From positions 27,860 to 91,859 of the forward strand of contig CAYJTB010000001.1 in assembly GCA_964372875.1 (NCBI GenBank): a stretch of DNA of 64,000 nt, in the 5' to 3' direction. The DNA is from an uncultured bacterium (GTDB lineage Bacteria > Omnitrophota > Omnitrophia > Omnitrophales > JACQLI01). A program made the translations under genes and the position numbers. Below are positions 1-64,000 of this stretch, piece after piece; within the stretch, counting starts at the first letter, position 1; each line of letters opens with the position of its first letter. The notes beneath the pieces were generated by a model, which searched no databases, was not told where the DNA came from, and saw only the letters and a list, made by a program, of their open reading frames with translations.

Positions 1-1
1 T

Positions 2-268
2 TACCGAAGGATTCCCAAACGCGGGTTCAATCAATTTCCCAGAAAAGAATTTGCGGTGATCAATCTTGATCTTCTCGCAACGCTTGGCGAGAGCGAAATT
101 ACGCCCGAAAAATTGGTCGAACGAGGCATTATCAAAAATTTGAAAAAAGATGTGAAGATTCTTGGCAACGGGGATTTAAAAAAGGCCCTTCACGTAAAGG
201 CGCAGCGTTTTTCCGTCCAAGCCAAACAAAAAATTGAAGCGGCCGGCGGCCAGGCGGTGGTGATTTAA
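2..268 (+). CDS. rplO: 50S ribosomal protein L15, C-terminal part (gene starts upstream of window)
   Basis: Frame of ORF 56..268 is open from base 2: [25 protein letters not shown]...; L15-like sequence, directly upstream of secY. Confidence 0.85.
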
Positions 269-1623
269 TGTTACGAGCCTACGCGAATATTTTTAAAGTC
301 CCTGAGCTTACCCGCAAAGTCCTTTTTACCCTAGCGATCATCGTTGTCTACCGTATCGGGACTTATGTCCCCACCCCGGGAATTGACGGCCATGCCCTTA
401 CCCGGTTTTTTCAGTCGGTCTCCCAAACGCCCGGAGGAACGCTCTTTGGCATTATGGGAATGTTTTCTGGCGGCGCACTTCAAAAAGCCACGATCTTCGC
501 GTTGGGTATTATGCCCTATGTCTCCGCTTCTATTATTCTTCAACTCTTGACCGTCGTTTTTCCTTATTTAGAAAAATTGGCCAAGGAAGGCGAAGAAGGC
601 AGAAAAAAAATCATTCAATACACCCGTTATGGAACGGTGCTGCTTGCGATCATCCAAACTTATTTTATTTCTTTGTGGCTGGAAAATCCTAATGCCTTTC
701 AGGGAACCGTGATTGTACCCAATCCAGGCTGGGGATTCCGGCTGATGACCGTACTTACCTTGACCACCGGCACCGCTTTCATCATGTGGTTAGGCGAGCA
801 GGTGGATCAATATGGAATCGGCAATGGTATGTCCATCATCATCACGGCCGGTATTATTGAATCCATTCCCACCGCGCTTTGGCAGACCTGGGTATTAGTA
901 TCGCCTTTTGACCTTGCCCGGCAGCAGCTGAGTTATTGGAAGCTGGGGCTTTTGATCGGACTTTTTATTTTTACCGTGGTGAGCGTGATTCTTATTATCC
1001 AAGGCGAGAGAAAAATTCCTGTGCAATATGCGAAACAAATTCGGGGAAACCGGGTTTACGGCGGACAATCCACTTATCTTCCTTTGAAAGTGAACCAGGC
1101 CGGAGTGATTCCGATTATCTTTGCCCAGTCCGTGGTGCTTTTTCCGGCCACGATCGCAGGCTTTTTCCCGCACTCCGGAATTTTAAAATCAGCGGCCGGT
1201 CTCCTTGATCCAGGATCCTGGGTTTATACGACAATTTATGCCCTTTTGATTATATTTTTCACGTTCTTTTATACCGCCATTACGTTTAATCCGATTGAAG
1301 TTGCCGATAATCTTCAAAAATTCGGGGGATTCATTCCAGGAATCAGGCCCGGAAAAAATACAGCGGAGTATTTGGATTATGTCATGACCCGGATTGCGGC
1401 AAGCGGTGCGATTTTTCTAGCAGTCATTGCGCTCTTTCCTGAGCTGATTTCGTCGCCCCGGGTTTTGAATGTACCTTTTTTAGTGGCAAGCTTTTTCGGC
1501 GGTACCGGAATGCTTATCATTGTAGGTGTCGTTTTAGACACCATGAAGACGATTGAATCTCAGCTCTTAATGCGTCACTATGAAGGCTTTATTCGAAAAG
1601 GTCGTCTCCGTTCGCGGAGATAA
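268..1623 (+). CDS. secY: preprotein translocase subunit SecY
   Basis: 451-aa multi-TM protein with SecY-like stretches (GIMPYVSASIILQLL, GGTGMLIIVGV); TAATG overlap with rplO; conserved operon position. Confidence 0.97.
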   Translation: MLRAYANIFKVPELTRKVLFTLAIIVVYRIGTYVPTPGIDGHALTRFFQSVSQTPGGTLFGIMGMFSGGALQKATIFALGIMPYVSASIILQLLTVVFPYLEKLAKEGEEGRKKIIQYTRYGTVLLAIIQTYFISLWLENPNAFQGTVIVPNPGWGFRLMTVLTLTTGTAFIMWLGEQVDQYGIGNGMSIIITAGIIESIPTALWQTWVLVSPFDLARQQLSYWKLGLLIGLFIFTVVSVILIIQGERKIPVQYAKQIRGNRVYGGQSTYLPLKVNQAGVIPIIFAQSVVLFPATIAGFFPHSGILKSAAGLLDPGSWVYTTIYALLIIFFTFFYTAITFNPIEVADNLQKFGGFIPGIRPGKNTAEYLDYVMTRIAASGAIFLAVIALFPELISSPRVLNVPFLVASFFGGTGMLIIVGVVLDTMKTIESQLLMRHYEGFIRKGRLRSRR

Positions 1624-1636
1624 TTAGAACCGGCTG

Positions 1637-2293
1637 ATGCGCTTCGTTCTGTTCGGCCCGCCCGGCGCGGGTAAAGGGACGCACGCTCGAATCATGAGTG
1701 AAAAATGGAAGATCCCTCAGCTCGCAACCGGAGATATTTTGCGCCGGCACATCCGTGAGCAAACGGATTTAGGAAAAAAGGCGAAGGCCATTTTGGACCG
1801 GGGGGAACTGGCCCCAGACACGCTGGTCAATGAATTGATGAAAGACCAGCTGGCAAAACCAGAAGCCGGACACGGATTTATTTTAGATGGCTATCCAAGA
1901 ACGCTCGGCCAAGCGGAAACCTTGGATGATATTTTGAAAAGCCGGAATGAGAAGTTGGACGTTGCGCTTTACTTCAAGACCTCTCCGGAAGTGATCGTGG
2001 ATAGGTTAGCAGGCAGAAGGTCCTGCCCGAAGTGCGGTGCGAATTATCACATTCGCAATATTCGTCCCAAGGTGGAAGGCAAATGCGATGTTTGCGGAGC
2101 GGGTCTCATCCAGCGTTCGGATGACCGTCCTGAAACAGTGCAGCACCGGCTCGAAGTTTATGAAAAAGATACGGCGCCGCTTCTTAATTATTACAGGAAA
2201 AGCGGGCTCTTAAAAGAGATCTCGGGAGATCTGGGTGTCTCCCAGCTGCAAGAGGAACTTTCGAAAGTCCTGGCTAAAAAAGATCGCGGTTGA
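1637..2293 (+). CDS. adk: adenylate kinase
   Basis: P-loop GPPGAGKGT; LID with CPKCG...CDVCG zinc knuckle; follows secY. Confidence 0.95.
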   Translation: MRFVLFGPPGAGKGTHARIMSEKWKIPQLATGDILRRHIREQTDLGKKAKAILDRGELAPDTLVNELMKDQLAKPEAGHGFILDGYPRTLGQAETLDDILKSRNEKLDVALYFKTSPEVIVDRLAGRRSCPKCGANYHIRNIRPKVEGKCDVCGAGLIQRSDDRPETVQHRLEVYEKDTAPLLNYYRKSGLLKEISGDLGVSQLQEELSKVLAKKDRG

Positions 2294-3060
2294 TGATTCG
2301 TCTGAAATCGAAACGAGAAATTGAAATCATGGAAAAGGCGGCAATGATCTTGAGAAAAGTGTTTGAAAAATTGCATCCCGAAGTTCACCCCGGCATGAGT
2401 ACGCTGGAACTGGATGAAATTGCGGAGAAGGCTATTCAAGAGGCGGGCGGTAAATCGGCCTTTAAAGGTTACCGCGGGTTTCCTCGCACCCTTTGCGTTT
2501 CTATTAATGAAGAAGTGGTGCACGGCATCCCGTCAAAAAGCCGGTTGCTCAGAGAGGGCGATTTGGTCAGTTTAGATTTAGGCGTTTTTTATCAAGGTTA
2601 TTATGCTGATGCAGCCCGCAGTCTGGTTCTTGGAAAAGGAACGAGCGAGGCGAACCGGCTTGTACAAGTTGCCCGTGAAGCCTTTCTAGCAGGTTTTGAT
2701 GCGGTACAAGCCCCCGGCAAACGCATGGGCGATCTTTCACAGGCCGTCCAAGCGGTCGTTGAAAAAAATGGCTTCGGCGTCGTCCGCGATTATGTGGGGC
2801 ACGGCATTGGTCAAGCGATTCACGAAGAGCCGTCGGTGCCCAATTATGGAAAAGCCGGTCACGGAATTAAAATTGAGACAGGGCTTGTGATTGCGATCGA
2901 ACCGATGGTGACCGCCGGTCATCATGCGGTGGAAACGCTCCAAGACGGCTGGACGGTCGTGACCAAAGACGGCAAATGGGCAAGTCATTATGAAGATACC
3001 GTAGCTTTCACTGAAAAAGGTTTGGTCAACCTGACAGGCCCGGATGAGAGCTGGAATTAA
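2290..3060 (+). CDS. map: type I methionine aminopeptidase
   Basis: 256 aa; MetAP pita-bread motifs (VVHGIP, DLGVFYQGYYADAA, GHGIG, AIEPM); ATGA-type overlap with adk. Confidence 0.95.
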   Translation: MMIRLKSKREIEIMEKAAMILRKVFEKLHPEVHPGMSTLELDEIAEKAIQEAGGKSAFKGYRGFPRTLCVSINEEVVHGIPSKSRLLREGDLVSLDLGVFYQGYYADAARSLVLGKGTSEANRLVQVAREAFLAGFDAVQAPGKRMGDLSQAVQAVVEKNGFGVVRDYVGHGIGQAIHEEPSVPNYGKAGHGIKIETGLVIAIEPMVTAGHHAVETLQDGWTVVTKDGKWASHYEDTVAFTEKGLVNLTGPDESWN

Positions 3061-3279
3061 ATGCCCAAAGAAGAAGCTATTGAAGTTGAAGGAACAGTCC
3101 TTGAGCCGCTGCCCAATGCTATGTTTCGTGTGAAGCTCGACAACGGGCATCTGGTTTTAGCGCATATCTCGGGCAAGATGCGCATGCATTACATTCGAAT
3201 ACTTCAAGGCGATAGGGTGAAGATAGAACTTTCTCCTTACGACTTAACACGAGGCCGGATTACCTTTAGGGTGAAATGA
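3061..3279 (+). CDS. infA: translation initiation factor IF-1
   Basis: 72 aa S1-fold IF-1 ([25 protein letters not shown]...[21 protein letters not shown]). Confidence 0.95.
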
Positions 3280-3280
3280 A

Positions 3281-3394
3281 ATGAAAGTTAGAAGCTCAGT
3301 CAAAAAAATATGTGAGAAGTGCAGGGTCGTACGCCGCCGGGGGACCGTTTATATTATTTGCGAAAACCCCAAACACAAACAGCGGCAAGGATAA
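3281..3394 (+). CDS. rpmJ: 50S ribosomal protein L36
   Basis: Not in ORF track (<60 aa). ATG 3281: [37 protein letters not shown], canonical L36; sits between infA and rpsM. Confidence 0.9.
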
Positions 3395-3413
3395 GGAAGG
3401 ATAAAGAAAAACT

Positions 3414-3803
3414 ATGCCACGTATTCTTGGAGTTGACGTTCCAGCGGAAAAGCGGACCGAAATTGCTTTAACTTATGTTTATGGCATCGGCAATTCACTT
3501 GCGAAGAAAGTACTCGCCTTGGCCAAGATCAATCCCAATAAGCGTGCGAAAGAACTGACGGAAAAAGAAATTTATGAAATCACCAATGTGATCCAGCGCG
3601 CGGGGATTAAGGTCGAAGGCGATGTGCGCCGGGAGACCCAGCAAAACATCCGACGGTTGATTGATATTCGCTCTTACCGGGGCCAGCGCCACATCCGGGG
3701 TTTACCCGCTCGCGGGCAAAGGACTCATACCAATGCGCGGACCCGAAAAGGTCCAAGAAAGACAGTGGGCGGACTGCTTAAAAAGCCACCCGCACCTAAA
3801 TAA
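3414..3803 (+). CDS. rpsM: 30S ribosomal protein S13
   Basis: [10 protein letters not shown]...[27 protein letters not shown]13 signature. Confidence 0.95.
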
Positions 3804-3841
3804 GGTTTCGTTAACGAAAAGGAGAATCATTTTAGAAAGTT

Positions 3842-4216
3842 ATGGCGACCAAGAAAAAGAAAGTTAGAAATATAACCAAAGGCGTGGTTCACATCACAGC
3901 CAGTTTTAACAACACCGTGATTACAGTGACGGATCCCCAAGGCAATGCCATTTGCTGGTCAAGCGCCGGTGCCGCGGGTTTTAAAGGATCTAAAAAGTCG
4001 ACGCCTTTTGCAGCCCAACGGGCTTCTGAGATGGCCGCCAAAAAAGCGATGGAAAACGGTCTAAAGGAAGTTGAAGTTTTTGTGAACGGTCCGGGTTCGG
4101 GACGCGAATCTGCGATCCGGGCTCTGCAAGCCGCGGGGCTCCGGGTAACGGCCATCAAAGATGTGACACCTTTGCCTCACAATGGCTGCCGTCCTCCAAA
4201 GCGGAGGAGAGTCTAA
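3842..4216 (+). CDS. rpsK: 30S ribosomal protein S11
   Basis: [20 protein letters not shown]...[18 protein letters not shown]11 signature. Confidence 0.95.
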
Positions 4217-4842
4217 TGGCTAGGATCGTTCAAACCGTTTGCCGTCTCTGCCGCCGCGAAGGGATGAAATTATTCCTTAAAGGCATTCGCTGCACCGGAG
4301 ACAAATGCGCGATTGAAAGAAGAAACCAGCCTCCCGGACAACACGGCAGGCGCCGTCCCAAACTCTCGGATTACGGTCTGCAGCTTCGTGAAAAACAAAA
4401 GACCAAACGTATTTATGGAATGCTCGAAAAACAATTCCGCGTTTTCTTCGCCAGGGCCACGCGCGCGCCGGGCGCCACGGGCGAGAAGCTGATCGAGCTT
4501 CTGGAAAGAAGGCTGGATAATGTAGTCTACAGGCTTCATTGGGCAAGTTCGCGCCGCGAGGCCCGTCAAACGGTGAATCATAATAATATTTTTGTAAACG
4601 GCCGGGCCGTCAACATCGCATCCTTCATCGTCCGTGCCGGAGATAAGATCCAGGTTCGCAGTACAGAAAAAATGAATAAGCGAATCCGGGGGATTCTCGG
4701 GATGCTTCAAGATCGTCCTAGGGTCGAATGGCTGAAACCGGATGCTCAAGATTTGACGGCTGAAGTCTTAAGGCTCCCAACCAAGGCGGACGCAGCACTG
4801 CCGGTTGAAGAGTCGCTTATTGTGGAATTGTATTCAAAGTAA
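4216..4842 (+). CDS. rpsD: 30S ribosomal protein S4
   Basis: N-terminal CRLCRREG zinc-type region, YGLQLREKQK, S4 RNA-binding domain; TAATG overlap with rpsK. Confidence 0.95.
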   Translation: MARIVQTVCRLCRREGMKLFLKGIRCTGDKCAIERRNQPPGQHGRRRPKLSDYGLQLREKQKTKRIYGMLEKQFRVFFARATRAPGATGEKLIELLERRLDNVVYRLHWASSRREARQTVNHNNIFVNGRAVNIASFIVRAGDKIQVRSTEKMNKRIRGILGMLQDRPRVEWLKPDAQDLTAEVLRLPTKADAALPVEESLIVELYSK

Positions 4843-4886
4843 AGATAAAGCACCTAACATTGTTAGGATTCTAAGGAGGAAATTCA

Positions 4887-5879
4887 ATGGGGATTCGTTG
4901 GAAAACATTTGAAATGCCGAAGCGGCTTGAGACAGAGAAATCGAGTCTCACGCCCACTTACGGAAAATTTATTGCAGAACCTTTTGAACGGGGTTATGGA
5001 ACAACACTGGGAAACGCCTTGAGGCGGATTTTAATTTCTTCCATTGAAGGGGCCGCGGTTACCTCCATCAAGATTGAAGGAATGCTTCACGAATTTTCCA
5101 GCATGGAAGGCGTGTTGGAAGACGGCGCCCAGCTTGTTCTGAATGTAAAGAAATTGATCCTTCGTTATTACGGGAAGGAACCCAAGAAGATTACAATCGA
5201 TGTGAAAAAGACGGGGGAAATCACCGCACGCGATATCGTGGCGGATGAGACCATCGAGATCATCAACCCCGGCCTTCACATTGCGACCCTTACCAAAGAA
5301 GTCCGTTTCTACATGGAAATGGATGTCGAGCGGGGCCGGGGATATGTCCTTGCCGACCGGAATAAAAAAGAGGGCTCTCCTATCGGTGCGATCCCCGTGG
5401 ATTCTGCTTTTTCACCGGTTTTGAAAGTCAATTTTTCAGTAGAAGAAACCCGCGTCGGACAGATCACGGACTACGACCGGTTGATTCTGGAAATCTGGAC
5501 GAACCTGGCGGTTAGTCCTGAAGAAGCGCTTCTCTATGCCTCCAATATCATGCAGCGGCACCTTGACATTTTTGTCAATTACGGCAACCTGCCGCACGAA
5601 GAGGAGGAAGAGGAGGAAGAGGACAAGGAATTTCTGGATATGATCCGCAAGCCCATCAGCGAGCTTGAGTTGTCTGTGCGCAGTGCCAATTGTCTTGAGG
5701 CCGCAAACATTAAGACGATCGGGGATCTTATTCAAAAGGCTGAACCTCAAATGCTCAAGTATAAAAATTTCGGGAAAAAATCTTTAGCGGAAATTACCGC
5801 CATTCTCACGACGATGAATCTTTCGCTCGGAATGAGTATCGAAGAACGGAAGAAAAAGAAAAAAGCCGTAACAGCCTAG
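4887..5879 (+). CDS. rpoA: DNA-directed RNA polymerase alpha subunit
   Basis: NTD (GYGTTLGNALRRILISSIEGAAVTSIKIEG) and CTD (ELELSVRSANCLEAANIKTIGDL); GGAGG RBS; poly-Glu linker HEEEEEEEEDKE. Confidence 0.95.
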   Translation: MGIRWKTFEMPKRLETEKSSLTPTYGKFIAEPFERGYGTTLGNALRRILISSIEGAAVTSIKIEGMLHEFSSMEGVLEDGAQLVLNVKKLILRYYGKEPKKITIDVKKTGEITARDIVADETIEIINPGLHIATLTKEVRFYMEMDVERGRGYVLADRNKKEGSPIGAIPVDSAFSPVLKVNFSVEETRVGQITDYDRLILEIWTNLAVSPEEALLYASNIMQRHLDIFVNYGNLPHEEEEEEEEDKEFLDMIRKPISELELSVRSANCLEAANIKTIGDLIQKAEPQMLKYKNFGKKSLAEITAILTTMNLSLGMSIEERKKKKKAVTA

Positions 5880-5888
5880 GAAAATTTC

Positions 5889-6485
5889 ATGTGGCATCAA
5901 AAAAGACGTAGACGATTAGGAGTCACCACTCCTCACCGCAAGGCAATGTTAAGAAATTTGGTCAGGGGTCTGGCCATGTACCGCCGGATCGAAACCACTT
6001 TGTCCCGCGCCAAGGAGACGTCGCGTTTAGCTGATAAGATGGTCACGATTGCCAAAGAAAACACGTTATCGGCCCGAAGACTCTTGATCCGCAAACTCGG
6101 ATCTCCCGTCGTCGCCAAGATTTTTATCGATGAAATCGCCCCGCGTCTTCAAGGGCGAAACGGCGGTTACACGCGCGTTTTAAAATTGGGTCTTCGCCGG
6201 GGTGACGGCGGCCAGACCGCTTTGGTGGAGTTTTCTGTTCCCATCGAGATCGCCACCAAAGAAGGAAAGCCCAAGAAAGAGAAAAAGTCAAAGCCCGGCA
6301 AAGAAATTGTCGAGAAAGAACAGGCTAAGCCGCGTCCTGAAAAAACGAAAGAAAAAGAAGAAATCAAGGAAGCGAAAAAGCCTGAGAAAAAAGAGACGAA
6401 GCCTGTTGACAAGGAAGAAACACAAAAAAGGGGAGGCTTTCTCTCCAAACTCCGGAAATTTCTGACCGGAGACGAACCTAAATAA
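5889..6485 (+). CDS. rplQ: 50S ribosomal protein L17 with long Lys/Glu-rich C-terminal tail
   Basis: L17 core (HRKAMLRNLVRGL...GGYTRVLKLGLRRGDG); about 80 extra K/E-rich residues at the C-terminus. Confidence 0.9.
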   Translation: MWHQKRRRRLGVTTPHRKAMLRNLVRGLAMYRRIETTLSRAKETSRLADKMVTIAKENTLSARRLLIRKLGSPVVAKIFIDEIAPRLQGRNGGYTRVLKLGLRRGDGGQTALVEFSVPIEIATKEGKPKKEKKSKPGKEIVEKEQAKPRPEKTKEKEEIKEAKKPEKKETKPVDKEETQKRGGFLSKLRKFLTGDEPK

Positions 6486-6521
6486 CCGAGGGCCTTGTTG
6501 ATCCCTCTTCTCGCAGAACCC

Positions 6522-7688
6522 ATGCTGTCCAAACGAATTAGCAAGGTCACGCCGTCTCTTACCCTTTCCATCACGGCTAAAGCCAAGGCCCTCAAGGCGC
6601 AAGGCATCAATGTCATCTCTTTAAGTGCCGGTGAACCTGATTTTGATACCCCTGAATTTATTAAAGAGGCCGCGATTGAAGCACTCAAAAAAGGCGTCAC
6701 AAAATATACGCCTGTGGAAGGCACGCTTGAACTTCGAAAAGCCATTGCCTCCAAACTGAAACGCGATCAGGGTCTTACGTACGGTCCGGACCAAATCGTG
6801 GTCTCAACCGGGGCTAAACACTCCATTTATAATCTCTTCCAAGTCCTCGTCGGTGAGGGTGACGAAGTTCTCATCCCATCGCCTTATTGGCTTAGTTACC
6901 CAGAGATGGTGACTTTGGCGGGCGGGCGCAGCGTTTTTATTGAGGCGGATGAAAAAAACGACTTCAAAATCACCGCCCAGCAGCTGGAAAAGGCCATCAC
7001 TCCTAAGACAAAAATCTTAGTCCTTAATTCACCGTCGAACCCCACGGGCGCGGTTTACCGGAAAAATGAATTGGAAGCCCTGATCCTCGTCCTTTTGAAA
7101 CATCCCCAGGTTTGGATTTTAAGCGACGAGATTTATGAAAAATTAATTTTTAATAACGAGGCCCATGTTTCCATTGCCTCGCTTCATCCCGAGATGGCGA
7201 AGCGGACATTGCTTGTGAATGGTCACAGCAAGGCCTATGCAATGACCGGGTGGAGAATGGGGTATGCCGCCTGCGCTAAAGAAGTTGCCGAGGCTGCGGG
7301 AACACTTCAAAGTCACTCCACTTCCAATGCTACTTCTTTCGCCCAGTCAGGGGCGGTCGTCGCTTTAGACAAAGGGGATGCAGAGGCAAAAAAAATGTGT
7401 CAGGTTTTTGAAAAAAGGCGGGACCTTTTTGTTTCGGAATTAAAAAAGATTCCCAAGCTCAAACCCTTTTCTCCACAAGGCGCTTTTTATCTTTTCGTAA
7501 ATATCGAAGCCACGGGCATGGATTCCATGGTTTTTTCGGAACGCCTTTTAGAAGAGGAGCGGGTGGCTGTCGTTCCCGGAAAAGTTTTCGGCAGTGACCG
7601 CCACATCCGTTTATCTTTTGCCTGCTCCGAAAAGGATATCTTGGAAGCGTCTTCCCGAATCCGTCAATGGCTTGAAAAAAAGGGCTGA
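6522..7688 (+). CDS. pyridoxal-phosphate-dependent aminotransferase, class I (aspartate aminotransferase-like)
   Basis: SAGEPDFDTP, NSPSNPTG, PLP-lysine context NGHSKAYAMTGWRMGY; ATG 6522 preferred over the track's TTG 6495. Confidence 0.85.
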   Translation: MLSKRISKVTPSLTLSITAKAKALKAQGINVISLSAGEPDFDTPEFIKEAAIEALKKGVTKYTPVEGTLELRKAIASKLKRDQGLTYGPDQIVVSTGAKHSIYNLFQVLVGEGDEVLIPSPYWLSYPEMVTLAGGRSVFIEADEKNDFKITAQQLEKAITPKTKILVLNSPSNPTGAVYRKNELEALILVLLKHPQVWILSDEIYEKLIFNNEAHVSIASLHPEMAKRTLLVNGHSKAYAMTGWRMGYAACAKEVAEAAGTLQSHSTSNATSFAQSGAVVALDKGDAEAKKMCQVFEKRRDLFVSELKKIPKLKPFSPQGAFYLFVNIEATGMDSMVFSERLLEEERVAVVPGKVFGSDRHIRLSFACSEKDILEASSRIRQWLEKKG

Positions 7689-7746
7689 ATAGCCCCTTTC
7701 CCCGGTCCCTCATCCTTCACCTGTTATAATCTTCTAGAGATTTACC

Positions 7747-9654
7747 GTGGGCGGGCTTGAAAGGCTTCATGTTGGCCAGACTGTTGAACGAAGCCATTTG
7801 GAGACCCTCCTCCAGAAACTTCGTTACAAGAGGAGAGATTTTGTGTCCGGACCCGGTGAATATGCCGACCGCGGCGCCACTCTCGATATCTATCCTGTAA
7901 GTTACCGCGCTCCCATTCGTCTTAATTTCGATCTCGATACCATCGTTTCGATCCACGATTTTTCTCCCGCCGAAGGCAAGAGCCTCACCCGCTTTGACGA
8001 GGTCCTTCTCGTCCCGCTCTCGGAGCCTTTTGAATCTTCAGCCACCCGGATGCGGCAGCGTTTTCAGGCCTTCGAAGCCCTTACGGAGACGGCCGATCTC
8101 GAGCCGGGCGATTATGTGGTCCATCTCCAGTACGGCATCGCGCGCTACCTCGGAACGAAGAAGATGACGCTGAAGAAAAAGGCGGTCCGCTGCGTTGCCT
8201 TGGAGTTTGCAGATCGTGAAATCCTTTATTTGGATTCCAAAGAACCCTTGGAGCGCTACATCGGGGTTGAAGGAAAAAAACCCCGGCTTACCCGGCTTCA
8301 CTCGAAAGAATGGGAAAAAGCCAAGGCCAAGACACGGCTTGCCGTAGAAAGCGTTGCGCGAGACCTCCTTTCTCTTCAAGCGAAGCGCGAACTCTCCCAC
8401 GGCCAAACCTTTCCTAAAGACAGTGAATGGCAGAGTAAATTCGAAGAAGAGTTTCCTTTTGAAGAAACGGAAGATCAAATCAAGGCCACGGAAGACATCA
8501 AAAAAGATATGGAAGGTGCCAAGCCGATGGATCGTCTTCTTTGCGGCGATGTGGGCTTCGGAAAAACAGAAGTTGCCATGCGCGCCGCCTTCAAGGCCGT
8601 GATGGCCGGAAAACAAGTGGCCTTTTTAGTCCCCACCACGGTGCTTGCCGAGCAGCACGCCCTTGTTTTTAAAGAACGCACCCGGACTTTTCCCATCAAA
8701 ATCGAAGTCCTCTCCCGTTTTCGTTCCCGAAAAAACCAAACCGAGATATTAAAGCAACTCTGGGAAGGAAAAGTGGACGTGATCATCGGCACGCACCGGC
8801 TTTTTTCCTCCGATGTCCAGTTTAAGGACCTAGGTCTTGTCATCATTGATGAAGAACAGCGTTTCGGCGTGGCCCACAAGGAAAAATTAAAAAAGTTAAG
8901 AGAATTGGTGGATGTGCTGACCTTAACGGCAACGCCCATTCCACGCACGCTTTATCTTTCGCTGATGGGGGCGAGGGACATGTCGGTCATTAATACCCCG
9001 CCTCGCACACGACTTCCCATTGAAACTTATGTGATGGAATATGATGATCACAAAATTGCAGAGGCCATCCGCCGGGAGCTGGCGCGGGGCGGCCAAGTGT
9101 ATTTTGTCCACAACCGCGTGGCTTCTCTCCCCAGAGTTTGCGAGCATTTAAAAACCATTCTGCCGAGTGTGCGGTTTGCCGGCGCGCACGGCCAGATGTT
9201 TGCCCACGAACTGGAAAAGGTCATGAAAAATTTTCTCGAGAAAAAAATTGATTGTCTCGTCACCACCAACATTATTGAATCAGGTCTTGATATCCCTAAT
9301 GCCAATACGATCATTGTGAACCGCGCTGACCGGTTTGGTCTTGCGGATCTTTATCAGCTGCGCGGACGGGTAGGGCGGTTTGTGGGTAAGCGGCAGGCTT
9401 ACGCGTATTTTATTATTCCTCGCCATTGGGTCATGACCTTGGATGCCCAAAAAAGATTAGAGGCAATTGAGCGGTTCACGGAACTTGGAGCAGGATTCAA
9501 AATCGCCATGAAAGACCTCGAAATTCGCGGGGCAGGTAATGTTCTGGGCCATGAACAAAGCGGATTTATCTATGCGGTGGGTTTTGACCTGTATTGCCGC
9601 ATGCTCCGCAAGGCCGTGGATGAACTCAAGAACTCTCCCAAAAAGAAGCCGTGA
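7747..9654 (+). CDS. mfd: transcription-repair coupling factor, short form (635 aa)
   Basis: RNAP-interaction domain ([19 protein letters not shown]), SF2 helicase motifs ([26 protein letters not shown]), TRG motif region; only 58 nt separate the GTG start from the upstream gene. Confidence 0.8.
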
Positions 9655-9693
9655 ACATTGAAATCACAAGCATCTACTGGTTATAATGCTCCC

Positions 9694-10662
9694 ATGTTGC
9701 GTCGTCTTGTCCTTACCCTAGGTTTTCTTATTTTAGGCACCCTTCCTGCCTGGGCCCAGAAGCAGCTTGTCGATCGGGTGGCCGCTGTTATCAACGACGA
9801 AGCCATTACCCAAAGCGAGCTAGAGATGTATCTGCGTCCCATTTATGAAGGCCTGAAACAGCAATTTGAAGGCGAAGAATTAATGAACCGCTTGAATGAG
9901 ACCCGGCTTAAACTTCTAAATCAAATGATCGAAGACCGTCTTGTTTTTCAAAAAGCCAAGGCCATGGAACTCAAAGCGGAGGACAGTGAGATTGAAGAAG
10001 AAGTGGATAGGCTCAAAAAGCGCTACCCTTCTGAGGAGGCCTTGGAAAAAGAAATGACGAGTCAGGGTTACAGCATGTCAGGGCTTCGGGAAAATATACG
10101 CCGGCAAATCCTCATTCGTAAACTTCAAGACATCGAAGTAAAGTCCCGCGTTATCGTCTCACCCCGCGAGATTGAAGAATATTACAAGTCGCATATCGGT
10201 GAATTCGAACAAGAATTAAGAATGAAGCTGCTTTCCATCACCATTCGTAAAAGTAAAGAGGCCGAGGAAAAAGGACTTGTGGATGAAGCGGCGAAGAAAA
10301 AAATCGAATCCGTTGAATTCCGGATCCGGAGTGGCGAAGACTTTGAGGATTTGGCCCGTCAATTCTCTGAAGATGCCCATGCAGCCGAGGGCGGCCAAGT
10401 CGGCTGGGTCCGTAAAGGCGAATTTCTTCCCTCCATCGAAAAAGCCCTTCACGAATTAAACCAAGGAGCGATTTCCCCAGTGCTGGAAACCGCGGCGGGT
10501 TACCATCTTTTTAGGGTGGAGGAAAAAGATCCCGGGAAGGTGAGTTCGTTGGAGGAAGTACGGGAGAAAATTCGTTCGGTCCTATTCCGCGAAAAGGCTG
10601 AAAAGCGTTTCAAGGAGTGGATGGAAGAATTAAAGACCCAAGCCTACATCTCGGTCCGGTGA
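9694..10662 (+). CDS. SurA/PrsA-like periplasmic chaperone with parvulin PPIase domain
   Basis: Signal peptide MLRRLVLTLGFLILGTLPAWA; SurA_N-like helical region; PpiC domain (FEDLARQFSED......GG.VGWVRKGEF); ATG 9694 preferred to track start 9658. Confidence 0.75.
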   Translation: MLRRLVLTLGFLILGTLPAWAQKQLVDRVAAVINDEAITQSELEMYLRPIYEGLKQQFEGEELMNRLNETRLKLLNQMIEDRLVFQKAKAMELKAEDSEIEEEVDRLKKRYPSEEALEKEMTSQGYSMSGLRENIRRQILIRKLQDIEVKSRVIVSPREIEEYYKSHIGEFEQELRMKLLSITIRKSKEAEEKGLVDEAAKKKIESVEFRIRSGEDFEDLARQFSEDAHAAEGGQVGWVRKGEFLPSIEKALHELNQGAISPVLETAAGYHLFRVEEKDPGKVSSLEEVREKIRSVLFREKAEKRFKEWMEELKTQAYISVR

Positions 10663-10671
10663 CGCCTGGCC

Positions 10672-11721
10672 GTGTTGCAAAAACCCATCATTGCGATCAC
10701 ACAGGGCGATCCCGGCGGGGTCGGTCCCGAAATCATCGCAAAGTCCCTCCAGCATCCTGAAAATTTTTCCGGCGTTTTTCTTCTTCTGATCGGCACCGCC
10801 GTGGTTTTTGAATTTGTCCAAGAAGAATTTGGCATCAAACTCCCTTTAAATCCCATCCCGACCTTGGATCCCCAATTTTTAAGAGACGATTCGCTTAATT
10901 TTTTGGATGTGACGGAAGAAGCGGGATGGCTTTTAAAAAAACACTCCCTGCCCCAGCCCGATGAAAATAATCTTTTTGATATCGGCAAAGTGTCTGCGAC
11001 TAACGCAGCCATGGCCTTGGCGGCCTTGAAGGCCGGGGCGTACCAGGCAGCCACGGGTCTTGTCAATGGACTTGTCACAGCACCTGTGAATAAAGAAGCC
11101 ATTCGACTTCTCGAGCCCAAATTTGTGGGGCATACGGAATATCTGGCCAGAATCGCCCGCACCAAAGAATTCGCCATGATGTTTCTCAAAGCTAAGGACG
11201 AGAGTTCGGGACCTTTGCGGGTGACACTCGTGACCATTCATGTCCCTTTAAAAAAAGTTTCCCGGCTCGTCACTGAAGATGCCATTTTAGAAAAAATCCG
11301 TCTCACACATCAGTTCTTAAAAACCCGCCTTAAAATCGCCAAGCCCCGAATCGGTGTTTCGGCTTTAAATCCGCACGGTCATGAGACGGGGGACGAAGAG
11401 GAAAGAGTGATTTTTCCGGCCATCAAAAAGGCCCAAGAGGAAAATATCTTGGCAAAGGGTCCGGTTTCAGGCGACCGGATTTTTTACGATGCCTCCAAGG
11501 GAATTTATGATGCGGTTATCTCGATGTATCACGACCAGGCGCTGGCGCCCTTTAAATTGGCGGCCTTTGAAACAGGTGTGAATTTAACGCTGGGGCTTCC
11601 CTATGTGCGCACATCGCCTGACCACGGAACCGCCTTTGATATTGCCTACCAGGGAAATGCCAATCCCAAATCCATACAAGCGGCTCTCGCGTTGGCAATT
11701 CAGCTTGTGAAGGTTCGCTGA
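10672..11721 (+). CDS. pdxA: 4-hydroxythreonine-4-phosphate dehydrogenase
   Basis: IAITQGDPGGVGPEI, GHTEYLA, NPHGHE, MYHDQALAPFK, VRTSPDHGTAFDIA: PdxA family signature. Confidence 0.9.
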   Translation: MLQKPIIAITQGDPGGVGPEIIAKSLQHPENFSGVFLLLIGTAVVFEFVQEEFGIKLPLNPIPTLDPQFLRDDSLNFLDVTEEAGWLLKKHSLPQPDENNLFDIGKVSATNAAMALAALKAGAYQAATGLVNGLVTAPVNKEAIRLLEPKFVGHTEYLARIARTKEFAMMFLKAKDESSGPLRVTLVTIHVPLKKVSRLVTEDAILEKIRLTHQFLKTRLKIAKPRIGVSALNPHGHETGDEEERVIFPAIKKAQEENILAKGPVSGDRIFYDASKGIYDAVISMYHDQALAPFKLAAFETGVNLTLGLPYVRTSPDHGTAFDIAYQGNANPKSIQAALALAIQLVKVR

Positions 11722-11744
11722 TTTATTTAAATTAAAAGAACTCC

Positions 11745-11877
11745 GTCATCCTGAATGAAGCGACACGTCTTCGAGTGCGGCAAAGCCGCGAAGCCGTGAG
11801 GATCTGCCTTGAGATTCTTTCCGCCAAAGGCGGGCCCGCCTCTGGCGGGCGGCCATAGCCCTCGGCCTCAGAATGAC
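11745..11877. repeat. MITE-like palindromic element, variant termini GTCATCCTGAA...CTCAGAATGAC, intergenic copy
   Basis: Terminal inverted repeats plus internal GC hairpins (GGCGGGCCCGCC...GGCGGGCGGCC); lies between the convergent stops of pdxA and the GT2 gene. Confidence 0.6.
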
Positions 11878-11884
11878 AGTTTGG

Positions 11885-13558
11885 TTAGTAAACCCGGGCG
11901 GCCCTTCTCTTTTTATTCTTTCCGCCTTTAGGCGCGACAAAAAATTCCATGTATTGGCCGAGGGCCAGGCGTGTCTGTGCATCGAGCGCAGGGACAGCAC
12001 CGAAGATGGTGGCAATGGCCGGGACAAGAAGCCATTGAAGAGCCAAGAAAATCTTTTCATAGAAGGGGACTTTCTTGGGGCGTTTGGGCAGGAGATAAAA
12101 ACTCAGGATAATCGAAATCACAAGGCTTGCGATAGCCATGTTGCAGATGACACCTGCCACCCGAGGCGCATTAAAGTGGGCGACGGTCAAATTGAATTCG
12201 TAATTGGGAACAAGGGCAGGCGCCCAGCTTAAGATCATCATGATGGGGGTCCAGGTGGCCCACGAGACATTCATCTCAAGAAGACGCAGCGCTCGTTTAA
12301 ATTTAAGCCAAAACGGGATCTCCTGATGCTTCAGCATGCCCCTCACGAGAATAGGAAAATTTTCGACCCCCCATGCCCAGCGTCTTTTTTGCCGGTAAAT
12401 GGATTGGCAGGTTTTCCACAAGTTCTCACCGATTGCCACATCCATCGACAACGTAACATAAAGAGGCTCCACCCGGTAATCGCCGTTAAAAATAAGAAAG
12501 GCCTTCCAGAAAATGGCAGAATCATCGGAAACCAGATCCACCGGCCAGTAACCTACTTCGACAAGCGCCTGAAAGCTCATGCTATGGCTTGAAAAGGTAA
12601 CCAAGTGGTCCGGGTCAGTGACTTCGATCAGCTGAAAATAAGAAGACCCTGTTTCTAACACTTGGGCAAAAGAGGGGGCCTCCCAGAGATTGTTATGATA
12701 AACGGGGATGGGCTGAAAACTGGTCCGGGTCCGTTTGGGATGAATCAAATAATTATAGGTGAGGCAAGAAAAATATTCGGTACTTACGACCGTATCCGAG
12801 TCAAAACAGGAAACCACAATGTGATCGAGCGGAGTCCCGCGCGCCTCGAAAAATTTCTTGGCCCAACGCGCGGCATACGTGGCGTTGGCGCCTTTGACCG
12901 CCGCCTCTCCTGGGAGCCCATCGGGATGAATACAGTTTTCAAAGTGGAGGAAATCTTTCGCGTATTCTTCTTTTAAGACCTCCGCAATACGGACCGCCTC
13001 TTTTCCTCCGCGTTCCTCAATCGCAAGGACCACCACGATGTGGTTTTTGGGATAATTCGTTTGTCTTAAAGCCTCAAGCGTGGGTTCTAAGACACTCAGA
13101 CCTTCCCAGAGATAGGGAATAATCACGAGATGATAGATATCTTTTGGATTGGGAAAATGGATTTTATCATGTTGGAGGCGTTTCAAAGTTGCGAGATGCC
13201 TTTTTTCTGAAAAATGAATTTTCCAACCAAGCTTGGGATCGCGAATCCTTTTTTGTGTCCTCGTTATGGCGCTCTCTAAATGGAGAAAATCTTGCAGCCG
13301 GTCAAACCATTGAGCGGTTCGTTCAATTTCAAGAAGCACATAAGAGAGCACCAAAAAAATGGTGAAATAAACCAGCCGGAAAAGCCAGTAGAGATCGAAA
13401 AGAATAACCGTCACAACCCCGGCGACCGGGGCCAAGATACATACGAGTGTAAAGGAAATAAGAAGACTCCAGCTAAGCACGGCGGGGAGGATTTCCAGGC
13501 CACGCTCCAACCGCCCTTCGTTTTTACCCAGATTGTGGCGGGAATATTCAAATTTCAT
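11885..13558 (-). CDS. processive family-2 glycosyltransferase (cellulose/chitin-synthase-like), multi-TM
   Basis: D,D,D and Q-x-x-RW motifs (CFDSDTV, YRQKRRWAWG), flanking TM helices; ATG 13558 forms an ATGA overlap with the upstream gene's stop, so it is preferred to the track start 13594. Confidence 0.8.
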   Translation of the reverse strand: MKFEYSRHNLGKNEGRLERGLEILPAVLSWSLLISFTLVCILAPVAGVVTVILFDLYWLFRLVYFTIFLVLSYVLLEIERTAQWFDRLQDFLHLESAITRTQKRIRDPKLGWKIHFSEKRHLATLKRLQHDKIHFPNPKDIYHLVIIPYLWEGLSVLEPTLEALRQTNYPKNHIVVVLAIEERGGKEAVRIAEVLKEEYAKDFLHFENCIHPDGLPGEAAVKGANATYAARWAKKFFEARGTPLDHIVVSCFDSDTVVSTEYFSCLTYNYLIHPKRTRTSFQPIPVYHNNLWEAPSFAQVLETGSSYFQLIEVTDPDHLVTFSSHSMSFQALVEVGYWPVDLVSDDSAIFWKAFLIFNGDYRVEPLYVTLSMDVAIGENLWKTCQSIYRQKRRWAWGVENFPILVRGMLKHQEIPFWLKFKRALRLLEMNVSWATWTPIMMILSWAPALVPNYEFNLTVAHFNAPRVAGVICNMAIASLVISIILSFYLLPKRPKKVPFYEKIFLALQWLLVPAIATIFGAVPALDAQTRLALGQYMEFFVAPKGGKNKKRRAARVY

Positions 13559-15036
13559 GGAGAATCCTTGGAGGCCGCGGAGGCGGAAACCCAATCATCT
13601 ACCAACCGGGGAAGAATATTTGCCGGCTCGAAAAGCTGGATCCGTGACAATCGGCGGGTAAGGGGATCCGCAAAATAAACAAACCCCCGTCTTTCATCCA
13701 AAGCAATTTGAGGGACTCTTTTTGAAATTTGGAAGAGAGGAACCGCTTGGCCATTGCCTTCAAAATCCAACACCTTTACCCAGCCGCCTTCTACAAATAA
13801 AAGATAATTGTCATTGTAAAACCAAGTGAGATTAGAAATTTTTTGCTCTCCCTGATAAATTTTTCGGGGGGAAACGCCGGTTTGGAAAAATTCTTTTTCC
13901 GGTTCACGCTCAAAATCGACCAGCCAAAGTTCAGAATCTTTCCGGTAGACAGCCCGCCTGTTGAAAACGGCCGTGACCACTTCCTCCACTCTCTTGTCCA
14001 GGTAATAGGGAAGCCGGTTGGAAAAAAGCTTGCCTTGATCCGACAAGAAAAGAGCAAACGCCTCATGAAGCGGAGTGAAGATAAAAGGCCGGGAGAGAAA
14101 ATAGAAGGAATAGCGTTCCCCCTCGTCAGGACCGAAAATAAGGTGCGCCTTGGCGGCCGTGCCCAATAACGTTTTCCGGATTTCCCCTTTTTCAGTTAAT
14201 TCGAATAAACGTCTTCGGGCATCCATCACAAAAAGTTTGCGTCTGTCCGTGGTATAGCCCCGAATCCCGCCCTGCACATCAAAGAGAGGAAACCGTTCTT
14301 CAAAATCCATTTTTTTGAGGGTATCGCCTTGAAGATAAAAGAGTGCATTTTTTTGAGAGGGGCCCCAACGAAACTTATCGAAGGGTTCCTGGAGACTTCC
14401 AGCAAGCGGAGTCAGTTCCATGGGACTCAGGAATTTCACAAGAAAAGGACGAATGCCTTCTTTTTGTTTCATGAAGGCCACGGCCTTTTCGCCTAAGGGA
14501 TGCATCAGGACTTCTCCCACTGGGAAATCATATTCGCCTGAAAAATTGGGGAAAATAGGCTCGAGTTGATTTCGCTCAGGTTCAAAAAGATAGAGCCCGG
14601 AGACGTGATCGCCTTGAAGGACTACAAGTTTTCTTGTCTGTGCAGCGTGCCAGATTTTTGTGATGGGAAAATCCGTGAGCTTCTCCGAATCAAACTGAGT
14701 GGGGAAGAGCAAAATATTTTCAAAAGAAAGGACCTTATCGGCTTTGACCTCCACTTGTTTTTGCCAAGGATGCATTCCCGGCAGGCTCAAGTGAAGGTTA
14801 TAAAAACCGGATTTAAGATTACGAATGACGACAGGGGTGGTGTCTTTCAAGACCCGGTGATTGAGCTCAACCTGGGCTTGGGAGGGGTGTGAATTAAGGC
14901 TGATCAGGCCGGTGAGGAGAAGCTTGGAATGGCTGGGGCTGAAAATATAGCCCAAGGCATAGAGCACGGTCAAAGGTGCTATCACAAGGTAGGCTACGGT
15001 AAAAACCAAGAAGATTGCTTTACGTAAAATTCCCAT
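13555..15036 (-). CDS. membrane-anchored PEGA-domain protein, function unknown
   Basis: N-terminal TM helix, then PEGA-like beta-sandwich (AQVELNHRVLKDTTPVVIRNLKSGFYNLHLSLPGMHPWQKQVEV); translationally coupled to the GT2 gene. Confidence 0.6.
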   Translation of the reverse strand: MGILRKAIFLVFTVAYLVIAPLTVLYALGYIFSPSHSKLLLTGLISLNSHPSQAQVELNHRVLKDTTPVVIRNLKSGFYNLHLSLPGMHPWQKQVEVKADKVLSFENILLFPTQFDSEKLTDFPITKIWHAAQTRKLVVLQGDHVSGLYLFEPERNQLEPIFPNFSGEYDFPVGEVLMHPLGEKAVAFMKQKEGIRPFLVKFLSPMELTPLAGSLQEPFDKFRWGPSQKNALFYLQGDTLKKMDFEERFPLFDVQGGIRGYTTDRRKLFVMDARRRLFELTEKGEIRKTLLGTAAKAHLIFGPDEGERYSFYFLSRPFIFTPLHEAFALFLSDQGKLFSNRLPYYLDKRVEEVVTAVFNRRAVYRKDSELWLVDFEREPEKEFFQTGVSPRKIYQGEQKISNLTWFYNDNYLLFVEGGWVKVLDFEGNGQAVPLFQISKRVPQIALDERRGFVYFADPLTRRLSRIQLFEPANILPRLVDDWVSASAASKDSP

Positions 15037-15085
15037 GTTGTTCTAACTCCCTATTGGGCCTCATTTTATGCTACTTGGGGGTCAT

Positions 15086-15114
15086 TTGACAAGTTACGTT
15101 CCAGAGGGTATCTT
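15086..15114 (+). promoter_or_regulatory. candidate sigma-70 promoter for the giant ORF
   Basis: TTGACA, 17 nt spacer, TATCTT, about 200 nt upstream of ATG 15316 in a 280-nt divergent intergenic region. Confidence 0.35.
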
Positions 15115-15213
15115 TTGTTACAGTGAAAGAAACTCTTAAGTGAATGTTCCTAAGGGGTTAGCACCTCGACTCTATTGATTTTTTTGGGGTATGCTCGGTG
15201 CTATGGTGAGCGA

Positions 15214-15242
15214 GATTGAAATTGGCGGTGCCAATTTCAATC
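15214..15242. promoter_or_regulatory. 13-bp-stem perfect hairpin/palindrome in the giant-ORF leader
   Basis: GATTGAAATTGGC ggt GCCAATTTCAATC; could be an operator or an RNA hairpin. Confidence 0.5.
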
Positions 15243-15315
15243 GTGTCGAACCATTAGCAACAACTCCAGGGAATTTTTTTACTCTGTAATTCAGACCTTT
15301 AGGAAAGATTAAACT

Positions 15316-18300
15316 ATGACCCTACGCGCGAAAAATTTTTATCTACGCACTGTCGCAGCTTTCACCGCAATCATTTTTTGCTGGAATAGCCTTGCTTGGC
15401 CGCTTCCCGAGGTTGCGGTTCCCCAGGCCGGCAAAACTTTCGATCTCATTCCAAAAGAACTCGGAACCGTCGATGAATACGAACTGCCGGACGCTTCACA
15501 TTCCGCACCCTTTGTCATACATATTCAAGATCTCCACGCAGCACCCGAAGCTCAAGAAAAAATCCTGGACATTCTTAAATTTTTACATTCAAAAAAGAAA
15601 CTTCTCGTAGCGGTCGAAGGAGCCGCCGGAACGCTTCATCCTGAGTATTTAGATTTCTTTCCGCAATACCCGCGTGTCACAAACGCACTCGTTCAAGATT
15701 TGGTAAGTGAGAGCATGCTTACAGGGCCGGCGTTATTCGCATGGGAGAGGTATGAGAGTAAGCCGTCATTGCACCCGTCATTGCGAGGACGTAAGTCCGA
15801 AGCAATCTCAAATCCTAGATTGCTTCGTCGGGCCTTTGGCCCTCCTCACAATGACAATAGCGTCCAATTCATAGGCGTCGAGACGCCGCGTCTTTATCGC
15901 GAAAACCTTAAAGCCTATCGCGATTTTTTCCAGGATGAAGAAAAAAATCAGCAGGATTTGAAATCTTTCCAAACCTCATTGGAATCGGCCCAAACGAAGA
16001 TTTTCAATCCTGATTTGAGGAAATTTGTCCAAGAAGTCCAGAGACGTAAAGATGGAAAGTTTCAATCGGGAAAGGCCTCGCCCGATCTTGCGGCTTACAT
16101 TCGCTTTCTCGCGGATTCAAGCCGAGATCATTTGGGAGTTGATCTAAGAGATAAATTCGAACAGATCCGTTTTCCCAATCTAACCCGCATTCTTTTCTTG
16201 ATGGAATTCGAATCAAAAATCACTGCTCACCAGCGCCGGGTTCTGCATTCTGAAATTGAATCCAAAAAACTTTTTGATGAAATCACACTTCTCGAAACAA
16301 GACTGCGGCAAATACTGGTTAAAAAGCCGGAAGAAACAAAACTTCTTGAGATCCTTGATGATTTCAAGTTGCTTGAGAAGTTATTCCATTTGGAACTGAC
16401 TCGCGAGGAATATTACCAAGTCGTCAACAGGGTTTTGGAAATCAATCCGTCGAATTTACATCAGCGTTTGGCAACCATTGCTGAGATTGCTTCGACCTCG
16501 TCTGAAATGTTGTCTCGCAATGACGCCGATTACGAAACTGCTCTGCGTTTTTACCGCTTAGCCATTCGCAGAGACAAAGCCCTTCTTGAAAATGCCTTGC
16601 GAGAGGCAGCTAAAACGGAGAACTCGTCTCAAGAAAAACCACTCATCGTTCTTGTTACCGGCGGTTTTCACACTTCAGGGGTGAGCGAGCTTCTCAAAGA
16701 AAAGAAAATTCCTTACGCCGTCGTCACGCCTGCCTTAGCAAAAACCAAAGCCAATCAAGACCAATATCACAAACTGATGTCCGGCAAAATGTTCGCCAAA
16801 GAAGCCTCAAGCGCTTCGCCCAAGAATAACAATCTGGTGTGGGCGCAGATTCTTACAGCAAGAGATCGGTACCCGAGCCTCAATTCCGACGAGGATCAGC
16901 AAAAAATATTTTCCCACGCGACTGAAAAGTCCGGCGAGTATTTTCGAAAATTCTATCCCCAAATCTCCGAACCCAAACTGCAAGAACTTTTATCTCGCCC
17001 CGCCGGATTCTTTTCGCAAATCTCCCGTTCCGAATTGCAAAGTAGGAGCCAGATTACGAATTCGGCCATCGATGGCCGAATTGGCGGGAAAAGGGTACTG
17101 CCTTCACGTTTTCCGCGCTCGGAAGTGCGGGCGGTAGAACAGCGATTAGAAGTCAGTGGTCAGAAGACAGAAGGCTGGAGTTCAAAGATAGGAAAAATTA
17201 TCAGGAATGGCAGCGATTTTGGACTATCGAGGGTTTTCCAGCGTAGTCAGGCGAAGAATTATCGAATTCCAAGCCGCTTAGAAAAATCTCGAGGTGAAAG
17301 AATAGAAATCTCTTTAAAGGTTTTCATCGATAGCAGATCGTGGTCTCCTGTGACAATGATCGTTGCTTTAGCTGAAAGAGCGCATTCCAGCACGGCATCA
17401 TCGTCCGGGTCACGGCAGGCCTTTACCTTTGTTTTAGGTTTGACTATCAAAGCTTTCATATGGATCAATGAAATCATTTCTTCAAGCATTTCAGGCGTGA
17501 TCCATTTCTTGAGTTTAGGTTTTTCCAGTGAGCGAAGAAAGTCTTCCAGTAAGGCCGGAGATAAAGCCGCAATGAACTTGTCTTCTTCCAGGGATTCCAG
17601 AATCGAACGGCAAACGCCCGGAAAGGCGAGTCCGCTCACCAGCACATTCACATCAAGAACGACCCGACGCATACCGTTCCTGCCGGGCTTGCTTGACCAG
17701 ATTCAGAAGCTCTTTTCGGCTGAGAGGGTGTTTCTTTCGGCTTTTATCAACTTTGCGGGTCAGAGAACGGAAGCGTTCTCCCCAGGTCTTATGTTCAAGA
17801 CGACGGATCAGGGTAATGCGGTCACGGGATTTCAATTGATTGATCATGCGCTCAATTTGTTGAATGTCTACTTCCACGGCAATCTTAGGCATAGGATTTT
17901 ATCCTCCTCTTCGAATCAGTATAATTTATCGGCCTTGGCGGATCAAAATCAAAACATTTCTTCCGTTAAGCCTTCTAAGCAAAGTTCGACAGAACCGAGC
18001 CGAAGGGCCGCTTCCGGCCCCGAGAGCCGTCAGTCTCCGATCCTAAGCGTCGATAGACCCGGAGGGGCCCGTGGGGAGGTGCGGGCAAAAGAACAGAGGT
18101 CAGAAGTCAGAGAGCAGAGGATAGAGGTCATAAGTCAGAGATCAGAAGGAAAAATTACTTCGAGTGGCGGCGATTTTGGTAGCGTTCGATCAGGTACATC
18201 ACGCCCCAGGCAAGAAATATCAAAACCAAAACAAGAGACACGGTTATCACGTTTTATTTACCCCTTTTCCGAATCTCTTGGGCAAGCCATCCAAGAAATA

Positions 18301-21300
18301 AGAATCATGATGGCTACAATTATAGAGAGAACAGCCTTGGCCTTCAATGAAGTTTTCCAAATGTTTTCGCTCACCACGAGGGCTGCTAATACAAGGCTCA
18401 CCGCCCTCATGATCCCATCAGCAAACAAATTCCGTCTTTTAGATGGAAAAAGGGTTTTCATCTCAATGCTTCAAGCGCCGCAACCTAACACAGGATTAAT
18501 TTTAAGTCAAATATTATTTTTAGAATATGAAATATCCCGCCGCTCGGAGGTGCGGGAATACATCTCGGATTGGACGGTCTCGACCTTGGAAACGAAACAG
18601 CCGGTTTTGGCGGCGGCATTTTCAACGGACGGGAAGATTTTGGCCGCGGGCGCAAGAAACAACGTTCATCTGACCAACGGAGACCTTCGGAAATGGTCCG
18701 TGGAATTTAGGGCCCACCGCAACGAGATTGCAAAACTTATTTCTTTTCAAAGAGGAAACAGGAATTTTTTCGCCACAGCCAGCAGAATCGGCTCGATCAG
18801 CCTATGGAATTCAAACGGCGGGCTGATCCGGCGGCTGGAGCAGCTTAATCCGGAGGATTTCCAACCTGTGTTAGGGTTATCCGTTTCTAAAAATGGAGAT
18901 TGGCTGGCAGCCACGGACATGGATGTAATGAAGATCTACGATCTTACGGGAATGAGTTCCCCTAAAACAATTCCCATCACGGATCAAAGTCGCAATCATT
19001 TCGTTCAATTTTCTCCCGATGGGACGAGCATCGCCTCCACTTATTACGGCGAAATCCGAATCGAGGATATCAAAACCGGAAAACTCCGCGCGAACCTTCA
19101 TCACGAAGCTTCTCTTAAGAAGTCCATGGATACGTCAGCCTTGGCCTTTTCCAAAGGCGATGATGTCGCCGCGGCCTCCACCGACGGAAAAATCAGGATC
19201 TGGAGATGGAAAGGGGAAAGGCAGCCTCAGGTTTTAGATTTTTTGTCACCAGCCCGCGAAGCAAGCCACCTCATCTTTTCACCTAATGGAAAACGTCTCG
19301 CCGCGTCTACGGCAGATCAGATCGAAATATGGAAACTTAATGGAAAAGTGTGGCGTCATGAAGAAACAATCTATCCGCATCTGGACGCCGTGACAGAAAT
19401 TTTATTTTCACCGGATGCAAAACGGTTTATGGCCGCAGGCATTTGGCACGGAAGCGGGAGAGTCCGAATTTGGTCGAAGGAAACGCCGGCAAGGGCCGAA
19501 GTGCGGACCGACGGCATCCCGACAACCTGGTTCCGGATTTTTAACAGGCTGGATAACCTTAACCGGGAAGTGTGGAAACAAAAAGATTTAGACATCATTG
19601 ACCTGACCAACCAATTGGAGAAAAAACTCATCAGCTTATTCGGTTCGCAGCTCCTTTATGGAATCTGGACTTGGAATACTTCAGTTCGGGAAGTACGGTT
19701 TGGCCTTAGGTCGGGGCCTTTAAGTTTTGAATTGACTGCCAACCCGCATCAGGAAATCCCGGAAAGAGAAATTAAAAGGGGATACACGGTAACAATGAAT
19801 GCGATGCTTACTTCCGCTGCGGAAAGTCAGCATGCAAAAAAATGGGGAGACAGCGAACCGGAAGAAAGGGGAGAGACTTTGCTTGAAATTCCTATTGCAG
19901 AGATCGACCGCTCCCAACCTGTTATCTATTTCGGCAGTTTCTATTTTGATACCGACAAGGAAAAGAAAGAAACGATCATCAAACAGGAAATCCTTTTCCT
20001 TCCCGGAGAGGAGAGAAATTATCAAATCTATATTTGGCATAACAACGCCCTTGAAAAAACTACCTTAGAAAAAGAAGGCGGCAGGACCTACGCGGTATGG
20101 AGAACGCCGGAAGCCGAACCTTCCCTTTCGTTTCAATATGTGGCACTGCATGATGCCCAAGGCAAAGACCTGGGCGAAATAAGCCGGCTCATTCTGAAAG
20201 CCGGAAACTCGGAAACTTACAGGAACAACCTTCAATTTCTTTACGGTCCTATTTGGAGAGACGAAACGTCGAGTTTTTCTCATGGTAGCAGAACTTCCGT
20301 AAAACCATCGGTTTTTGAAGACCTTATCTCTGCTGCGCCGGGCAAAAGGATCGCTGCGCTGCTGGGTCTAGCGATTGAATATCAATATGTCCCGGAAGGC
20401 CAAGTATTCAGCCGGATGCTGCTTACCGAATTGGAAAAATTGGAGGGCCTGCCGTACGGACGAATCGCAGCGCTTCGAGAAATTGCGGAAATGAGTCCCG
20501 AGGAAGCCCATGAAAGATTTAAAGATCCCTACGACCAGCCCAGCGCGATCCCGGCCGTCATGACCCTCGTGGCCAGCCTCGCCCCGCGTCTCCTTGAAAG
20601 AATGAAAAATTGGGATCAGGAATTTTATGAAGAGCTAAAAGGGGTCCTGCAAAAACCGGATCTCAAAACTTTATTCGAGGAAGGGGAGGTCAAATTTTAT
20701 GAGGCGGATCATCTCTGGGCCGCTTCAGATAACCGATCTTTTTTCCCTGGTGTTGTCGCCTTTTCAAGGAGTAAAGACCGGCAAATCATCGTCCCAATCT
20801 ATTTCGGCAACGAACCGAAAGATGAAGACGGCAAAGTCTGGTTTAAAATCTTGGACGCCACATCGCTTGGAATCGAGAATTCAAATGCCGCCACTTACCA
20901 AGTCTACGACCACATGCTCGGGGAATTTTATAAAACACTTCATTCAGGGGAAAAACTTTATCGAGAGGGTTGGAGCATCGGCATTCCGGTCGTCCCGGGA
21001 AAGCTGGACCGGGCCGGGTTTATCCAAAAGGGACGGCATGTTCAATTTTTGGAAATGCGAAGGACCCAATCTCTAACGACGGCGACCCGGATCGGCTTGC
21101 CGGAAAATCTTGTCAAGACACAAGGGATTCTTACGGATCTTTTGAGAGAAATGAGTAAACTCGAAATTTATTTTTTTATCAGTAAGACCGGTGCAACCGA
21201 TCGGCGCATGGTGCCTGTGGATAACGTTTATGAATTTTTTTCATCCTATGCGGGGAAAAAAGGCGAGCATTGGAATGAAATCGTAAGTGAGCCCCTTCAA

Positions 21301-24300
21301 TTGACCGTGAGCTCTCCGGGTTTTAAGCGCCAGACGCTTCGGCATGCGCTTCGGATGATGCAGGAAGCGCTTCAACTTACTTATTCTTTCCCCGGCACTT
21401 TGAAAGGAAATGACCCCCACCTTTCTTTTTATCACGATAAATTAATCGAAGAGACCCAACTTTTAAAAACATCGGATCAAACCGGAAAGTGGGCCCATGT
21501 CGAATTCGAAATCGCAAGCAGCCATTTTGAAATGCCGGATCATTGGGATCAGCCCGCCGAAAATTCGCTGCGTCAAAGAATTCAGGCGTTGCGCGAGGCA
21601 TTAGAAATTCCCTTTGTCCTTATGTTAAAAGCACCTTCCGGCGCCAAGGATCCTTATCACATCGAGCCGGTGGGAAACCTTCACCAGCGGCTTCCTTATT
21701 TTGTTCTCAAAGATGATTTCTTGAAAAATCCTCACGATCCGCGTTTTCCCTATTTTTCAAAAGGCGCTCAACTCAGTTTCGGACTTGAAGCACCCATGGA
21801 TTCGGCAAGATTGGAACAAGTTAGAAATATTCTGGTTGCAAGTCTTGAAGGCCGGATGTCGGCAGCTACCCTTAAGCGTGCCATTGAAGTGACGATGCAT
21901 CAGTGGCAAAGAGAAGACTCCTTCTTTTCCGAATCCCGCTCCGAGGCACGCCGTGTGCCTCGAACGCTTGCGGTGCACCCGGTGCGGTTGGCACCGGGTA
22001 CTCCGCTATACCCGGACCGGTCGGGTCCGGGTGTTGCGGTGCAGAGTCATTGGAACTCTGCCCGTTCAGAAGTTCGAACGGAGAAGTCAGAACGTCTAAC
22101 TCGTTCCAATGCAGGCGAATTACTCAAACCGCGCAGATACCTCAAGAATAAAATCTACGGAATTGGGCGCATTACCGCTGTGGAAGGAAAATTCGGGGGA
22201 AAAGATCCTCAAGGCTCCGTCGAGGTCGCTTTTTTAAATAAACACGGATTCGAAGAAACGAAAGAATTTTCCACCTGGTCACTTTTTCAATTGCCGGAGC
22301 AAAATCCCGAAGAAGCTTTCTTTTCCGTTACCAGGCAAGAAATCGAAGATTTCAAGAATCAAAAAAGACAAGGTCAAGCAGCTTATAAAGAAGAAATAGA
22401 TAAAAAACGCATAGCCCAACGGGAGGGCAGGCAATGGATGGAAGCACAAAGCCCCACATTTTCTCTCTACGATTCGCCTTTCAGCGCAAGAGCCGGAAGG
22501 CCCCTGGCCGCAGATTATAGAAAATTGATGCAAGGAATCCAAGACCGGGCACAGGGCGAGTATCACTTGGGCAGCGCCTCCATCGTGGAACGAAAAATTT
22601 TGTTTGAAATGCTGGGCACTCGCCTGATCCCTAAGACGAACCAATCGGAAACCACCCTTCGGATCAACTTAGGCCGGAGAAAAAAGGAATTCGCAGAGAA
22701 ATTGAAAACGATTTTAGATGAAACGGGCGGGCTAAGCGCCCGGGCCGTGAGCGAGGCGGAAGAGAAAATCATGTCTCCCAAAGATAAGTCCCGTGCGCTT
22801 TCAAGCGAATGGCTGAAATTCCGGGATCCTGTTACCGGTAAATTTGCGACCGAAAAAGATATCAAACGCTGGATCCAGAATGCCATTCCGATCGTTGAAA
22901 GAATCTTAGAATATGAAGTAAAACTTCTCAAATTAGAAAAACAAATTCAAATTCATCCGCGGCCTCTTGCGCGATCCGAAGTAAGGGCCGCTGAAAGTTC
23001 TCCCACAAAGAAGGTCGCATTTTTTAACCTCAGGACCGCGGACGATTCATCCATTGTTTTGCCGCAAAGGATGTCCTATCTTCCCGTCGAGCAGCGGTTG
23101 CCTGACTATAGCGCCTGGCGGATTCGAGTGGGAAGGGAATCGGGAAATTTGCACGCATTTTTGAGAGATGTCCTTGGCCCACGCTGGCATTGGAATGTCA
23201 AAGGAGAAACTAAGGCTTATTTTCTTTATAAAAGTCTCCCGAAGAAATTCAAACAATTTATTGGTAAACGCAAACCGCCGACAGGTTTTGATATGGAAGC
23301 GCTTGGACTTTTGGTGGTTAATCGAAGCGACATTTTTTACATTCCGATGGAAGAAACTGTGAATGAATCCGTGGTAACGGTGTTAGACAAAAATGACCGG
23401 GACGCGATCAATGAATTTATAAGCCATCATGCAATGATCCAAACGGTGCCGCAGAATATCCGGATCTTTCCTCCCGTTCGATATGAGAGCGTCAAGTTTG
23501 GATTGGGAGAGGATCCCGTGTCGAGTCCCAAGCCCGGCTCCATCGAAGTTGTTTATCACCCCAGGCTCATGGTCAATGATCTTGGCAAGGCAGATAAAGA
23601 AATTATTTTCGAAACCAGTTTCGACTTAACACAATTAAGGCCCCGGAAAAAGATTACGGCTGAACTTGAGGGAAGATTCTATCAAGAGTTAAAGTCCAGG
23701 CTGCGCAATACTTGGCAGATCCGCATAGGCAACCGGACCGTGGAAATGCCTCGGGCAAAAGATTTGCCGGCTAAAGTTCAAGACGTGGAAGAAATTTTGT
23801 TGCCGGGGAATAACCGTAAAACGGCGTCTTTACATTTCAATGATGCGGTTTCGTTCTATCTCGACGGAATTTTGATGCGCTCCAATGTGCCTGTACCCAA
23901 GGATATTCACGCCTGGATTTTTTGGAAAACACGGATTCGTTTTAACGATCAGGAAATCTCGGTTGAAACGACCGAAGGCAACAATGTATTAACTTATCGA
24001 ACAGATGAAACCGGTGAACATCTGCGGGTCAATGGCGAACCGACAGACAATAGTGTTTTGCAAAACATGATTCGTCAGATGGGCTCCGCTTTTTCAATCT
24101 TGGCCTTTCAGATGGCGCGCGATCCCGAACAAACGGATTATCTTCGCGAATCCGGCAAAGAAACGATTGATGATGAATTCGACCAATGGCTCGGCCGTTC
24201 TGAGGTGCGGGAAGAAGGACAGCCTGCACAAAATGGGAATGGCCACGCTATCCAGAAAAAGCAAAGAGGCCGCGGGTTCAGGACTAAAGAAGAAGCCTTG

Positions 24301-27300
24301 CAAGCCCTTGCCGAAAGACAGGCAAAAGGTCTTTCCAGTGATCCAAAATCCCTTCAAAGGCATTTAGCCGAAGGCGGCAACCCTACTTTGCTCACCTTCA
24401 TTTATCGATGGAATCAAAAGCACCCGGAAGAACCCATTGAAATGAAATTGTTGCCTACCCGAACCCACAAGTACGAATCCAAAGGAGAAATTATTGAAGC
24501 GCTGGAAAAAAGGCGGCTGGAAAAAGGAGAATCAGCCAATTATCGAATGCAATTACGCCTTCATATAGAAGAAGGCGGCGATCGTACATTGTATCAAGCG
24601 GTTCTGCGTTGGAATCATGATCATCCAGAGGATTTGATCAATCTTCCTTTGGATCCCCATGTGGCGCATGGTCAATTGGGAAAATACCAGACCAAACAAG
24701 ACGGCTTGAATACTTTGAGTGAAAGGAAAAAACAAGGTCTGGGAAATTCAACCAGCGATCTCAGGCAAACTAAATCGGATGGGGGGGATTGGCCTCTTCT
24801 TGTTTTTATTCGCCATTGGAATAAGAAGCATCCGAAGGATCGCATTGCGCTGGAGAATGCTGACCAAAACTTCAACCGCCTGAGTCCTGTTGCGGTCTGG
24901 CATTCCCAGACGCAGGATTTCAAGACGACCGATCAAAAAAGAACCGAATGGTGGCGGGCCTTGCAGGAAGAGGCGGATCACGAAGCTGGAAAAAGGCTGG
25001 TCGAGTCTTTTATTCCTTCAGTCAATGAGATTGCCCAAAGGTTAAGCGGGGGGAGAGATTCGCATTATGAAGCGGATTTAATCCAAAACGGAAATATGAT
25101 TGTCCTTGAGACGATCTATCCCGAGCGTAAAGAAGACCAGTGGAATCCGAGCCGCGGGGTTTCCATGACCGAATTTGTCGAGACCCGTTTAAAGAAAGAG
25201 ATGAGGCACCGGACATTGCAAGAGATACGTTCCAGCGGGAGATTTTCCATCGACGAGCCCTACCGTTTTTCCAAAGGCAGAGAAAAGGAATGGCAGGTTC
25301 CCAGTTATGACGCCCAACCGCAGGAAGTCCGAATTAACAACTTGGCTGATGAGAGGGACAAGCAATCGGGCCTTCCCGTGATTTTGTTTGAGGAAAAACA
25401 TCAAATCGCCCGCGAGATCGGAAAATGGTTAATCAAAAAAGGTTTTCTTAAACAGGTCAAGCAGGAAGGGATTCAGAACCTTGCCGTTTCAATGATCGGA
25501 AGCCTGGGAGTGCTCGGATCGGCAGTCAGAGATAAAAGCGATCTTAATTTGATGGTTGTTACCGACGCAAATGAGTCGCAGGCTGAAGCCCTCGCAGAAA
25601 AACTTGCGCAGTGGATCGGGGGCCGATATCACGAGCCGCAGGATTCGGAGCCTATCCGCATCTCCGTAGGAAAAGAAGGTGATTATGAGCAAGCCATAGC
25701 AGACGGAAACGGCTTCATTAGCTTACTTCAAAAACACAAGGTGGGCACAGACCCCATCAAAGGAATTGCAAGCGTTGAAGTGATTGGAATTCCCGACGAA
25801 GACAACTCGTTTTCCGAAGACTCTCTTACCCGGCAAAAAACGCGGGCGGCTTTTCACCTGGCCTTCCAAGATCCCCGGTTAGCCGAGCAGGCAATCAATG
25901 GGATCCTTGTCCTTGAAAATGCCAAGGGGGCCGCAGAGCGTCTTGCCCAAAAATTGCCGAGCGATCAGGAAAACCTTTTCGGTTATTATGAAAAATTTCT
26001 TGCCAAACAAGCCGCCAATCTTCGCAAGTTGCAGGAATCTTCCATTGACTCAAAAGCAAGGGCCGAGGTGCACCCGAATCCGACCGATTCGGGTACTCCT
26101 CAGTCCTCGCCCGATCAGGCGAGGGCCGAGGTGCGTTCTTCTTTGCCGGAGCAACGGGCGGAAAAGAAGTTAGAAACAAGAAAGTTGGAAATTGGAGCAG
26201 GAATCAGCGGGCTTAGCGGCCGCGTTGAAACATCTAATGGGCGTGTTTTTTCCGGAAGTGATCGATTGCCAATAAAGTCAACGAGATCGCCGCAAAAATC
26301 AGAATGGCAAGGACAGCCGTCATTTAGTCTTCCTCCTTTGAGGAGCTTGCCGCAAAAATCAAGCCCAAATAAAAGCATATCACGAGTCCTCCTAGAACGA
26401 CAAGCCGCCATTTCAGGGAGAGTTTTAGGAAAAGCTCTCCTCCCAGAACTCCTGCTAATAGGACCAAAATCACATGCTGAAACAACTTTGCCAGCCAGTC
26501 CCTCCGGGCCGTTGTCAGGAATATACTTTTCACAAAATAAAATATATAGCAATATCAATTCAGAGTTAAGCGATTTTTCCCGCTCCGATGGTTCGACAAG
26601 CTCACCATCGGTCCTGAGCAAGGCCGAAGGCCGCGTCGAACGCGCCGAGGTGCACCCGAATCCGACCGATTCGGGTACTCCTCCGCACTCACGCCCAACC
26701 GGCGTGAGTACTGAGGTGTCCCTGGCGGCGCCGCCAGGGGCTCCTCCGTCCTCGCCTGAACGGGCGAGGGCCGAGGTGCGGGCAAGCGTTGAAGAAATAA
26801 TCAGGAAGCAGATGCTTTCTGGAGATCTGAAGGCCTTTGAAAAGAATTTCGAATCTTACGACCGTGAAAAGGCCTTTGAACTTTTAAATAGCATTTCGAA
26901 AATTGCCAAGGAAATTTCAGAAAGGATCCGCAAAGGAGAAGAAGAACTGATGGTAGCTGCAAACAATGGCCAAAAAATGCAAGAAATCATTGACGCGGCT
27001 AAAATCTTGGAAAATTTCCCAAATGATAAACAAATACATGGTGTCCACCTATCAGCTATTATAAATTTACAGGAAATCTTCAATCTTACACCAAAAGCAT
27101 TGCCAAGATATCGCAATCTCTTAGAAGCTATTGTTAAACACGCGTCAAAAAAAGAACAACCTCACCAGGCAGCAGCTGAAATTATCGAGAGCTTTGAAGG
27201 AGAACAGCACGCTGATTCCCAACAAGATCAATTTCAAAGGAACGAAGCACTGGAATTTTTAACCCTAGATCTGGATGAAAAAGTTTTTAAAGAAACAGTA

Positions 27301-28719
27301 ATAAAAAATCATTTTCTGACCGCGCTTCATCATTTCATTTGGGAACACAGCGACTTTGAAGATGCGAAGAATTTAGCCAGAGAACTCGGTAACTTGAGCC
27401 TAATCAGTTCTTTGTTGGGTGAGCCCCTCAGTAAAAGACAGGCCGCTTTTTATAAGCGCGCACTTTTGAGCTCTGACCGCACGCAGCAGAAGATCGCGCT
27501 TGGCTTCTTCGAGACTTTCCCTGATCTTGAAAAAATGGACTGGAAAGAGGAAGTCGTTGGTAAACTTAAAGAAATCGTAATGGATGAATCCGAAGATTCT
27601 GAATTTAGAAAATATGCCTTTGAAGCGTTGACAAACAATATTCTTCTTATAGAGCCAGCCTTTTTGGCGCCTTATTTTAAAGAGCCGCGCAGCCAACGGT
27701 TTCGAATCATTTCTTCGGATAAAAAAGGCGCTCGGATTTTATTTTCGGTTCTTCAGAAGAAATTTGGGTCGCCTTTAAAGGACCCGCCCCTTTTTAAAAA
27801 AAGTTCCGAGTCCATCATTTTATCAGGAGAATTTACGACAGGTCTGAGAAATGCTGCCATGTTGATCCGATTTGTAAGGCAGGCCTACGGCCGGGAGATA
27901 TCCTTTGATGAGTCCCGCGGCTTGCTTAAAGAGATGAAAAAGAAACAAGACAGATCCCGGCGTTCCGAAATACGGAGTGAAAGCTTGGATTCGACGTGGG
28001 AGTTGAGGGAGGATGCGAACAAAGGAAAGCTTGCGGAACTTGGAAAACAATTTGCGCCGATGATTGAGAGTCTTTGGAAACGCTCCGAGGTCAGGCACAG
28101 GCTTGCGACGGACGGATTTTTGAATCTTTCAAAGCTGATTGAAATTCCCAAAGCCGAAGCGGCTGAACCTGCGATTGTAGCTGCGCTTTTGATCCGTGCA
28201 GAACAATCCCAAACCGGAACGCCGGCTTTGGACAAACATTTGCAAGTGTGGCAGTCGCGCATGGGAATCAGTTCGGTTGCTAAAGAAAATGAAGTCGTAA
28301 TCCTCTTAGAAGGTGCGGCGTTTAAACTCGGACTCTTGGCTGCGATCGACGGAATTAGCCCGGCAGCTCCGAAGATCGGCGTTGTGGCGCCCAAGGCTTA
28401 CCATTCTTTAGTGGAAGAAGTCAGAAGCGGTCTTAGAACCGGGCAAGAACTGATCGAAGGGGAGAAGCTTCCCGAAATTTTAAATCAAATTGCTCAGATG
28501 AAACAGAAGCCAAGCCGCTTAACGATTTGGGCTTCGAAGGAAGACTCGTTCTTAACAGCAGCGTTCATCAAACGTTTTCTTAAAGATCCAAACCTGAATG
28601 TAGAAGTAAAGACCGTGACGCAGCGCGATCTTGACCGCGCCAACGCGTCTCACCCCGGCTTTGCGGAACGTATCAAGAACTTCCTCGCCGCCGTCAAATC
28701 CCTCAGCATTTCCGCTTAA
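15316..28719 (+). CDS. giant modular ORF, 4,467 codons, function unknown
   Basis: Single uninterrupted frame; AGGAAAG RBS; N-terminal TM helix; protein-like composition in most modules; junction peptide conserved with synonymous codon variation. Caveat: three segments look non-coding on this strand. Confidence 0.7.
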   Translation: MTLRAKNFYLRTVAAFTAIIFCWNSLAWPLPEVAVPQAGKTFDLIPKELGTVDEYELPDASHSAPFVIHIQDLHAAPEAQEKILDILKFLHSKKKLLVAVEGAAGTLHPEYLDFFPQYPRVTNALVQDLVSESMLTGPALFAWERYESKPSLHPSLRGRKSEAISNPRLLRRAFGPPHNDNSVQFIGVETPRLYRENLKAYRDFFQDEEKNQQDLKSFQTSLESAQTKIFNPDLRKFVQEVQRRKDGKFQSGKASPDLAAYIRFLADSSRDHLGVDLRDKFEQIRFPNLTRILFLMEFESKITAHQRRVLHSEIESKKLFDEITLLETRLRQILVKKPEETKLLEILDDFKLLEKLFHLELTREEYYQVVNRVLEINPSNLHQRLATIAEIASTSSEMLSRNDADYETALRFYRLAIRRDKALLENALREAAKTENSSQEKPLIVLVTGGFHTSGVSELLKEKKIPYAVVTPALAKTKANQDQYHKLMSGKMFAKEASSASPKNNNLVWAQILTARDRYPSLNSDEDQQKIFSHATEKSGEYFRKFYPQISEPKLQELLSRPAGFFSQISRSELQSRSQITNSAIDGRIGGKRVLPSRFPRSEVRAVEQRLEVSGQKTEGWSSKIGKIIRNGSDFGLSRVFQRSQAKNYRIPSRLEKSRGERIEISLKVFIDSRSWSPVTMIVALAERAHSSTASSSGSRQAFTFVLGLTIKAFIWINEIISSSISGVIHFLSLGFSSERRKSSSKAGDKAAMNLSSSRDSRIERQTPGKASPLTSTFTSRTTRRIPFLPGLLDQIQKLFSAERVFLSAFINFAGQRTEAFSPGLMFKTTDQGNAVTGFQLIDHALNLLNVYFHGNLRHRILSSSSNQYNLSALADQNQNISSVKPSKQSSTEPSRRAASGPESRQSPILSVDRPGGARGEVRAKEQRSEVREQRIEVISQRSEGKITSSGGDFGSVRSGTSRPRQEISKPKQETRLSRFIYPFSESLGQAIQEIRIMMATIIERTALAFNEVFQMFSLTTRAANTRLTALMIPSANKFRLLDGKRVFISMLQAPQPNTGLILSQILFLEYEISRRSEVREYISDWTVSTLETKQPVLAAAFSTDGKILAAGARNNVHLTNGDLRKWSVEFRAHRNEIAKLISFQRGNRNFFATASRIGSISLWNSNGGLIRRLEQLNPEDFQPVLGLSVSKNGDWLAATDMDVMKIYDLTGMSSPKTIPITDQSRNHFVQFSPDGTSIASTYYGEIRIEDIKTGKLRANLHHEASLKKSMDTSALAFSKGDDVAAASTDGKIRIWRWKGERQPQVLDFLSPAREASHLIFSPNGKRLAASTADQIEIWKLNGKVWRHEETIYPHLDAVTEILFSPDAKRFMAAGIWHGSGRVRIWSKETPARAEVRTDGIPTTWFRIFNRLDNLNREVWKQKDLDIIDLTNQLEKKLISLFGSQLLYGIWTWNTSVREVRFGLRSGPLSFELTANPHQEIPEREIKRGYTVTMNAMLTSAAESQHAKKWGDSEPEERGETLLEIPIAEIDRSQPVIYFGSFYFDTDKEKKETIIKQEILFLPGEERNYQIYIWHNNALEKTTLEKEGGRTYAVWRTPEAEPSLSFQYVALHDAQGKDLGEISRLILKAGNSETYRNNLQFLYGPIWRDETSSFSHGSRTSVKPSVFEDLISAAPGKRIAALLGLAIEYQYVPEGQVFSRMLLTELEKLEGLPYGRIAALREIAEMSPEEAHERFKDPYDQPSAIPAVMTLVASLAPRLLERMKNWDQEFYEELKGVLQKPDLKTLFEEGEVKFYEADHLWAASDNRSFFPGVVAFSRSKDRQIIVPIYFGNEPKDEDGKVWFKILDATSLGIENSNAATYQVYDHMLGEFYKTLHSGEKLYREGWSIGIPVVPGKLDRAGFIQKGRHVQFLEMRRTQSLTTATRIGLPENLVKTQGILTDLLREMSKLEIYFFISKTGATDRRMVPVDNVYEFFSSYAGKKGEHWNEIVSEPLQLTVSSPGFKRQTLRHALRMMQEALQLTYSFPGTLKGNDPHLSFYHDKLIEETQLLKTSDQTGKWAHVEFEIASSHFEMPDHWDQPAENSLRQRIQALREALEIPFVLMLKAPSGAKDPYHIEPVGNLHQRLPYFVLKDDFLKNPHDPRFPYFSKGAQLSFGLEAPMDSARLEQVRNILVASLEGRMSAATLKRAIEVTMHQWQREDSFFSESRSEARRVPRTLAVHPVRLAPGTPLYPDRSGPGVAVQSHWNSARSEVRTEKSERLTRSNAGELLKPRRYLKNKIYGIGRITAVEGKFGGKDPQGSVEVAFLNKHGFEETKEFSTWSLFQLPEQNPEEAFFSVTRQEIEDFKNQKRQGQAAYKEEIDKKRIAQREGRQWMEAQSPTFSLYDSPFSARAGRPLAADYRKLMQGIQDRAQGEYHLGSASIVERKILFEMLGTRLIPKTNQSETTLRINLGRRKKEFAEKLKTILDETGGLSARAVSEAEEKIMSPKDKSRALSSEWLKFRDPVTGKFATEKDIKRWIQNAIPIVERILEYEVKLLKLEKQIQIHPRPLARSEVRAAESSPTKKVAFFNLRTADDSSIVLPQRMSYLPVEQRLPDYSAWRIRVGRESGNLHAFLRDVLGPRWHWNVKGETKAYFLYKSLPKKFKQFIGKRKPPTGFDMEALGLLVVNRSDIFYIPMEETVNESVVTVLDKNDRDAINEFISHHAMIQTVPQNIRIFPPVRYESVKFGLGEDPVSSPKPGSIEVVYHPRLMVNDLGKADKEIIFETSFDLTQLRPRKKITAELEGRFYQELKSRLRNTWQIRIGNRTVEMPRAKDLPAKVQDVEEILLPGNNRKTASLHFNDAVSFYLDGILMRSNVPVPKDIHAWIFWKTRIRFNDQEISVETTEGNNVLTYRTDETGEHLRVNGEPTDNSVLQNMIRQMGSAFSILAFQMARDPEQTDYLRESGKETIDDEFDQWLGRSEVREEGQPAQNGNGHAIQKKQRGRGFRTKEEALQALAERQAKGLSSDPKSLQRHLAEGGNPTLLTFIYRWNQKHPEEPIEMKLLPTRTHKYESKGEIIEALEKRRLEKGESANYRMQLRLHIEEGGDRTLYQAVLRWNHDHPEDLINLPLDPHVAHGQLGKYQTKQDGLNTLSERKKQGLGNSTSDLRQTKSDGGDWPLLVFIRHWNKKHPKDRIALENADQNFNRLSPVAVWHSQTQDFKTTDQKRTEWWRALQEEADHEAGKRLVESFIPSVNEIAQRLSGGRDSHYEADLIQNGNMIVLETIYPERKEDQWNPSRGVSMTEFVETRLKKEMRHRTLQEIRSSGRFSIDEPYRFSKGREKEWQVPSYDAQPQEVRINNLADERDKQSGLPVILFEEKHQIAREIGKWLIKKGFLKQVKQEGIQNLAVSMIGSLGVLGSAVRDKSDLNLMVVTDANESQAEALAEKLAQWIGGRYHEPQDSEPIRISVGKEGDYEQAIADGNGFISLLQKHKVGTDPIKGIASVEVIGIPDEDNSFSEDSLTRQKTRAAFHLAFQDPRLAEQAINGILVLENAKGAAERLAQKLPSDQENLFGYYEKFLAKQAANLRKLQESSIDSKARAEVHPNPTDSGTPQSSPDQARAEVRSSLPEQRAEKKLETRKLEIGAGISGLSGRVETSNGRVFSGSDRLPIKSTRSPQKSEWQGQPSFSLPPLRSLPQKSSPNKSISRVLLERQAAISGRVLGKALLPELLLIGPKSHAETTLPASPSGPLSGIYFSQNKIYSNINSELSDFSRSDGSTSSPSVLSKAEGRVERAEVHPNPTDSGTPPHSRPTGVSTEVSLAAPPGAPPSSPERARAEVRASVEEIIRKQMLSGDLKAFEKNFESYDREKAFELLNSISKIAKEISERIRKGEEELMVAANNGQKMQEIIDAAKILENFPNDKQIHGVHLSAIINLQEIFNLTPKALPRYRNLLEAIVKHASKKEQPHQAAAEIIESFEGEQHADSQQDQFQRNEALEFLTLDLDEKVFKETVIKNHFLTALHHFIWEHSDFEDAKNLARELGNLSLISSLLGEPLSKRQAAFYKRALLSSDRTQQKIALGFFETFPDLEKMDWKEEVVGKLKEIVMDESEDSEFRKYAFEALTNNILLIEPAFLAPYFKEPRSQRFRIISSDKKGARILFSVLQKKFGSPLKDPPLFKKSSESIILSGEFTTGLRNAAMLIRFVRQAYGREISFDESRGLLKEMKKKQDRSRRSEIRSESLDSTWELREDANKGKLAELGKQFAPMIESLWKRSEVRHRLATDGFLNLSKLIEIPKAEAAEPAIVAALLIRAEQSQTGTPALDKHLQVWQSRMGISSVAKENEVVILLEGAAFKLGLLAAIDGISPAAPKIGVVAPKAYHSLVEEVRSGLRTGQELIEGEKLPEILNQIAQMKQKPSRLTIWASKEDSFLTAAFIKRFLKDPNLNVEVKTVTQRDLDRANASHPGFAERIKNFLAAVKSLSISA
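15765..15855. mobile_element. MITE-like element inserted in-frame in the giant ORF
   Basis: GTCATTGCACCC GTCATTGCGAGG...AAGCAATC..GATTGCTTCG...CCTCACAATGAC; translated SLRGRKSEAISNPRLLRRAFGPPHND. Confidence 0.6.
16475..16524. repeat. possible degenerate/short copy of the same MITE family
   Basis: CCATTGCTGAGATTGCTTCG...TCTCGCAATGAC, translated ...MLSRND; left terminus is weak. Confidence 0.3.
17059..17082. repeat. 24-bp perfect palindrome
   Basis: AATTCGGCCATC|GATGGCCGAATT, 34 nt upstream of the first RSEVR junction. Confidence 0.9.
17259..17672 (-). CDS. PIN-domain ribonuclease toxin (PIN_3/VapC-like)
   Basis: VVLDVNVLVSGL..., CRDPDDDAVLECALSAKATIIVTGDHDLL: acidic PIN residues in the canonical order; 20-nt overlap with the upstream small gene. 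Confidence 0.9.
   Translation of the reverse strand: MRRVVLDVNVLVSGLAFPGVCRSILESLEEDKFIAALSPALLEDFLRSLEKPKLKKWITPEMLEEMISLIHMKALIVKPKTKVKACRDPDDDAVLECALSAKATIIVTGDHDLLSMKTFKEISILSPRDFSKRLGIR
17653..17892 (-). CDS. putative antitoxin of the PIN toxin
   Basis: 79-aa basic protein directly upstream of and overlapping the PIN gene; strong RBS; family not recognised. Confidence 0.6.
   Translation of the reverse strand: MPKIAVEVDIQQIERMINQLKSRDRITLIRRLEHKTWGERFRSLTRKVDKSRKKHPLSRKELLNLVKQARQERYASGRS
18070..18556 (-). mobile_element. antisense cassette 2: junction, 3'-flank repeat, small membrane protein
   Basis: Same build as cassette 1; bounded by junctions at 18070 and 18541; minus-strand TTGACT -35-like box upstream of ATG 18461. 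Confidence 0.4.
18258..18461 (-). CDS. small two-TM membrane protein (paralog of 26324..26533)
   Basis: 67 aa with two hydrophobic helices. Shares MK(T/S)(L/I)F...RR..(F/L)A...LVL.A.V...SLK pattern with the other cassette protein. Confidence 0.5.
   Translation of the reverse strand: MKTLFPSKRRNLFADGIMRAVSLVLAALVVSENIWKTSLKAKAVLSIIVAIMILISWMACPRDSEKG
18556..19491 (+). other. WD40-type beta-propeller module of the giant ORF
   Basis: Repeated units such as FSTDGKILAAG, ATASRIGSISLWN, FSPDGTSIAS, ASTDGKIRIWRW, FSPNGKRLAAS..IEIWK, FSPDAKRFMAAG..RVRIWS. Confidence 0.8.
21937..22080. repeat. in-ORF array of GC-rich hairpins at a module junction (copy a)
   Basis: CGAGGCAC/GTGCCTCG; CCCGGTGC/GCACCGGG; ACCCGGACC/GGTCCGGGT; CAGAGT/ACTCTG; CCGTTC/GAACGG; flanked by RSEAR and RSEVR codons. 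Confidence 0.65.
24274..24857 (+). repeat. three tandem ~65-aa protein repeats inside the giant ORF
   Basis: GFRTKEEALQALAERQAKGL...GGNPTLLTFIYRWNQKHPEEPI / KYESKGEIIEALEKRRLEKG...GGDRTLYQAVLRWNHDHPEDLI / KYQTKQDGLNTLSERKKQGL...GGDWPLLVFIRHWNKKHPKDRI. Confidence 0.6.
25060..25230 (+). other. sigma-70 region-2-like stretch in the giant ORF
   Basis: EADLIQNGNMIVLETIYPERKEDQWNPSRGVSMTEFVETRLKKEM resembles DLIQEGNIGLMKAV..FDP.RG..FSTYA.WWIR. Confidence 0.35.
25483..25575 (+). other. nucleotidyltransferase (Pol-beta/MNT-like) motif in the giant ORF
   Basis: SMIGSLGVLGSAVRDKSDLNLMVVTD matches the G-S-x(n)-G...D-x-D minimal NTase pattern. Confidence 0.45.
26059..26136. repeat. in-ORF hairpin element (copy b)
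   Basis: AGGGCCGAGGTGCAC CCGAATC cgacc GATTCGG GTACTCCT...CCTCGCC cgatca GGCGAGG GCCGAGGTGCGT; 39 bp (26062-26100) are repeated perfectly at 26644-26682. Confidence 0.7.
26324..26533 (-). CDS. small two-TM membrane protein (paralog of 18258..18461)
   Basis: 69 aa, GTG start, two hydrophobic helices, acidic C-terminus (SSSKEED); A/T-rich TATATT box upstream on the minus strand. Confidence 0.5.
   Translation of the reverse strand: MKSIFLTTARRDWLAKLFQHVILVLLAGVLGGELFLKLSLKWRLVVLGGLVICFYLGLIFAASSSKEED
26641..26781. repeat. in-ORF hairpin element (copy c, expanded to four hairpins)
   Basis: CCCGAATC/GATTCGGG; ACTCACGCC/GGCGTGAGT; CCCTGGCGG/CCGCCAGGG; CCTCGCC/GGCGAGG. Confidence 0.7.
26782..27960 (+). 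other. alpha-helical (HEAT/ARM-like) module of the giant ORF
   Basis: Helix-rich composition with a recurrent ~40-aa helical periodicity; judged by eye only. Confidence 0.3.
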
Positions 28720-28737
28720 TCTTGTTTCAAACCACGT

Positions 28738-28766
28738 TTGACAAACATGCCAAATTGTATTACACT
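28738..28766 (+). promoter_or_regulatory. candidate sigma-70 promoter of vapBC
   Basis: TTGACA, 17 nt spacer, TACACT; ACGGAGG RBS precedes ATG 28808. Confidence 0.5.
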
Positions 28767-28807
28767 TTACCGATCGATAAGTTAATCGTATGACAACGGA
28801 GGCTTGA

Positions 28808-29017
28808 ATGACACGAGTGACAGTTTCCCCAAAATATCAAATCGTGATCCCTAAAGAAATTAGGGAAAAGTTGGATATTCGGTGCGGACAGAAGATGGCC
28901 GTCGTAACAAGAGGGGAATGGATTATGCTGGTTCCCGATCTGCCTTTGAAACATTATCGGGGGTTTTTGAAAGGTGTGAGTTCAGAGGGGGTTCGTGACC
29001 GAAGGGACCGGTTTTGA
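28808..29017 (+). CDS. vapB: AbrB/SpoVT-type antitoxin
   Basis: MTRVTVSPKYQIVIPKEIREKLDIRCGQKMAVV: looped-hinge-helix AbrB fold motif; 4-nt overlap with the PIN gene. Confidence 0.85.
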   Translation: MTRVTVSPKYQIVIPKEIREKLDIRCGQKMAVVTRGEWIMLVPDLPLKHYRGFLKGVSSEGVRDRRDRF

Positions 29018-29391
29018 CGGTCATCGATTCAAGCGGTTGGATTGAGTTTTTTAGCGAAGGTCCACTTGCCTCCCATTATGAAAAGCATTTGGGGTCTTTG
29101 TCTGAGATTGTCGTTCCTACCATTGTGCTTTATGAAGTCTACAAGAAATATAAGAGAGAAAGCGGAGAGCAAGGCGCTTTGACCGCGGTGTTTCATATGC
29201 AAAAGTGCCGGATCGTACCTTTAACAGAAGAATTGAGTTTGGAGGCGGCGGATTTAAGCCTTCAATACGGACTTGCCATGGCCGATGCGATTGTTTATGC
29301 GTCGGCACTTCAGGAAAAAGCAAAGTTAATCACCAGCGATAAAGCCTTAAAAAATCTGCCTCAAGTGGTTTACTACAGTAAATCGTCCTAA
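29014..29391 (+). CDS. vapC: PIN-domain toxin
   Basis: MTVIDSSGWIEFF..., LSLEAADLS...MADAIVYASA...LITSD: PIN acidic residues. Confidence 0.85.
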   Translation: MTVIDSSGWIEFFSEGPLASHYEKHLGSLSEIVVPTIVLYEVYKKYKRESGEQGALTAVFHMQKCRIVPLTEELSLEAADLSLQYGLAMADAIVYASALQEKAKLITSDKALKNLPQVVYYSKSS

Positions 29392-29397
29392 GATTCC

Positions 29398-30312
29398 TTG
29401 AGTTCCACGCAAATCGCCCTTCTTAAAAAATACGGTCTTGAAGTCCGTGGATTTCGCGGCCAGCATCTTTTGGTCGATCCCAACATTCAACGAAAGATCG
29501 TGGAGTTAGTCGCTCCCAAACCAGGTGAGTGGATCGTTGAGATCGGGCCGGGCCTGGGTGCGCTCACGACTGAGATTTTGGCGGACGGCGCGTCGGTCCT
29601 TGCGATTGAAAAAGACAAACGCTTCTGCGAGATCCTGGAAGGGGAGTTCGGCATCGATTACAAAGGAAAACTCCTGATCGAAAATGCGGATGTTCTCAAG
29701 ACGGATTTAAAAAAATTACTCAAATCGTCGTTACGAGCCCCAAAGAGGCGAAGCAACCTAAGCACGAAGACTGCTTCGGCGCCGCCTCGCAATGACCGGA
29801 TCAAAGTCATCTCGAACCTTCCTTACTATATAACTTCACCTGTGCTTTTCTGGCTGATCTCCAATCGTGCATCTGTGGAAAAAGCGGTTTTGATGATGCA
29901 GGCTGAAGTCGCGGACCGTTTGCTCGCCCAGCCGGGAGATAAAGATTATAGCCGGCTTACCTTGGGAGTCCGGTATTACGCCGAAGTCCACCGTGCTTTT
30001 GAAGTTTCCCGCAATTGTTTTACTCCGAGGCCCGATGTCGATTCAACGGTCGTGACGATCGATTTTCACCCGCCGTCCGCATTCCCAAAAGGAATCGACG
30101 AGGCATTTCTTTTCCATCTCATTCAAGTAGCCTTCGGTGCCCGGCGAAAAACCCTACTCAATCGTCTTACGCAAGATTCAAAAGTAGGTCGCCCTCGTTC
30201 CCAGCTCTTAGAAATTTTTCACAAGCTCGGCATCCCCGAAATGGCCCGCGCTGAAGAGCTCCTCCTCAAAGACTTCATCTCATTGACCGAATTTCTTCAA
30301 CCTAAACATTAA
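29398..30312 (+). CDS. rsmA: 16S rRNA (adenine1518/1519-N6)-dimethyltransferase, carrying an in-frame repeat insertion
   Basis: GQHLLVDPNI, VEIGPGLGALT SAM motif, SNLPYYITSP; TTG start. Confidence 0.9.
   Translation: MSSTQIALLKKYGLEVRGFRGQHLLVDPNIQRKIVELVAPKPGEWIVEIGPGLGALTTEILADGASVLAIEKDKRFCEILEGEFGIDYKGKLLIENADVLKTDLKKLLKSSLRAPKRRSNLSTKTASAPPRNDRIKVISNLPYYITSPVLFWLISNRASVEKAVLMMQAEVADRLLAQPGDKDYSRLTLGVRYYAEVHRAFEVSRNCFTPRPDVDSTVVTIDFHPPSAFPKGIDEAFLFHLIQVAFGARRKTLLNRLTQDSKVGRPRSQLLEIFHKLGIPEMARAEELLLKDFISLTEFLQPKH
29727..29796. mobile_element. MITE-like element in-frame in rsmA
   Basis: GTCGTTACGAG...GAAGCAACC..CTGCTTCGG...CCTCGCAATGAC, translated SSLRAPKRRSNLSTKTASAPPRND, placed just before the NLPY motif. 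Confidence 0.6.
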
Positions 30313-30328
30313 AATTCATTATCCGGAA

Positions 30329-30425
30329 GGACACGAGTCTCGTCGTCACTCGTAACGCCCCTGCGAGACAGTCCCCTTCTATATTGTTTCTTTTCAAGGA
30401 TCGGGGCAAGTCCCCGTGGGACGTC
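30329..30425 (+). repeat. structured intergenic repeat, copy R1 (left half of the ~180-bp unit)
   Basis: GGACACGAGTCTCGTCG.CACTCG.AACG.CCCTGCGAGACAGTCCCCTTCTATATTGTTTCTTTTCAAGGATCGGG is near-identical to the reverse complement of 32770-32847. Confidence 0.8.
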
Positions 30426-30548
30426 CTCGTTCGTGCGTCCGGCCTCGTTCTCCGCCAAAACGCGTGGCGGATCCCTGCCCACTCGGCCTTCCGAACGCGC
30501 CTCGACTGGTCCTTCCGCTGATCGTAACCTAGCAGAATCCCCAAGCCT

Positions 30549-30690
30549 GAGACGGTCCCCTTCATTAATTTTTATTTTCAAGGATCGGGACAGCCCCCTT
30601 GTGGGGCGGCGTAGCGGCCGTTACGGAAAAATCCGGAAAAGATTTTTCCGTAGGCCCACGAGTGAGGGCGACTCCTTGTCCGTTTCTATC
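30549..30690 (+). repeat. structured intergenic repeat, copy R2
   Basis: GTCCCCTTCATTAATTTTTATTTTCAAGGATCGGGACAGCCCCCTTGTGGGGCGGCG...CGGAAAAATC cggaaaa GATTTTTCCG...CCTTGTCCGTTTC; matches the reverse complements of 32488-32574 and 32671-32770. Confidence 0.8.
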
Positions 30691-30735
30691 TTGTCGCCTG
30701 AACGTTCGGCGAAGGCTGTGGGGATTCTCCCTGCG

Positions 30736-30765
30736 TTGACAATAAGAATTGCGGCATGCTACGAT
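30736..30765 (+). promoter_or_regulatory. candidate promoter immediately upstream of gatC (possibly leaderless)
   Basis: TTGACA, 18 nt spacer, TACGAT; the -10 box ends 8 nt before ATG 30773 and there is no SD. Confidence 0.3.
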
Positions 30766-30772
30766 CCTTGGC

Positions 30773-31057
30773 ATGTCGTTTGAAATCGAGCAAATTGCGG
30801 AACTTGCAAGACTCAGTCTGAAGCCTGAAGAAAAGGCCAAGTTAAAGAAGGATCTGGAATCGATCCTCGCCTATATGGCGCAGTTGAAAGCCGTTCCGAC
30901 GGACGATGTAGAGCCCACAAGTCACGTCCTTAATCTGGAAAATGTCTTCCGGGAAGATGAAATTAAGCCTTCCGATATCCGCGAAGATGTCCTCAAGTAT
31001 GCCCCTCACCGAGAAGGAAGTTTCTTCAAGGTCCCCAAGGTCATTGATCAGGAATAA
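30773..31057 (+). CDS. gatC: Asp/Glu-tRNA amidotransferase subunit C
   Basis: MSFEIEQIAELARLSLKPEEKAKLKKDLESILAYMAQL...VEPTSHV...REDE: GatC signature; ATG 30773 preferred to the track start 30749. Confidence 0.9.
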   Translation: MSFEIEQIAELARLSLKPEEKAKLKKDLESILAYMAQLKAVPTDDVEPTSHVLNLENVFREDEIKPSDIREDVLKYAPHREGSFFKVPKVIDQE

Positions 31058-32475
31058 TGTCTGATTTCAGACTCACTTTAAAAGAAGCGATCGGTTTCTC
31101 TCAAAAAAACGGGGCGGAGCCGCTTATCCAAGGTCTTTCTAAGCGGGTCCAAGACGTAGATGGAAAAATAAATGCCTATATCCGTTTTGACCCGTCAAAA
31201 ATCGAGCGGGCCAAAAATCAGGGGCTGCTCCACGGCGTTCCTATTTCTATCAAAGACAATATTTGTACGCGTGGGTGGGAGACAACATGCGCGTCAAAAA
31301 TTTTGTACGGATATACCCCTCCTTATGACGCGGCGGTGATCGAAAAATTGCGGGCTGCGGGCGCCACAATTTTTGGTAAATGCAACATGGATGAATTTGC
31401 TTTTGGCTCCTCCAATGAAACCTCGACTTTCGGTCCCGTCCACAATCCTTGGGATTTGGAAAGGGTGCCGGGCGGTTCAAGCGGCGGATCGGCGGCAAGC
31501 GTTGCGGCGGATGAGGCCTTTGCAGCGCTTGGATCTGACACCGGCGGATCGATCAGGCTTCCTGCCGCATTCTGCGGAGTTGTAGGATTCAAACCCACGT
31601 ATGGAAGAGTCTCGCGTTACGGCCTCGTCGCCTTTGGTTCAAGCTTTGACCAGATCGGTCCCATTACAAAAACCGTTGAAGACTCGGCTATCTTAATGAA
31701 TATTTTGGCGGGTTACGATGAACGCGATTCAACCTCTGCAAATATTCCGGTTCCTGATTACATCCAAGCATTAAAGCGGGGAGTTAAAGACCTAAAGATC
31801 GGAATGCCTAAAGAATTTTTTGTCAAAGGTATGGACCCGGAGATTGAAAAGGCAGTGCGCAAAGCGGGGAAAGTTTATGAAAAGATGGGTGCAACGATCA
31901 AAGAAGTAAGTCTGCCGCACACGGAGCATTCGGTCGCTGCCTATTACATTGTAGCCGTAGCTGAGGCAAGTTCCAATCTCGGCCGTTATGACGGCGTCGA
32001 ATATGGACTCCGGGCAAGTGAGAATAATTTGCGTGATATGTATTTTGAGACGCGCGATCAAGGGTTTGGCCAGGAATCGAAGCGGCGAATTCTTTTGGGC
32101 ACGTTTGTACTCTCAGCCGGTTATTACGATGCATATTATAGGAAAGGCCAAAAGGTAAGGACTTTGATCCGGCAAGATTATGAGAAGGCGTTTAAAGAAA
32201 TCGACGTTCTCTTGACTCCTGTTTCGCCGTCGCCTCCTTTTAAACTAGGCGAAAAATTAACCGATCCGCTTACGATGTATCTTTCAGATATTTTTACGAT
32301 CTCTGTGAATCTGGCAGGAGTCCCGGCCATCGTCCTTCCGTGCGGTTTCACAAAATCCAATCTTCCGATTGGAATGCAGCTTATCGCGCCGGCTTTTGCC
32401 GAAGAGACTCTCTTTCAAGCTGCATCTGGCTACGAACAGGAAACCCAATGGTTCAAACGCAAACCGAAAATTTAA
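31057..32475 (+). CDS. gatA: Asp/Glu-tRNA amidotransferase subunit A
   Basis: Amidase signature GGSSGGSAASVAA...GSDTGGSIRLPAAFCG; TAATG overlap with gatC. Confidence 0.95.
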   Translation: MSDFRLTLKEAIGFSQKNGAEPLIQGLSKRVQDVDGKINAYIRFDPSKIERAKNQGLLHGVPISIKDNICTRGWETTCASKILYGYTPPYDAAVIEKLRAAGATIFGKCNMDEFAFGSSNETSTFGPVHNPWDLERVPGGSSGGSAASVAADEAFAALGSDTGGSIRLPAAFCGVVGFKPTYGRVSRYGLVAFGSSFDQIGPITKTVEDSAILMNILAGYDERDSTSANIPVPDYIQALKRGVKDLKIGMPKEFFVKGMDPEIEKAVRKAGKVYEKMGATIKEVSLPHTEHSVAAYYIVAVAEASSNLGRYDGVEYGLRASENNLRDMYFETRDQGFGQESKRRILLGTFVLSAGYYDAYYRKGQKVRTLIRQDYEKAFKEIDVLLTPVSPSPPFKLGEKLTDPLTMYLSDIFTISVNLAGVPAIVLPCGFTKSNLPIGMQLIAPAFAEETLFQAASGYEQETQWFKRKPKI

Positions 32476-32487
32476 TGCCAAAGAGCA

Positions 32488-32574
32488 GAATCTCCGCCCC
32501 ACAAGGGGGCTGTCCCGATCCTTCAAAAGAAACATTAATGAAGGGGACCGCCTGCGTCGGACGTTCGGCCGGCG
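32488..32574 (-). repeat. structured intergenic repeat, copy R3 (inverted)
   Basis: CCGCCCCACAAGGGGGCTGTCCCGATCCTTCAAAAGAAACATTAATGAAGGGGAC is the reverse complement of the R2 core. Confidence 0.8.
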
Positions 32575-32670
32575 CATGAACGGGTGAGGAAATCAAAAGG
32601 TGATCATTCCAAATGAACGTGAACAGATAAGGAAACAGTAATAATCTGGGAAGATGCACACAGGTATGAA

Positions 32671-32847
32671 GATCGAAACGGACAAGGTGCCGGCCTCACT
32701 CGACGGGCCTTCGGAAAAATCTATTCCGGATTTTTCCGAGACGGCCCAACGCCGCCCCACAAGGGGGCTGTCCCGATCCTTGAAAAGAAACAATATAGAA
32801 GGGGACTGTCTCGCAGGGACGTTGCGAGTGGCGACGAGACTTGTGCC
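32671..32847 (-). repeat. structured intergenic repeat, copy R4 (inverted, full-length ~177 bp)
   Basis: Its reverse complement joins the R1 left half to the R2 right half, which defines the full unit. Confidence 0.8.
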
Positions 32848-32865
32848 TGCAGCGGATGGAAATTA

Positions 32866-34287
32866 ATGGAAACAGTCATTGGATTAGAAGTTCACGTTCA
32901 GCTGAAAACGAAATCGAAATTATTCTGCGGATGCCCCAACGCATTTGGCGCGGAGCCCAACCGCAATACATGTCCTGTCTGTATGGGTCTGCCGGGCTCG
33001 CTGCCGGTACTGAATCGGGAAGCCTTGCGCTTTGCGGTTAAGATCGGTCTGGCGCTTAATTGCCAAGTGGCGGACCGCCTCAAATTCGACCGGAAAAATT
33101 ATTTTTACCCTGACCTACCCAAGGCTTATCAAATTTCTCAATTCGATATGCCGGTCAATTCCACGGGCTTTCTTATGGTGGAAACTTCCAAAGATCTTAA
33201 GAAAATAGAAATCACACGCGCGCATTTGGAAGAAGATGCCGGAAAACTTTTGCACGAAGGAATCAAAGACGGAAGCCTTGTTGATTACAACCGCGCCGGT
33301 GTTCCCTTGCTCGAGATTGTTTCTGAGCCCGACCTTCGTTCGCCCGAAGATGCTTATGATTACCTCGCCACTCTCAAAGCTATCCTCCAATATCTGGAAG
33401 TAAGTGATTGCGATATGGAAAAGGGGAGTCTACGCTGCGACGCCAATATTTCCGTAAGAAAAGAAGGCGACCCGAAGCTTGGAACGAAAGTTGAAATTAA
33501 AAATATGAATTCCTTCCGCGCGGTTCAAAAAGCCGCTGAATATGAAATCAGCCGCCAAATCAAAGTGTTGGAAGAGGGCGGAAAGCTCGTGCAGGAGACG
33601 CGGCTTTGGAATGAGGCCAAAGGCCAAACCTTTTCCATGCGTTCCAAGGAATTTGCTCACGATTATCGATATTTTCCTGAGCCCGATCTTGTGCCCTTCA
33701 CGATTTCCCGCAGCGAAGTTGAAGAGGCACAAAAAACCATGCCCGAACTGCCGGTCGACCGGGCAAAACGGCTCATGCAGGAATATCAGCTCACAGAAAA
33801 AGATGCATTGAGGCTCGTGCAAGATAAAAAATTGGTGGAATATTATGAGACTTGTCTTAAAACAAAGGCCAATCCCAAACTTGTGAGTAACTGGATTTTA
33901 AGTGAACTCCTGGGTCACCTAAATCAAAAAGCTCTGGGGATTGAGGCTTCTCCAGTTTCACCCGCAGCCCTCGCCGGACTTGTGCAACTCATTGAGAACA
34001 ACACCATCAGCGGTAAGATTGCCAAAGATGTGCTTCCTGAAATGATTGAAACAGGGAAATCCGCAGAAGTGATCGTCAAAGAAAAAGGTCTCGTGCAAGT
34101 GACCGATGTGAAATTTTTGGAAGAAGCAGTCCAGCGTATTATCCAAGCCAATCCCAAATCTGTGGAGGATTACCGGTCCGGAAAAAAACAAGCCTTGGGT
34201 TTTTTGGTGGGCCAGATTATGAAAGAGACTCAAGGCAAGGCCAATCCTAAGATGGTCAATGAAATCCTGGAAAGGAAACTGTCGTGA
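32866..34287 (+). CDS. gatB: Asp/Glu-tRNA amidotransferase subunit B
   Basis: METVIGLEVHVQL.TKSKLFCGC...CPVCMGLPG.LPVLN, YFYPDLPK.YQISQ: GatB signature. Confidence 0.95.
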   Translation: METVIGLEVHVQLKTKSKLFCGCPNAFGAEPNRNTCPVCMGLPGSLPVLNREALRFAVKIGLALNCQVADRLKFDRKNYFYPDLPKAYQISQFDMPVNSTGFLMVETSKDLKKIEITRAHLEEDAGKLLHEGIKDGSLVDYNRAGVPLLEIVSEPDLRSPEDAYDYLATLKAILQYLEVSDCDMEKGSLRCDANISVRKEGDPKLGTKVEIKNMNSFRAVQKAAEYEISRQIKVLEEGGKLVQETRLWNEAKGQTFSMRSKEFAHDYRYFPEPDLVPFTISRSEVEEAQKTMPELPVDRAKRLMQEYQLTEKDALRLVQDKKLVEYYETCLKTKANPKLVSNWILSELLGHLNQKALGIEASPVSPAALAGLVQLIENNTISGKIAKDVLPEMIETGKSAEVIVKEKGLVQVTDVKFLEEAVQRIIQANPKSVEDYRSGKKQALGFLVGQIMKETQGKANPKMVNEILERKLS

Positions 34288-34297
34288 CGGGATCATT

Positions 34298-35362
34298 ATG
34301 TTAACCCTCGGCATCGAGACCTCCTGCGATGAAACCTCCTGCGCGGTTTTAAAAAATGGCGATGAGATTCTTTCCAATATTGTTTCCTCGAGCCTTGCCC
34401 AACACACACCCTTTGGGGGAGTCGTTCCCGAGATTGCGTCGCGTCACTGTCTGGAACAAATTGATTTAGTTTTTGAAACCGCGCTCGAAAAGGCCGGCGT
34501 TTCAAAAAAAGATTTGGATTTAGTCGCGGTAACCCAAGGCCCCGGGCTGGTGGGTTCGCTTCTGGTCGGACTTTCTTTTGCCAAGGCGTTGGCCTATCAG
34601 CTTAAAATCCCTTTGATTGGGGTCAATCATTTAGAAGGACATCTTGCAGCGAATTTTATTGGAAAGCCGCTTCCGAAATCTTTCATTGGTTTGATTGTCT
34701 CGGGCGGCCACACAGAACTTACTTATCACCGGAACGGCGCCATAAAAATTCTTGGATCTACGGTGGACGACGCTGTGGGTGAGGCGTATGACAAGTCAGC
34801 GAAACTTCTCGGCCTGGGTTATCCCGGCGGTCCGGTCATGGATAAGTTGGCGCAAAAGGGAAATCCCAAGGCCTTCCGGTTCACGCGGCCCAAGCAAAAA
34901 GGACGATTTGATTTTAGTTTCAGCGGAATTAAAACAGCGGTATCTGTCATTGTGAGGGCGCAAAGCGCCCGAAGCAATCTGACGCCAGTGGCGTCAGGGC
35001 TTCGTCCCGCCCCCGTTGGGGGCAGTCCTCGCAATGACCATCAGTTTGTCAACGATCTCTGCGCCAGTTTTCAGGAGACGGTAGTGCGCTGGCTTGTGGA
35101 AAAAACCATCGCCGCCTGCAGGAATAAAAAAGTAAGCGATGTGGTTGTGGGCGGGGGAGTAAGCGCCAATACAAGACTCCGTGAACTTCTTCCCCAAGAA
35201 GCCAAGCTTTATCATATCAATGTTTGGTTTCCTCCGTTTTCGCTGACCATTGATAATGCGGCAATGATCGCAAGGCGAGGCTTTGAACTTTACCAGAAAG
35301 GAAAACGAACGGATTTCAAAATTTCAGCCCGTCCCAGTTTTCCCATAGGAGAGGCAAAATGA
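34298..35362 (+). CDS. tsaD: tRNA N6-adenosine threonylcarbamoyltransferase, carrying an in-frame repeat insertion
   Basis: MLTLGIETSCDETS, GVNHLEGHL, FSFSGIKTA, GGVSAN: TsaD/Kae1 motifs; ATG 34298 preferred to the track start 34259. Confidence 0.92.
   Translation: MLTLGIETSCDETSCAVLKNGDEILSNIVSSSLAQHTPFGGVVPEIASRHCLEQIDLVFETALEKAGVSKKDLDLVAVTQGPGLVGSLLVGLSFAKALAYQLKIPLIGVNHLEGHLAANFIGKPLPKSFIGLIVSGGHTELTYHRNGAIKILGSTVDDAVGEAYDKSAKLLGLGYPGGPVMDKLAQKGNPKAFRFTRPKQKGRFDFSFSGIKTAVSVIVRAQSARSNLTPVASGLRPAPVGGSPRNDHQFVNDLCASFQETVVRWLVEKTIAACRNKKVSDVVVGGGVSANTRLRELLPQEAKLYHINVWFPPFSLTIDNAAMIARRGFELYQKGKRTDFKISARPSFPIGEAK
34946..35038. mobile_element. MITE-like element in-frame in tsaD (93 bp, 31 codons)
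   Basis: GTCATTGTGAGG...GAAGCAATC...CCTCGCAATGAC with hairpins GGGCGC/GCGCCC, TGACGCC/GGCGTCA, GCCCCC/GGGGGC; translated VIVRAQSARSNLTPVASGLRPAPVGGSPRND between FSFSGIKTA and the ..LCASFQE helix. Confidence 0.7.
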
Positions 35363-35808
35363 ATTGGTTCAGTTCCCAAGACACCCTTATGATCACAAGA
35401 CTTTTTCTTGCGACATTTCTTGCGAGCTTTATTGGGATCGAGCGGGAAATCCACGGTAAAGTAGCCGGATTTAGAACACATGCCCTAGTATCGCTGGGCT
35501 CCGCCCTCATCATGCTTGTTTCCATTGATCTTTCGGAGGCGTATCGTGGAGTGGTGGATGTGGACCCTTCAAGGATTGCGGCACAAGTCGTAAGTGGTAT
35601 CGGATTTTTGGGAGCAGGCGCTATTATCCGGTTTCGAACGGGGATCACCGGGCTCACGACAGCGGCCAGTCTGTGGGTCGCGGCCGGGGTGGGTCTTGCC
35701 TGCGGCGCCGGATTTTTCAAACCGGCTTTCGTTGCCACACTCTTCGCCCTTTTGGTTTTAGCCCTTTTTGGGACCTTAGGCAGGTGGCTTGGTTGGAAAG
35801 ACGTATGA
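35359..35808 (+). CDS. MgtC/SapB family membrane protein
   Basis: LATFLASFIGIEREIHGK.AGFRTHALVSLGSAL...AQVVSGIGFLGAGAI: MgtC N-terminal domain signature. Confidence 0.85.
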   Translation: MNWFSSQDTLMITRLFLATFLASFIGIEREIHGKVAGFRTHALVSLGSALIMLVSIDLSEAYRGVVDVDPSRIAAQVVSGIGFLGAGAIIRFRTGITGLTTAASLWVAAGVGLACGAGFFKPAFVATLFALLVLALFGTLGRWLGWKDV

Positions 35809-36692
35809 CACTCACACAAGAAACTATCGGAAAAATTTTAAAAGAGGTCGAATCGCGCAAAATTTCCAGCCAGAAGGCGTTTGGGAAATTACAAAATCTC
35901 GCTTACGAAACTTTTTCATTCGCCAGGATGGATCATCACCGTACTCTGCGCAAAGGTTTTCCGGAGGCGATCTACACACCCGGTAAAACGATTCCTCAAC
36001 TGGAAAAAATTTTCCGTTCGATCCAAAAATCAGGACAAAAGCTGATCGCGACGCGCTTGGAGGAGAGTGTTTATAAAACACTCAGGAAAAAATTCCCCGG
36101 TCTTCGCTATTCAAAGGAAGCAAGGATTGGGTATTTCTCATCCGTCATTGCGAGAAGCACCAACGGTGCGACGAAGCAATCCCGACCAGAGATTGCTTCG
36201 TCCCTTCCTACGGAAGGGACGGTTAAAGGAATCCTCTTTAGCCCTGACGCCAGTGGCAACAGGACTTCGGCTTTGTCTGGAACGCCGCCTCGCAATGACA
36301 GAGAGAAATCCATTGCGATTCTCACCGCTGGCACGAGCGATCTTCCGGTTGCGGAAGAGGCGGCCATTACGCTTGAATTAATAGGAAAGAAAGTTGTCCG
36401 GATTTATGACTGCGGTGTCGCGGGCCTGCACCGGCTTTTGGATCAAGTCTCAACATTACAAGAAGTCAAAGCCGTGATCTGCGTTGCGGGAATGGAAGGC
36501 GCACTTCCGAGTGTGGTCGCTGGCTTGATCAGTAAACCTATCATTGCAGTTCCGACCAGTGTGGGTTACGGCGCAAGCTTCAAAGGTCTTGCGGCGCTTC
36601 TTACCATGCTCAATTCCTGCGCTCAAGGTGTAGCCTGCGTCAATATTGATAACGGATTCGGCGCCGCCTGCTTTGCCGCGTCTATTGCCTAA
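35805..36692 (+). CDS. larB: LarB-like protein (PurE/AIR-carboxylase fold; pyridinium-3,5-biscarboxylic acid mononucleotide synthase family), carrying an in-frame repeat insertion
   Basis: N-terminal domain ..ARMDHHRTLRKGFPEAIY.PGKT; C-terminal IAILTAGTSDLPVAEEAA...CVAGMEGALPSVVAGL...IAVPTSVGYG; ATGA overlap with the MgtC stop sets the start at 35805. Confidence 0.75.
   Translation: MTLTQETIGKILKEVESRKISSQKAFGKLQNLAYETFSFARMDHHRTLRKGFPEAIYTPGKTIPQLEKIFRSIQKSGQKLIATRLEESVYKTLRKKFPGLRYSKEARIGYFSSVIARSTNGATKQSRPEIASSLPTEGTVKGILFSPDASGNRTSALSGTPPRNDREKSIAILTAGTSDLPVAEEAAITLELIGKKVVRIYDCGVAGLHRLLDQVSTLQEVKAVICVAGMEGALPSVVAGLISKPIIAVPTSVGYGASFKGLAALLTMLNSCAQGVACVNIDNGFGAACFAASIA
36144..36299. mobile_element. 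MITE-like element(s) in-frame in larB (156 bp, 52 codons; possibly two fused units)
   Basis: GTCATTGCGAGA...CGAAGCAATC ccgaccaga GATTGCTTCG, TCCCTTCC/GGAAGGGA ... CCTCGCAATGAC; lies in the linker between the two LarB domains. Confidence 0.7.
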
Positions 36693-36701
36693 TTCCACTT
36701 G

Positions 36702-37649
36702 ATGAGAATCGCAGTTTTTCACTGTCCAGCCGGCGCGACAGGCGAAGGAATCCTCCAGGCTTTTTTCGATGCAAGTCTTCCTGTCTCCTTCCTCAAAAAA
36801 GAACTCAAAAAAAATAAAATCGACAAAAAAATCCAGGCCCTTGTCCGCCAGGTTTCGCGCCAATTAGGGGAAGCGGGAATCGGGGGTAAACAGGCTTTGG
36901 GTTCTCTGATTTCAATAGCTGCCGTCGCAAACGCCCTTCGTTATTTCAAAATTGAGAAGTGTTTTCTAAGAAACCTCGCAATTGGAAAGAAAGGAAATCC
37001 CAACACACTCAAACTCCTTCGGGGTTTTCTTACCCACCGCCTAAACATAAATAAAGAATTGGTGACACCCTCAGGTGCCTCGGTCCTTGCAGCCTTCTGT
37101 GAAAAAGAAGATGCAATTCCCTCAATGAGGCTGGAGGCTTTAGGTGAAGGCCCGGACGGACTACGAATCAGTATGGGAGAGACGGTCAAGCCGTACCGGC
37201 GGGAACGGATTTTACTTGTTGAGACTAATATTGATGATATGAATCCGCAAGGCTTCGAACTTCTTTACGCCCGGCTTTTCGAAGCGGGTGCTTTAGACGT
37301 TTGGGTCCAGACGATTTTAATGAAGAAGATGCGGCCCGCCTTCAAACTCTCGGTTCTTTGTGAGCATACAAAACAGGGGGAAATTGCCGAAGTTATCTTT
37401 AAAGAAACCACCTCACTGGGCGTGCGATTTCTTGAACTGGACCGCTTCAGCCTGGAGCGTAAGATCGTCCCGGTCAAAACGAAATGGGGAAAGGTGCGAG
37501 TTAAAATTGCAGAACTGGAAGGCCGAAAGATGATGAGTCCTGAATATGATGATTTGAAACGGATTTCTCAAAAGACAAAACTTCCTTTTCGTGAAGTCTA
37601 TGCTAAGGTAAAAAACCAGATATGCTCGTCACCTTTATCCAAAATTTAA
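36702..37649 (+). CDS. larC: LarC-like (DUF111) nickel-insertion protein, short form
   Basis: C-terminal DUF111 pattern: LLVETNIDDMNPQ..E.L...L...GALDVW.....MKK.RPA.KLSVLC......I...IF.ETTSLGVR; divergent N-terminus. Confidence 0.65.
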   Translation: MRIAVFHCPAGATGEGILQAFFDASLPVSFLKKELKKNKIDKKIQALVRQVSRQLGEAGIGGKQALGSLISIAAVANALRYFKIEKCFLRNLAIGKKGNPNTLKLLRGFLTHRLNINKELVTPSGASVLAAFCEKEDAIPSMRLEALGEGPDGLRISMGETVKPYRRERILLVETNIDDMNPQGFELLYARLFEAGALDVWVQTILMKKMRPAFKLSVLCEHTKQGEIAEVIFKETTSLGVRFLELDRFSLERKIVPVKTKWGKVRVKIAELEGRKMMSPEYDDLKRISQKTKLPFREVYAKVKNQICSSPLSKI

Positions 37650-38368
37650 TCGCGCTTTTAAGCGCAGGGCTTGGCGCACTGCTCGCCATTAGCTTTGGCG
37701 TGTCCCACCGGAATTTGTGTGCCCTTATCAGTTTCGCAGCCGGAACCCTTTTTGCTACGACTCTTTTTCATATTATTCCCGAGGCTGCTTCATCTCTTCC
37801 GATGCTTGCCATCCTTATTGCATTAGGATCGGGGTATGGGTTTTTTTATTTTTTGAGCCGCTTTGTCTTTCACGTGTGCCCCGCCTGCGCGGCGTCACAT
37901 TTTGATGAACAGACAGCCACTAAATTTCGCAGCATTGCACTTCTTTTGGCAACTGCATTGGGGATTCATTGTGTCTTCGATGGGGTAGCCATTGCGTTGG
38001 GAGAGGAGTTAGCGAACAAGGCTAATTGGTCTATCTTTCTTACGATCACCATCCATAAATTTCCGGAGGGCCTTGCCCTCACAGCCCTTTTAATGAAGTC
38101 GGGATTTAACCGCGCAAGGTCGCTTTTTGTTACCTTTGTCCTTGAAACTTTGACCTTGCTGGGGTGGGTTTTAGGCACGTTTTTAATGCAAGATCTATCC
38201 TTAGGAAGCTGGTTTTACTTGATCCTTTTGCACATCGGAGGGGGATTTATCTACCTGGCCCTTCACGCCCTCATTAATGAAAGCAAAGAGCATTCGCCTA
38301 GCTACATCCTCTTCTTTTTCCTGCTTGGGGTTGGCCTTATCGGCCTGACCAATTTCATACCCTCCTAA
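37622..38368 (+). CDS. ZIP-family divalent-metal transporter
   Basis: 8-TM profile, HKFPEGLA motif, HxxPE (FHIIPEA). Confidence 0.8.
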   Translation: MLVTFIQNLIALLSAGLGALLAISFGVSHRNLCALISFAAGTLFATTLFHIIPEAASSLPMLAILIALGSGYGFFYFLSRFVFHVCPACAASHFDEQTATKFRSIALLLATALGIHCVFDGVAIALGEELANKANWSIFLTITIHKFPEGLALTALLMKSGFNRARSLFVTFVLETLTLLGWVLGTFLMQDLSLGSWFYLILLHIGGGFIYLALHALINESKEHSPSYILFFFLLGVGLIGLTNFIPS

Positions 38369-38555
38369 ACCGCCCAAAAGTAAGCTCAAAAAAACCTTTC
38401 GTTTTAGACTCTTTTTAAAGCTGCTATCTAATGCTAAGGATCGTTCAGTCCTGGCATAATAGGCTAGCCAACATTCCTTTGTATTCCGTAATTACTAAAT
38501 GTATAGTTAAAGTGATTATTAAGAATTTAATTAGTTAAATGAAAACGAGGAAGAC

Positions 38556-40496
38556 ATGAAGATAAAAATCGAAGGTTCAACTAATAAGCTTGTAAAGGTG
38601 ATCAGCATTTTCCTGTCTTTATCTTTGATTTTCTGGGTTTCGGTCCCGGTTTCTTTTGCTGGTTCACCGTTTGAGGCTCCTGAGACTGACCCAAATTCCA
38701 CCACTCCTACGATTGACATTGAAAATCCTGAAAATCCTCCCGCGGAAGAAGAATTTCCCGACCCGGCAGCTTTGGGATCCGACCAAGAGACCACCGAAGA
38801 ATTTGTAGCGACAGAGGAAGGAACCCCTTTGTCTGACCCCATTTTTCTTGATGATCCTCAGGACCAAGCCCTTCTCGATGCATTGATTGACGCCGGTGCA
38901 GACCAAGCGACGATCGACGCTTTTCTGACAAGCGTTGAAGTAGAAAACACAGTAGCGCTGCCGGATGAAGAAACGAATCCCAATGAGGACCCTTTTTTGA
39001 TGGGTCAAACGGAGGAATCCATAGAGGGTACAGCGTTTGAAGATCCTGCCCTTACCGGTCCGAGTAATGAAGCGGCAGAAAATGTAGATCTTGAAGCGGA
39101 AACAAGTGACCCAGAAATGATTGAGATGGCGACCTTGGAGGGAGAAGAGGAAGTTCTCCAGAATATGTCGGAAGAAAATTCAACGGAGGAAACCGTCATC
39201 CCGGAAGAAACTACAGACCCGGAGGCTGAAGTCATAGAAGACCCCACGAATACTGAAGAGGCGTTGGATCTTGAGGCGCTCCAGTTGGAACTTGAACAGC
39301 AATTGCAGATAGAAAACCCTGATTGGACTCCGGAGCAGATTACACAACAGGCCGAAGAAATCATTAGTTCAATCTTTGGTGAAGAAACGGTGAGTGAAGA
39401 AGCCCAAGCGGTGGAAGAAGACTTCGATATGGCGGCATTTGAAGAACAGCTTCATGATCCAAATTTTGATTTAACCTCTGAGGAAATTGACGGAATCCTC
39501 ACTTACTTTAATAGCAATGGAGAAGAGGGGGAGCTTTCAGAAAAACAATGGCTTGTTTTAGAGGAAATTTTTAGTGGCAAGACCAAAAGTACTGAAACGG
39601 AAACTACAGAAACTACCGAAGAAGACCCTCTACCGAAAGTTATGGAGACACCCACCGAAACCATTGAAGAAGATTCCATGAAAACGGTGGAGACAACCAC
39701 CGAAACCACGAGTGAAGAAACCACAAATAATGAAGACGCATCTTTAAATGACTTTCTTGAGCAACTCAATAGCCGGTCAAATAACTCGGATTTCACTTCT
39801 GACCAAGCAGCGGCAAATGCCGCAGCGGCCAACGCAGGTGGTGGCGGAAGCACCGGCGGAGGATCCAGTTCAGACAGTTCTTCTTATGGCGGAGGCGCGC
39901 GTCTCTCAAGCATGGGAACCATGCCCAATGTTTCCCAATGGGGCTCTGCCGTCATCCCCGTTTCACTTGTGAACAGAATTTCAGGGCTTAGAGAAATGCT
40001 CAGTCGCATTAAATCCGGCCAGATGGATTTGCTCAGCCAATTTAATAGAGAAATCTACGCCTTGGTCTCACTTTTCAAAAGCCAAGGCCTGATGGTTCCC
40101 GAAGAAATTCTGAACCTTATCAGAGAAGCTCAAAGCGTTCAGGTAAGTGAAGGCATTCGAGTCGAAAATAAAAGTAAAAATGTTGAATTCAAAAGGACTT
40201 CCATCGTTGTTGATCAAGTCGAACAATCTGAAATTTCAGAACAAGCACCAACCGAGCGAACAATGGTCCAGGCCGAGCAGCAACAAGTCTCAAATGAGAC
40301 TGGGACGGAAGATGATTTTGAAGTGAGCGATCAAGTGAGCGATCGTATTCAAGAAGCTGAACATATTCAAGTCGCGGTAAACCTGGCTGAAAAAAATAAT
40401 ATGATCATTTCCCGTGTCGCAAACACTCACTTGGTGGTTACTCCTGTGGTCACACCGGTTTTCTCCCAGCAGCCACCGGCAGGGCAGACGAACTAA
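38556..40496 (+). CDS. secreted, extremely acidic low-complexity protein, unknown function
   Basis: Signal peptide ...FWVSVPVSFAGSP; about 400 aa rich in E/T/D/P; Gly/Ser tract; more ordinary C-terminal ~200 aa; AGGAAG RBS. Confidence 0.6.
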   Translation: MKIKIEGSTNKLVKVISIFLSLSLIFWVSVPVSFAGSPFEAPETDPNSTTPTIDIENPENPPAEEEFPDPAALGSDQETTEEFVATEEGTPLSDPIFLDDPQDQALLDALIDAGADQATIDAFLTSVEVENTVALPDEETNPNEDPFLMGQTEESIEGTAFEDPALTGPSNEAAENVDLEAETSDPEMIEMATLEGEEEVLQNMSEENSTEETVIPEETTDPEAEVIEDPTNTEEALDLEALQLELEQQLQIENPDWTPEQITQQAEEIISSIFGEETVSEEAQAVEEDFDMAAFEEQLHDPNFDLTSEEIDGILTYFNSNGEEGELSEKQWLVLEEIFSGKTKSTETETTETTEEDPLPKVMETPTETIEEDSMKTVETTTETTSEETTNNEDASLNDFLEQLNSRSNNSDFTSDQAAANAAAANAGGGGSTGGGSSSDSSSYGGGARLSSMGTMPNVSQWGSAVIPVSLVNRISGLREMLSRIKSGQMDLLSQFNREIYALVSLFKSQGLMVPEEILNLIREAQSVQVSEGIRVENKSKNVEFKRTSIVVDQVEQSEISEQAPTERTMVQAEQQQVSNETGTEDDFEVSDQVSDRIQEAEHIQVAVNLAEKNNMIISRVANTHLVVTPVVTPVFSQQPPAGQTN

Positions 40497-40500
40497 GTCT

Positions 40501-40529
40501 TTGACACCTTTTAGGGCAGTCGTTACAAT
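40501..40529 (+). promoter_or_regulatory. near-consensus sigma-70 promoter abutting hisG (probably a leaderless mRNA)
   Basis: TTGACA, 17 nt spacer, TACAAT; the -10 box ends 8 nt before ATG 40538 and there is no SD. Confidence 0.5.
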
Positions 40530-40537
40530 CCTGCCCT

Positions 40538-41413
40538 ATGCCCCATAAACTCAAACTTGCACTCCCTAAAGGAAGCCTCGAAGAAGCCACTTATGTTTTG
40601 ATGCGTAAGGCGGGCTTTAATACCAGCGTTTCAAGCCGTTCTTATTTTCCTACGATTGATGATCCGGAACTCGAGGTGGTTTTGTACCGGCCGCAGGAAA
40701 TGCCCCGTTATGTAGAAGATGGGGTGGTGGATGCCGGTCTCACAGGCCACGATTGGGTCGTTGAAAATAATTCCAAAGTCCTCGAACTGTGCGAACTCAC
40801 TTATTCCAAAAGAACCAAAAACCCCGTGCGCTGGGTTTTGGCTGTACACGAGGATTCTCCTTATAAAAATGTCAAAGACCTTCAAGGTAAAAAAATTGCC
40901 ACCGAGCTCGTCAAGGTCACCGAGAGTTATCTCAAAAAACACAAAGTAAAAGCCGAGGTGGAATTCTCCTGGGGTGCCACCGAAGTGAAGCCCCCGAAAC
41001 TGGCCGATGCCATTGTGGAAGCCACGGAAACCGGTTCGAGTCTGCGGGCCAATCACTTAAAAATTATCGATACGGTTCTTGTCTCCACCACGCAATTTAT
41101 TGCGAACAAAAAAAGTTATGCCGATCCCTTCAAGCGCAGAAAGATGGATAATATTATCCTTCTCTTAAAAGGCGCCATCCTTGCGCAGGACAAAGTCGGG
41201 CTCAAAATGAACGTGTCGAAAAAAGATTTGCAGAAAATCCTGAAGATTCTACCCGCAATGAAAAAGCCAACGATTTCCAATCTTTCGGACGATAATTGGT
41301 ATGATGTGGAAACAATTACCGATGAGTCTGTGGTGCGCGAGCTGATTCCGGAACTTAAGAAAGCGGGCGCCACCGGGATTATTGAATATCCGCTGAATAA
41401 AGTTATTCCGTAA
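40538..41413 (+). CDS. hisG: ATP phosphoribosyltransferase, long form
   Basis: [24 protein letters not shown]-terminal regulatory domain present (291 aa). Confidence 0.9.
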
Positions 41414-41422
41414 CTATGAATT

Positions 41423-41461
41423 GTCATTGCTTCGCCCGCTTAAACGCGGGCTCGTCATGAC
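41423..41461. repeat. mini palindromic element related to the MITE termini
   Basis: GTCATTGC ttc GCCCGC ttaaac GCGGGC tc GTCATGAC, just after the hisG stop. Confidence 0.4.
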
Positions 41462-41482
41462 GATACAGATAGAGGAGGCCCA

Positions 41483-41581
41483 ATGCCCTGGCCGAAAAAA
41501 CAACGTAAGCGAAAGATGAATAAACATAAGCGGAAAAAGAAACTCCGCAGGCACCGGCATAAGAAAAAGTCCTGGTCGTAA
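41483..41581 (+). CDS. 32-aa highly basic protein, ribosomal bS22 (AURKAIP1-like) candidate
   Basis: Not in ORF track. AGAGGAGG RBS 5 nt upstream; MPWPKKQRKRKMNKHKRKKKLRRHRHKKKSWS resembles mycobacterial bS22 (..[20 protein letters not shown]..). Confidence 0.55.
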   Translation: MPWPKKQRKRKMNKHKRKKKLRRHRHKKKSWS

Positions 41582-41587
41582 ATAGTT

Positions 41588-42457
41588 TTGACGCTTGATT
41601 CACCTGCTAAGCTGAATCTGTTTTTGCGTGTCTTAGGAAAGCGAAAAGACGGTTACCACGAGCTGGTAACCGTCTTTCATCGCATCTCCTTAAGGGATAC
41701 GCTCACCCTCAAAAGAAGATCCCAAGAAGGAATCCGGATTCTTTGTTCTGCCCCGCGGGTCCCCCTCCAAGATAATTTGATTGCACGCGCCTTCCATCTG
41801 CTTAAGAAAAAATATCCTTTTCCGGGCGGAGTGAATGTCCGCCTCGTAAAACGAATCCCCATGGGCGGAGGCCTTGGCGGAGGGTCCAGCAACGCGGCAA
41901 CTTTTCTCTTAGGTATGAACCGACTTTCTCGCCTCAGGCTTACTCAAAAACAACTTATGCAGTTGGGCGGCGAACTGGGTTCCGACGTCCCTTTTTTTGT
42001 CAGCGGCATGCGGCATGCGCTGGGGTTAGGACGGGGAGAGAAAATCCGTCTTCTTCCTTATAAGGAGAAGTTCTGGTTTCTTCTCTTCCCAAGCGCCCAA
42101 GGTCTTTCTACCGCTAAAGTTTACGCACAACTACGCTTACAGCGTCCCGCACCTTCCTTGACACATGCAATACGTGATGCTAAACTCACTCCCACTTTTT
42201 CGGAAAATGGGAATTTGGTTCGGCCCGAAAAATGGTTAGCCAACGACTTAACGGAGAGCGCAGATCGAATCAAACCTTCCCTAGGGAAGACGCGAGAAAG
42301 ATTAAGTGGCTTACACCTTGGAGTTTGTCAAATGTCCGGAAGCGGCCCCACTTTATTTATGATGTTCCGTTCTAGAGCGAAAGCTCGACAAGCCCGCCTT
42401 TCGATTCGAAAACGTCTTAAAAAAGTCCAAGGCATTTTTCTCTGTCATTCTTTTTAA
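41588..42457 (+). CDS. ispE: 4-diphosphocytidyl-2-C-methyl-D-erythritol kinase
   Basis: PAKLNLFLRVLGKR.DGYHEL, GHMP motif PMGGGLGGGSSNAA; TTG start. Confidence 0.9.
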   Translation: MTLDSPAKLNLFLRVLGKRKDGYHELVTVFHRISLRDTLTLKRRSQEGIRILCSAPRVPLQDNLIARAFHLLKKKYPFPGGVNVRLVKRIPMGGGLGGGSSNAATFLLGMNRLSRLRLTQKQLMQLGGELGSDVPFFVSGMRHALGLGRGEKIRLLPYKEKFWFLLFPSAQGLSTAKVYAQLRLQRPAPSLTHAIRDAKLTPTFSENGNLVRPEKWLANDLTESADRIKPSLGKTRERLSGLHLGVCQMSGSGPTLFMMFRSRAKARQARLSIRKRLKKVQGIFLCHSF

Positions 42458-42460
42458 GCT

Positions 42461-42874
42461 ATGAAAATCACCGAAGTCCGAATATTTCCTAAAGAGGGTC
42501 CGGATAAAAAATTGCGGGCCTTTGCCACAATTACCTTTGAAGATTGCTTTGTCGTCCGGGACATCAAAATCATCGAAGGGAATAAGGGTTATTTTGTGGC
42601 CATGCCTTCCCGCCGGGTGAAAGAACCTTGCTCCAAATGCGGGCACCGGAATGTGATCCGCTCGTTTTATTGCAATCAGTGCGGGGCAAAGCTTGTGGTC
42701 CCGCCTGTCCGCAATATGGATGCCGAGGCCCTTCAGGCGGAGCATAAAGATGTGGCCCATCCGATTACAGTGGAATGCCGCGAATATATCCAGCAAGCCG
42801 TTCTTGAGGCTTATCAAAAAGAAAAGGATAAGCTCTACACATCCTCGTCTCCGGGGCAGCAGCCTCATCCCTAA
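42461..42874 (+). CDS. spoVG: SpoVG-family protein with an inserted CxxC...CxxC zinc ribbon
   Basis: MKITEVRIFP....KLRAFATITFEDCFVVRDIKIIEG.KGYFVAMPSRR and ...DVAHPIT.ECREYIQQAVLEAY flank CSKCGHRNVIRSFYCNQCG. Confidence 0.85.
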   Translation: MKITEVRIFPKEGPDKKLRAFATITFEDCFVVRDIKIIEGNKGYFVAMPSRRVKEPCSKCGHRNVIRSFYCNQCGAKLVVPPVRNMDAEALQAEHKDVAHPITVECREYIQQAVLEAYQKEKDKLYTSSSPGQQPHP

Positions 42875-42909
42875 TTTTGGTTTGTCATTTCAAACCCGAA
42901 TCAAAATTT

Positions 42910-42980
42910 TGCCCGATGGTGAAATGGTATCACACCGCCCTTTGGAGGCGAGGTTCCTGGTTCGAGTCCAGGTCGGGCAG
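42910..42980 (+). tRNA. tRNA-Gln (anticodon UUG)
   Basis: Hand-folded cloverleaf: acceptor TGCCCGA/TCGGGCA (U1-A72) with discriminator G73, as in bacterial tRNA-Gln; D stem GTGA/TCAC; anticodon loop CTTTGGA; T arm CCTGG TTCGAGT CCAGG; CCA not encoded. Confidence 0.8.
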
Positions 42981-43027
42981 AACTTCGACTCGCTTCGCTC
43001 GCTCAGTCCAAGGAAGATAGAAAATAA

Positions 43028-44140
43028 ATGATAATCCCCCTCGTTGATCTTAAAGCGCAATACGATTCCATCAAAAATGAAATCCAAGAAGCCATTTCCC
43101 GGGTTTTGGAAACAAGCCAATTTATTCTTGGAACCGAGGTGGAAAAATTTGAAGAAGAGTTTGCTTGCTACCTGGGTGTGCGCTATGCCATCGGAATCAA
43201 TTCAGGCACTAACGCAATTTATCTCGCACTTCTTGCTTTGGGGATCAAGCCGGGCGATGAAGTCATCACGGTTTCCCAGACTTTTATTGCAACCGTCGAC
43301 GCCATTTATTGGACCGGTGCCCGCCCGGTATTGGTGGATATTGATGAAGCAACCTTTACCATGGATCCCAAAAAATTTGAGGCGGCGATCACCCAAAAAA
43401 CCAAGGCGGTGATTCCTGTTCACCTCTACGGCCATCCGGCGGATATGGACCAGGTCCTAGCCGTCGCTAAGAAGCACAACCTTTGGGTCATTGAAGATGC
43501 CTGCCAGGCCCACGGAGCTCTCTATAAAGGAAAACGCGTCGGCGGTTTGGGGCACGCCGCTTGTTTTAGTTTTTATCCGGGAAAAAATTTGGGGGCCTAC
43601 GGCGAAGGCGGTGCCGTTACTACCAACGATGAAAAACTCGCAATCCTTATTAAGAAACTAAGAAATCACGGAGGCCTTAAGAAGTATTCACATGAAATCC
43701 CGGGTTTTAATGCGCGCCTGGAAGGAATCCAAGGGGCGATCCTCCGGGTCAAGCTTCCTTATTTGGACCGGTGGAATGACCTGAGACGACAACATGCAAG
43801 CGAATACGAAAAAAGTCTTCAGGGGTTGGGAATTAAATTTCCCTCCGAGGCTTCTTATGCGCGAAGTATTTTTCATGTGTATGTGATCCGCGCACCGCAA
43901 CGAGATTCTTTAAATGATCATCTGAATGAACAGGGAATCGGTTGTGCGATTCATTACCCCATCCCCAATCACTTGCTTCCCTGTTTTCAATCGTTAGGTT
44001 ACCGTCTAGGGGATTTGCCGGTGACGGAAAAAATTTCCAAAGAAGTTCTGTCACTTCCTTTGTTCCCGGAATTAAAAAAAGAACAAATTGAGGAAGTAGC
44101 CGGCCAGGTCCGTAACTTTCTTTCCACCCCCGTTTGTTAG
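43028..44140 (+). CDS. DegT/DnrJ/EryC1/StrS-family sugar aminotransferase
   Basis: [12 protein letters not shown]; FE.EFA.Y.G..YA.G.NSGT.A..LAL; [16 protein letters not shown] (PLP-lysine context). Confidence 0.9.
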
Positions 44141-45144
44141 AACCTCTTTCAATTCTTGGAATAGGCAGCGTTCCTTTTTCTCAAAATAAAAATTCCTGCA
44201 AAGAAATCTTTGAGAACTGGGACATTCCCTTCTGGCCTCAGTATCCCCGGCGAACCCTTCGGGAAAACCTTGTCTTTCAGTTCCTCAGTTCTTTTCCCGG
44301 CCTCGCCGTTTCAGATAAAAGCGCAACTTTTAATAAAGAAGAATTTTTGGCGGGGGAGGTAACCTACCGCAAGGCGCTGGAGCAGGCATTGACCCAAAAG
44401 GATCCCCTATCTTTTGAGCCGCCTTCTGATTGGGCGCTCGGATACGCCCAAATGAAAGAGCTTTTAGCCCAAAGCCTTTCTTCTCAACCTATCGTTAAGC
44501 TTCAAATCACAAGCCCGGCCACCGTTTGGTGCGCCTTTTTTAAAACCCGAGTTAACGATTTTGCCTCTAGGGTGTGGAAGATCCTGAACCTAACATTAAT
44601 AGCCTCAGGTCTTAGCCAAATCCGCCGGGTTTTGTCTTTGGATAAAACACCCCTTATTTTCATCGATGAACCTCTTCGTCAAAACGAAACCGGCTATTTG
44701 CAAGAAATGGTTCAGACTTTTAAAAACGAAAAGGCGTTGGTGGGACTTCATCTTTGTTCGAATCAGGATTGGAGCGGGTATGAAAAGTTAGAGTTTGACG
44801 TATTTCACTTTGACCTCACGATCTATAAGGAGCTTTCTTTAAAGCTAAAGGATTTCCTTCGCCAATTGCTCCACCGAAAAGGGTGGCTTGCCTGGGGGAT
44901 TATGCCCGCTACAGCTATTGAGGCTTCTTCAGTCACGAGCTCCACCCAAAATCTATTAATGTGGGCCAAGAAGATCGCGGCACCCGATTTAAGCGTTGAA
45001 CAAATCCTTGACCAATCACTTTTGGCTCCCTCCTGCGGCCTGGGAACGCTGACTTTTGAGCAAGAAGAATCAATCTTCCGTCAACTCCGAGCGCTTTCAC
45101 GGGAGTTAAAGCATTTAAGAAGTCACCTTACAGAAGAAAATTAG
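44134..45144 (+). CDS. hypothetical protein
   Basis: 336-aa ORF with protein-like composition; overlaps the DegT gene end by 7 nt; no motif recognised. Confidence 0.5.
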
Positions 45145-45153
45145 AAATCAGCC

Positions 45154-45181
45154 TTGACACTACAAAACCTGCTTGTATACT
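45154..45181 (+). promoter_or_regulatory. candidate sigma-70 promoter
   Basis: TTGACA, 16 nt spacer, TATACT, about 110 nt upstream of ATG 45292. Confidence 0.45.
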
Positions 45182-45291
45182 TTCAATAGTTATTGCGACG
45201 AGTGGAGTTAGCACTTCTTCAGATCTCATTAAAGTTAAAAGCACAAGAGCCGAAAATTAAAAAACAAGTTGCATACCATAAGGAGGAAGGA

Positions 45292-45726
45292 ATGAGAAGG
45301 CATATCCTGTCGTTGGGCGTTTTGTTTTTCGTGATTGTTGGATTTTCCGTAACTGCAGCACCGACGACGTCGCTTGCACAATCTGGAGCACCTACCGAAG
45401 AATGGAGCCAAGGCCAATTTGCCCTTTGGGTGGTTAAGGCTGCCGGTGCGATCAGCAAGCTTCCTCCTGCCGCAACCGGATCAGACGCTATCGTCTTTCT
45501 GACCAAGCTGGGAGTTATTCCTGAAGATGGCTGGAAGAAAGACGGAAAAATAACCAAAGAGTTTCTATTAAGCTTACTAGGGGATGACTCGGAAGGTGCC
45601 GAAGGTCTCAGCTTCGATGACTTGATTCAAAGACTCCAAGATCAGGTTAATACGCTTGTTACTCAATGGAACGAAGGATATTTTAGCGGGTCAACAGATA
45701 CAGCGGCTTCTTCGATTACTCCCTAA
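45292..45726 (+). CDS. secreted hypothetical protein
   Basis: AAGGAGGA RBS; signal peptide MRRHILSLGVLFFVIVGFSVTAAPTTSLA; ATG 45292 preferred to the track start 45193. Confidence 0.6.
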   Translation: MRRHILSLGVLFFVIVGFSVTAAPTTSLAQSGAPTEEWSQGQFALWVVKAAGAISKLPPAATGSDAIVFLTKLGVIPEDGWKKDGKITKEFLLSLLGDDSEGAEGLSFDDLIQRLQDQVNTLVTQWNEGYFSGSTDTAASSITP

Positions 45727-45795
45727 TACCATTGACGCTATCTTACTCTTAATATTCAATAAATTTGAGACTAACGCTTAACCTTAAAGAGGTGA

Positions 45796-47214
45796 ATGAT
45801 GAAAAAGCATGAGCTAAAAGCGAATTGGGCGGTGGGGAGTTTAATAGTCTTTTTTGCATTCTTATTGTCACTGACACCCCTTTCCTCCGCAGATGAGGGA
45901 GCAGCGACAGAAGCTAGCTCTGGGAATATGTGGTCAAGGATGAAAAATAGTTTGTCTAATCTCGGCTCCGGACTGCCGAACATATTTTCAGAGCTTTCCC
46001 CTGCAGATGTGGGAGTGAAGCCGAGAATCAAACCTCATTTCAGTTTTACCCAAGGTTTTAATTCCAATGCAAACTTAGGCCAAAAGCAAGCAGACGCTGC
46101 ATGGAAGGCCCGCATGGCTCCAGGGATTACTATTTCCATCCCATCCGGGAAGCTTTACACGGAAATGGATTACACGTACGGTCTTTCTACCACACAGGGA
46201 AGACGTACTTCTGATACGGTCAATACGCATAATTTGAATGCCTTAGCCCGGTATGACCTGAGTGAAGAGACGATTGTGGGATTAGGAAATAACCTGCAAA
46301 TCAGTGAATTGCCCGGTCAGGCTGGAAAAACCTTTTGGCTAGACACGGCCACGGGCCAGATCTCCCATCGACTTTCACCTAAATTGTTAGGGACGTTAAC
46401 CGATACGTTCCAGTGGTACAAAGATTCCATCAAGACTACGCCTTTCCGTGTAGGTGGAGGTGACGCTTTCAGAAACAAAGAGTTCAGAAATACCTATTAC
46501 GACAATGGCGTCGGTGCAGACCTCGCTTATGATGCTCTAGAAGACCTCACTGTAGGCCCTGCTTTTAGATGGAATATTCGTGAATATGTGGATTCGGAGG
46601 GAAAAAGTTACTGGCAAATCCTGCCTGCCACAACCGCCAATTATAAGCTTGGGCCCAAAACAACGGTAAACGGTAATGTGGGATGGGCTTATAGAAGATT
46701 TAACGATAAAACGAGTACCACTGTCGGATCTTCCACGTCTGAAATTGTTTACGGAGCCGGTGTTAGCCATCTTTTGGGTACGAAGTTTATTTGGTCGGTT
46801 GGTTATGCGAAGACCCTTCAAGATACCTTTGACACTAATTTCATCTTTCGCGACCGGCCGGGCTCAAGCGCAACAGAAATGGATGATTTGGACCGTCAGT
46901 TCCGAGCGCTTATATCTCATCGTCTTAACACGAATGCCATTTATCGCTTTACAGAACGGCATAGTGTCGATGCGTTTGCAGATGCATCTTTTGTGCACGG
47001 CCATGAAGATGACAACGTGATCCAACGTCAAAAGAGTCATGAAAAAACAATGCAAGTCGGAGCGGGGTATAGCTACCGGGTAAACCGCTATATTACCCTC
47101 GATATCCATTACGCTTTTGGGAGGCGTTTTACAGCGGACAATAACGAAGCTGTTGGGGCACGTAACGAATACACCTTCCATAAGGTAACAGGCGGCGTAA
47201 ACCTAACAGTCTAG
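45796..47214 (+). CDS. putative outer-membrane beta-barrel protein of the polysaccharide locus
   Basis: Signal peptide; alternating amphipathic beta-strand pattern; aromatic-rich C-terminus (..YTFHKVTGGVNLTV); directly upstream of the export gene. Confidence 0.55.
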   Translation: MMKKHELKANWAVGSLIVFFAFLLSLTPLSSADEGAATEASSGNMWSRMKNSLSNLGSGLPNIFSELSPADVGVKPRIKPHFSFTQGFNSNANLGQKQADAAWKARMAPGITISIPSGKLYTEMDYTYGLSTTQGRRTSDTVNTHNLNALARYDLSEETIVGLGNNLQISELPGQAGKTFWLDTATGQISHRLSPKLLGTLTDTFQWYKDSIKTTPFRVGGGDAFRNKEFRNTYYDNGVGADLAYDALEDLTVGPAFRWNIREYVDSEGKSYWQILPATTANYKLGPKTTVNGNVGWAYRRFNDKTSTTVGSSTSEIVYGAGVSHLLGTKFIWSVGYAKTLQDTFDTNFIFRDRPGSSATEMDDLDRQFRALISHRLNTNAIYRFTERHSVDAFADASFVHGHEDDNVIQRQKSHEKTMQVGAGYSYRVNRYITLDIHYAFGRRFTADNNEAVGARNEYTFHKVTGGVNLTV

Positions 47215-47282
47215 TCGTTCACCACGCTTCTCAATCCTCAAGAGGAGTTGATGAAGCAGGCATTACCATCCTCTCTTTTGAA

Positions 47283-48173
47283 GTGAGCGGGTTTAAGATT
47301 AAATTTCTCCTCAGTGTAATCTCGTTACTGGTGATTGTCCCCAGTGTCGTTATATCTGCGCCCAAGCAAGATAATTACATTATCGGCCGGGACGACGTTT
47401 TAGATATTACGGTCTGGCAATCCCCCGACCTGACCAAATCCGTTACGGTCCTTTCAGACGGCACCATTGAATATCCTATTCTTGGCGTTCTACCTGCCGA
47501 AGGAACCACTCCCGCAGCTCTCGCAAAAGCAATCAGTGATAAACTTGCGCAAGGATACGTTAAAGAACCCAGGGTAAACGTTGCGGTTAAAGAATATAAC
47601 AGCAAAAAGATCCTGGTCTTTGGCGAAGTTGCGAAACCGGGTCTTTATAAACTTAAGGGTGAAGTGCCGGTTCTCGAATTACTTTTTATGGTGGGAGGTG
47701 CTAACATGACTGCCAAGCGGATGACCATCATTCGTCCTCCGGCCGGTAATAGTGAAAAATCGGCAACGCCCGTTGCTTTTGGAGGTGAAGAAGCCAATGT
47801 AAATACGACTTCCATTGAAATTGATTTAATCTCCCTGTTATCCAAGGGAAATCTTTCTCAGAATGTATTCATTAGGCCGGGGGATACCGTTTACGTTTCG
47901 TCAGGGACAGGGCAACGTTTTTATGTCCTGGGTCAAGTGATGAATCCAGGCCCCTACGAGTGGAGTCAGGATATTACCGTTTTGGAAGCCATTAAAGCGG
48001 CGGGTGGGGTGAAGGAAAAAGGCGCACCTAACCGGATTAAAGTCAGAAAAACTTTCAATGGACAGAAAGAGGATATCAAAGTGAATGTTTTAGAGATTAT
48101 GAAGGGGAAGAAAAAAGATGATGTCGTGATTAAGCCCGGTGACACAATCATTGTCCCCGAAAGCTGGGTATGA
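47283..48173 (+). CDS. polysaccharide export protein (Wza/Poly_export plus SLBB domains)
   Basis: YIIGRDDVLDITVWQSPDL...G.I.YP.LG; SLBB-like GEVAKPGLYKL and GQVMNPGPYEW; GTG start. Confidence 0.8.
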   Translation: MSGFKIKFLLSVISLLVIVPSVVISAPKQDNYIIGRDDVLDITVWQSPDLTKSVTVLSDGTIEYPILGVLPAEGTTPAALAKAISDKLAQGYVKEPRVNVAVKEYNSKKILVFGEVAKPGLYKLKGEVPVLELLFMVGGANMTAKRMTIIRPPAGNSEKSATPVAFGGEEANVNTTSIEIDLISLLSKGNLSQNVFIRPGDTVYVSSGTGQRFYVLGQVMNPGPYEWSQDITVLEAIKAAGGVKEKGAPNRIKVRKTFNGQKEDIKVNVLEIMKGKKKDDVVIKPGDTIIVPESWV

Positions 48174-50368
48174 CGGAAAGTAAACGTCCGCCCTACGCGG
48201 TCAACCGGCATCAAGATCTGCCCGTTGAATCCCTGAATCTCGAGGCCGGAATCCAGCCTTATCTCCACATTCTCAGAAATAGAAAAGGCGTCATCGCGGC
48301 ATGCGTTTTTACTACGCTTCTTATCGCCTTTGTCGCTAATATAACGCAGCGGCCTGTTTATCAGGCGGCGACAGAACTTCTTTTAGAGCCTAAAGAATCC
48401 AAAGACGCCCTCACGAGCGATTCCAATAAATCGACCCTTATGCAAGACCCTACGCTCATGATGACGCAATTTAGACTGATACGAAGCCGTCCTCTGGCGG
48501 AGCGAGTATTGGAGAAGGTGCAAAAACCAGAAAATCGGGAATCTTTGTTGTCTTCTTTTGGCGTTAAAGCCGGAGGAAAACGTCAAGACGGCGGCATTTT
48601 TTCAGAAAAGGAAAAGCAAAATTTAATCGGACGCATCCAGACATCATTGGCGGGAGCCCAACCAGACCGGAATGTGCGTCTCATTAAAATCTTATCGACA
48701 GGCTATCAGCCGCAAGTCGTTGCCTTGGTCTCCCATGCTGCGAGCGAGGCCTACATCGAACTCAATCATAAATCCAACATGGAATCGTTCCGGCAAAGTT
48801 TTATGATGATTTCACAGAATCTCGCGGAGGTGCGCGAAAAGATAAAAACGGGGGAGCTCGCCTTTCAAAAAATTGATTCTGAAGTAAAACTTTTGGAAGC
48901 ATTGAAAATTTACGGCGAAAGACACCCGCTCGTCATTCAATTACAGAACGATATTCCCCAACTGGCCCGAAGACTTAAAAGGGAAATTCAGAGTCTAGAA
49001 TCCATTCAAGTAGGACAAAGAAAAGACTTAACGACGCTTTTAACGGTTCCCAACACCAAATTAGAAGATCTCCAAAAAATCGAAACGGATCTTTATAACC
49101 TTAAACCCATCTTGGAGCAAGAAGTGACAAGTCAGAAAGAGATGTATAACTCCATCTTTCGAAAACTTCAAGAAGTGGGTGTTTCGGGCGGAGGAAGTGT
49201 TTGGGTAGATGCCGAGATTGTGGAACCGGCTTCCGCACCATCAAGCCCGATTCGCCCCAATAAAAAATTAAACTTGATTCTTGGTTTCTTCACCGGTATT
49301 GCCTTGGGAATTGGGTTGGCCTTCTTCCAAGAATACTTAGACAGCAGCGTGCGAAGCTTAGAAGACGTTCGCGGTTACCTTAAACTCTTTCCTCTGGGCA
49401 TGGTTCCTTTTGTACAGTTTAACGTTGTCCAAAAAAACGGGGGAGCAAAAACCGAGGATGAAATTGCCATGAATAGAATGAGATCTCCCCGGACTTTTTG
49501 GCTTGCGAACGATTCCGATATTCCCTTATATGTAGCTGAGGCCTACCGGATTATTCGGGCAAATTTGGCATTCGGTTCAATTGACTCTACCTTAAAAATT
49601 TTGCAAGTTACGAGCGCTGTCAAAGGTGAGGGTAAAACCACCACCACCGCAAATCTTGCCGTCAGTTTAGCACTCGCTGGGGAAAAAATTTTAATTGTTG
49701 ACGCGGATATGAGGCGTCCTGCGCTTCACAGGATTTTGGATTTGGAGGGGGTCGAGGAAGGCTTAAGCGATGCGTTGACTCATGAAAAATCCTGGGAATC
49801 GTTCGTGATGCCGACCGCCACACCCAATCTTTTCTTCTTGAGTGCAGGCTCCATCCCGCCCAATCCAGCCGAACTTCTTTCGTCGCGCAGAATGAAAGCG
49901 TTTATGGAAGAACTGACCCAGCATTTTGATCGTGTGATTATTGATTCGCCGCCTGTAATTTCAGTGGCCGATGCCGCCGTGATTGCTTCACAAGTGGACG
50001 GCACCATTCTTGTGTCACGTGCCGGATTTGTCCCTCGCCATTTGTGCCTGCAGGCGAAATCAGCGATCGAATCAGTCAACGGCAGGATTGTGGGATGCGT
50101 CCTCAATAGTGTTCACTCCGCTCACCTGCCTTACTATTATCACCAGTACTATCATGAGTATGGGCGTTATGATGAGGATAAAACCAACGCTTCCAAAAAC
50201 GACACTGACGAAGAGCCGGTGCTCAAAGAACCTTCAACCACACTGGATAAATTGAAAGTCCTCAAAGAGCCTTTGCTTATTTTGCTTTCCTCCGGCTGGG
50301 CCCGGCTAGGCGAGCAATTCAAAAAGGGTCAGCCGAAGAAGGAGTCAAAATCATCTGTTGGCGCTTAG
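48170..50368 (+). CDS. polysaccharide co-polymerase / BY-kinase (Wzc/GumC-like)
   Basis: Wzz-like N-terminal domain with 2 TM helices and a coiled coil; Walker A VTSAVKGEGKTTTTANLA, A' LIVDADMRRP, B VIIDSPPV; Tyr cluster LPYYYHQYYHEYGRY. Confidence 0.85.
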   Translation: MTESKRPPYAVNRHQDLPVESLNLEAGIQPYLHILRNRKGVIAACVFTTLLIAFVANITQRPVYQAATELLLEPKESKDALTSDSNKSTLMQDPTLMMTQFRLIRSRPLAERVLEKVQKPENRESLLSSFGVKAGGKRQDGGIFSEKEKQNLIGRIQTSLAGAQPDRNVRLIKILSTGYQPQVVALVSHAASEAYIELNHKSNMESFRQSFMMISQNLAEVREKIKTGELAFQKIDSEVKLLEALKIYGERHPLVIQLQNDIPQLARRLKREIQSLESIQVGQRKDLTTLLTVPNTKLEDLQKIETDLYNLKPILEQEVTSQKEMYNSIFRKLQEVGVSGGGSVWVDAEIVEPASAPSSPIRPNKKLNLILGFFTGIALGIGLAFFQEYLDSSVRSLEDVRGYLKLFPLGMVPFVQFNVVQKNGGAKTEDEIAMNRMRSPRTFWLANDSDIPLYVAEAYRIIRANLAFGSIDSTLKILQVTSAVKGEGKTTTTANLAVSLALAGEKILIVDADMRRPALHRILDLEGVEEGLSDALTHEKSWESFVMPTATPNLFFLSAGSIPPNPAELLSSRRMKAFMEELTQHFDRVIIDSPPVISVADAAVIASQVDGTILVSRAGFVPRHLCLQAKSAIESVNGRIVGCVLNSVHSAHLPYYYHQYYHEYGRYDEDKTNASKNDTDEEPVLKEPSTTLDKLKVLKEPLLILLSSGWARLGEQFKKGQPKKESKSSVGA

Positions 50369-52595
50369 CGAAGTTGAAGTTAAAGAAAAGTCTTCTTTCC
50401 GTTCCTTCCTGAATTTTTTTCTCCCGGGCGCTGCCTCCCTTTTTTTAATTTTTTCTCCCTGGCTTTACGGCCTGCGTCACTTGCCGGATAAGCTCTTTGC
50501 CCAAACCCTCATTTTTGCATTATCTTCAGCCACTTTTCCGTTTCTAAAATGGAAAAATGTCCTCAACCGGGGCAGCCGTAAACTTGATCGTTGGGTTTTT
50601 GCCTCGCTAGCCCTTGGATTTTGCTACATCCTTATTTCTGTGATTCCTTCTTTGAGTTTTCTGGCCTTTCTACAGTTGGCAGGGTGCGTTTCTCTTTACG
50701 TATTGATTCGCTCGGCCTCTACTCAAGAAAAAGAGTTTCTTTTTTTTCTAAGTTCAATCGTATTTTGCGGGGTCTTTTATGCGGCCTATGGGCTTTTTCA
50801 ATATTACGGATTTTTACCCCACCCTTATTGGTTCGAAGGGTGGTTTTTGGCGTCTCGCTTTATTAACGGCGGACATTTCGGGGTCTTCCTCCTTACCCCT
50901 TTTTTTATGGCAGGTTCTTTAATGCTTTCCACCCGAAAACTATTCCTACGCGGCGTGCTTGCGCTGTCGCTCCTCGTGATGGGCTGGGCCTTTTTGCTTA
51001 CGCATTCCAGGGCCCCGTGGCTCGTTCTGGCCTTCGGAAGCTGTTTTTTTCTTTGGGTTCTAAAACGAAACCATCTTTTATCTCGAAAAGAAATCCTTGG
51101 GGTTTCTTTTTTCCTGGGAACCTCCTTGGGACTCATGGTTCTTTCCGGAGGAATGAAGGAAATTGTTTCCCGCTTTGGACAGATGTGGGGCAAGACTTCC
51201 GTGATCTTTGATCCTCATGCCTCGGGCCAATTCTATACGGTATTTTACCGTTTGAGACTTTGGCAGGAATCTTTGGCAGCCATTCTTGCAAGACCTTGGG
51301 GTTGGGGCCTTGGAACTTTTGAAAATATCTTTCCCCAATTTCGTACGCACTCTGACCGTTTCCGTATCGATTACGCGCATAACGAAATACTTCAGATCGG
51401 AGTCGACCTGGGAATCATCGGCCTTCTTTTTTTAGCAGGTTTTCTTATTTATTATTTCAAGAGGATGGGAAATTTTTTGAGAAGTCCCGTTCCTTCACGT
51501 TCCTATAAAATTTATGCCGCAGGACTCATGACAGCAGTGGCAAGTCTTTTTCTCGTGAGCCAAGTGGATTTTCCGCTGCGAGTTTATGCCAATAGCTTCT
51601 TTTTCGCAGCCGTTTTGGCTTTGTCTTCTTCGCTCTTTGGTCTTTTGCCTCCCCATTCAAAATCCGAACGTGAGATGCCCGTTTTTTTTCAACCCCTTTT
51701 GCGCATCGGACTTCCGGCCCTCTTGGCAGTGTTGACATTTTTTTCGGCAAGGGAATATCTGGCTCAGACCTATTATTCTAAGGCAATCGAGTTAGACAAA
51801 AATTTTGAATGGTCCAAGGCCTTAACGGAATATGAGCGCGCCGTAGGGCTCTCACCACTCCGCTCAGAATATTACGAAGGCTTAGGCGGTCTTCTTCAAA
51901 AAAAAGAAACACTTTCATTTAACCGTAAGGAAAAAAAGAGGTGGGGAGAGCGTGCGCTTTGGGCATACGAAGAAGCGGTCAAAAGAAATCCTTATCAAGC
52001 GTTTAGCCACTACAGGCTTGCATTGATTTATCAAAACAAAGGTAATCCCGAAGAAGCCAAAAAGCAGTTTAAGAAAGCCATTTCCTTAGAGCCTCTTAAC
52101 GCGGCTTACGTCTCTGAATATGGCCTCTTTGCCCTTAAAAATAAATGGAAACAACAAGGTCTTTGGGCGTTCGAAAAATACACGCAAATTCCCTTCAAAG
52201 AAAATGCCCGGTTTACCACAATTCCGGAACTCTTGGAAGCCGTCTATCCCTACACGACCGAATATCTGGATTTAACAAGGATGATTCCGAACACGGCCGA
52301 CGGCCACTATCAATTAGGGACCTTTTTAGGAACCAAAGGGCGCTGGGAGTCTGCGGATCAAGAATTGGAAAAGGCCATCAAAGCGGCGAAGAGACAGGGC
52401 GGCCCATTTTCTGAATATTGGACCGGAACGGCAAAACCCGTTGCTAATTTTTACTTCTCCCAAAATCGTTTAGACCAAGCACAAAAGCTGTATCAAGAAG
52501 CCGTGAAAAAAAATCCGCACGACACGGAATCTATAAACCAACTGCAGCAAATTGAACAGATGAAAAAACCCTCTGTCCCGCAGGTTACCTTATGA
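50358..52595 (+). CDS. O-antigen ligase/polymerase-like (Wzy_C) membrane protein fused to TPR repeats
   Basis: More than 10 TM helices, LTHSRAPWL and YAHNEILQIGVDLGIIG motifs; C-terminal TPR units (..AIELDKNFEWSKAL.EYERAV.L.P..). Confidence 0.7.
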   Translation: MALSEVEVKEKSSFRSFLNFFLPGAASLFLIFSPWLYGLRHLPDKLFAQTLIFALSSATFPFLKWKNVLNRGSRKLDRWVFASLALGFCYILISVIPSLSFLAFLQLAGCVSLYVLIRSASTQEKEFLFFLSSIVFCGVFYAAYGLFQYYGFLPHPYWFEGWFLASRFINGGHFGVFLLTPFFMAGSLMLSTRKLFLRGVLALSLLVMGWAFLLTHSRAPWLVLAFGSCFFLWVLKRNHLLSRKEILGVSFFLGTSLGLMVLSGGMKEIVSRFGQMWGKTSVIFDPHASGQFYTVFYRLRLWQESLAAILARPWGWGLGTFENIFPQFRTHSDRFRIDYAHNEILQIGVDLGIIGLLFLAGFLIYYFKRMGNFLRSPVPSRSYKIYAAGLMTAVASLFLVSQVDFPLRVYANSFFFAAVLALSSSLFGLLPPHSKSEREMPVFFQPLLRIGLPALLAVLTFFSAREYLAQTYYSKAIELDKNFEWSKALTEYERAVGLSPLRSEYYEGLGGLLQKKETLSFNRKEKKRWGERALWAYEEAVKRNPYQAFSHYRLALIYQNKGNPEEAKKQFKKAISLEPLNAAYVSEYGLFALKNKWKQQGLWAFEKYTQIPFKENARFTTIPELLEAVYPYTTEYLDLTRMIPNTADGHYQLGTFLGTKGRWESADQELEKAIKAAKRQGGPFSEYWTGTAKPVANFYFSQNRLDQAQKLYQEAVKKNPHDTESINQLQQIEQMKKPSVPQVTL

Positions 52596-53926
52596 CCCTG
52601 TTAGGACCCGAAATCAAAATTTTTCTTATCCTTTTAGGAGCGGTTTATTTTTCCATCTGTTTTCTAAACGTGAGTCTGGGTTTGGCTTTTCTGTCTCTTG
52701 CCATGATTTTTTCTCCCGAGCTGCCGATTGCGAGTGTAGGTCTGCGGACTTTGACGATCCGGATCGAAGATATTTTAATTCCTATTTTACTTTTGGCATG
52801 GCTTGCCCGCCGGGCCGTTAAAAGAGACCGAGAACTTTTGACACCGACCCCCATCAATAAGCTCATTTTTTTTATTTTATCCATGAACGTTATCTCCACG
52901 ATTTGGGGGATTATCCACGGTGGCTACATCTTCCAATTGTCTTCTCTTTTTTATTTTCTTAAGACCGTCGAGTTTTTTGTTATTTTCTTTTTGGTAGTCA
53001 ATTATGTAAGAACCCCCCGCCAAATCAAATTTTTTCTCTTCTTTGCCCTGCTTACGGTTACCATGTTGAGTATTTATGCTCTGACCACCGTCCCTAACAA
53101 CGAAATCTTTTCTGATCACCGTGTGACCGCGCCCTTTGAGGGAACCCCTGAGCCTGCTTCCATCGGCGGCTACATGGCGTTCCTTCTTTTGATCATTGTT
53201 TGCTTGTTTTTATATGAATCGAGACCTCCGATGAAATGGTTGTACGGCACTCTCGGTGTAGTTACCTTTGTTCCTTTTCTCTTTACGCTGAACCGGACCT
53301 CTTATATTGCTTTCGCAATCGGCCTCATTTATGTCGCCGTGACCGCAAGAAAGAAATGGTTTTCTATTTTTCTGGCCCTATTTTTGCTGACGTCTCCTTT
53401 GTGGGTCCCGGACTCCATTAAACAAAGAATTGCCTATACCTGGGAAGATGCGGTGAATCCTGGCAGGGAATGGGGCGTGGACCAATCGACCCAGGAGAGA
53501 ATCACTACTTACAAAAAAATGTGGCACACTTTGAAGTACAGTCCTATTATTGGATGCGGCCTCGGTTCTTACGATTTTCTCGACAGCCAATATGCCCGCA
53601 CGCTCCACGAAATCGGACTGGTCGGACTTGGGCTGTGGCTGTGGCTTTTTCTGAGACTTTTTCGAATCGGCCGCTGGCTTTTCAAAAATCTTCCGGACGG
53701 TATAATGAAAGGAATAGCCCTGGGATACAGCGCCGGCGTGATCGGAATCCTAATGCATGGTTTTGGCGCGATCACTTTTTATATTGTGAGAATCATGGAA
53801 CCATTCTGGTTTGTGAGCGGATTGATCCTGTCTCTTTATATGATTACGGCTTCCCAGATGAACGAGCAAGCAGAGGAGACAGAGGCTGAAGAAAAACCCG
53901 AACTTCCTCAGTCGGTGTCGGTATGA
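52592..53926 (+). CDS. O-antigen ligase/polymerase-like (Wzy_C) membrane protein
   Basis: Multi-TM; LNRTSYIAFAIG and ARTLHEIGLVGLGLWL motifs. Confidence 0.65.
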   Translation: MTLLGPEIKIFLILLGAVYFSICFLNVSLGLAFLSLAMIFSPELPIASVGLRTLTIRIEDILIPILLLAWLARRAVKRDRELLTPTPINKLIFFILSMNVISTIWGIIHGGYIFQLSSLFYFLKTVEFFVIFFLVVNYVRTPRQIKFFLFFALLTVTMLSIYALTTVPNNEIFSDHRVTAPFEGTPEPASIGGYMAFLLLIIVCLFLYESRPPMKWLYGTLGVVTFVPFLFTLNRTSYIAFAIGLIYVAVTARKKWFSIFLALFLLTSPLWVPDSIKQRIAYTWEDAVNPGREWGVDQSTQERITTYKKMWHTLKYSPIIGCGLGSYDFLDSQYARTLHEIGLVGLGLWLWLFLRLFRIGRWLFKNLPDGIMKGIALGYSAGVIGILMHGFGAITFYIVRIMEPFWFVSGLILSLYMITASQMNEQAEETEAEEKPELPQSVSV

Positions 53927-55140
53927 AGCTTGGAAAATGGCAAGCCGCACTTTTTATTTTTGCCGCGGCTCTTTTAGTTCGTTTGGCCATGATCGGCGTT
54001 TGGTATCACACCGGCCAGGATCAGCGGATGATTGCCTCGGACGGCTTTGGTTATTATGAAATCGCGCAAAATTTAGCCGAAGGGCAAGGGTTTAAACTCG
54101 AAGGAAAACCCACCCTCCGGCGGGTTCCTCTTTATCCTCTTTTCATTGCCTTAACAGATAAAGGACTTTCTTTTCCCAAGGGGGTTCAAGCGGCTCAAGC
54201 CTTTTTGGGGGCGATGAGCTGCGTCGTGATTTTCTTCCTGGGCCGTGAACTCTGGAATGAGAAAGTGGGTTGGATCGCCTCGCTCCTTTACGCCCTCGAT
54301 TATTTGGCCATCAGACAGGTTGCTTCCGTGATGCCGGAGATTCTTTTTGTTTTTCTGCTTCTCGGAAGCGTGTGGCTTATGGTTCGATCTCAAAACCGGT
54401 GCCGTATTTTTCCCGATATGGTCGTTTCGGGCATCCTGGCCGGTTTGGCGGTGCTCACGAAAGAAGTGATGGTTTTCTATTTTATTCTTTTGGGAGCTTG
54501 GTTTTTTTGGGGTTTCAAAAAGCAGGCGGCCGGCGTTTTTCTTCTGGGCTTTTTTCTTGCAATCACGCCTTGGGTGGTTCGGAATCGTGTCGTTTTTGGC
54601 CAATGGGGGTTGGTGATGGCTAACGCCGGCCACATGCTCTATTTGGGCAATAACCCGCTTATTTCAAGCCGGTTCGTAGGGGAAGAGTGGGATTACAACG
54701 GTGACAGCGGATTCCCTCAAAACGACCCCTCCATGCCGCGTTTGTTTACTCCGGAGGCGGACCATTATCTTTCGAAAAAAAGTTTGGTATTTATCCGGAA
54801 TCACCCGAAGCGGTTTTTCCAGCTTACTAAAGACAAAATCATCCGGTTCTGGTTTCCTTTTTACCTCGGTTCCCCGCCCCTGGGAAAAGTTCTTACCCTT
54901 TTAACTTATCTCTCTGTTTTCATCTTGGGTTGGATGGGTATCTTTAAGTCCGTCCCGCGGTGGAAAGAGATGGTCCCCATGGTGGGACCTATTATTTATT
55001 TAGCATCGGTTTATGCAGTCACCATCTCCGGCATCCGTTATCGCTACCCGGCCATGCCGTTTTTAACCCTGTTTGCGGCTTACATGCTCCGCCGGCTCTG
55101 GGAAAGCCGGGTGAAAAAAGTTTCTCTCGTGAGCGTATGA
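53923..55140 (+). CDS. GT39/ArnT-like (PMT_2) membrane glycosyltransferase
   Basis: N-terminal ..SDGFGYYEIAQNLAEGQGF.. loop typical of ArnT/PMT_2; multi-TM. Confidence 0.65.
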   Translation: MKLGKWQAALFIFAAALLVRLAMIGVWYHTGQDQRMIASDGFGYYEIAQNLAEGQGFKLEGKPTLRRVPLYPLFIALTDKGLSFPKGVQAAQAFLGAMSCVVIFFLGRELWNEKVGWIASLLYALDYLAIRQVASVMPEILFVFLLLGSVWLMVRSQNRCRIFPDMVVSGILAGLAVLTKEVMVFYFILLGAWFFWGFKKQAAGVFLLGFFLAITPWVVRNRVVFGQWGLVMANAGHMLYLGNNPLISSRFVGEEWDYNGDSGFPQNDPSMPRLFTPEADHYLSKKSLVFIRNHPKRFFQLTKDKIIRFWFPFYLGSPPLGKVLTLLTYLSVFILGWMGIFKSVPRWKEMVPMVGPIIYLASVYAVTISGIRYRYPAMPFLTLFAAYMLRRLWESRVKKVSLVSV

Positions 55141-56180
55141 TTCGAATTGCCTTAGTAGGTTATGGTCACTGGGGGCCCAATTATCTGCGTAATCTCCAAT
55201 TTTTGGAAGGAGTCGAAGTGACAGTCGTTTGTGATAAAGATCCCTCCGCACTTCAAAGATCGAACAAAGGTTTCCCTCATGTAAAGACCTTAAGTGATTT
55301 CAATCTCATTTTGCGCGATCCTAAGATTGATGCAGTGATCATTACCACGCCGGCAAATACTCATTACGAACTGACAAAAAAGTCCCTCCAGGCGGGTAAG
55401 CACACGCTTGTGGAGAAACCACTTTCCCTGAATGTCGAAGAAGGTAAAGAACTTGTTGCGCTTTCTGAAGAAATTAAAAAAATCCTGATGGTGGGGCACA
55501 CCTTTCTCTACAACCCGGCAGTTCGAAAAATGAAGGAATATTTGGATAAGGGAATCCTCGGAAAAATATATTACCTCCAAGCCGCTCGCACGCATTTGGG
55601 ACTCATCCGCAGCGACGTAAGCGCTGTCTGGGATTTGGCGCCTCATGACATTTCTATCTTTTCTTATCTTCTGGACAAGTGGCCCACAAGGGTTTCAGCG
55701 ATCGGCACGTGTCACTTGAATCCTCAATTGGAAGACGTCGCCTTCCTTAATTACTTTTATGACAATAACATCTTAGGCAATATCCATATCAGCTGGGTGG
55801 ACTCCAACAAATCAAGGCAGGTGGCGGTGATCGGGAGCAAGGCGAGGATTGTTTTTGATGACCTCAACTCGCTGGAACGGCTGCGGATTTTTGAAAAGGG
55901 GGTCAGTATCGACAAGCCTTACGCCAATTTTGGCGAGTTCCAGCTGCTTCTGCGTGACGGTGATATCATCAGTCCCAAGGTAGATGCGGAAGAACCGCTC
56001 AAAAGTGTTTGCCTCGAATTTATCGATTGCATTCAAACGGGCCGGAAACCTTTGACTGATGGTGCCAACGGCCTTGGTGTGGTGCGTGCGATGTGCGCAG
56101 CGCAGGATTCCATCAAGCGGGGCGGGGAGCCGGTAGAAATTCTTTATGACGATGTTATTCTTGCGGGAAAAAGATCCTAA
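55137..56180 (+). CDS. Gfo/Idh/MocA-family NAD(P)-dependent sugar oxidoreductase
   Basis: MIRIALVGYGHWG Rossmann start, EKPL motif (VEKPLS); ATGA overlap with the upstream stop sets the start at 55137. Confidence 0.85.
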   Translation: MIRIALVGYGHWGPNYLRNLQFLEGVEVTVVCDKDPSALQRSNKGFPHVKTLSDFNLILRDPKIDAVIITTPANTHYELTKKSLQAGKHTLVEKPLSLNVEEGKELVALSEEIKKILMVGHTFLYNPAVRKMKEYLDKGILGKIYYLQAARTHLGLIRSDVSAVWDLAPHDISIFSYLLDKWPTRVSAIGTCHLNPQLEDVAFLNYFYDNNILGNIHISWVDSNKSRQVAVIGSKARIVFDDLNSLERLRIFEKGVSIDKPYANFGEFQLLLRDGDIISPKVDAEEPLKSVCLEFIDCIQTGRKPLTDGANGLGVVRAMCAAQDSIKRGGEPVEILYDDVILAGKRS

Positions 56181-56186
56181 TTTTTC

Positions 56187-57293
56187 ATGAAAGCTCTTGT
56201 AACAGGCGGGGCAGGGTTGATCGGTTCGCACCTTGTCGATCTGGCGATTGAAAAAGGGTACGAAGTCCATATTCTTGATAACGTAGAATCTCAAACTCAC
56301 CCCCACGGCAAACCGGCCTGGATTCATCCTGGCGCCCGTTATATTGAAGGAGACATCCGGAACGACTCCGATTTAAAACAGGCGCTCCAAGGCGTGGAAT
56401 ATGTTTTTCATCAATGCGCCTTCGGAGGTTTCACGGAAGAAACTTCAAAGTATTTCGACGTCAACGTCTTGGGAACCTCGCGGCTTTTTGAATGCATCGC
56501 GGCCAACCGATCCCCAGTTAAAAAAATTGTGGTGGCTTCAAGTCAGGCAGTTTACGGAGAAGGCGCTTATTCCTGCGAAAAACACGGACTCCAGTTTCCC
56601 GCGCAGAGGACGACAGAAAATTTGCAGAATAAAAACTGGGAACTCTGCTGTGCCGATTGCAACGGTCTCCTTCGTTCCGCTTTGACTTCGGAAGAAAAGG
56701 TTTGTGCCGGCCAAACTCCTTATGCGCTCTCCAAAGAATTTGAGGAAAGGCTCGCGCTCTCTTACGGCAGAAGGCTGGGGATTCCCGTGGTGGCGTTGCG
56801 CTACGGCGTAACTTACGGTCCGCGGCAGTCGGTTTTCAATCCCTACACCGGCGTCGTTTCTATTTTCTCGACGCAGCTTCTCAATAACCTCTCCCCCCTC
56901 ATTTACGAAGACGGCCGGCAGACCCGCGATTTTATTTTTGTGGGAGACGTGGCCCGCGCCAACCTTTTTGTGATGGAAAACACATCCGCCGATGGCCAAG
57001 TGTTTAACGTGGGAACAGGAAAGCCAACGGGGATCGCGAGTCTTGCGCGCATGCTGGCTGAGATCTACAAAAAATCGATGGAGCCCGAGATCTGTGGAAA
57101 ATTCCGCCAAGGAGACGTCCGTCATTTAGTCCTTGATCCCTCCAAATTAAGAAAACTTGGCTTTTTCGCACAAACGTCTTTGTCTGAGGGCTTATCCCAT
57201 TTTGCCCAGTGGATCGGGTCCCAAGGAAAGGTCGAAGAATATTTTTCCAAGGCCTACGAGCGCCTTAAAGAACATCGCATCGTATGCGATTAA
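56187..57293 (+). CDS. NAD-dependent nucleotide-sugar epimerase/dehydratase (extended SDR)
   Basis: ALVTGGAGLIGSHL; catalytic YALSK; about 40-aa Cys-containing insertion (CEKHG...CCADCNG). Confidence 0.85.
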   Translation: MKALVTGGAGLIGSHLVDLAIEKGYEVHILDNVESQTHPHGKPAWIHPGARYIEGDIRNDSDLKQALQGVEYVFHQCAFGGFTEETSKYFDVNVLGTSRLFECIAANRSPVKKIVVASSQAVYGEGAYSCEKHGLQFPAQRTTENLQNKNWELCCADCNGLLRSALTSEEKVCAGQTPYALSKEFEERLALSYGRRLGIPVVALRYGVTYGPRQSVFNPYTGVVSIFSTQLLNNLSPLIYEDGRQTRDFIFVGDVARANLFVMENTSADGQVFNVGTGKPTGIASLARMLAEIYKKSMEPEICGKFRQGDVRHLVLDPSKLRKLGFFAQTSLSEGLSHFAQWIGSQGKVEEYFSKAYERLKEHRIVCD

Positions 57294-58876
57294 AAAAATT
57301 CGATCTTTTTTGGGTAGGATCCCTCTTTCTGATTTATTTTCTTTATTGGATTCCAATGATTCATTTCCAACCCTTCCTTTCGACAGGCGATATAGGAAGG
57401 GACCTTTATGCTTTTGAATCCGTTCTTCATGGACTCCGTCCTTGCCGCGATTATTGGTGGCAATACGGACCGCTCATGCTGCTTTACTACGCCTTTTGGT
57501 TTCTTGTAGGAGGGATCAATTTGCTGAGTGTGCGTATCGGGCTGGCTGGGATCTATCTTCTTTGCGGTCTTTTTAGTTATGCCTCGCTCCGGCTTTTTAC
57601 TTCTGCACCCACGGCCTGGCTTGCCTCTCTGGGTTTTTTAAATTTTTCTATGGGGTGGACTTTTAACCACATCGGAGCGGTACCTTTTTTATTGGCATCC
57701 GTTTTTTGTCTCTGGAAGTTTTTTCTCACGCAAAATCTCCGTTGGCCTTATCTAGGGGTCCTTAGTTTGGTGCTCACAGCACTCGTGAAGACCAGTATCG
57801 GCATACCTTGTTTTTTTGCTTTTTATCTTTCTCTTTTAATTTATAACGAATTTCTAGGGCCCAAGCTGAACGCCCGCCCTCCGCTTGCCCGGAAACACTT
57901 TATTCTTCTTCCACTTCTTTTCGCCGTGCCGGTGGCCGGAGTTTATATCTTCATGTATTGGGGACTCACTTCCCGCGAGTTACAGCAATGCCTTACGCTT
58001 GGTCCGCAATATCGACGAACATTGTCTACGCCTTGGATGAACGTTAAACATCTCATCCTTCGCTTTACGGTCTGGGAACGAATCCGTTTGTGGAGCCTAG
58101 GGGCGTTTACTCTTTTGTTAATCCTTGCCGGTCTGGGATTCAGAAAAAGAAAACTCGAGAGCCTCCAACAAGACGCTGCTCTTGCCGCAGGGATATCTCT
58201 TGTCTTCTATGCCCTGGCCAGTTCGGCCGAATATGTCATGATGGGAGAGGTGATTTACCGGTTTGATTTTTGGTTCTTTCCTGTATTGATCTTGGTCCTA
58301 GGATTTTTGGCGGAACGGGCCAGCAGTCTTTTCCCCCGGCCATGGAAAATTGCTTTTGGCGCTTTGATTTTTGTAGCCCTCGCAGGTCTTCCTTTTTGGA
58401 GGGTGAAAGAAGCTTTAGCAGAGAGAATCCCAGACCGTTATTTGGATTTGCCGAGGGGGAAGGTCTACGTTGGCGGTCCTCTCGTTTCTCTTCAAACGAT
58501 CAAAGAGGGTGCCCAGTTTCTGAGGGAGAATTCTAGGAAAGATCAAAGTTTTTTGGCGATTCCCTATGAGCCCCTTTATGGTTTTCTATCTGAGCGCCGG
58601 CACGCCCTCCCGGAAATGATTTTCATGGTTCATATGCAGATTCAGGAGGATGACGAGGAAAAATGGATCACCCAAATGGAGGCCAACGAAGTCCCTTGGG
58701 TCCTCATCTCCAACCGATATCGATCTGAAGAAGCGGGGATCGGTGAGTTTGGAAAGACCCATTGCCGGAAACTGGCGGCTTATATTTTTGACCATTACCG
58801 AGAGGTCAAAACCCTCGGTCCGTGGGGGTCTGACCCTGACAAAACCCACGCGATTAAGCTTTTGAAGAGAGCCTAA
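57284..58876 (+). CDS. multi-TM membrane protein, possible glycosyltransferase (GT-C-like)
   Basis: About 12 predicted TM helices plus a soluble C-terminal domain; locus context. Confidence 0.45.
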   Translation: MRLKKFDLFWVGSLFLIYFLYWIPMIHFQPFLSTGDIGRDLYAFESVLHGLRPCRDYWWQYGPLMLLYYAFWFLVGGINLLSVRIGLAGIYLLCGLFSYASLRLFTSAPTAWLASLGFLNFSMGWTFNHIGAVPFLLASVFCLWKFFLTQNLRWPYLGVLSLVLTALVKTSIGIPCFFAFYLSLLIYNEFLGPKLNARPPLARKHFILLPLLFAVPVAGVYIFMYWGLTSRELQQCLTLGPQYRRTLSTPWMNVKHLILRFTVWERIRLWSLGAFTLLLILAGLGFRKRKLESLQQDAALAAGISLVFYALASSAEYVMMGEVIYRFDFWFFPVLILVLGFLAERASSLFPRPWKIAFGALIFVALAGLPFWRVKEALAERIPDRYLDLPRGKVYVGGPLVSLQTIKEGAQFLRENSRKDQSFLAIPYEPLYGFLSERRHALPEMIFMVHMQIQEDDEEKWITQMEANEVPWVLISNRYRSEEAGIGEFGKTHCRKLAAYIFDHYREVKTLGPWGSDPDKTHAIKLLKRA

Positions 58877-58903
58877 AAGGTGTGCTAAGATACCCCGATT
58901 TCA

Positions 58904-59608
58904 ATGAAGGTAACCCTCTTAATCCCCATTATTAACGAGCTTCAGGGCATGAAGGAAATCCTGCCCCGTATCCAAAAAGACTGGGTGGATGAGATCATCG
59001 TTGTGGATGGCGGTTCCACCGACGGAGGTTATGAATATGCGAAAGAGCACAGCCATATCATCACCCTCAAACAAAAATCCAGAGGCCTTTTTAACTCTTA
59101 TGTGGAAGGTGCGGGAATCGCCCTAGGAGATGTCATCATTACGTTTAGTCCCGATGGCAATTCGGTACCTGAGCGAATTCCGGACTTAGTTCGCAAGATC
59201 GAAGAAGGTTACGACATGGTCATCGTTTCCCGCTATTACCAAGGGGCTAAAAGCGAAGACGACAATTTTATCACCGCTTTCGGAAATTGGTTTTTTACCC
59301 AAACGATCAATCTTCTTTTTCGCGGCCGCTATACTGATTCTCTCGTTATTTTTCGCGCTTGGCGTAAAGACTTGCTCGAAAAGTTGAATATCAACGGGAT
59401 CCCGCAAACTGGTTTTGAACCTACGATGAGTATTCGTTGTGCAAAAAACCATTTAAAGGTTGCAGAAATCCCAGGCGATGAGCCCGACCGGATTGATGGG
59501 CTGGGGAAGGTCAATCATTTTTACGCCGGTTTATCCATTCTTTCCTGCATCACCAAAGAGTTTTTTTCAAACCAGTATCAGAATCATTATGAATATGTTC
59601 AAAAATAA
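58904..59608 (+). CDS. family-2 glycosyltransferase
   Basis: VTLLIPIINE...IIVVDGGSTDG...TFSPDGN: GT-A DxD-type fold motifs. Confidence 0.85.
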   Translation: MKVTLLIPIINELQGMKEILPRIQKDWVDEIIVVDGGSTDGGYEYAKEHSHIITLKQKSRGLFNSYVEGAGIALGDVIITFSPDGNSVPERIPDLVRKIEEGYDMVIVSRYYQGAKSEDDNFITAFGNWFFTQTINLLFRGRYTDSLVIFRAWRKDLLEKLNINGIPQTGFEPTMSIRCAKNHLKVAEIPGDEPDRIDGLGKVNHFYAGLSILSCITKEFFSNQYQNHYEYVQK

Positions 59609-60569
59609 AAAGGTTCTTGTGGCGGGTGGGACCGGGCTGATGGGAGTTCCCCTCGTTGAACTCTTAGTCGAGCAAGGAGCCAAGGTTAGAATCGCTTCTT
59701 TGGACGATGTCTCACGCGCCCATCCCGAAGCAGAATTTATTCATATCGATCTGAAAAACATAGAAAATTGTCTTAAGGTTTGCGACGGGATGGATTTTGT
59801 TTTTAATCTCCTAGGGGTGAAGGGTTCCCCTGCCGCCACGGCCTCTAAACCCGCCAGTTTTTTTGTCCCAACCATTTTGATGGCGACCAATTTGATGGAA
59901 GCGGCAAGAGTCAAGGAGGTAGACGGCTTTCTGGGGTGCAGTTCGATCTGTGTTTATGCGCCGGACGAAGTTCTCTATGAAGATAACGCCTGGAAAGGAT
60001 TTCCTTCCGAAAAAGATAAGTTTGCAGGCTGGGCCAAACGGATGGGGGAACTCCAAGCCGAGGCCTTCAAGATCCAATACGGATGGGACCGGATCGCCAT
60101 CGTGCGTCCTGCGAACACCTACGGTCCTTACGATAGTTTCGCCAAAGAAAGTGCTATGGTCGTTCCCTCTCTCATCCGGCGTGCAGTCGATGGAGAAAAT
60201 CCTTTGCGGATTTGGGGAGACGGTTCGGCCGTTAGAGATTTTATCCACGCAAAAGATGTTGCTCGCGGAATGATTTTCGCGGCGGAAAAAATGATCGGTA
60301 AGCCCATCAACTTAGGCAGCGGGACCCGGGTTACGATTAAAGAGTTGGTCGATTTGATTGTGAGTAATCTCGATGTGAAACCTGAAATTATTTGGGACAC
60401 GGCCCAGCCCACGGGAGATCAATGCCGAGTGATGGATATTTCAAGGGCCCGATCGATCGGTTTTGAACCCCAGATATCGCTCAAAGAGGGGATTCGGGAA
60501 GTCATGGAGTGGTACAAAACAAACAAGACTCATGTGAACAATCGTTATGATGTCTTTGTCTCAAGATAG
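59589..60569 (+). CDS. NAD-dependent epimerase/reductase (GDP-L-fucose-synthase-like extended SDR)
   Basis: KVLVAGGTGLMG; YxxxK (GWAKRMGE); ATG 59589 preferred to the track start 59460. Confidence 0.8.
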   Translation: MNMFKNKKVLVAGGTGLMGVPLVELLVEQGAKVRIASLDDVSRAHPEAEFIHIDLKNIENCLKVCDGMDFVFNLLGVKGSPAATASKPASFFVPTILMATNLMEAARVKEVDGFLGCSSICVYAPDEVLYEDNAWKGFPSEKDKFAGWAKRMGELQAEAFKIQYGWDRIAIVRPANTYGPYDSFAKESAMVVPSLIRRAVDGENPLRIWGDGSAVRDFIHAKDVARGMIFAAEKMIGKPINLGSGTRVTIKELVDLIVSNLDVKPEIIWDTAQPTGDQCRVMDISRARSIGFEPQISLKEGIREVMEWYKTNKTHVNNRYDVFVSR

Positions 60570-60581
60570 AAAGGAATAAAA

Positions 60582-61115
60582 ATGAAAAAAGCTGTGATCA
60601 TCACAGGAAAACTTGTTCAGGACCACGAATTTATTTACCCGTACTACCGTTTACAAGAAGAGGGTTACGAGGTGGACGTTGCCATCCGTGGAAAAGAGAC
60701 GGTACAAGGCCAAATCGGCGTCCGCGTCGTTCCCACCAAGGATATTTCTGATTTAAGCGTGGAAGATTTTGATTTGCTGGTGATCCCCGGCGGCGCCAAG
60801 GCCTTGGAATATTTAAGGCAGGATCAGGAAATTCTCAAATTCATTGCGGACTTCTACCGCGCCGGCAAGGTGATCTCAAGCGTCTGTCACGGCGCCCAGC
60901 TTCTGATCTCCGCCAAGATTGTGAAAGGCAAAAAGATCTCCGGCTACTACAGCATTAAAGACGATATTGAGAACGCAGGTGCAACGTATGTGGACGCGCC
61001 GGTCGTGGTGGATGACCGGATCGTAACTTCCCCTCATTATAAATATCTGGGTCCTTGGATGAAGGAAACGATCGCACAAGTAGAACAAGCGAGTCTTGCC
61101 CGAGTCGGCCGTTAA
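60582..61115 (+). CDS. DJ-1/PfpI-family protein
   Basis: DLLVIPGG...; nucleophile elbow SSVCHGAQLLISA. Confidence 0.85.
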   Translation: MKKAVIITGKLVQDHEFIYPYYRLQEEGYEVDVAIRGKETVQGQIGVRVVPTKDISDLSVEDFDLLVIPGGAKALEYLRQDQEILKFIADFYRAGKVISSVCHGAQLLISAKIVKGKKISGYYSIKDDIENAGATYVDAPVVVDDRIVTSPHYKYLGPWMKETIAQVEQASLARVGR

Positions 61116-61764
61116 AACGCGCAAAGCTGTCATTTTCGATTTTGACGGAACGCTGGCCATGACCATGGAAGATAATTTCAAGGCGTGGCAGTCCGCCATG
61201 TCGGAATATGGAATTAAGATCAAACCCGAAGATTATTATCCTCTCGAAGGCGCCAAGGTGAATGAAGTCGCGGGAAAAATTTTTGCTCAATACGGCATCC
61301 AAGGCGTGAAGGAAGAGGAAGTGGTGAAGAAAAAGGAAAAGCATTACCTTGAAAATTACCATTTCCAGTTTTATCCCGGCGTTGAGACCTTAATCGAAAG
61401 ACTCCGTTCGCGTCATGTTCCCCTGGCGCTTGTGACGGCAGGCCTCCGGAGCCGGCTCGACCACTCCGTTCCCAAAACTTTCCTCCAACAATTTGATGTG
61501 ATGATCACAGGAGACGAGACCAAGCAAGGCAAGCCTTCGCCCGAGCCTTACCGGAAGGCTATGGAAAAACTCCATTTAAAACCTGAGAATTGTGTCGTGG
61601 TGGAGAATGCGCCGCTCGGGATCCAATCGGCGAAAAGGGCGGGCGCTTACTGCATTGCGCTTTGCACCACTTTGAGTAACGGTTATTTAAATGAGGCGGA
61701 CGAGGTCTTAGATTCCTTCGAAGATCTTCAAAATTCAGACAACATCAAAAAGTTTCTCCAATAA
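61096..61764 (+). CDS. HAD-superfamily hydrolase (beta-phosphoglucomutase-like subfamily IA)
   Basis: Motif I VIFDFDGTLA, motif II LVTAG, motif III/IV KPSPEPY...VVENAPLGIQSA; start codon uncertain. Confidence 0.8.
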   Translation: MPESAVKTRKAVIFDFDGTLAMTMEDNFKAWQSAMSEYGIKIKPEDYYPLEGAKVNEVAGKIFAQYGIQGVKEEEVVKKKEKHYLENYHFQFYPGVETLIERLRSRHVPLALVTAGLRSRLDHSVPKTFLQQFDVMITGDETKQGKPSPEPYRKAMEKLHLKPENCVVVENAPLGIQSAKRAGAYCIALCTTLSNGYLNEADEVLDSFEDLQNSDNIKKFLQ

Positions 61765-62459
61765 TGGGTATCGACGCTAATTTACAAAATGTCGTGGTTC
61801 ATAAACCGTGGGGTTATGAATATTTGGTTTATCAAAACGACAAGGTCGCGATTTGGTATTTGAGAATTAATTCCGGGGAAGCCACGTCGCTTCATTGTCA
61901 CCCTAGAAAAAAAACAGGTCTTATCCTTCTCTCGGGCGAGGCCGTGGTGTCTTTTCTCAATGATTCCATGACGATGAAAGCCCCCTCCAAACTGATGCTC
62001 CGCCCCGGGCTTTTTCATTCTACCAAGGGAAATTGTCCGGAGGGGATTGGGATTTTAGAACTTGAATCACCTGTAGATAAAGAAGACCTGGTGAGATTTG
62101 AGGATGATTACGGGCGCGAAGGCAAGGCCTATGAAGGACCGGATAAAATGTCGCCTTTGCCGGATCACTTTATTCGTTTCCAAAATCCCGAAGACGGAAA
62201 GACCCGGGAATACCGTATGGATAACCAAGTGATTCGGGTTGAGAAGTTGACGAATCTTTCTCATCTTTCCCAAAAGCCGGCTGAGACAATTATCGCCGTT
62301 TTGGACGGCGGCTTGGTCAGTAAAACAGGCGAGCCGATCACTACACCCGGAGATGTAGGGACTTTTGCCAGTCTCATCCGTCTGTCGCAAGCCTTTGAAG
62401 CGCCGGAGGGGATTTTACTTTTGACGCTGGAAAATACAAAACCCGAAGATTTAAAATGA
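61764..62459 (+). CDS. cupin-domain protein (type II mannose-6-phosphate-isomerase-like)
   Basis: KPWGYEYLV....VAIWYLRINSGEATSLHCHPRKKTGLILLSGEAVV. Confidence 0.7.
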   Translation: MGIDANLQNVVVHKPWGYEYLVYQNDKVAIWYLRINSGEATSLHCHPRKKTGLILLSGEAVVSFLNDSMTMKAPSKLMLRPGLFHSTKGNCPEGIGILELESPVDKEDLVRFEDDYGREGKAYEGPDKMSPLPDHFIRFQNPEDGKTREYRMDNQVIRVEKLTNLSHLSQKPAETIIAVLDGGLVSKTGEPITTPGDVGTFASLIRLSQAFEAPEGILLLTLENTKPEDLK

Positions 62460-63379
62460 CCGAAACGCTCACGAGTCCGAAGGGACGCTCCGCTTCTTTA
62501 GGCCTTATTCCCGGCCTCGCTAAAAAATTTCCTCGCCAGAAGACGCTCGAGATGTTCCAAAAAATCTGCATCAACCGCGCGTTTGAAATCGAAGTGGCAG
62601 CACTTTATCCCAAAGGGATCATGAAGATTCCCGTTTATCTTTCGCTGGGACAGGAACAAATTCCGGCTGCAATCTCCACCGTCAAAAAAGATTTCCTGAT
62701 CTTCGCCCAACACCGGTGCCATTCCTATTACCTTTCTTTTGGGGGAGATATGAGAAGACTTGCGGATGAACTGCTGGGCCGCGAAACGGGCTGCGCGCGC
62801 GGAATGGGCGGCTCGGCCTCTATTCATGATCCCTCCATCGGCATGTTTGGCCATAGCGGACTCATGGGCGATCAGGTTCCTGTCGCTGTGGGTGCGGCAC
62901 TGGGTTCCGGAAAACCTGTGTTAACCGTGGTAGGAGATGCCTCAGGTGAAGAAGACTATGTTTATGGCGCCATGGGTTATGCGGTCACAAAAAAACTTCC
63001 CCTTCTTATGATCTGTGAGGACAACAATCTTTCCATCCTTACTCCGATTTCAACGCGCAGATCCTGGAGCTTGGTGGATGTTGCCCGGTCCCTTGGTATG
63101 GAGTCCGTTGATATCACGGACGACCCGTGGCTCGTTGCGCATTACACGGAACAATTTTTAGGAAAACTCCCCGCATTTATTAATATCCGTACGTGCCGCA
63201 ATCTTTGGCATGCCGGCCCGGGAACCGACGGTCCGCCGGAGTGGAACCGGTTTGAACTCATCAAAGAAGAAATGAAAAACCTCGGCCTTGAGGCTGAAGC
63301 AGAGCAGATCGAAAATGAGGCCGTCCAAAAAGTGAAGAAAATATGGGAAGAACGGTTGCCGAAACCATCCAAGCCATAA
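62456..63379 (+). CDS. thiamine-diphosphate-dependent dehydrogenase E1 component, alpha subunit
   Basis: TPP-binding motif GDASGEEDYVYGAMGYAVTKKLPLLMICEDNN. Confidence 0.8.
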   Translation: MTETLTSPKGRSASLGLIPGLAKKFPRQKTLEMFQKICINRAFEIEVAALYPKGIMKIPVYLSLGQEQIPAAISTVKKDFLIFAQHRCHSYYLSFGGDMRRLADELLGRETGCARGMGGSASIHDPSIGMFGHSGLMGDQVPVAVGAALGSGKPVLTVVGDASGEEDYVYGAMGYAVTKKLPLLMICEDNNLSILTPISTRRSWSLVDVARSLGMESVDITDDPWLVAHYTEQFLGKLPAFINIRTCRNLWHAGPGTDGPPEWNRFELIKEEMKNLGLEAEAEQIENEAVQKVKKIWEERLPKPSKP

Positions 63380-64000
63380 CGAGAAAACATCTCGTTGAAA
63401 ACCAGGGCCTTCTTTTCGGCCAGTGTGTGACCGCAGTCGGTTGGATCGGCGGTACCGTCCCTCAGATGACTGAAGAAGAGGGGATTGTGGAACTTTCCAT
63501 GTCCGATGTGGCCGGACCCGGGATTGCGGTGGGTGCGGCACTTGCCGGCAGGCGGCCCATTTATGTGATCCGTTATCAAGGCTTCATGTGGTACAACGCT
63601 TCACCGATCGTCAATTACGCCGCCAAATCCAAAGAAATGTGGGGCGTGCCGTGCCCTATTTTTGTACGTGCCCTTGCCATGGAAGGCGGGATGGGTCCGG
63701 TAGCCTCTGGGGCTCATCACAGTATGGTGATGCGGATGCCGGGAATTCCGATTGTTGCGCCCATGACACCGGGAGAATGGACCGAGGCCTGGGACTGGTT
63801 TATGACGCATGACGACCCCATGTATGTGAGCGAGCATCGCCGCAGTTTTACTATCAATGATGAAATGGAACCCGCTCTTCACCCGCAGGCTGACATCACG
63901 ATCTTCGGAATCAGTGCAGGCCGGCTGAATGCCATTGAAGCAGTGAAGCAACTCGCCACTCAAGGAATCACTTGCGACCTCATTCATCTTGCATGGCTCA
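63343..64000 (+). CDS. E1 component beta subunit / transketolase-like pyrimidine-binding protein (runs off the window)
   Basis: Not in ORF track (no stop in window). ATG 63343: MGRTVAETIQAITRKHLVENQGLLFGQCV...ELSMSDVAGPGIAVGAALAGRRPIYVIRYQGFMWY...; overlaps the alpha subunit gene by 37 nt. Confidence 0.75.
   Translation, partial: MGRTVAETIQAITRKHLVENQGLLFGQCVTAVGWIGGTVPQMTEEEGIVELSMSDVAGPGIAVGAALAGRRPIYVIRYQGFMWYNASPIVNYAAKSKEMWGVPCPIFVRALAMEGGMGPVASGAHHSMVMRMPGIPIVAPMTPGEWTEAWDWFMTHDDPMYVSEHRRSFTINDEMEPALHPQADITIFGISAGRLNAIEAVKQLATQGITCDLIHLAWL

Follow-up and report, generated by a model that had tools for sequence, protein, structure and literature searches.

Antisense gene cassettes that leave the host frame open within a modular giant ORF of an uncultured Omnitrophota bacterium

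Three modules of a 13.4-kb stop-free open reading frame (ORF) in the window (the whole 64,000-nucleotide stretch of DNA analysed here) are without host protein: they hold instead gene cassettes on the opposite strand. The explanation that best accounts for the data as a whole, and in which we place considerable though not complete confidence, is that the ORF is a real member of a modular giant-ORF family, that it is translated through these cassettes, and that only antisense cassettes free of host-frame stops survive. What is observed is the open frame and its persistence from lineage to lineage, a bias in composition and codon context, and a junction motif with its family-wide enrichment; translation through the cassettes is an inference that rests only on the absence of stops and the conservation of the motif, there being no expression data. 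We found this arrangement – antisense, stop-free cassettes inside a giant gene – in no paper.

The host ORF and its junction motif

The host ORF (15316..28719, + strand, with codon starts at positions 3n+1) spans 4467 aa at ~47% GC, is modular, and has a host-frame score typical of coding DNA everywhere bar 17116-18540 and 26059-26766. Its N-terminal, family-defining domain (seg1, 15316..16800, +) consists of a transmembrane or signal helix (aa 2-27) followed by an EreA/ChaN/TIKI/TraB-like hydrolase fold, for which a search of Pfam models returned no match; its C-terminal module (seg14, 28081..28716, +) is kept at the C-termini of other members (33-41% identity to the ends of P0175, P0173, P0131, P0126 and P0139). 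The family is very large (9,239 cluster representatives), its members begin with an EreA/ChaN/TIKI-like domain, and those close relatives that have names are Omnitrophota. Two preprints (West-Roberts et al. 2023, bioRxiv 10.1101/2023.11.21.568195; Nielsen & Lui 2026, bioRxiv 10.64898/2026.06.07.730766) describe giant 'multi-enzyme' proteins of Omnitrophota, whose very long ORFs string together unrelated Pfam domains such as PGM/PMM, response-regulator receivers and WD40, the products usually membrane-anchored; the host ORF is a smaller member of this kind. Both preprints suggest cleavage into smaller products, and on cleavage points, according to West-Roberts et al. 2023, information is lacking. 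Term searches of the two, together with section 8 of the 2026 preprint, brought up neither the junction motif, nor the conserved N-terminal EreA/TIKI-like domain, nor antisense genes in ORFs.

Between the modules of these giant ORFs stands a peptide motif, R-[S/A]-E-[V/L/A/M]-R, in fuller form small-R-[S/A]-E-[V/L/A/M]-R-small: a short peptide joining protein-sized units. In 145 family members there are 1.58 copies of the motif for every 1000 aa, where 0.020 would be expected (~78-fold enrichment), and family-wide its fourth position is V in 33%, L in 21%, A in 15% and M in 12% of cases. It falls exactly between domains in P0178, where it recurs every 147 aa with one receiver domain per module. 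A motif scan of the host ORF (+ strand) finds, for example, RSEVR at 18541..18555, with other copies starting at 17116, 18070, 19492, 21937 (RSEAR), 22063, 22972, 24196, 26059, 26122, 26641, 26767, 27961 and 28081; each passenger cassette is flanked by two. Synonymous variation within the motif is wide, extending to all six codons for Arg and five for Ser, AGT included. That the motif is kept through such changes, is enriched and falls between domains shows the host ORF to be under selection at the level of protein. Cleavage of a polyprotein at the motif is an inference and has not been demonstrated.

The motif also carries a codon bias at the level of DNA: GTG accounts for 19 of its 23 Val codons, GTG, GCC and CGG all exceed their genomic frequencies, and GAGGT lies inside nine of the 14 motifs listed for the window. 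Given this bias a nucleic-acid role is not excluded. The motif might act as a recombination site, as an internal ribosome-binding site (e.g. GGAGGTG) or as a GTG/ATG start, in which case modules would be expressed separately and the open frame would do no more than avoid polarity; in keeping with this, an ORF at one locus (L083) starts at the M of RSEMR, and some motifs lie in hairpins. We nevertheless judge such a role unlikely to be the explanation, given the spread of Arg and Ser codons, the existence of variants with neither a Shine-Dalgarno sequence nor a start codon (GAA GTT, GAA GTA, GAA ATA and GAA GCG), and a mix of residues at position 4 more in line with a need for something hydrophobic or small than with a start codon. 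Even if it did apply, the need for a stop-free passenger would remain.

Passenger modules and the frame that runs through them

Module 1 (17116..18069), between RSEVR (17116-17130) and RGEVR (18070-18084), is a toxin-antitoxin (TA) cassette with motif-bounded equivalents in L003, L004, L111, L112, L113-116, L118, L119 and L120. On the minus strand it carries a 137-aa PIN-domain toxin gene (17259..17672) and a 79-aa antitoxin gene (17653..17892) that overlaps it by 20 nt. The PIN protein scores 65.8 bits against PIN_3 (cut-off 27) and 84.9 bits against TIGR00305 (cut-off 29.15); the antitoxin has only a weak VapB15-like profile match (28.4 bits, below the cut-off of 80), and a homologue of it adjoins every close PIN (56-69% identity). 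A Shine-Dalgarno-like GAGGAGG precedes the antitoxin ATG, and upstream stands a promoter-like site, TTGATC-17-TATACT (17918..17946, minus strand), recognised by consensus match only. One copy of a ~105-nt direct repeat (17121..17222) lies 3' of the PIN gene in the passenger sense and a second (18075-18179) lies 3' of TM67, the gene of module 2; the repeat families D1, D6 and D11 show 76-82% identity, and a folding test of the repeat gave no stable fold.

Module 2 (18070..18540, between RGEVR at 18070 and RSEVR at 18541) contains TM67 (18258..18461, minus strand), which encodes 67 aa with two hydrophobic stretches, judged by eye only. Homologues of TM67 lie antisense in two other giant ORFs, each between motif copies (L001, 7816..8016; L117, 7537..7770, the module there being bounded by RPEVR at 7415 and RAELR at 7874), and the host-frame peptide over TM67 shares 54% identity with residues 2427-2551 of P0136. 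Module 3 (26059..26766), in which the host frame looks non-coding, is flanked by hairpin clusters (26056-26136 and 26638-26782; folding z-scores of -3.8 and -7.6) that are read in frame, with RAEVH/RAEVR motifs at 26059, 26122, 26641 and 26767. It holds a probable 69-aa gene, TM69 (26324..26533, minus strand, third antisense frame), again with two hydrophobic stretches seen by eye only. Its status as a gene is uncertain (GTG start, no clear Shine-Dalgarno sequence), and a search for homologues found none.

An earlier note on this DNA had proposed that the passengers are adapted to stay invisible to the host frame, reasoning from the way the frames overlap. The coordinates and frames it gives are confirmed, and re-derivation by hand bears the reasoning out: where passenger codons lie one base off the host frame, as those of PIN and TM67 do, a host-frame stop arises only from TAN preceded by NNY or from CAN preceded by NNT; where they are codon-aligned antisense, as in the antitoxin, it requires TTA, CTA or TCA. 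For PIN and TM67 the one-base offset means that the wobble positions of both strands coincide. The compositions given in support are likewise correct (no Tyr, no Gln and two His in PIN; none of the three in TM67), as is the absence of TTA, CTA and TCA from the antitoxin and its count of six Ser (TCC1, TCT2, AGC2, TCG1), but its Leu residues number eight (TTG1, CTG4, CTT2, CTC1) rather than the roughly nine claimed.

Across 17116-18540 the host frame has no stop in 475 codons, where ~19 would be expected; the other two plus-strand frames have 28 and 23. When the 587 nt of spacers were shuffled they contained a mean of 11 stops and were stop-free in none of 20,000 shuffles. Background rates, from 40 other window genes (47% GC), are 0.027 antisense stops per codon in the aligned frame, 0.042 in the offset frame and 0.052 in the third. 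The signal from each gene is nonetheless weak – under synonymous resampling PIN is free of stops with a probability of 0.11, the antitoxin with 0.10 and TM67 with 0.46, stretches as long as 188-195 codons without an antisense stop are seen in ordinary window genes, and the lack of Tyr, Gln and His in TM67 alone is not significant – and significance comes from the whole region together with the comparative data. TM69 provides a frame-specific control: it contains Q, H and Y, and avoids the risk codons of its own frame rather than these residues (4.9 host-frame stops expected under synonymous resampling, P(0)=0.0012).

Conservation of the open frame across PIN lineages

Close-clade DNA (PIN identity 57-84%) was recovered for 10 lineages, window included; the lineages are related and counts of them are not fully independent. 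The frame antisense to PIN, in the same relative position, has no stops in 10/10, and in 9/10 it is open to the contig ends or lies within a long ORF (3423 nt in L003, 4881 nt in L004, 2103 nt in L111, 2484 nt in L112, 1851 nt in L113, 1380 nt in L118, 1323 nt in L119 and 1236 nt in L120, the window being the ninth). At 101 distant PIN loci the equivalent frame has a mean of 3.35 stops and is stop-free in 3% (0/31 at GC<0.52), with open antisense spans of up to 2.3 kb at high GC. At least nine related lineages of uncultured bacteria share the antisense cassette arrangement, and those of them that are named belong to Omnitrophota; public gene calls never include a read-through product over the TA module.

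Tyr, Gln and His together account for 1.6% of residues in the close clade, compared with 4.7% among the distant PIN_3 proteins and a genome-wide 8.5% (close vs. distant, Mann-Whitney p=1.6e-9, no phylogenetic correction), and where distant proteins have F/Y or Q, those of the close clade have F, K or R. The change in amino acids alone only halves the expected number of stops (0.99 vs. 1.85): the effect is modest because PIN_3 proteins are already poor in Tyr, Gln and His. Codon choice neutralises all of the risk contexts that remain (22/22 in seven lineages), in a set in which 95% of wobble columns are variable: the Ile codon ahead of the invariant His71 is ATC in 7/7 lineages (ATT makes up 49% genome-wide), the Asp codon ahead of H/Q111 is GAC in 4/4 (GAT makes up 62% genome-wide), and the codon preceding Tyr is purine-ending in 5/5. 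Two outcomes had been named that would refute the proposed adaptation – free-standing PIN_3 proteins equally devoid of Tyr and Gln, or codon usage that by itself makes stops unlikely – and neither is met. Among 101 distant homologues the mean count per protein is 6.4 for Y+Q+H and 4.4 for Y+Q, with Y+Q=0 in 2%, and at 0.042 stops per codon ~5.7 are expected over PIN. Adaptation to a stop-free host frame is thus supported, and it is old and clade-wide rather than local to the window.

A clade-wide depletion of Y/Q/H could also mean that the open frame is intrinsic to the TA clade, serving the cassette as an antisense third protein or in its own regulation, and is merely tolerated by giant ORFs. 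The L083/L084/L085 lineage bears on this possibility: its TA operon does not lie in an intact host ORF, yet the antisense frame has no stop along the 678 nt of the operon, and in L083 and L085 it forms a 216-aa ORF precisely over antitoxin and PIN, closed just outside. The frame can therefore outlast embedding, or could be intrinsic. However, RSEMR remnants flank this operon in other frames and suggest a decayed host ORF, while spacers and unrelated passengers (TM67, TM69 and an 89-aa gene in L003) are stop-free in whichever host frame they occupy. Moreover, the antisense peptide scores as non-coding and changes less conservatively than PIN: in one codon alignment identity is 0.61 in the PIN frame and 0.51 in the host frame, and BLOSUM62 at substituted sites averages +0.39 and -0.72, respectively. 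Amino-acid constraint inside module 1 falls on the PIN frame, not the host frame, and we regard an intrinsic origin as distinctly unlikely.

The same asymmetry makes it very improbable that the minus-strand genes are overprinted relics of an old TA locus beneath a functional host-frame peptide. The host frame is indeed open and its peptide recognisably similar between lineages, yet PIN keeps all acidic signature residues and HMM scores well above the cut-offs in every lineage, the antitoxin/toxin overlap, Shine-Dalgarno and promoter-like site are retained, conservative substitutions lie in the PIN frame, and the host-frame codon score is ~0. That the frame is a mere shadow of base composition or codon usage, the giant ORF being no gene here, is scarcely credible: long open runs do occur antisense to ordinary window genes and at high-GC distant loci, but at 47% GC none of the ~19 expected stops is present, the other plus-strand frames are riddled with them, the ORF runs for 4467 codons and is open in every lineage despite saturated wobble sites, and the low-GC control loci already contradict the idea.

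A proposed explanation and related systems

We favor an explanation based on translation through the cassettes. Ribosomes would have to pass through them to reach downstream host modules, and a cassette in sense orientation would end the host ORF with its own stops; as a result only antisense cassettes free of host-frame stops would persist. On this reading selection has operated at two levels: in the PIN clade most Tyr, Gln and His residues have given way to Phe, Lys and Arg, and 'safe' synonymous codons stand before each risky codon that remains, along with an antitoxin lacking TTA, CTA and TCA and stop-free spacers. Module 1 is a PIN/antitoxin operon, and the other two cassettes are small genes, that of module 3 a probable one, with membrane-protein-like products. 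The filler peptide (the host frame over the cassettes) is inferred to have no function. More weakly inferred is that the junction motifs are proteolytic sites at which modules are released and filler discarded, perhaps cut by the N-terminal TIKI/EreA-like domain, itself a protease by inference only.

Antisense overlapping gene pairs are known from bacteria, among them overprinted genes of E. coli O157:H7 and dmdR1/adm in Streptomyces. As here, opposite strands of the same DNA are coding and the frame in which wobble positions coincide is used; there, however, a young short ORF lies within an older gene, both products being presumed functional, whereas here the embedded genes are old, belong to mobile families and carry promoter-like and Shine-Dalgarno-like sequences before the antitoxin, and it is they that bear the adaptation, the host frame being filler. 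The comS gene of Bacillus subtilis, nested in the giant NRPS gene srfA, is likewise a small independent gene that does not interrupt a multi-module ORF, but it shares the strand of its host and overlaps functional host sequence in another reading frame; the passengers here are antisense and occupy modules of their own.

TA cassettes of Vibrio superintegrons resemble module 1 in being discrete units among heterogeneous cassettes with a repeated boundary on both sides, and stabilisation of the array is a possible role in both. Here, unlike integron arrays, one ORF makes up the whole array and a peptide motif forms the boundaries between units; nothing resembling attC was seen at these boundaries and no integrase was found among the neighboring genes scanned, although without a dedicated attC/intI search. 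Viral polyproteins also join unrelated modules by a short, discrete conserved motif without flanking conservation, and share with the host ORF a candidate hydrolase domain at the N-terminus, but the present case is on a cellular chromosome and cleavage is undemonstrated.

Rickettsia palindromic elements and inteins are selfish insertions that preserve the reading frame of the protein-coding genes they enter. Like the passengers they leave the host ORF open, and they are translated along with it, as is inferred for the passenger stretches; Rickettsia palindromic elements, however, are non-coding and ~100-150 bp long, and inteins self-splice, whereas the passengers encode opposite-strand proteins and have no splicing domain. 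Apart from its cassettes, the host ORF contains an in-frame palindromic element of the Rickettsia-palindromic-element kind (15777-15856).

Minus-strand genes within the giant ORF

The host ORF (15316–28719, + strand, 4467 codons, in DNA of about 47% GC) encloses three nested minus-strand genes at 17259–18461. The first, PIN (17259–17672), scores above the curated HMM cut-offs of both PIN_3 (PF13470; 65.8 bits, cut-off 27) and TIGR00305 (84.9 bits, cut-off 29.15). D6, E42, D87, D90 and D109, which from general knowledge of PIN domains we take to be the acidic catalytic residues, are invariant across 19 sequences of its close clade. The antitoxin gene (17653–17892, minus strand, 79 aa) overlaps PIN by 20 nt and is preceded by a promoter-like site and a GAGGAGG Shine-Dalgarno sequence. 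Of 12 loci checked, 11 have an antitoxin homolog (56–69% identity over 74–80 aa) beside PIN; it is absent from one relative (L084), and the contig of another (L116) ends just upstream of PIN. Compared with the VapB15 family NF047401, the antitoxin reaches 28.4 bits, below the cut-off of 80, and the resemblance is distant only. By sequence criteria the pair is a putative VapC-like type II toxin–antitoxin (TA) system, with toxicity and its neutralization inferred. Exact-sequence look-ups with the PIN protein and the giant ORF product found no record.

The third gene, TM67 (18258–18461, minus strand), encodes a 67-aa protein with two hydrophobic stretches, recognized by eye without a transmembrane predictor. 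A probable gene of the same kind, TM69 (26324–26533, minus strand, 69 aa, again two hydrophobic stretches by eye), lies further along the ORF in the third antisense frame. That these are toxins of type I TA systems – the host mRNA would necessarily be antisense to both – is a lead and not a result: size and hydrophobicity alone agree with it.

Absence of stops in the host frame

The earlier note proposed that the passengers have been shaped by the frame that encloses them, an interpretation that comparative and frame-specific evidence now supports. Its frame arithmetic is correct: the codons of PIN and TM67 lie one base off those of the host, wobble positions coincide, and a host stop can arise only opposite TAN after NNY or opposite CAN after NNT. 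As it had counted, PIN contains no Tyr, no Gln and two His, and TM67 none of the three. The antitoxin is codon-aligned with the host, so that TTA, CTA and TCA are forbidden, and none is used; it has the six Ser that had been claimed, and eight Leu instead of roughly nine.

Chance is a possible source of an open frame, and for single genes it is hard to set aside. Resampling of synonymous codons leaves PIN, the antitoxin and TM67 without stops with probabilities of 0.11, 0.10 and 0.46, respectively, and ordinary window genes also show antisense stop-free runs of nearly 200 codons (antisense stops per codon in 40 other window genes: 0.027 in the aligned frame, 0.042 in the offset frame and 0.052 in the third). 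The signal from single genes is thus weak; for the region as a whole, stop-freeness is beyond chance. Over 17116–18540 the host frame has no stop in 475 codons, the remaining two + frames having 28 and 23, and when the 587 nt outside the passenger genes were shuffled (mean 11 stops) none of 20,000 shuffles was stop-free. TM69 does carry Gln, His and Tyr, but these do no harm in the third antisense frame; what it avoids are the risk contexts of its own frame (NTT, NTC or NCT followed by A; 4.9 stops expected, P(0)=0.0012): such frame-specific avoidance is a prediction of the hypothesis. With a coding score based on codon usage trained on flanking genes, the host frame is coding-like along the whole ORF except at 17116–18540 and 26059–26766, the latter containing TM69, where the score is about zero; over PIN, it is the minus-strand frame that scores as coding.

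PIN homologs fall into two groups. The close clade comprises 18 sequences from the protein search (62–84% identity; one from an Omnitrophica MAG) and one additional relative from the genome scan (L004, 57% identity); its proteins contain only one to four Tyr, Gln and His residues in total, whereas the 101 distant homologs (identity ≤45%) contain a mean of 6.4, and only 2% of them lack both Tyr and Gln. Expressed as a fraction of residues, the comparison that had been suggested gives 1.6% for the close clade against 4.7% for distant homologs (Mann-Whitney p=1.6e-9, uncorrected for phylogeny) and 8.5% for the genome average. Where alignment columns of distant homologs have F/Y or Q, the close clade has F, K or R. 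Taken alone, the depletion is weaker than had been implied: under this genome's codon usage it merely halves the expected number of stops (0.99 vs 1.85), because PIN_3 proteins are already poor in Tyr, Gln and His.

Further evidence comes from the DNA. The antisense frame corresponding to that of the host has no stop over PIN in any of the ten close-clade lineages for which DNA was recovered, whereas 101 distant loci carry a mean of 3.35 stops in this frame and are stop-free in 3% of cases (0 of 31 where GC is below 0.52). In nine of the ten – the window included – the frame is open far past PIN: over 2.1 kb in L111, 4.9 kb and off the contig end in L004, the whole 3.4-kb contig in L003, and entire contigs in L112, L113–116, L118, L119 and L120. 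The lineages are related to one another, which limits what such counts can carry, and an open frame might simply have been inherited; among seven of them, however, 95% of wobble columns vary, so that it is not mere inherited sequence. Across these seven lineages all 22 remaining risk contexts are neutralized. Thus the Ile preceding invariant His71 is ATC in 7/7 (genome Ile codons are ATT in 49%), the Asp preceding His/Gln111 is GAC in 4/4 (genome Asp codons are GAT in 62%), and codons preceding Tyr are purine-ended in 5/5. In a single codon alignment, conservation is higher in the PIN frame than in the host frame (identity 0.61 vs 0.51; BLOSUM62 at substituted sites +0.39 vs -0.72), which marks PIN as the protein under constraint and the host-frame peptide as a filler that need only remain open. 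When the TA module's host-frame filler was searched against 5.8 billion proteins, no called protein matched; this read-through is evidently never annotated by gene callers. Either the host ORF is split by them or the passengers are missed, and public annotation of both is systematically wrong as a result.

In the simplest account, which has no expression data behind it, the host ORF would be translated end to end. A foreign cassette would then persist inside it only when antisense and stop-free in the host frame, and this requirement would have shaped both the PIN/antitoxin clade and the small genes for putative membrane proteins. We place the arrangement with antisense and nested overlapping genes, within a class of giant ORFs that is known but little understood. 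It is conserved and apparently undescribed, the window being one instance; no description of it was found in literature on nested antisense TA genes in giant ORFs. If the account is true, complete ancient cassettes are nested antisense in another translated gene in a conserved, multi-lineage case, with passenger composition and codon choice shaped by the enclosing frame. This would be an unusually clean natural example of two-strand selection, as well as independent sequence evidence that Omnitrophota giant ORFs are read through as single frames.

Junction motif and host family

The host ORF is punctuated at module boundaries, in about 14 places, by the motif R-[S/A]-E-[V/I/A]-R (15 nt each, at 17116, 18070, 18541, 19492, 21937, 22063, 22972, 24196, 26059, 26122, 26641, 26767, 27961 and 28081); strict matches to R[SA]E[VIMAL]R number 12, or 15 if near variants like RGEVR and RAEVH are counted. 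In 145 relatives it occurs 657 times, that is 1.58 per 1000 aa where 0.020 is expected (about 78-fold), at a median spacing of 252 aa and with flanks that favor small residues and nothing else. It falls exactly between domains: in one family member (P0178) it recurs every 147 aa, with exactly one response-regulator receiver domain per interval.

An integron array is a poor model, for integron cassettes are separate ORFs whereas the host modules are all fused in one, their boundaries are marked by a peptide motif with synonymous variation, unlike the attC sites by which integron arrays are recognized, and the five genes flanking the giant ORF on each side have housekeeping or cell-envelope roles, with no integrase among them (attC was not specifically searched for). 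We discarded, as a general account, a reading of the motif's fourth codon as a start or of GGAGGTG as an internal Shine-Dalgarno sequence, because of the variants GAA-GTT, GAA-GTA, GAA-ATA and GAA-GCG and the family-wide use of V, L, A or M at position 4. Small stems at the motif were judged by-products of its two CGN Arg codons (without a covariation test). The motif is codon-biased towards CGC-KCC-GAG-GTG-CGG, so that a role for the nucleic acid itself is not excluded. Its codons nevertheless vary synonymously, with all six Arg codons and five Ser codons in use (for example CGA TCC GAA GTA AGG and CGT TCA GAA GTT CGA), which points to selection on the peptide.

A profile of the first 500 host residues (seg1, 15316–16800) and its homologs retrieved 9,239 cluster representatives, many running to thousands of residues. 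The best 145 of these are 500–7244 aa long, with the domain N-terminal: the best match starts within the first 60 or so residues in almost all, and at 98 and 124 in two. The only informative search for seg1 was by fold, and placed it with the EreA/ChaN/TIKI/TraB superfamily; it has no Pfam or NCBIfam match at E≤0.01 and no PDB sequence match. H74, E101, E189, R419 and GGFH452 are invariant in 150 members, where the catalytic set sought was the His/Glu/Arg/His of that superfamily (GxxH ... E ... R ... GxxH), without superposition on the catalytic residues of solved enzymes. Modules in the family include PGM/PMM, sigma-70 region 2, receiver domains and WD40.

Motif-bounded cassettes and a hydrolase-like N-terminal domain suggest that the motifs are processing sites that also release filler peptide, an inference that we hold tentatively and with rather more doubt than confidence. 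The fuller proposition – giant ORFs as polyproteins cut at R-S-E-V-R, with stop-free antisense cassettes as mobile elements inside them and the filler excised – strikes us as less likely than not. Under it, an operon's worth of unrelated proteins would be made as a single chain whose junctions are cleaved, perhaps by the conserved TIKI/EreA-like domain, and TA systems and small membrane proteins would have evolved into mobile 'stop-free' elements, as extra modules. Excision of filler at the flanking junctions would be the protein-level analog of an intron. Host mRNA, necessarily antisense to every passenger, might in addition tie toxin expression to giant-gene transcription. If the simplest account is true, the motifs, as concrete candidate processing points, would make the question 'one protein or many?' directly testable.

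The family corresponds to the giant 'multi-enzyme' class of Omnitrophota (10.64898/2026.06.07.730766), and for giant proteins of this phylum information on cleavage points is stated to be lacking (10.1101/2023.11.21.568195). In the two preprints, as far as term searches and section 8 of the 2026 one go, the junction motif, the shared N-terminal domain and the antisense genes were not found, nor was the arrangement described in literature searched for the strings RSEVR/RAEVR and bacterial polyproteins.

Some features of the host and its surroundings stand apart. At 24196–26058 the module seg8 holds three repeats of about 67 aa with the signature W-N-x-x-H-P-x-[D/E], with weak matches (E about 1e-3) to sigma-70 regions and an Arm DNA-binding domain. 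A related contig (L001, 1–13102) carries tandem seg1-family genes for a 4552-aa giant and a 1033-aa protein (P0004); between them, outside both ORFs, lies a small TA-like pair on the sense strand, coding for 90 aa and for a 92-aa HTH_3 protein. Many bacteria have pdxA and ksgA side by side in a surA-pdxA-ksgA cluster. In the window (10672–30312) pdxA and ksgA (rsmA) are separated by the giant ORF together with genes for a GT2 glycosyltransferase and a PEGA-domain protein, both on the minus strand, and the region therefore looks like a 17.7-kb insertion.

Cassette modules and other insertions

Every TA cassette sits between two junction motifs. The first comes directly after the PIN stop codon, except that the window has an additional repeat of about 105 nt in between, and the second lies 40–60 codons past the antitoxin start, beyond the cassette's promoter region. 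Modules flanking the cassette vary by lineage (L118 and L120 hold closely related cassettes in different contexts), indicating that it has moved among giant ORFs. TM67 homologs are likewise antisense within giant ORFs: one lies in the 6186-aa ORF of L117, between RPEVR and RAELR, in that ORF's only region of low host-frame coding score, and a further one in the 4552-aa ORF of L001. In L003 (1005–1906) two more antisense passengers adjoin the TA cassette, both in separate modules bounded by motifs, making three passenger modules in a row within 1.7 kb; by eye they encode an 89-aa coiled-coil-looking protein and a 71-aa hydrophobic, TM67-like one.

One lineage (L083–85) carries the TA operon without an intact giant ORF (L083 858–1538; L085 1944–2489), yet the stretch over which the antisense frame remains open is precisely the operon, which is flanked by RSEMR motifs in shifted frames. 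Either the host ORF has decayed, or the cassette moved along with its junctions. Further TA-like genes are close by.

The repeat of about 105 nt is direct (17121–17222 and 18075–18179, 76–82% identity), lies 3' of both PIN and TM67 in the passenger sense, and holds CTGACYT-like heptamer repeats; folding gave no stable structure. Rfam at permissive thresholds found no RNA family over 15000–29500. Hairpin clusters at 26056–26136 (two) and 26638–26782 (four; -95.5 kcal/mol, z -7.6) lie on either side of the third passenger module and are read in frame as RAEVHPNPTDSGTP...; they may be insulators or terminators for the antisense gene. Within seg1 an 80-nt palindromic element (15777–15856; DNA fold -24 kcal/mol, z -4.0) lies in frame, GTCATTGCGAGG...CCTCACAATGAC, and is read as SLRGRKSEAISNPRLLRRAFGPPHNDN. 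It is a second type of stop-free selfish insertion within the same ORF: of the homologs, P0001 and P0003–P0005 lack it, P0002 has the short insert HPERSEGSP in its place, and L004 shows similar in-frame inserts.

Follow-up and report, generated by a model that had tools for sequence, protein, structure and literature searches.

The near-identical 16-mers that bracket two antisense gene cassettes in a long reading frame of an Omnitrophota bacterium probably encode a boundary peptide, R-[S/A]-E-V-R, which this frame spells out at least ten times, and the cassettes would lie in translated spacers of a polyprotein-like giant ORF. The original prediction, made on the window (the entire 64-kb stretch of DNA analysed), had viewed these repeats as junctions placed for precise and possibly reversible excision of the cassettes. 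The repeats themselves were recovered; active or reversible excision was unsupported, because a scan of window ORFs of at least 150 aa revealed no recombinase, and the cassette ends have no conserved DNA besides the motif codons.

Giant reading frame and boundary peptide

The giant ORF occupies positions 15316..28719 of the plus strand (4,467 codons, 13.4 kb) as one open frame, in which R[S/A]EVR stands between modules, and codon-usage log-odds favoured frame +0 in every module. Ten copies of R[SA]EVR were found in this frame and none elsewhere in the six frames of the window, while the looser form, R[SA]ExR, occurs 12 times in the same ORF. Among 122 instances of the motif, all six arginine codons were used at both positions 1 and 5, and serine was written as TCN 80 times and AGY 7 times. 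This variety of Arg and Ser codons marks the boundary as a peptide-level signal, and the possibility that the repeat is a DNA att site was rejected. The giant ORF thus carries a short conserved peptide at domain boundaries, as expected of a polyprotein processed at recurrent sites.

Module 1 (15316..17115, plus strand) is a conserved N-terminal head domain, comprising an N-terminal helix and a predicted fold of the ChaN/erythromycin-esterase type, within the Tiki superfamily, according to a structural model of moderate confidence (pLDDT 69). Relatives of this fold include proteases, but also esterases and haem binders, and the Tiki superfamily takes in metalloproteases. By tblastn, homologs were detected at 34 loci, with E-values as low as 2e-72 and almost exclusively in Omnitrophota MAGs, and H74, E101 and R419 were invariant in the head-domain alignment (A4). 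The junction that follows is preceded by a segment with pLDDT <50 (residues 562-600).

The left junction repeat (17116..17131, plus strand) consists of the RSEVR codons plus 1 nt, and the right one (18541..18556, plus strand), also RSEVR, forms the start of module 2 (18541..19491, plus strand). This module is a WD40 beta-propeller, with Pfam WD40-type matches over residues 12-314 of 317, so that the domain occupies the full interval between motifs. Further downstream on the same strand, cassette-free junctions were found at 19492..19506 (RAEVR), 22972..22986 (RSEVR) and 24196..24210 (RSEVR), along with a cassette-free double junction at 21937..22077 (RSEAR, four hairpins, then RSEVR; fold z-score -6.25). 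The last RSEVR (28081..28095, plus strand), likewise free of a cassette, lies 207 residues upstream of the C-terminus, ...SLSISA, an ending of the tail module that fits a terminal [S/A/Q]-A; a C-terminal Ala was present in 19 of the 26 complete long ORFs of related loci. No homologs were found for modules 2-8 of the giant ORF.

Repeat pairs

Both predicted junction repeats, CGCTCGGAAGTGCGGG at 17116-17131 and CGCTCGGAGGTGCGGG at 18541-18556, were present, identical at 15 of 16 positions and spaced 1,425 nt (475 codons) apart. A third, middle copy specifying RGEVR, CGTGGGGAGGTGCGGG, lies between cassettes 1 and 2 (18070-18085, plus strand). The same geometry had been proposed for cassette 3 and was borne out, as direct in-frame junction copies bracket that cassette and their deletion is in frame: GAGGGCCGAGGTGCG occurs at 26121 and 26766, 645 nt apart, with an identity that really spans 18 nt (26118-26135 / 26763-26780) within a 40-nt repeat of 90% identity (D8). 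The perfect repeat reported there as 39 bp exists, but its length is 40 nt (26062-26101 / 26644-26683), and it sits within a 47-nt repeat of 94% identity (D5). As anticipated, in-silico deletion between each repeat pair left the 15316-28719 frame open and restored a single junction; deletion between 17116 and 18541 gave ...PSRFPRSEVREYISDW... with the loss of 475 codons, and those that removed 215 and 194 codons gave ...PDQARAEVRASVEE... and ...KARAEVHPNPTDSGTPPHS..., respectively.

A lone 15/16 match of a 16-mer in 64 kb is not beyond chance. The window contains 192 such same-strand pairs (78 independent; 17-40 in shuffles), and it is the context of the 16-mers, not the single match, that is non-random. 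Within the giant ORF, seven of the nine 15/16 pairs are junction-motif DNA and all seven of these are in frame. When up to 3 mismatches were allowed, the 16-mer was found 6 times, against 0.52 expected. The idea that the repeat is a target specific to insertion did not hold, as it represents the motif codons present at every module boundary and in 22 of 29 related ORFs. The cassette-flanking pairs rank within the top 3 of 45 junction pairs for similarity (14/15 nt), a value equalled by an unrelated junction pair (19492/26767). Outside the 16-mer, the flanks of cassettes 1 and 2 showed no DNA match, whereas the duplicated junction DNA at cassette 3 extends over 40-80 nt, hairpins included. Insertion with duplication of a junction, as originally suggested, is accordingly plausible at cassette 3 and unproven at cassettes 1 and 2, where 16 nt are shared.

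Antisense cassettes

Each of the three cassettes lies in a spacer with a boundary motif at both ends. Cassette 1 carries, on the minus strand, a gene for a PIN-domain toxin of 137 aa (17259..17672; PF13470, E 8e-18; TIGR00305, scoring 84.9 bits where the cut-off is 29.15), for which 19 homologs of 62-84% identity were found, and an antitoxin gene of 79 aa (17653..17892), which overlaps the toxin by 20 nt, shows a weak VapB15 match, and has 79-aa counterparts partnering the toxin in contigs L043-L047. A PIN toxin with an adjacent upstream antitoxin identifies the pair as a type II (VapBC-like) module. The cassette 1 tail (17132..17258, plus strand) holds degenerate junction-motif copies and a remnant of a geneB 3' end (17190-17222), and matches the left end of cassette 2 (direct repeats D1, D4, D10) over ~110 homologous nt.

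A 21-nt tandem array (18090..18148, plus strand) of degenerate junction codons (EQRSEVR / EQRIEVI / SQRSEGK) lies beside the cassettes, and cassette 2 carries, on the minus strand, geneB (18155..18250), for a 31-aa single-TM peptide with homologs in cassette 3, L001 and L040-L042, and geneA (18258..18461), for a 67-aa two-TM protein (alignment A5) that matched 30 clusters at E<=1e-3 in a library of 1.84 billion proteins. Their paralogs in cassette 3, also on the minus strand, encode 29 aa (geneB, 26234..26323, with a strong Shine-Dalgarno sequence) and 69 aa (geneA, 26324..26533).

The codon log-odds flip to the minus strand inside the cassettes, and the minus-strand genes are real genes. The giant frame nevertheless contains 0 stops over the cassettes, where the remaining plus-strand frames have 5-18; by synonymous resampling plus shuffling, the probability of this arising by chance was ~5e-5, 6e-5 and 5e-6 for the three cassettes. 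The plus-frame peptides of the three spacers had no Pfam match at E<=0.1.

Hairpins at cassette borders

The left spacer of cassette 3 (26056..26135, plus strand; D5, D6, D8) reads RAEVH, two hairpins, RAEVR, with a fold z-score of -3.4. Its right counterpart (26638..26781, plus strand) reads RAEVH, four hairpins, RAEVR, exceeds its left counterpart in length by 63 nt, and has a fold z-score of -6.6. Cassette 3 is flanked by hairpins with a GGTYG loop, which also adjoin junctions in L046 and L047 and are present at the cassette-free double junction (21942, 21977 and 22010). Cassettes 1 and 2 lack such hairpins; no inverted repeats were found at their ends, and 51-nt windows at 17116, 18070 and 18541 folded no better than shuffles (z -1.3, -0.7 and -0.2). 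The sole inverted pair at cassette 3 (I1), considered as terminal repeats, was a by-product of palindromes within the direct repeats. Together, the close DNA match between flanking copies in the window and the conserved-loop hairpins near junctions point to an extra process at the DNA or RNA level, one that is superfluous to an explanation based on a boundary peptide and counts against it.

Related Omnitrophota loci

R[S/A]ExR was found in 22 of 29 related giant ORFs sharing the head domain, at 1-11 copies each; its absence from the remaining 7 counts against the boundary-peptide explanation. Motif density in the related loci was 1.05 per 1000 aa in ORFs of at least 1200 aa and 0.147 in shorter ones, a difference of about 7-fold.

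Homologous cassettes occur on seven other contigs, always antisense to a stop-free frame, and in six of these the frame outruns the cassette: L001, L040, L041 and L042 carry geneA/geneB cassettes, and L046 and L047 toxin-antitoxin cassettes. The open frame spans the whole contig in L040-L042 and L046. Copies of the motif, or motif-like sequences, adjoin the cassette in five of the six contigs, L041 having only RRPEVR. L040 has TRGEVR at the cassette end that corresponds to the window's RGEVR (18070), and L042 shows a tandem duplication of ~25 nt of junction DNA, out of frame, beside its cassette. Toxin and antitoxin proteins are 59-66% identical across genomes, and the peptide of the opposite frame 41-46%. 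In L043-L045, members of the same toxin-antitoxin clade have a stop-free antisense frame with no giant ORF around them; since the frame is open there too, the lack of stops may partly be an inherited trait and not the outcome of selection within the giant ORF, a point against the boundary-peptide explanation. L046 carries a small membrane gene pair followed by antitoxin and PIN genes (protein identity ~64%; the match of the small-gene pair is weak), and since a similar gene order is shared at this level of identity, the block looks old rather than recent.

Discussion

The arrangement appears to be that of a polyprotein-like ORF in which the head domain is conserved, the middle modules vary and a tail module follows, R-[S/A]-E-V-R standing between modules, and with each antisense cassette (PIN toxin and antitoxin, or a pair of small membrane-protein genes) housed in a translated spacer that has one boundary motif per end. 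The giant frame would be kept free of stops over the spacers because every downstream module needs uninterrupted translation. With the motif on both sides, each neighbouring module would keep its normal terminus and, if the motif is a processing site, the meaningless spacer peptide could be trimmed off; flanking direct repeats would therefore be a functional requirement. Cleavage might be carried out by the Tiki/ChaN-like head domain or by another protease. The likeliest origin of the flanking repeats is a local duplication of junction DNA upon acquisition of a cassette, and a duplication of 40-80 nt with hairpins, as at cassette 3, is what would be expected if a cassette had entered an existing spacer. 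Deletion between the repeats would be possible, and in frame, but incidental, with no dedicated switch.

It is unlikely, though deserving of consideration, that the cassettes behave as mobile units, entering junction DNA by site-specific or homology-driven (Campbell-type) recombination, duplicating the junction, and excising precisely and reversibly, and that a pool of units with stop-free antisense frames circulates among giant ORFs. The same cassette families do sit between unrelated modules in different genomes, and the toxin-antitoxin clade is found in giant ORFs (window, L046, L047) as well as in an ordinary context (L043-L045), its antisense frame being stop-free there too. The long duplication with hairpins at cassette 3 is what Campbell-type integration would yield, the flanking pairs are two of the three most similar junction pairs, tandem junction duplications lie beside cassettes (18090-18148, and out of frame in L042), and the GGTYG-loop hairpins are concentrated at these spacers. 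However, the recombinase or RAYT-like transposase that had been proposed as a check did not turn up: no integrase, recombinase, transposase or Y1 (RAYT) gene was present among the scanned window ORFs of at least 150 aa. Across genomes no DNA is conserved at the cassette ends besides the motif codons, and homologous cassettes of relatives have flanking motif copies that differ from each other in DNA; at cassettes 1 and 2 just 16 nt are shared, a similarity equalled by an unrelated junction pair, and the similar gene order of L046 at ~64% protein identity runs contrary to rapid turnover.

That dissimilarity of flanking copies would suit a rather improbable scenario, in which the opposite-strand genes came first, lying between two same-strand genes, and the giant ORF grew over them by loss of stops and gain of motifs, making the repeats convergent and not insertion scars. 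L043-L045 resemble such an unfused layout, with the toxin-antitoxin unit between opposite-strand genes and the antisense frame open over exactly this unit, and more distant relatives encode the head-domain homolog in a separate gene of 406 aa flanked by giant genes. Convergence leaves unexplained, however, both the true duplication at cassette 3 and the left-end homology of cassettes 1 and 2. The presence in one ORF of three cassettes belonging to one family better fits duplication or insertion. A chance match, or an artefact of assembly or annotation behind the giant open frame, is very improbable: although 15/16 matches are common in 64 kb, chance is excluded by the perfect 40-nt repeat, the motif statistics and the stop-free probabilities, while a like architecture recurs in independent ENA, NCBI, JGI and Logan assemblies, one Logan contig matching window positions 26752-30376 at 100% identity.

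Extending the boundary-peptide reading, it may tentatively be proposed that some Omnitrophota giant ORFs are true bacterial polyproteins with R[S/A]ExR boundaries, whose translated and discarded spacers serve as landing pads for circulating cassettes (small membrane-protein pair, PIN toxin-antitoxin, coiled-coil gene) that have been filtered for, or adapted to, a stop-free antisense frame, and that are gained and lost by recombination between duplicated copies of boundaries or hairpins. If so, neither this nesting of genes within a gene nor its cassette system would have a known counterpart.

Comparison with known systems

Giant genes of Omnitrophota have been described as very long ORFs of unrelated domains, with post-translational cleavage suspected (West-Roberts et al. 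2023, bioRxiv 10.1101/2023.11.21.568195; 2026 preprint 10.64898/2026.06.07.730766), at points stated to be unknown, and their sequences are mostly unique between genomes. In the text of these papers 'motif' occurs once, in a cited title, and 'antisense', 'junction' and 'linker' do not occur. The window ORF belongs to the same phylum and shows the same tiling of domains, and the uniqueness fits the lack of homologs for modules 2-8. It is far shorter (4.5 kaa against at least 10 kaa), and differs further in its recurring boundary peptide, its shared head domain, and its spacers, which are free of stops and contain opposite-strand genes. Opposite-strand genes nested in a stop-free giant frame were not found in the literature searched.

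Viral polyproteins carry recurrent protease sites, such as those of picornavirus 3C and potyvirus NIa, and share with the window ORF a single long frame, a short conserved peptide at each domain boundary and, possibly, a protease within the ORF; the window, however, is bacterial chromosome, and cleavage in it is inferred. We know of no viral polyprotein with translated spacers that hold functional genes on the opposite strand. Inteins, like the spacers, are in-frame insertions in a host ORF, perhaps tolerated because they are removed at the protein level, but here the insert's genes lie on the opposite strand and removal would be by host boundary processing rather than self-splicing; an intein was rejected, as the plus-frame translations of the three spacers had no Hint or endonuclease domain.

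Sedentary chromosomal integrons may contain inverted toxin-antitoxin cassettes, and integron arrays resemble the window in having units of one or two genes between repeated boundaries, conceivable excision between direct repeats, and an inverse toxin-antitoxin unit with its own promoter-like site. In the window, by contrast, the boundary is kept as a peptide and not as DNA, and the 'array' is a single translated frame. An integron was rejected, with no IntI tyrosine recombinase among the scanned window ORFs of at least 150 aa, and with neither an imperfectly palindromic attC structure nor a GTTRRRY core at the cassette boundaries, which read GARGTGCGG. A transposon or IS with target-site duplication was likewise rejected, as neither a transposase (same ORFs) nor terminal inverted repeats were found. 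The flanking duplication measures 16 nt at cassettes 1 and 2 and 40-80 nt at cassette 3. The cassette 3 borders recall REP/RAYT and IS200/IS605-type elements in their short, perfect, GC-rich tandem hairpins with a conserved loop, but these hairpins recur every 33 nt (11 codons) inside a coding frame, no Y1 transposase was found among the scanned ORFs of the 64-kb window, and cassettes 1 and 2 are without hairpins. Finally, the PIN toxin (TIGR00305) preceded by an overlapping small antitoxin gene matches type II VapBC-like modules, from which it differs by its nesting, in the window as in L046 and L047, antisense inside a giant ORF, with the opposite strand stop-free.

Results

The giant ORF (15316-28719, + strand) is a single open frame of 4,467 codons, preceded by the housekeeping genes for SecY, Adk, Map, RpoA, SurA and PdxA and followed by those for KsgA, GatA, GatB and TsaD. 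The junction repeats that the original prediction had placed around its antisense cassettes were present: CGCTCGGAAGTGCGGG (17116-17131) and CGCTCGGAGGTGCGGG (18541-18556) are identical at 15 of 16 positions and are spaced 1,425 nt (475 codons) apart, and a third, weaker copy, CGTGGGGAGGTGCGGG (18070-18085), lies between cassettes 1 and 2. At cassette 3, the predicted 15-mer repeat was also found, but the true identity extends over 18 nt (26118-26135 and 26763-26780), within a 40-nt repeat of 90% identity, while the repeat described as 39 bp is really a perfect 40 nt, within a 47-nt repeat of 94% identity. The geometry for in-frame excision was borne out, as in silico deletion between any pair, removing 475, 318, 157, 215 or 194 codons, introduced no stop into the frame and retained a single intact junction. 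The window contained 192 same-strand pairs of 16-mers matching at 15 of 16 positions (78 independent), compared to 17-40 in shuffled sequences, and a lone match of this kind is of no significance by itself. Within the giant ORF, seven of the nine such pairs were junction DNA, all seven in frame; the signal of the junction repeats is their context, not the lone match.

The junction 16-mers translate to RSEVR, and R[S/A]EVR occurs ten times in the giant frame (17116, 18097, 18541, 19492, 22063, 22972, 24196, 26122, 26767 and 28081), accompanied by the variants RGEVR (18070), RSEAR (21937), RAEVH (26059 and 26641) and RSEIR (27961), while a six-frame search of the window found R[S/A]EVR nowhere outside that frame. 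Junction copies vary synonymously (e.g. Arg CGC, CGT, CGA or AGG; Val GTG, GTT, GTA or GTC), so the conserved object is a peptide rather than a DNA site. Across 122 motif instances all six arginine codons were used, with serine specified by TCN (80) and AGY (7), and because of this codon diversity a motif acting at the RNA or DNA level was rejected. A ribosome-binding site (GGAGGTG in the 16-mer), or a start codon at its GTG, was rejected because GTT, GTA, GTC, AGG or CGA occupies those positions in other junctions.

Module 1, the N-terminal head domain, has few database homologs, two of which run on past GRSEMR or SRSESR into other modules, and a genome scan detected homologs at 34 loci, nearly all of them in Candidatus Omnitrophota MAGs. 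Many of the ORFs with a head domain exceed 3,000 aa or run off their contig, and R[S/A]ExR was present, in 1-11 copies, in 22 of the 29 examined ORFs that begin with this domain. Motif density was 1.05 per 1000 aa in ORFs of at least 1200 aa versus 0.147 in shorter ORFs. One inter-motif interval is filled by a WD40 propeller (residues 12-314 of 317), and the segment preceding the junction after module 1 was modelled with low confidence and is probably disordered. The recurrence, density and codon diversity of the motif, together with the WD40 interval and the low-confidence segment at the module-1 junction, indicate that it marks module boundaries. Modules 2-8 had no homolog in any locus retrieved.

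Among the complete long ORFs of the window and of the related loci L001-L039, 19 of 26 end in ...[S/A/Q/T/N/Y]-Ala (...SLSISA in the window, at 28717), and in long ORFs the distance from the last boundary motif to the C-terminus is usually 207-323 residues, a regularity that points to a tail module of conserved geometry and perhaps to a recognition signal at the C-terminus. In one related locus, L009, a single stop codon (9470-9475) parts two giant ORFs in the same frame (1,967 and 1,524 aa); the stop may separate two true genes, be read through or result from a sequencing error.

By codon-usage log-odds, frame +0 was preferred in every module, with a switch to the minus strand within the cassettes. 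Cassette 1 encodes a PIN-domain toxin (PF13470, E 8e-18; TIGR00305, 84.9 bits) and a 79-aa antitoxin that overlaps the toxin gene. Cassettes 2 and 3, paralogous to each other, each consist of two genes: geneA, for a two-TM protein (67 and 69 aa, respectively), and geneB, for a one-TM peptide (31 and 29 aa). The geneA family is real, as a library of 1.84 billion representatives contained 30 clusters matching at E<=1e-3; a metagenome scan for geneA found a single locus. As the left ends of cassettes 1 and 2 are homologous over ~110 nt, and cassette 1 keeps a remnant of the geneB 3' end, the toxin-antitoxin pair resides within a degenerate geneA/geneB cassette copy. PADLOC gave no match for the cassette proteins, and the exact PIN protein had no record in the assembly index.

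GeneA of cassette 2 (18258-18461, - strand) matched YbgE, a protein of the cyd operon, far below threshold (NCBIfam, E 0.006) and, with geneB (18155-18250, - strand, ~30 aa, one TM), may recall YbgE and CydX, although as a hint only. A minus-strand ORF at 27885-28394 (169 aa) was considered as a fourth cassette and rejected, having no Pfam match and codon log-odds that favour the plus frame. Directly 3' of the giant ORF and before ksgA is a second toxin-antitoxin pair, in the sense orientation (a MazE-like antitoxin and a 125-aa PIN toxin; about 28800-29391, + strand), also present at 2057-2640 of the Logan ERR3478686 contig, L005.

No stop interrupts the giant frame in any of the three cassettes, against 5-18 in the other two plus-strand frames over the same stretches, so that strand composition was rejected as the cause of stop depletion. 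With the codons of the minus-strand genes resampled synonymously and the non-coding parts shuffled, the probability of a stop-free frame was about 5e-5, 6e-5 and 5e-6 for the three cassettes; for the toxin-antitoxin copies, the chance of a stop-free antisense frame was about 0.02 each. The plus-frame spacer peptides contained no Pfam domain. Between genomes, the toxin and antitoxin proteins share 59-66% identity and the opposite-frame peptide 41-46%, and this better conservation of the cassette proteins argues that the selected products are those of the cassette strand. The sole constraint on the giant frame across the cassettes would be the absence of stops.

The same architecture was found in other contigs. 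L001, a related locus, carries a geneA/geneB cassette antisense in another giant ORF, between GRTEAR and KSEGR, and each of the other three geneA contigs with DNA at hand has exactly one zero-stop opposite-strand frame over the whole contig, with the cassette-adjacent motifs TRGEVR (L040), RRPEVR only (L041) and ARSEVQ/PRAEVR (L042). The PIN clade comprised 19 close homologs. In an Omnitrophica MAG (L046), a 1,141-aa opposite-strand frame crosses a geneA-like gene, a geneB-like gene, a coiled-coil gene and an antitoxin-PIN pair, separated by RAEVR, RAEPR, RSEVR and RAEVR; the order of a small membrane gene pair followed by antitoxin-PIN resembles that of the window, with weak matches for the small genes (E 0.006 and 0.25). 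L047 has a similar stop-free frame of 701 aa, and in L043-L045 ordinary genes flank the toxin-antitoxin pair, yet the antisense frame is open over exactly the toxin-antitoxin unit. A codon-usage scan of related giant ORFs for antisense-coding runs flagged none, but its thresholds were too strict, as the known L001 cassette was missed too. An all-versus-all comparison of 965 nested antisense ORFs gave mostly shadow similarity under the homologous head domain.

The coiled-coil gene represents a third kind of nested antisense gene (89-120 aa), occupying its own inter-motif spacer beside geneA/geneB in L046 (1523-1792, +) and L042 (about 640-1000, +), the two copies being weakly similar (E 0.002). 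Module 6 starts with three ~62-aa repeats (24196-24900; ...EALxxLxxRxxxG...LxxHLAEGGxxTL...) that weakly match Arm-DNA-bind_4, and similar repeats lie on the giant strand of L041 (193-453), adjoining a cassette-3-type geneA cassette.

Perfect hairpins of one family, in which stems measure 9-10 bp and the pentaloop is conserved as GGTYG or the complementary CRACC, were detected in the window (21977-21999, 22010-22032, 26072-26094, 26654-26676 and 26687-26709), in L046 (1859-1883 and 1892-1914) and in L047 (2110-2132). These eight compare with 0-3 in shuffles (stems of at least 6 bp); their stems show compensatory changes between copies, tandem copies recur with a period of 33 nt (11 codons), and none of the eight is more than 113 nt from a boundary motif, one in L046 containing the RSEVR codons themselves. 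Rfam gave no match for the hairpins and none in 15000-29500. They could be involved in RNA processing or stability, or be a recombination signal. An in-frame palindromic insertion, ...SLRGRKSEAISNPRLLRRAFGPPHNDN..., lies within the head domain at 15766-15855 (hairpin at 15798-15827), in a segment with model pLDDT <50. The homolog P0001 (48% identity) lacks this insertion, which resembles a hairpin repeat element tolerated in a coding loop.

Discussion

The junction repeats are best regarded primarily as required boundary signals and only secondarily as possible substrates for recombination. They could also be read as insertion scars of the cassettes, with a programmed excision switch, as first envisaged, being a minority possibility. 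Among 45 junction pairs, the cassette-flanking pairs 17116/18541 and 26122/26767 rank in the top three for similarity (14/15 nt), but the unrelated pair 19492/26767 is just as similar (14/15 nt). At cassette 3, similarity runs 27/30 nt further left and spans an ~80-nt element with hairpins, the right copy being 63 nt longer, whereas the flanks of cassettes 1 and 2 do not match beyond the 16-mer. Insertion would also fit the cassette-free counterpart at 21937-22077 (RSEAR, four hairpins, RSEVR), the 21-nt tandem array of junction DNA beside a cassette (18090-18148), and the occurrence of CGCGCCGAGGTGCGGACCGTAAA twice in L042 (about 150-200, giant-sense strand), a ~25-nt tandem duplication of junction DNA that, because its first copy is out of frame, arose at the DNA level at a cassette border. 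However, flanking junction copies differ in DNA in L046, L047, L001 and L042, cassette ends across genomes have no common conserved DNA besides the motif codons, folding of the 51-nt junction windows is no stronger than that of shuffled sequences, and the window ORFs scanned included no recombinase or transposase. The boundary-signal result tempers the idea of a switch.

Cassette mobility on an evolutionary timescale is nevertheless evident, since the modules on either side of the cassettes show no relationship among the window, L046, L047 and L001. No empty-site allele was found in a search spanning module 6, cassette 3 and module 7, but an identical Logan fragment was missed too, so that this negative carries no information. 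L005, from an independent assembly, is 100% identical to 26752-30376; its start lies 15 nt to the left of cassette 3's right junction, where low coverage or branching of the assembly graph at the repeat may have broken the contig.

Stop-free frames over real opposite-strand genes recur in independent genomes; they constitute evidence, at the sequence level, that ribosomes would have to read through the cassette regions, and suggest that functional genes can be housed antisense in a translated spacer. This bears on annotation, as gene callers usually report the giant ORF alone; in keeping with this, database records of the cassette genes come almost exclusively from short contigs.

The giant genes of Omnitrophota rank with the longest known ORFs, and their products may act as single proteins or be cut into pieces. 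Cleavage has been proposed, with the cleavage points stated to be unknown (West-Roberts et al. 2023, 10.1101/2023.11.21.568195). A boundary peptide in dozens of giant ORFs offers concrete candidate cleavage sites, such as ...PSRFPRSEVREYIS..., and a principled means of splitting these proteins for structure prediction. In a term search of the two main giant-gene papers (10.1101/2023.11.21.568195; 10.64898/2026.06.07.730766, which covers 176 complete Omnitrophota genomes), 'motif' occurred once, in a cited title, and 'antisense', 'junction' and 'linker' were absent; a literature text search for the pentapeptides returned only unrelated alginate-lyase papers. The cassette system differs from integrons, transposons and inteins in lacking their defining features, and the combination of boundary motif and antisense cassettes is best classed as a variant of the giant multi-domain ORFs already known from Omnitrophota.

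Follow-up and report, generated by a model that had tools for sequence, protein, structure and literature searches.

Small membrane-protein modules lie antisense within a polyprotein-like giant open reading frame of an Omnitrophota bacterium

Very long proteins composed of many unrelated domains, termed 'multi-enzyme cluster' proteins, have been described in the Omnitrophota (bioRxiv 10.64898/2026.06.07.730766; 10.1101/2023.11.21.568195). West-Roberts et al. suspect that the long proteins of this phylum are cleaved post-translationally, and note that information on the points of cleavage is absent (2023, bioRxiv 10.1101/2023.11.21.568195). Term searches of both papers brought up neither a separator motif nor a polyprotein model, and no mention of antisense genes (bioRxiv 10.64898/2026.06.07.730766; 10.1101/2023.11.21.568195). 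The open reading frame (ORF) that we describe here, present in a 64-kb stretch of DNA (the window), resembles the multi-enzyme cluster proteins in that it comes from the same phylum and is long and tiled by unrelated domains, but differs from them in that it encodes 4.5 k aa rather than >30 k aa and is without the C39, dockerin and SecA domains, which were absent from the ORF in a domain scan.

Viral polyproteins, such as those with picornavirus 3C and potyvirus NIa sites, likewise combine one ORF with many mature proteins and a recurrent site peptide. The window ORF is similar to these in that a boundary peptide recurs and a protease-like unit lies inside, but it is located on a cellular chromosome, its units are of housekeeping type and include Tat-exported ones, and its cleavage is putative; moreover, we know of no viral polyprotein that holds antisense genes in excised spacers. 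Chromosomal integron arrays are rich in toxin–antitoxin (TA) pairs and small unknown ORFs. Discrete cassettes in the same orientation, interspersed TA modules, recurrent hairpin junctions and content that varies among relatives are common to these arrays and the window ORF, whose cassettes nevertheless lie inside a stop-free translated frame, have a peptide-level junction and appear to have promoter-like sites of their own; attC cores were not seen at the cassette boundaries, nor IntI among the annotated neighbours. Rickettsia palindromic elements, which encode nothing, and inteins, which self-splice and carry any homing endonuclease in the same frame, are like the window inserts in being foreign DNA that leaves a coding frame unbroken (and inteins are removed at the protein level), whereas the window inserts carry their cargo on the opposite strand and their removal would use a host motif duplicated at both ends. 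As in Hok/Sok and TisB/IstR, the small membrane peptides of the window have a fully complementary transcript on the other strand, which here would be the host mRNA, and TA genes adjoin. Unlike type I toxins, they form a two-protein module (two transmembrane (TM) helices plus one) with a conserved charged, His-rich motif and no homology to known toxins. We found no description of such an arrangement in the literature that we searched.

The host ORF does not look like an ordinary gene but like unrelated protein units fused in the manner of a polyprotein, and its codon usage is sense-coding throughout with the exception of three cassettes, B, C and K (Table 1). Its immediate neighbours are annotated as GT2, PEGA, MazE/PIN and KsgA. 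Unit A may belong to the EreA/ChaN/TraB/TIKI/RRSP superfamily, whose marks are its fold together with four signature motifs (a His motif, Glu, RD..[M/L]..N and G-x-H). Only unit A and the last units (aa 4216–4467) are common to the window ORF and the syntenic giant ORFs, and unit A alone is shared with the other related, non-syntenic giant ORFs; its prominence is in part a search bias, because the related loci were found with unit A. With its putative TIKI/RRSP-like fold, unit A is a candidate processing protease. The topology predicted for it includes an N-in signal-anchor, which would make its catalytic domain extracytoplasmic, and for this reason unit A fits poorly as the processor of HPr, CheY and Tat-precursor units.

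Table 1 Positions of the host ORF, its separator motifs and its antisense cassettes in the window
Feature	Position	Strand	Details
Stop-free host ORF, polyprotein-like	15316..28719	+	4,467 codons
Unit A	15316..17115	+	N-terminal TM helix and domain of putative erythromycin-esterase/ChaN/TraB/TIKI/RRSP fold
Motif codon starts in host ORF	17116, 18070, 18097, 18541, 19492, 22063, 22972, 24196, 26122, 26767, 27961, 28081	+	in-frame
Motif variants in host ORF	RSEAR 21937; RAEVH 26059, 26641	+	
Cassette B, VapC-like PIN and antitoxin-sized ORF	17116..18069	-	
Tiny-peptide gene remnant, cassette B	17190-17222		last 6 codons
VapC-like PIN toxin	17259-17672	-	PIN_3 E=8.1e-18
Antitoxin-sized ORF	17653-17892	-	79 aa; upstream of PIN gene, overlap 20 nt
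Promoter-like TTGATC-17-TATACT, cassette B	17946-17918	-	promoter scan
Cassette C, spacer unit with copy 1 and partner	18070..18540	-	RGEVR/RSEVR (18070, 18097), RSEVR (18541)
Tiny 1-TM partner of copy 1	18155..18250	-	(M)ITVSLVLVLIFLAWGVMYLIERYQNRRHSK; 31 aa, GTG start
Small 2-TM protein, copy 1	18258..18461	-	67 aa; two hydrophobic peaks
Promoter-like TTGACT-17-TAGGTT, copy 1	18510-18482	-	weak; read by eye
Left linker of cassette K	26059..26121	.	peptide RAEVHPNPTDSGTPQSSPDQA; two in-frame hairpins, z=-2.9
Cassette K, spacer unit with copy 2 and partner	26122..26766	-	junctions 26122, 26767
Tiny 1-TM partner of copy 2	26234..26323	-	MTAVLAILIFAAISLTLLAIDHFRKKHAH; 29 aa
Small 2-TM protein, copy 2	26324..26533	-	69 aa, GTG start
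Promoter-like TTAACT-17-TATATT, copy 2	26569-26541	-	ends 7 nt ahead of start
Right linker of cassette K	26641..26766	.	four in-frame hairpins, z=-5.9

The pentapeptide R-[S/A/G]-E-[V/I]-R occurs 12 times in the frame of the host ORF and once in the remaining six-frame translation; it stands between all of the sense-coded units and also brackets each antisense segment. As in a processed polyprotein, a boundary peptide recurs in diverse codons (45 motifs in the 15,220 aa of the giant ORFs against 0.33 expected, and none in the 18,747 aa of the other window ORFs), and the units are complete independent proteins. In related loci the motif lies 8–16 residues ahead of stand-alone proteins that are complete (HPr, CheY, UDP-glucose dehydrogenase), Tat signal peptides begin directly after it, and Pfam profiles begin at position 1–2, 8–16 aa past the motif; these units are whole proteins, matching positions 2–79 of the 81 in the HPr profile, the start of Response_reg, the full UDP-glucose dehydrogenase and sigma70_r2. 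The motif draws on all six Arg codons and on four Ser codons (TCN and AGT across lineages), position 4 varies among V, I, L and M across lineages, and a single motif peptide is spelled AGAAGTGAATTGAGA in the syntenic locus L016 and CGCTCGGAGGTGCGG in the window. The sequences therefore indicate that the motif is a signal at the level of the peptide and is conserved as such. The DNA of the motif varies little inside a single lineage (in the syntenic locus L017, 9 of 11 sites share GCCGAGGTGCG), so a role of the junction at the DNA or RNA level is possible.

The three antisense segments are non-coding in the host frame (about 690 codons) yet free of stops: about 22 stops would be expected across them, about 8.5 of them within the genes and about 13.5 within flanks totalling 851 nt, and none is seen. 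Given protein and codon usage, the probability of encountering no stop is 0.11 for VapC, 0.10 for VapB, 0.46 for the first small gene and 0.003 for the second. In the host frame the inserts would translate into antisense-derived peptides of 157–318 aa. Cassette B, the neighbouring TA cassette that the preliminary description had recognized, is indeed one (PIN_3 E=8e-18): a gene for a PIN-domain toxin lies behind a small overlapping antitoxin gene, as in type II VapBC systems, and no Pfam family was found for the antitoxin ORF. Its codon usage scores positive in the minus frame and negative in the giant frame, and ~105 nt of its left flank are homologous to cassette C. Scores in the giant frame are about zero or negative for cassette C and -10 to -20 for cassette K, which is bracketed by duplicated linker modules (26056–26135 and 26638–26780) containing the direct repeats D5 (47 nt, 94%) and D8 (40 nt, 90%). 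Cassette boundaries read CGN-[TCN/GCC/GGG]-GAR-GTG-CGN. As had been claimed, both small genes are followed by a 3′ flank and a junction of one type, the order in gene orientation being tiny gene, purine-rich (+ strand) tract and in-frame R-[S/A/G]-E-V-R. Since the promoter-like site of copy 2 ends so near the start codon, its mRNA may be leaderless.

Both minus-strand ORFs reported in the preliminary description are present, and comparative evidence indicates that they are genuine genes belonging to a conserved uncharacterised family. Direct comparison of the two proteins gave 31% identity over 45 aa by BLASTP (E=5e-4), weak by itself, and 25% in a nearly gap-free global alignment. A profile of the two copies, searched exhaustively with HMMER against 1.84 billion representatives, found 30 matches at E<1e-3, five of them at E<1e-10 and the best at E=1.9e-19; nearly all are 50–95 aa long and align in the same register with hardly any gaps (consensus F-T-x-x-R-R-x-x-L-A-K ... 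S-E-x-F-x-K ... C-P-acidic tail). The family is known so far only from Omnitrophota or unassigned metagenome contigs, and when all six frames of the window were scanned with the HMM, the two copies were detected and no third. With a profile of copy-1-like homologues alone, copy 2 reached 17.9 bits, whereas the best of 4,000 shuffles reached 13.9; the converse comparison gave a less clear separation (12.3 bits, with 3 of 4,000 shuffles scoring higher). The proposed paralogy is thus upheld by the family matches, their shared register and a conserved partner gene, and the similarity exceeds that of random peptides. Copy 1 is 62% identical to the homologue P0001 and copy 2 54% identical to the homologue P0003, whereas the two copies share 19–25% identity with each other, a pattern that points to ancient paralogues of two subfamilies and not to a recent double insertion. 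The idea of a cassette family inserted at least twice in one ORF therefore stands as regards discrete antisense cassettes with like junctions, but not as a recent event; similarly, a single ORF does hold both copies, but it is no ordinary host gene, and its junction is a recurring separator peptide.

That the small ORFs might be chance hydrophobic ORFs on the antisense strand, at a place where the giant protein is of low complexity, would be in keeping with a pair identity of only 25–31%, an empty word-indexed search and the lack of a known family. This explanation is effectively refuted by the 30 homologues (E-values down to 2e-19) that agree in length and register, by the conserved partner gene, by free-standing copies that were annotated as genes in ordinary surroundings, and by the small frame being kept better than the giant frame, whose codon score is negative. 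Specifically, copy 2 and its homologue in the related locus L002 are 55% identical in the small-protein frame and 32% in the giant frame, indicating that selection works on the small-protein frame.

Because a partner gene of 29–31 aa had been overlooked, the cargo of the cassettes is a two-gene module, in which a one-TM peptide of ~30 aa comes immediately after a two-TM protein of ~67 aa. The stop of copy 2 abuts the start of its partner (TAAATG), about 90 nt of which are conserved with L002, and an abutting ~30-aa one-TM gene lies 3′ of the small gene at every locus with downstream DNA read (homologous tiny ORFs in L002, L006, L011, L017, L028, L029, L030 and L031). The tail of the partner peptide is basic and His-rich, with the C-terminal consensus 'AIDRYRxRHAH'.

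Searches of Pfam, NCBIfam, PHROGs and PADLOC found no known family for the small proteins, the phage, plasmid and IMG/VR collections contained no matches, and an Rfam scan for antisense RNA returned nothing. The toxin, addiction or holin function raised earlier finds no support in any of these protein resources, and a toxin or addiction role is speculation. The searches likewise gave no support to a type I or other small hydrophobic toxin (no family in Pfam, NCBIfam or PADLOC with a meaningful E-value), a phage holin (no consistent PHROGs match, empty phage, plasmid and IMG/VR searches, and housekeeping genes as neighbours) and an integron gene cassette (hairpins present at the boundaries, RYYYAAC / GTTRRRY attC cores absent).

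Related and syntenic Omnitrophota loci share the motif, and antisense small-TM and ParE cassettes are motif-flanked there. The small module sits between RAEVR and RSEVR in L002 and, in L017, right behind unit A between two RAEVR, with a ParE-like TA inside doubled RAEVR; the cassette is absent from L016, and the syntenic loci are conserved at their ends and variable in the middle. Like cassettes occur in L002, L017, L010-15, L029 and L031. Around the embedded copies of L010-15, L029 and L031 the open frame runs the length of the contig and lacks RSEVR, and in L010-15 'TQPQGLRTTVA' repeats take its place. The module is free-standing in ordinary intergenic settings in L006-9, L030 and probably L028. 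Neither a recombinase nor a strict empty site was found, so the evidence for mobility is indirect.

On balance, and by a narrow preference, we think that the host ORF is an operon-like polyprotein whose linkers act as intergenic DNA that gathered cassettes. The operon would be translated as one polyprotein and its units parted at the motif, either by a protease, unit A being one candidate, or co-translationally. The linkers, as the functional counterpart of intergenic DNA, would gather the usual intergenic arrivals (TA pairs, modules of small genes, palindromic repeats), with insertions persisting only when in frame and without stops. Because separator motifs flank each insert, its antisense-derived peptide would be set free as a separate fragment and then discarded, and the cassette genes would be transcribed against the host transcript from promoters of their own. 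The two-TM and one-TM pair may, very tentatively, be a membrane accessory or a selfish module that shares the landing sites of TA pairs.

The small modules could instead be functional partners of the giant gene, as cofactors in the membrane or as regulators of how the polyprotein is expressed or processed, their antisense placement coupling them inversely to the host transcript through transcriptional interference or duplex RNA. Where DNA could be read, the module is antisense in giant frames at six independent loci against three free-standing ones, gene callers under-report embedded copies, the window and L017 have the module directly or one cassette behind unit A, and the tiny peptide is strongly conserved. 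We nonetheless consider a partnership unlikely, given that the module is missing from syntenic L016 and from the giant ORFs of L003-5, L018 and L020, that free-standing copies lie among housekeeping genes, that TA pairs, a typical kind of selfish cargo, fill the same slots, and that the window and L017 copies are not orthologous.

It is improbable, in our estimation, that translation does not run through the whole giant frame, that the units are instead made separately by internal initiation or from a processed mRNA, that the frame stays open for another reason and that the cassettes are ordinary intergenic insertions. Such separate translation would suit the frequent SD-like GGAGGTG in the motif DNA, a position 4 that is often GTG, ATG, CTG or TTG, and the free N-termini that Tat-signal and cytoplasmic units require. 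However, a consistent start codon at SD spacing past the motif is not seen, 17 of the 45 position-4 codons are not start-like, an SD does not explain the conservation of both arginines, and without read-through there is no cause to purge about 22 expected stops. About as improbable is integron-like DNA shuffling at a GARGTGCGG core with RSEVR as a by-product and the units expressed otherwise, since across lineages it is the peptide rather than the DNA that is kept (all six Arg codons; V/I/L/M), the frame is open through about 690 non-coding codons, and there are no attC-type R''/R' cores at the boundaries and no integrase among the annotated neighbours. In its favour are 13 occurrences of GARGTGCG against 3.0 expected (7 of the 13 fall within the ORF, chiefly at the junctions of cassettes), the nearly uniform motif DNA of L017, syntenic loci with highly variable interiors and conserved ends, and the direct repeats around cassette K with hairpin arrays at junctions. 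A role of the core in recombination is compatible with a role of the peptide.

Two minus-strand ORFs of 67 aa (copy 1) and 69 aa (copy 2), which the preliminary description took to encode paralogous two-transmembrane (2-TM) proteins, are present in the window and are homologous. The two proteins share 31% identity over 45 aa by BLASTP (E=5e-4) and 25% identity, almost without gaps, in a global alignment, and they retrieve a shared set of homologues in HMMER searches. Leave-out profile tests were mixed but supportive: a profile of the copy-1 subfamily scored copy 2 at 17.9 bits, above 4,000 of 4,000 shuffled controls (best 13.9), and the reverse test, with the copy-2 subfamily profile on copy 1, gave 12.3 bits, with 3 of 4,000 shuffles scoring higher. 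An exhaustive HMMER search of 1.84 billion representatives with the two-sequence profile returned 30 proteins at E<1e-3 (five at E<1e-10), almost all of them 50-95 aa long; a search of a word-indexed protein database with the pair profile gave no match. The near gap-free alignment of the homologues has the N-terminal consensus F-T-x-x-R-R-x-x-L-A-K, then a hydrophobic helix with S-E/D at its end, F-x-K and another helix; in many members C-P and an acidic tail follow. The family comprises two subfamilies, copy 1 being 62% identical to the homologue P0001 and copy 2 being 54% and 52% identical to P0003 and P0006, respectively. Because the copies, the only two in the 64-kb window, belong to different subfamilies, recent duplication of one cassette is ruled out. 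A weak match in a sense-coded unit of L003, a related locus, was treated as chance.

Directly 3′ of each small gene lies a tiny ORF encoding a 1-TM peptide of ~30 aa, the start of which abuts or nearly abuts the stop of the small gene (TAAATG, TAGATG, TGAAATG). The same tiny gene, with the C-terminal consensus AIDRYRxRHAH(R), is found 3′ of the homologue in L002, L006, L011, L017, L028, L029, L030 and L031, that is, at all of the related Omnitrophota and metagenome loci for which downstream DNA was read; the unit is thus a module of two genes, encoding a new and conserved pair of small membrane proteins. When copy 2 is compared with the L002 homologue, the small-protein frame retains 55% identity (score 181) versus 32% (score 55) for the giant-ORF frame of the same DNA, which argues that the small protein is under selection. 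Neither the 2-TM proteins nor the tiny peptides match a family in Pfam, NCBIfam, PHROGs or PADLOC, and neither tblastn searches of phage and plasmid collections nor scans of IMG/VR identified relatives, so that the earlier suggestion of a toxin or addiction function finds no positive support. An Rfam scan returned nothing relevant. No record of the small ORFs, VapC or the giant ORF turned up in exact-sequence look-ups, the window being matched solely at its ksgA end, by a 3.6-kb Logan contig. Nearly all homologues recorded in the protein collection are on contigs of less than 3.5 kb, as expected if gene callers on longer contigs keep the giant ORF and lose the nested antisense genes, a systematic annotation blind spot.

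Both modules lie antisense within a single ORF of exceptional length; the other genes of the window are of ordinary size. Codon-usage scoring indicates that the plus frame of this giant ORF is coding along almost its whole length, with three exceptions, which coincide with cassettes B, C and K. The plus frame of these three segments contains zero stops. Resampling of synonymous codons in the four antisense proteins gave probabilities of zero stops of 0.11 for VapC, 0.10 for VapB, 0.46 for copy 1 and 0.003 for copy 2. In all, ~22 stops would be expected, ~8.5 in the genes and, taking the expectation from the other two frames, ~13.5 in the 851 nt of non-coding flanks; none is observed, and the giant frame is therefore kept open by selection, the antisense genes being embedded under a stop-free constraint. 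The embedded VapC has not a single tyrosine residue; since Tyr codons are one of two sources of host-frame stops in its register, its protein sequence may have adapted to the nested position.

Coordinates of features in the window and, where a locus is named, in related loci
Feature	Position	Strand	Remark
Giant ORF	15316-28719	+	4,467 codons
Unit A	15316-17115	+	first unit of giant ORF
Cassette B	17116-18069		+ frame non-coding; antisense PIN_3 toxin (E=8e-18) and overlapping antitoxin-sized ORF (VapBC-like pair)
Tiny-gene remnant	17190-17222		3′ of VapC
VapC	17259-17672	-
Cassette C	18070-18540		+ frame non-coding; antisense copy 1
Tiny peptide of copy 1	18155-18250	-	(M)ITVSLVLVLIFLAWGVMYLIERYQNRRHSK
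Copy 1	18258-18461	-	2-TM protein
Hairpin array	21937-22062		DNA-fold z=-6.1
Unit I	24196-26058
Hairpin array	26059-26121		DNA-fold z=-2.9
Cassette K	26122-26766		+ frame non-coding; antisense copy 2
Tiny peptide of copy 2	26234-26323	-	MTAVLAILIFAAISLTLLAIDHFRKKHAH
Copy 2	26324-26533	-	2-TM protein
Hairpin array	26641-26766		DNA-fold z=-5.9
MazE-antitoxin/PIN toxin pair	28808-29391	+	between giant-ORF stop and ksgA
Weak match, L003	17855-18061		E=4e-4
Tandem modules, L010	9373-11097
Tandem modules, L011	2-1558	minus frame
Repeat like that of unit I, L031	1-900	minus frame
Stand-alone units after RSE[V/I/L]R (Tat signals, HPr, CheY, UDP-glucose dehydrogenase)	L018 1007, 13493; L004 534; L005 18893; L020 12040, 12331

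Direct repeats of the entire linker module (47 nt, 94%; 40 nt, 90%) flank cassette K, with spacings of 582 and 645 nt that are both in frame. Cassettes B and C have ~105 nt in common at their left ends, a stretch that includes the last six codons of a tiny gene 3′ of VapC (QNRCHS and stop, against QNRRHSK and stop in cassette C) with ~70 nt of shared flank beside this remnant; VapBC thus seems to have taken the place of the cargo in a small-TM cassette. Perfect hairpins (8-10 bp, loops of 4-5 nt) are arrayed in tandem in the linkers, in frame and free of stops, and encode peptide repeats such as VHPxxxxxGTP; these arrays resemble REP elements or Rickettsia palindromic elements that are obliged to remain in frame. 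A promoter-like site lies in front of VapB (TTGATC-17-TATACT) and another in front of copy 2 (TTAACT-17-TATATT, its end 7 nt from the GTG start); copy 1 has only a weak one. The cassette genes are presumably transcribed, and the cassettes are presumably mobile.

Cassettes of this kind recur in other genomes. In L002 a module lies antisense in a contig-long open frame, bounded by RAEVR and RSEVR, and in L017, a locus syntenic with the window, a module with its tiny gene (HMM E=1e-10) lies antisense right after unit A between two RAEVR motifs, together with an antisense ParE-like TA pair between doubled RAEVR motifs and possibly a diverged third copy. The L017 and window small genes gave pairwise scores near background and were rejected as orthologues. 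No antisense cassette is present in L016, which is also syntenic. L010-15 carry two tandem modules in open antisense frames with TQPQGLRTTVA repeats instead of RSEVR, the modules of L029 and L031 are likewise embedded in open antisense frames that lack RSEVR, and free-standing modules occur in L006-9 (between mscL and dnaE), in L030 and probably in L028. In L010 and L011, from a separate Omnitrophota lineage, the two tandem 2-TM/1-TM modules are accompanied by a 91-aa coiled-coil ORF, all antisense to the open frame, with junction repeats reading TQP[Q/R]GLRT[T/A]V rather than RSEVR.

The giant frame contains 12 copies of the peptide R-[S/A/G]-E-[V/I]-R; translation of the window in all six frames yields only one more. 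Pooling the window with five related giant ORFs gave 45 motifs in 15,220 aa (0.33 expected), with six of six Arg codons used; there was none in 18,747 aa of other window ORFs. Within the window the motif is written with CGC, CGT, CGA and AGG for Arg, with TCG, TCA, TCC, TCT and GCC at position 2, and with GTG, GTT, GTA, GTC and ATA at position 4; in L016 the same peptide is spelled AGAAGTGAATTGAGA. This usage points to a motif that acts at the peptide level. An alternative is that the SD-like GGAGGTG serves internal initiation; we reject it because a start codon is not consistently present and conservation of the arginines is seen in the peptide. The idea that the cassette boundaries are classical integron attC sites was also rejected. 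The motif DNA is much more uniform within a lineage (9 of the 11 motifs of L017 are GCCGAGGTGCG, and the window cassette junctions read GARGTGCGG), and the junctions have probably also been spread by duplication or recombination.

L016 and L017, two of the metagenome loci matched by unit A (see below), share with the window the GT2 and PEGA genes upstream and ksgA downstream (45-75% identity); within the giant ORF, conservation is confined to the first and last units, the interior being completely different. In both loci ksgA follows the giant ORF within ~20 nt, and the MazE/PIN pair of the window is therefore a lineage-specific insertion. A search with aa 450-1400 of the giant ORF, dominated by generic WD40 hits, yielded no empty-site relatives. 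Between motifs, the units of the relatives are complete stand-alone proteins that start 8-16 residues after the motif: HPr twice (one of them covering positions 2-79 of the 81 in the profile), the receiver domain of CheY, matched from profile position 1, UDP-glucose dehydrogenase with all three domains, and a sigma-70 region 2 unit. Two units begin, immediately after the motif, with canonical twin-arginine signals ('RSEVRSPISRRRFFKTAAAG', 'RAELRTDEGRREFLKSALAG'). Giant ORFs thus contain whole proteins as units, and Tat-type and stand-alone units need free N-termini. The simplest reading is that the giant ORF is an operon expressed as a polyprotein, and we infer that its products are separated at the motif and that the antisense-derived spacer peptide, being flanked by motifs, is released as a separate fragment.

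Unit A (aa 9-300, up to ~520) matches giant-ORF starts in three Candidatus Omnitrophota MAGs and 12 metagenome loci. A domain of this type heads the giant ORFs of L003, L004, L005 and L016-L027, with unrelated content downstream. It is predicted to be a conserved, TM-anchored domain with an erythromycin-esterase/ChaN/TraB/TIKI/RRSP-like fold, and it keeps four conserved motifs, which we take to resemble the signatures of the TIKI/EreA superfamily; its profile matched no PDB sequence. Unit A is a candidate processing enzyme, on which we do not rely because its N-in signal-anchor predicts an extracytoplasmic domain and because its prominence partly reflects its own use as a search query.

These observations can be accommodated by a tentative model that we regard as possible rather than probable. 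Some Omnitrophota operons would be expressed as polyproteins cut at R-S/A-E-[V/I/L/M]-R, and a class of gene cassettes (small membrane-peptide modules and TA pairs) would be specialised for antisense residence within the linkers. Such cassettes would contain no stop in the host frame and have the host separator motif at both ends, so that the translated 'shadow' would be excised after translation. Any imprecise deletion would disrupt the host ORF, which would guard the cassettes against loss, and they would constitute a protein-level analogue of introns and inteins. If correct, the model would provide a first concrete candidate for the signal at which giant proteins of Omnitrophota are cleaved or separated, make bacterial 'operon-as-polyprotein' expression testable at one defined pentapeptide, and give selfish or accessory genes a new niche on the antisense strand of linkers that are translated and then discarded.

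Going by term searches, both reports on Omnitrophota giant genes (West-Roberts et al. 2023, bioRxiv 10.1101/2023.11.21.568195; bioRxiv 10.64898/2026.06.07.730766) describe multi-enzyme giant polypeptides with suspected cleavage, the former explicitly giving the cleavage points as missing; the same searches turned up neither a polyprotein model nor a separator motif nor any antisense genes. RSEVR as a separator was not found in the limited literature searched, within which the arrangement appears undescribed. Finally, unit I of the giant ORF contains three ~60-aa repeats (...AEGG[N/D]xxL...RWNxxHP...) followed by sigma-70-like and nucleotidyltransferase-like stretches, and a repeat of similar type ('AEGGDRALYLAARAFGVELP') occupies the whole giant frame in L031.
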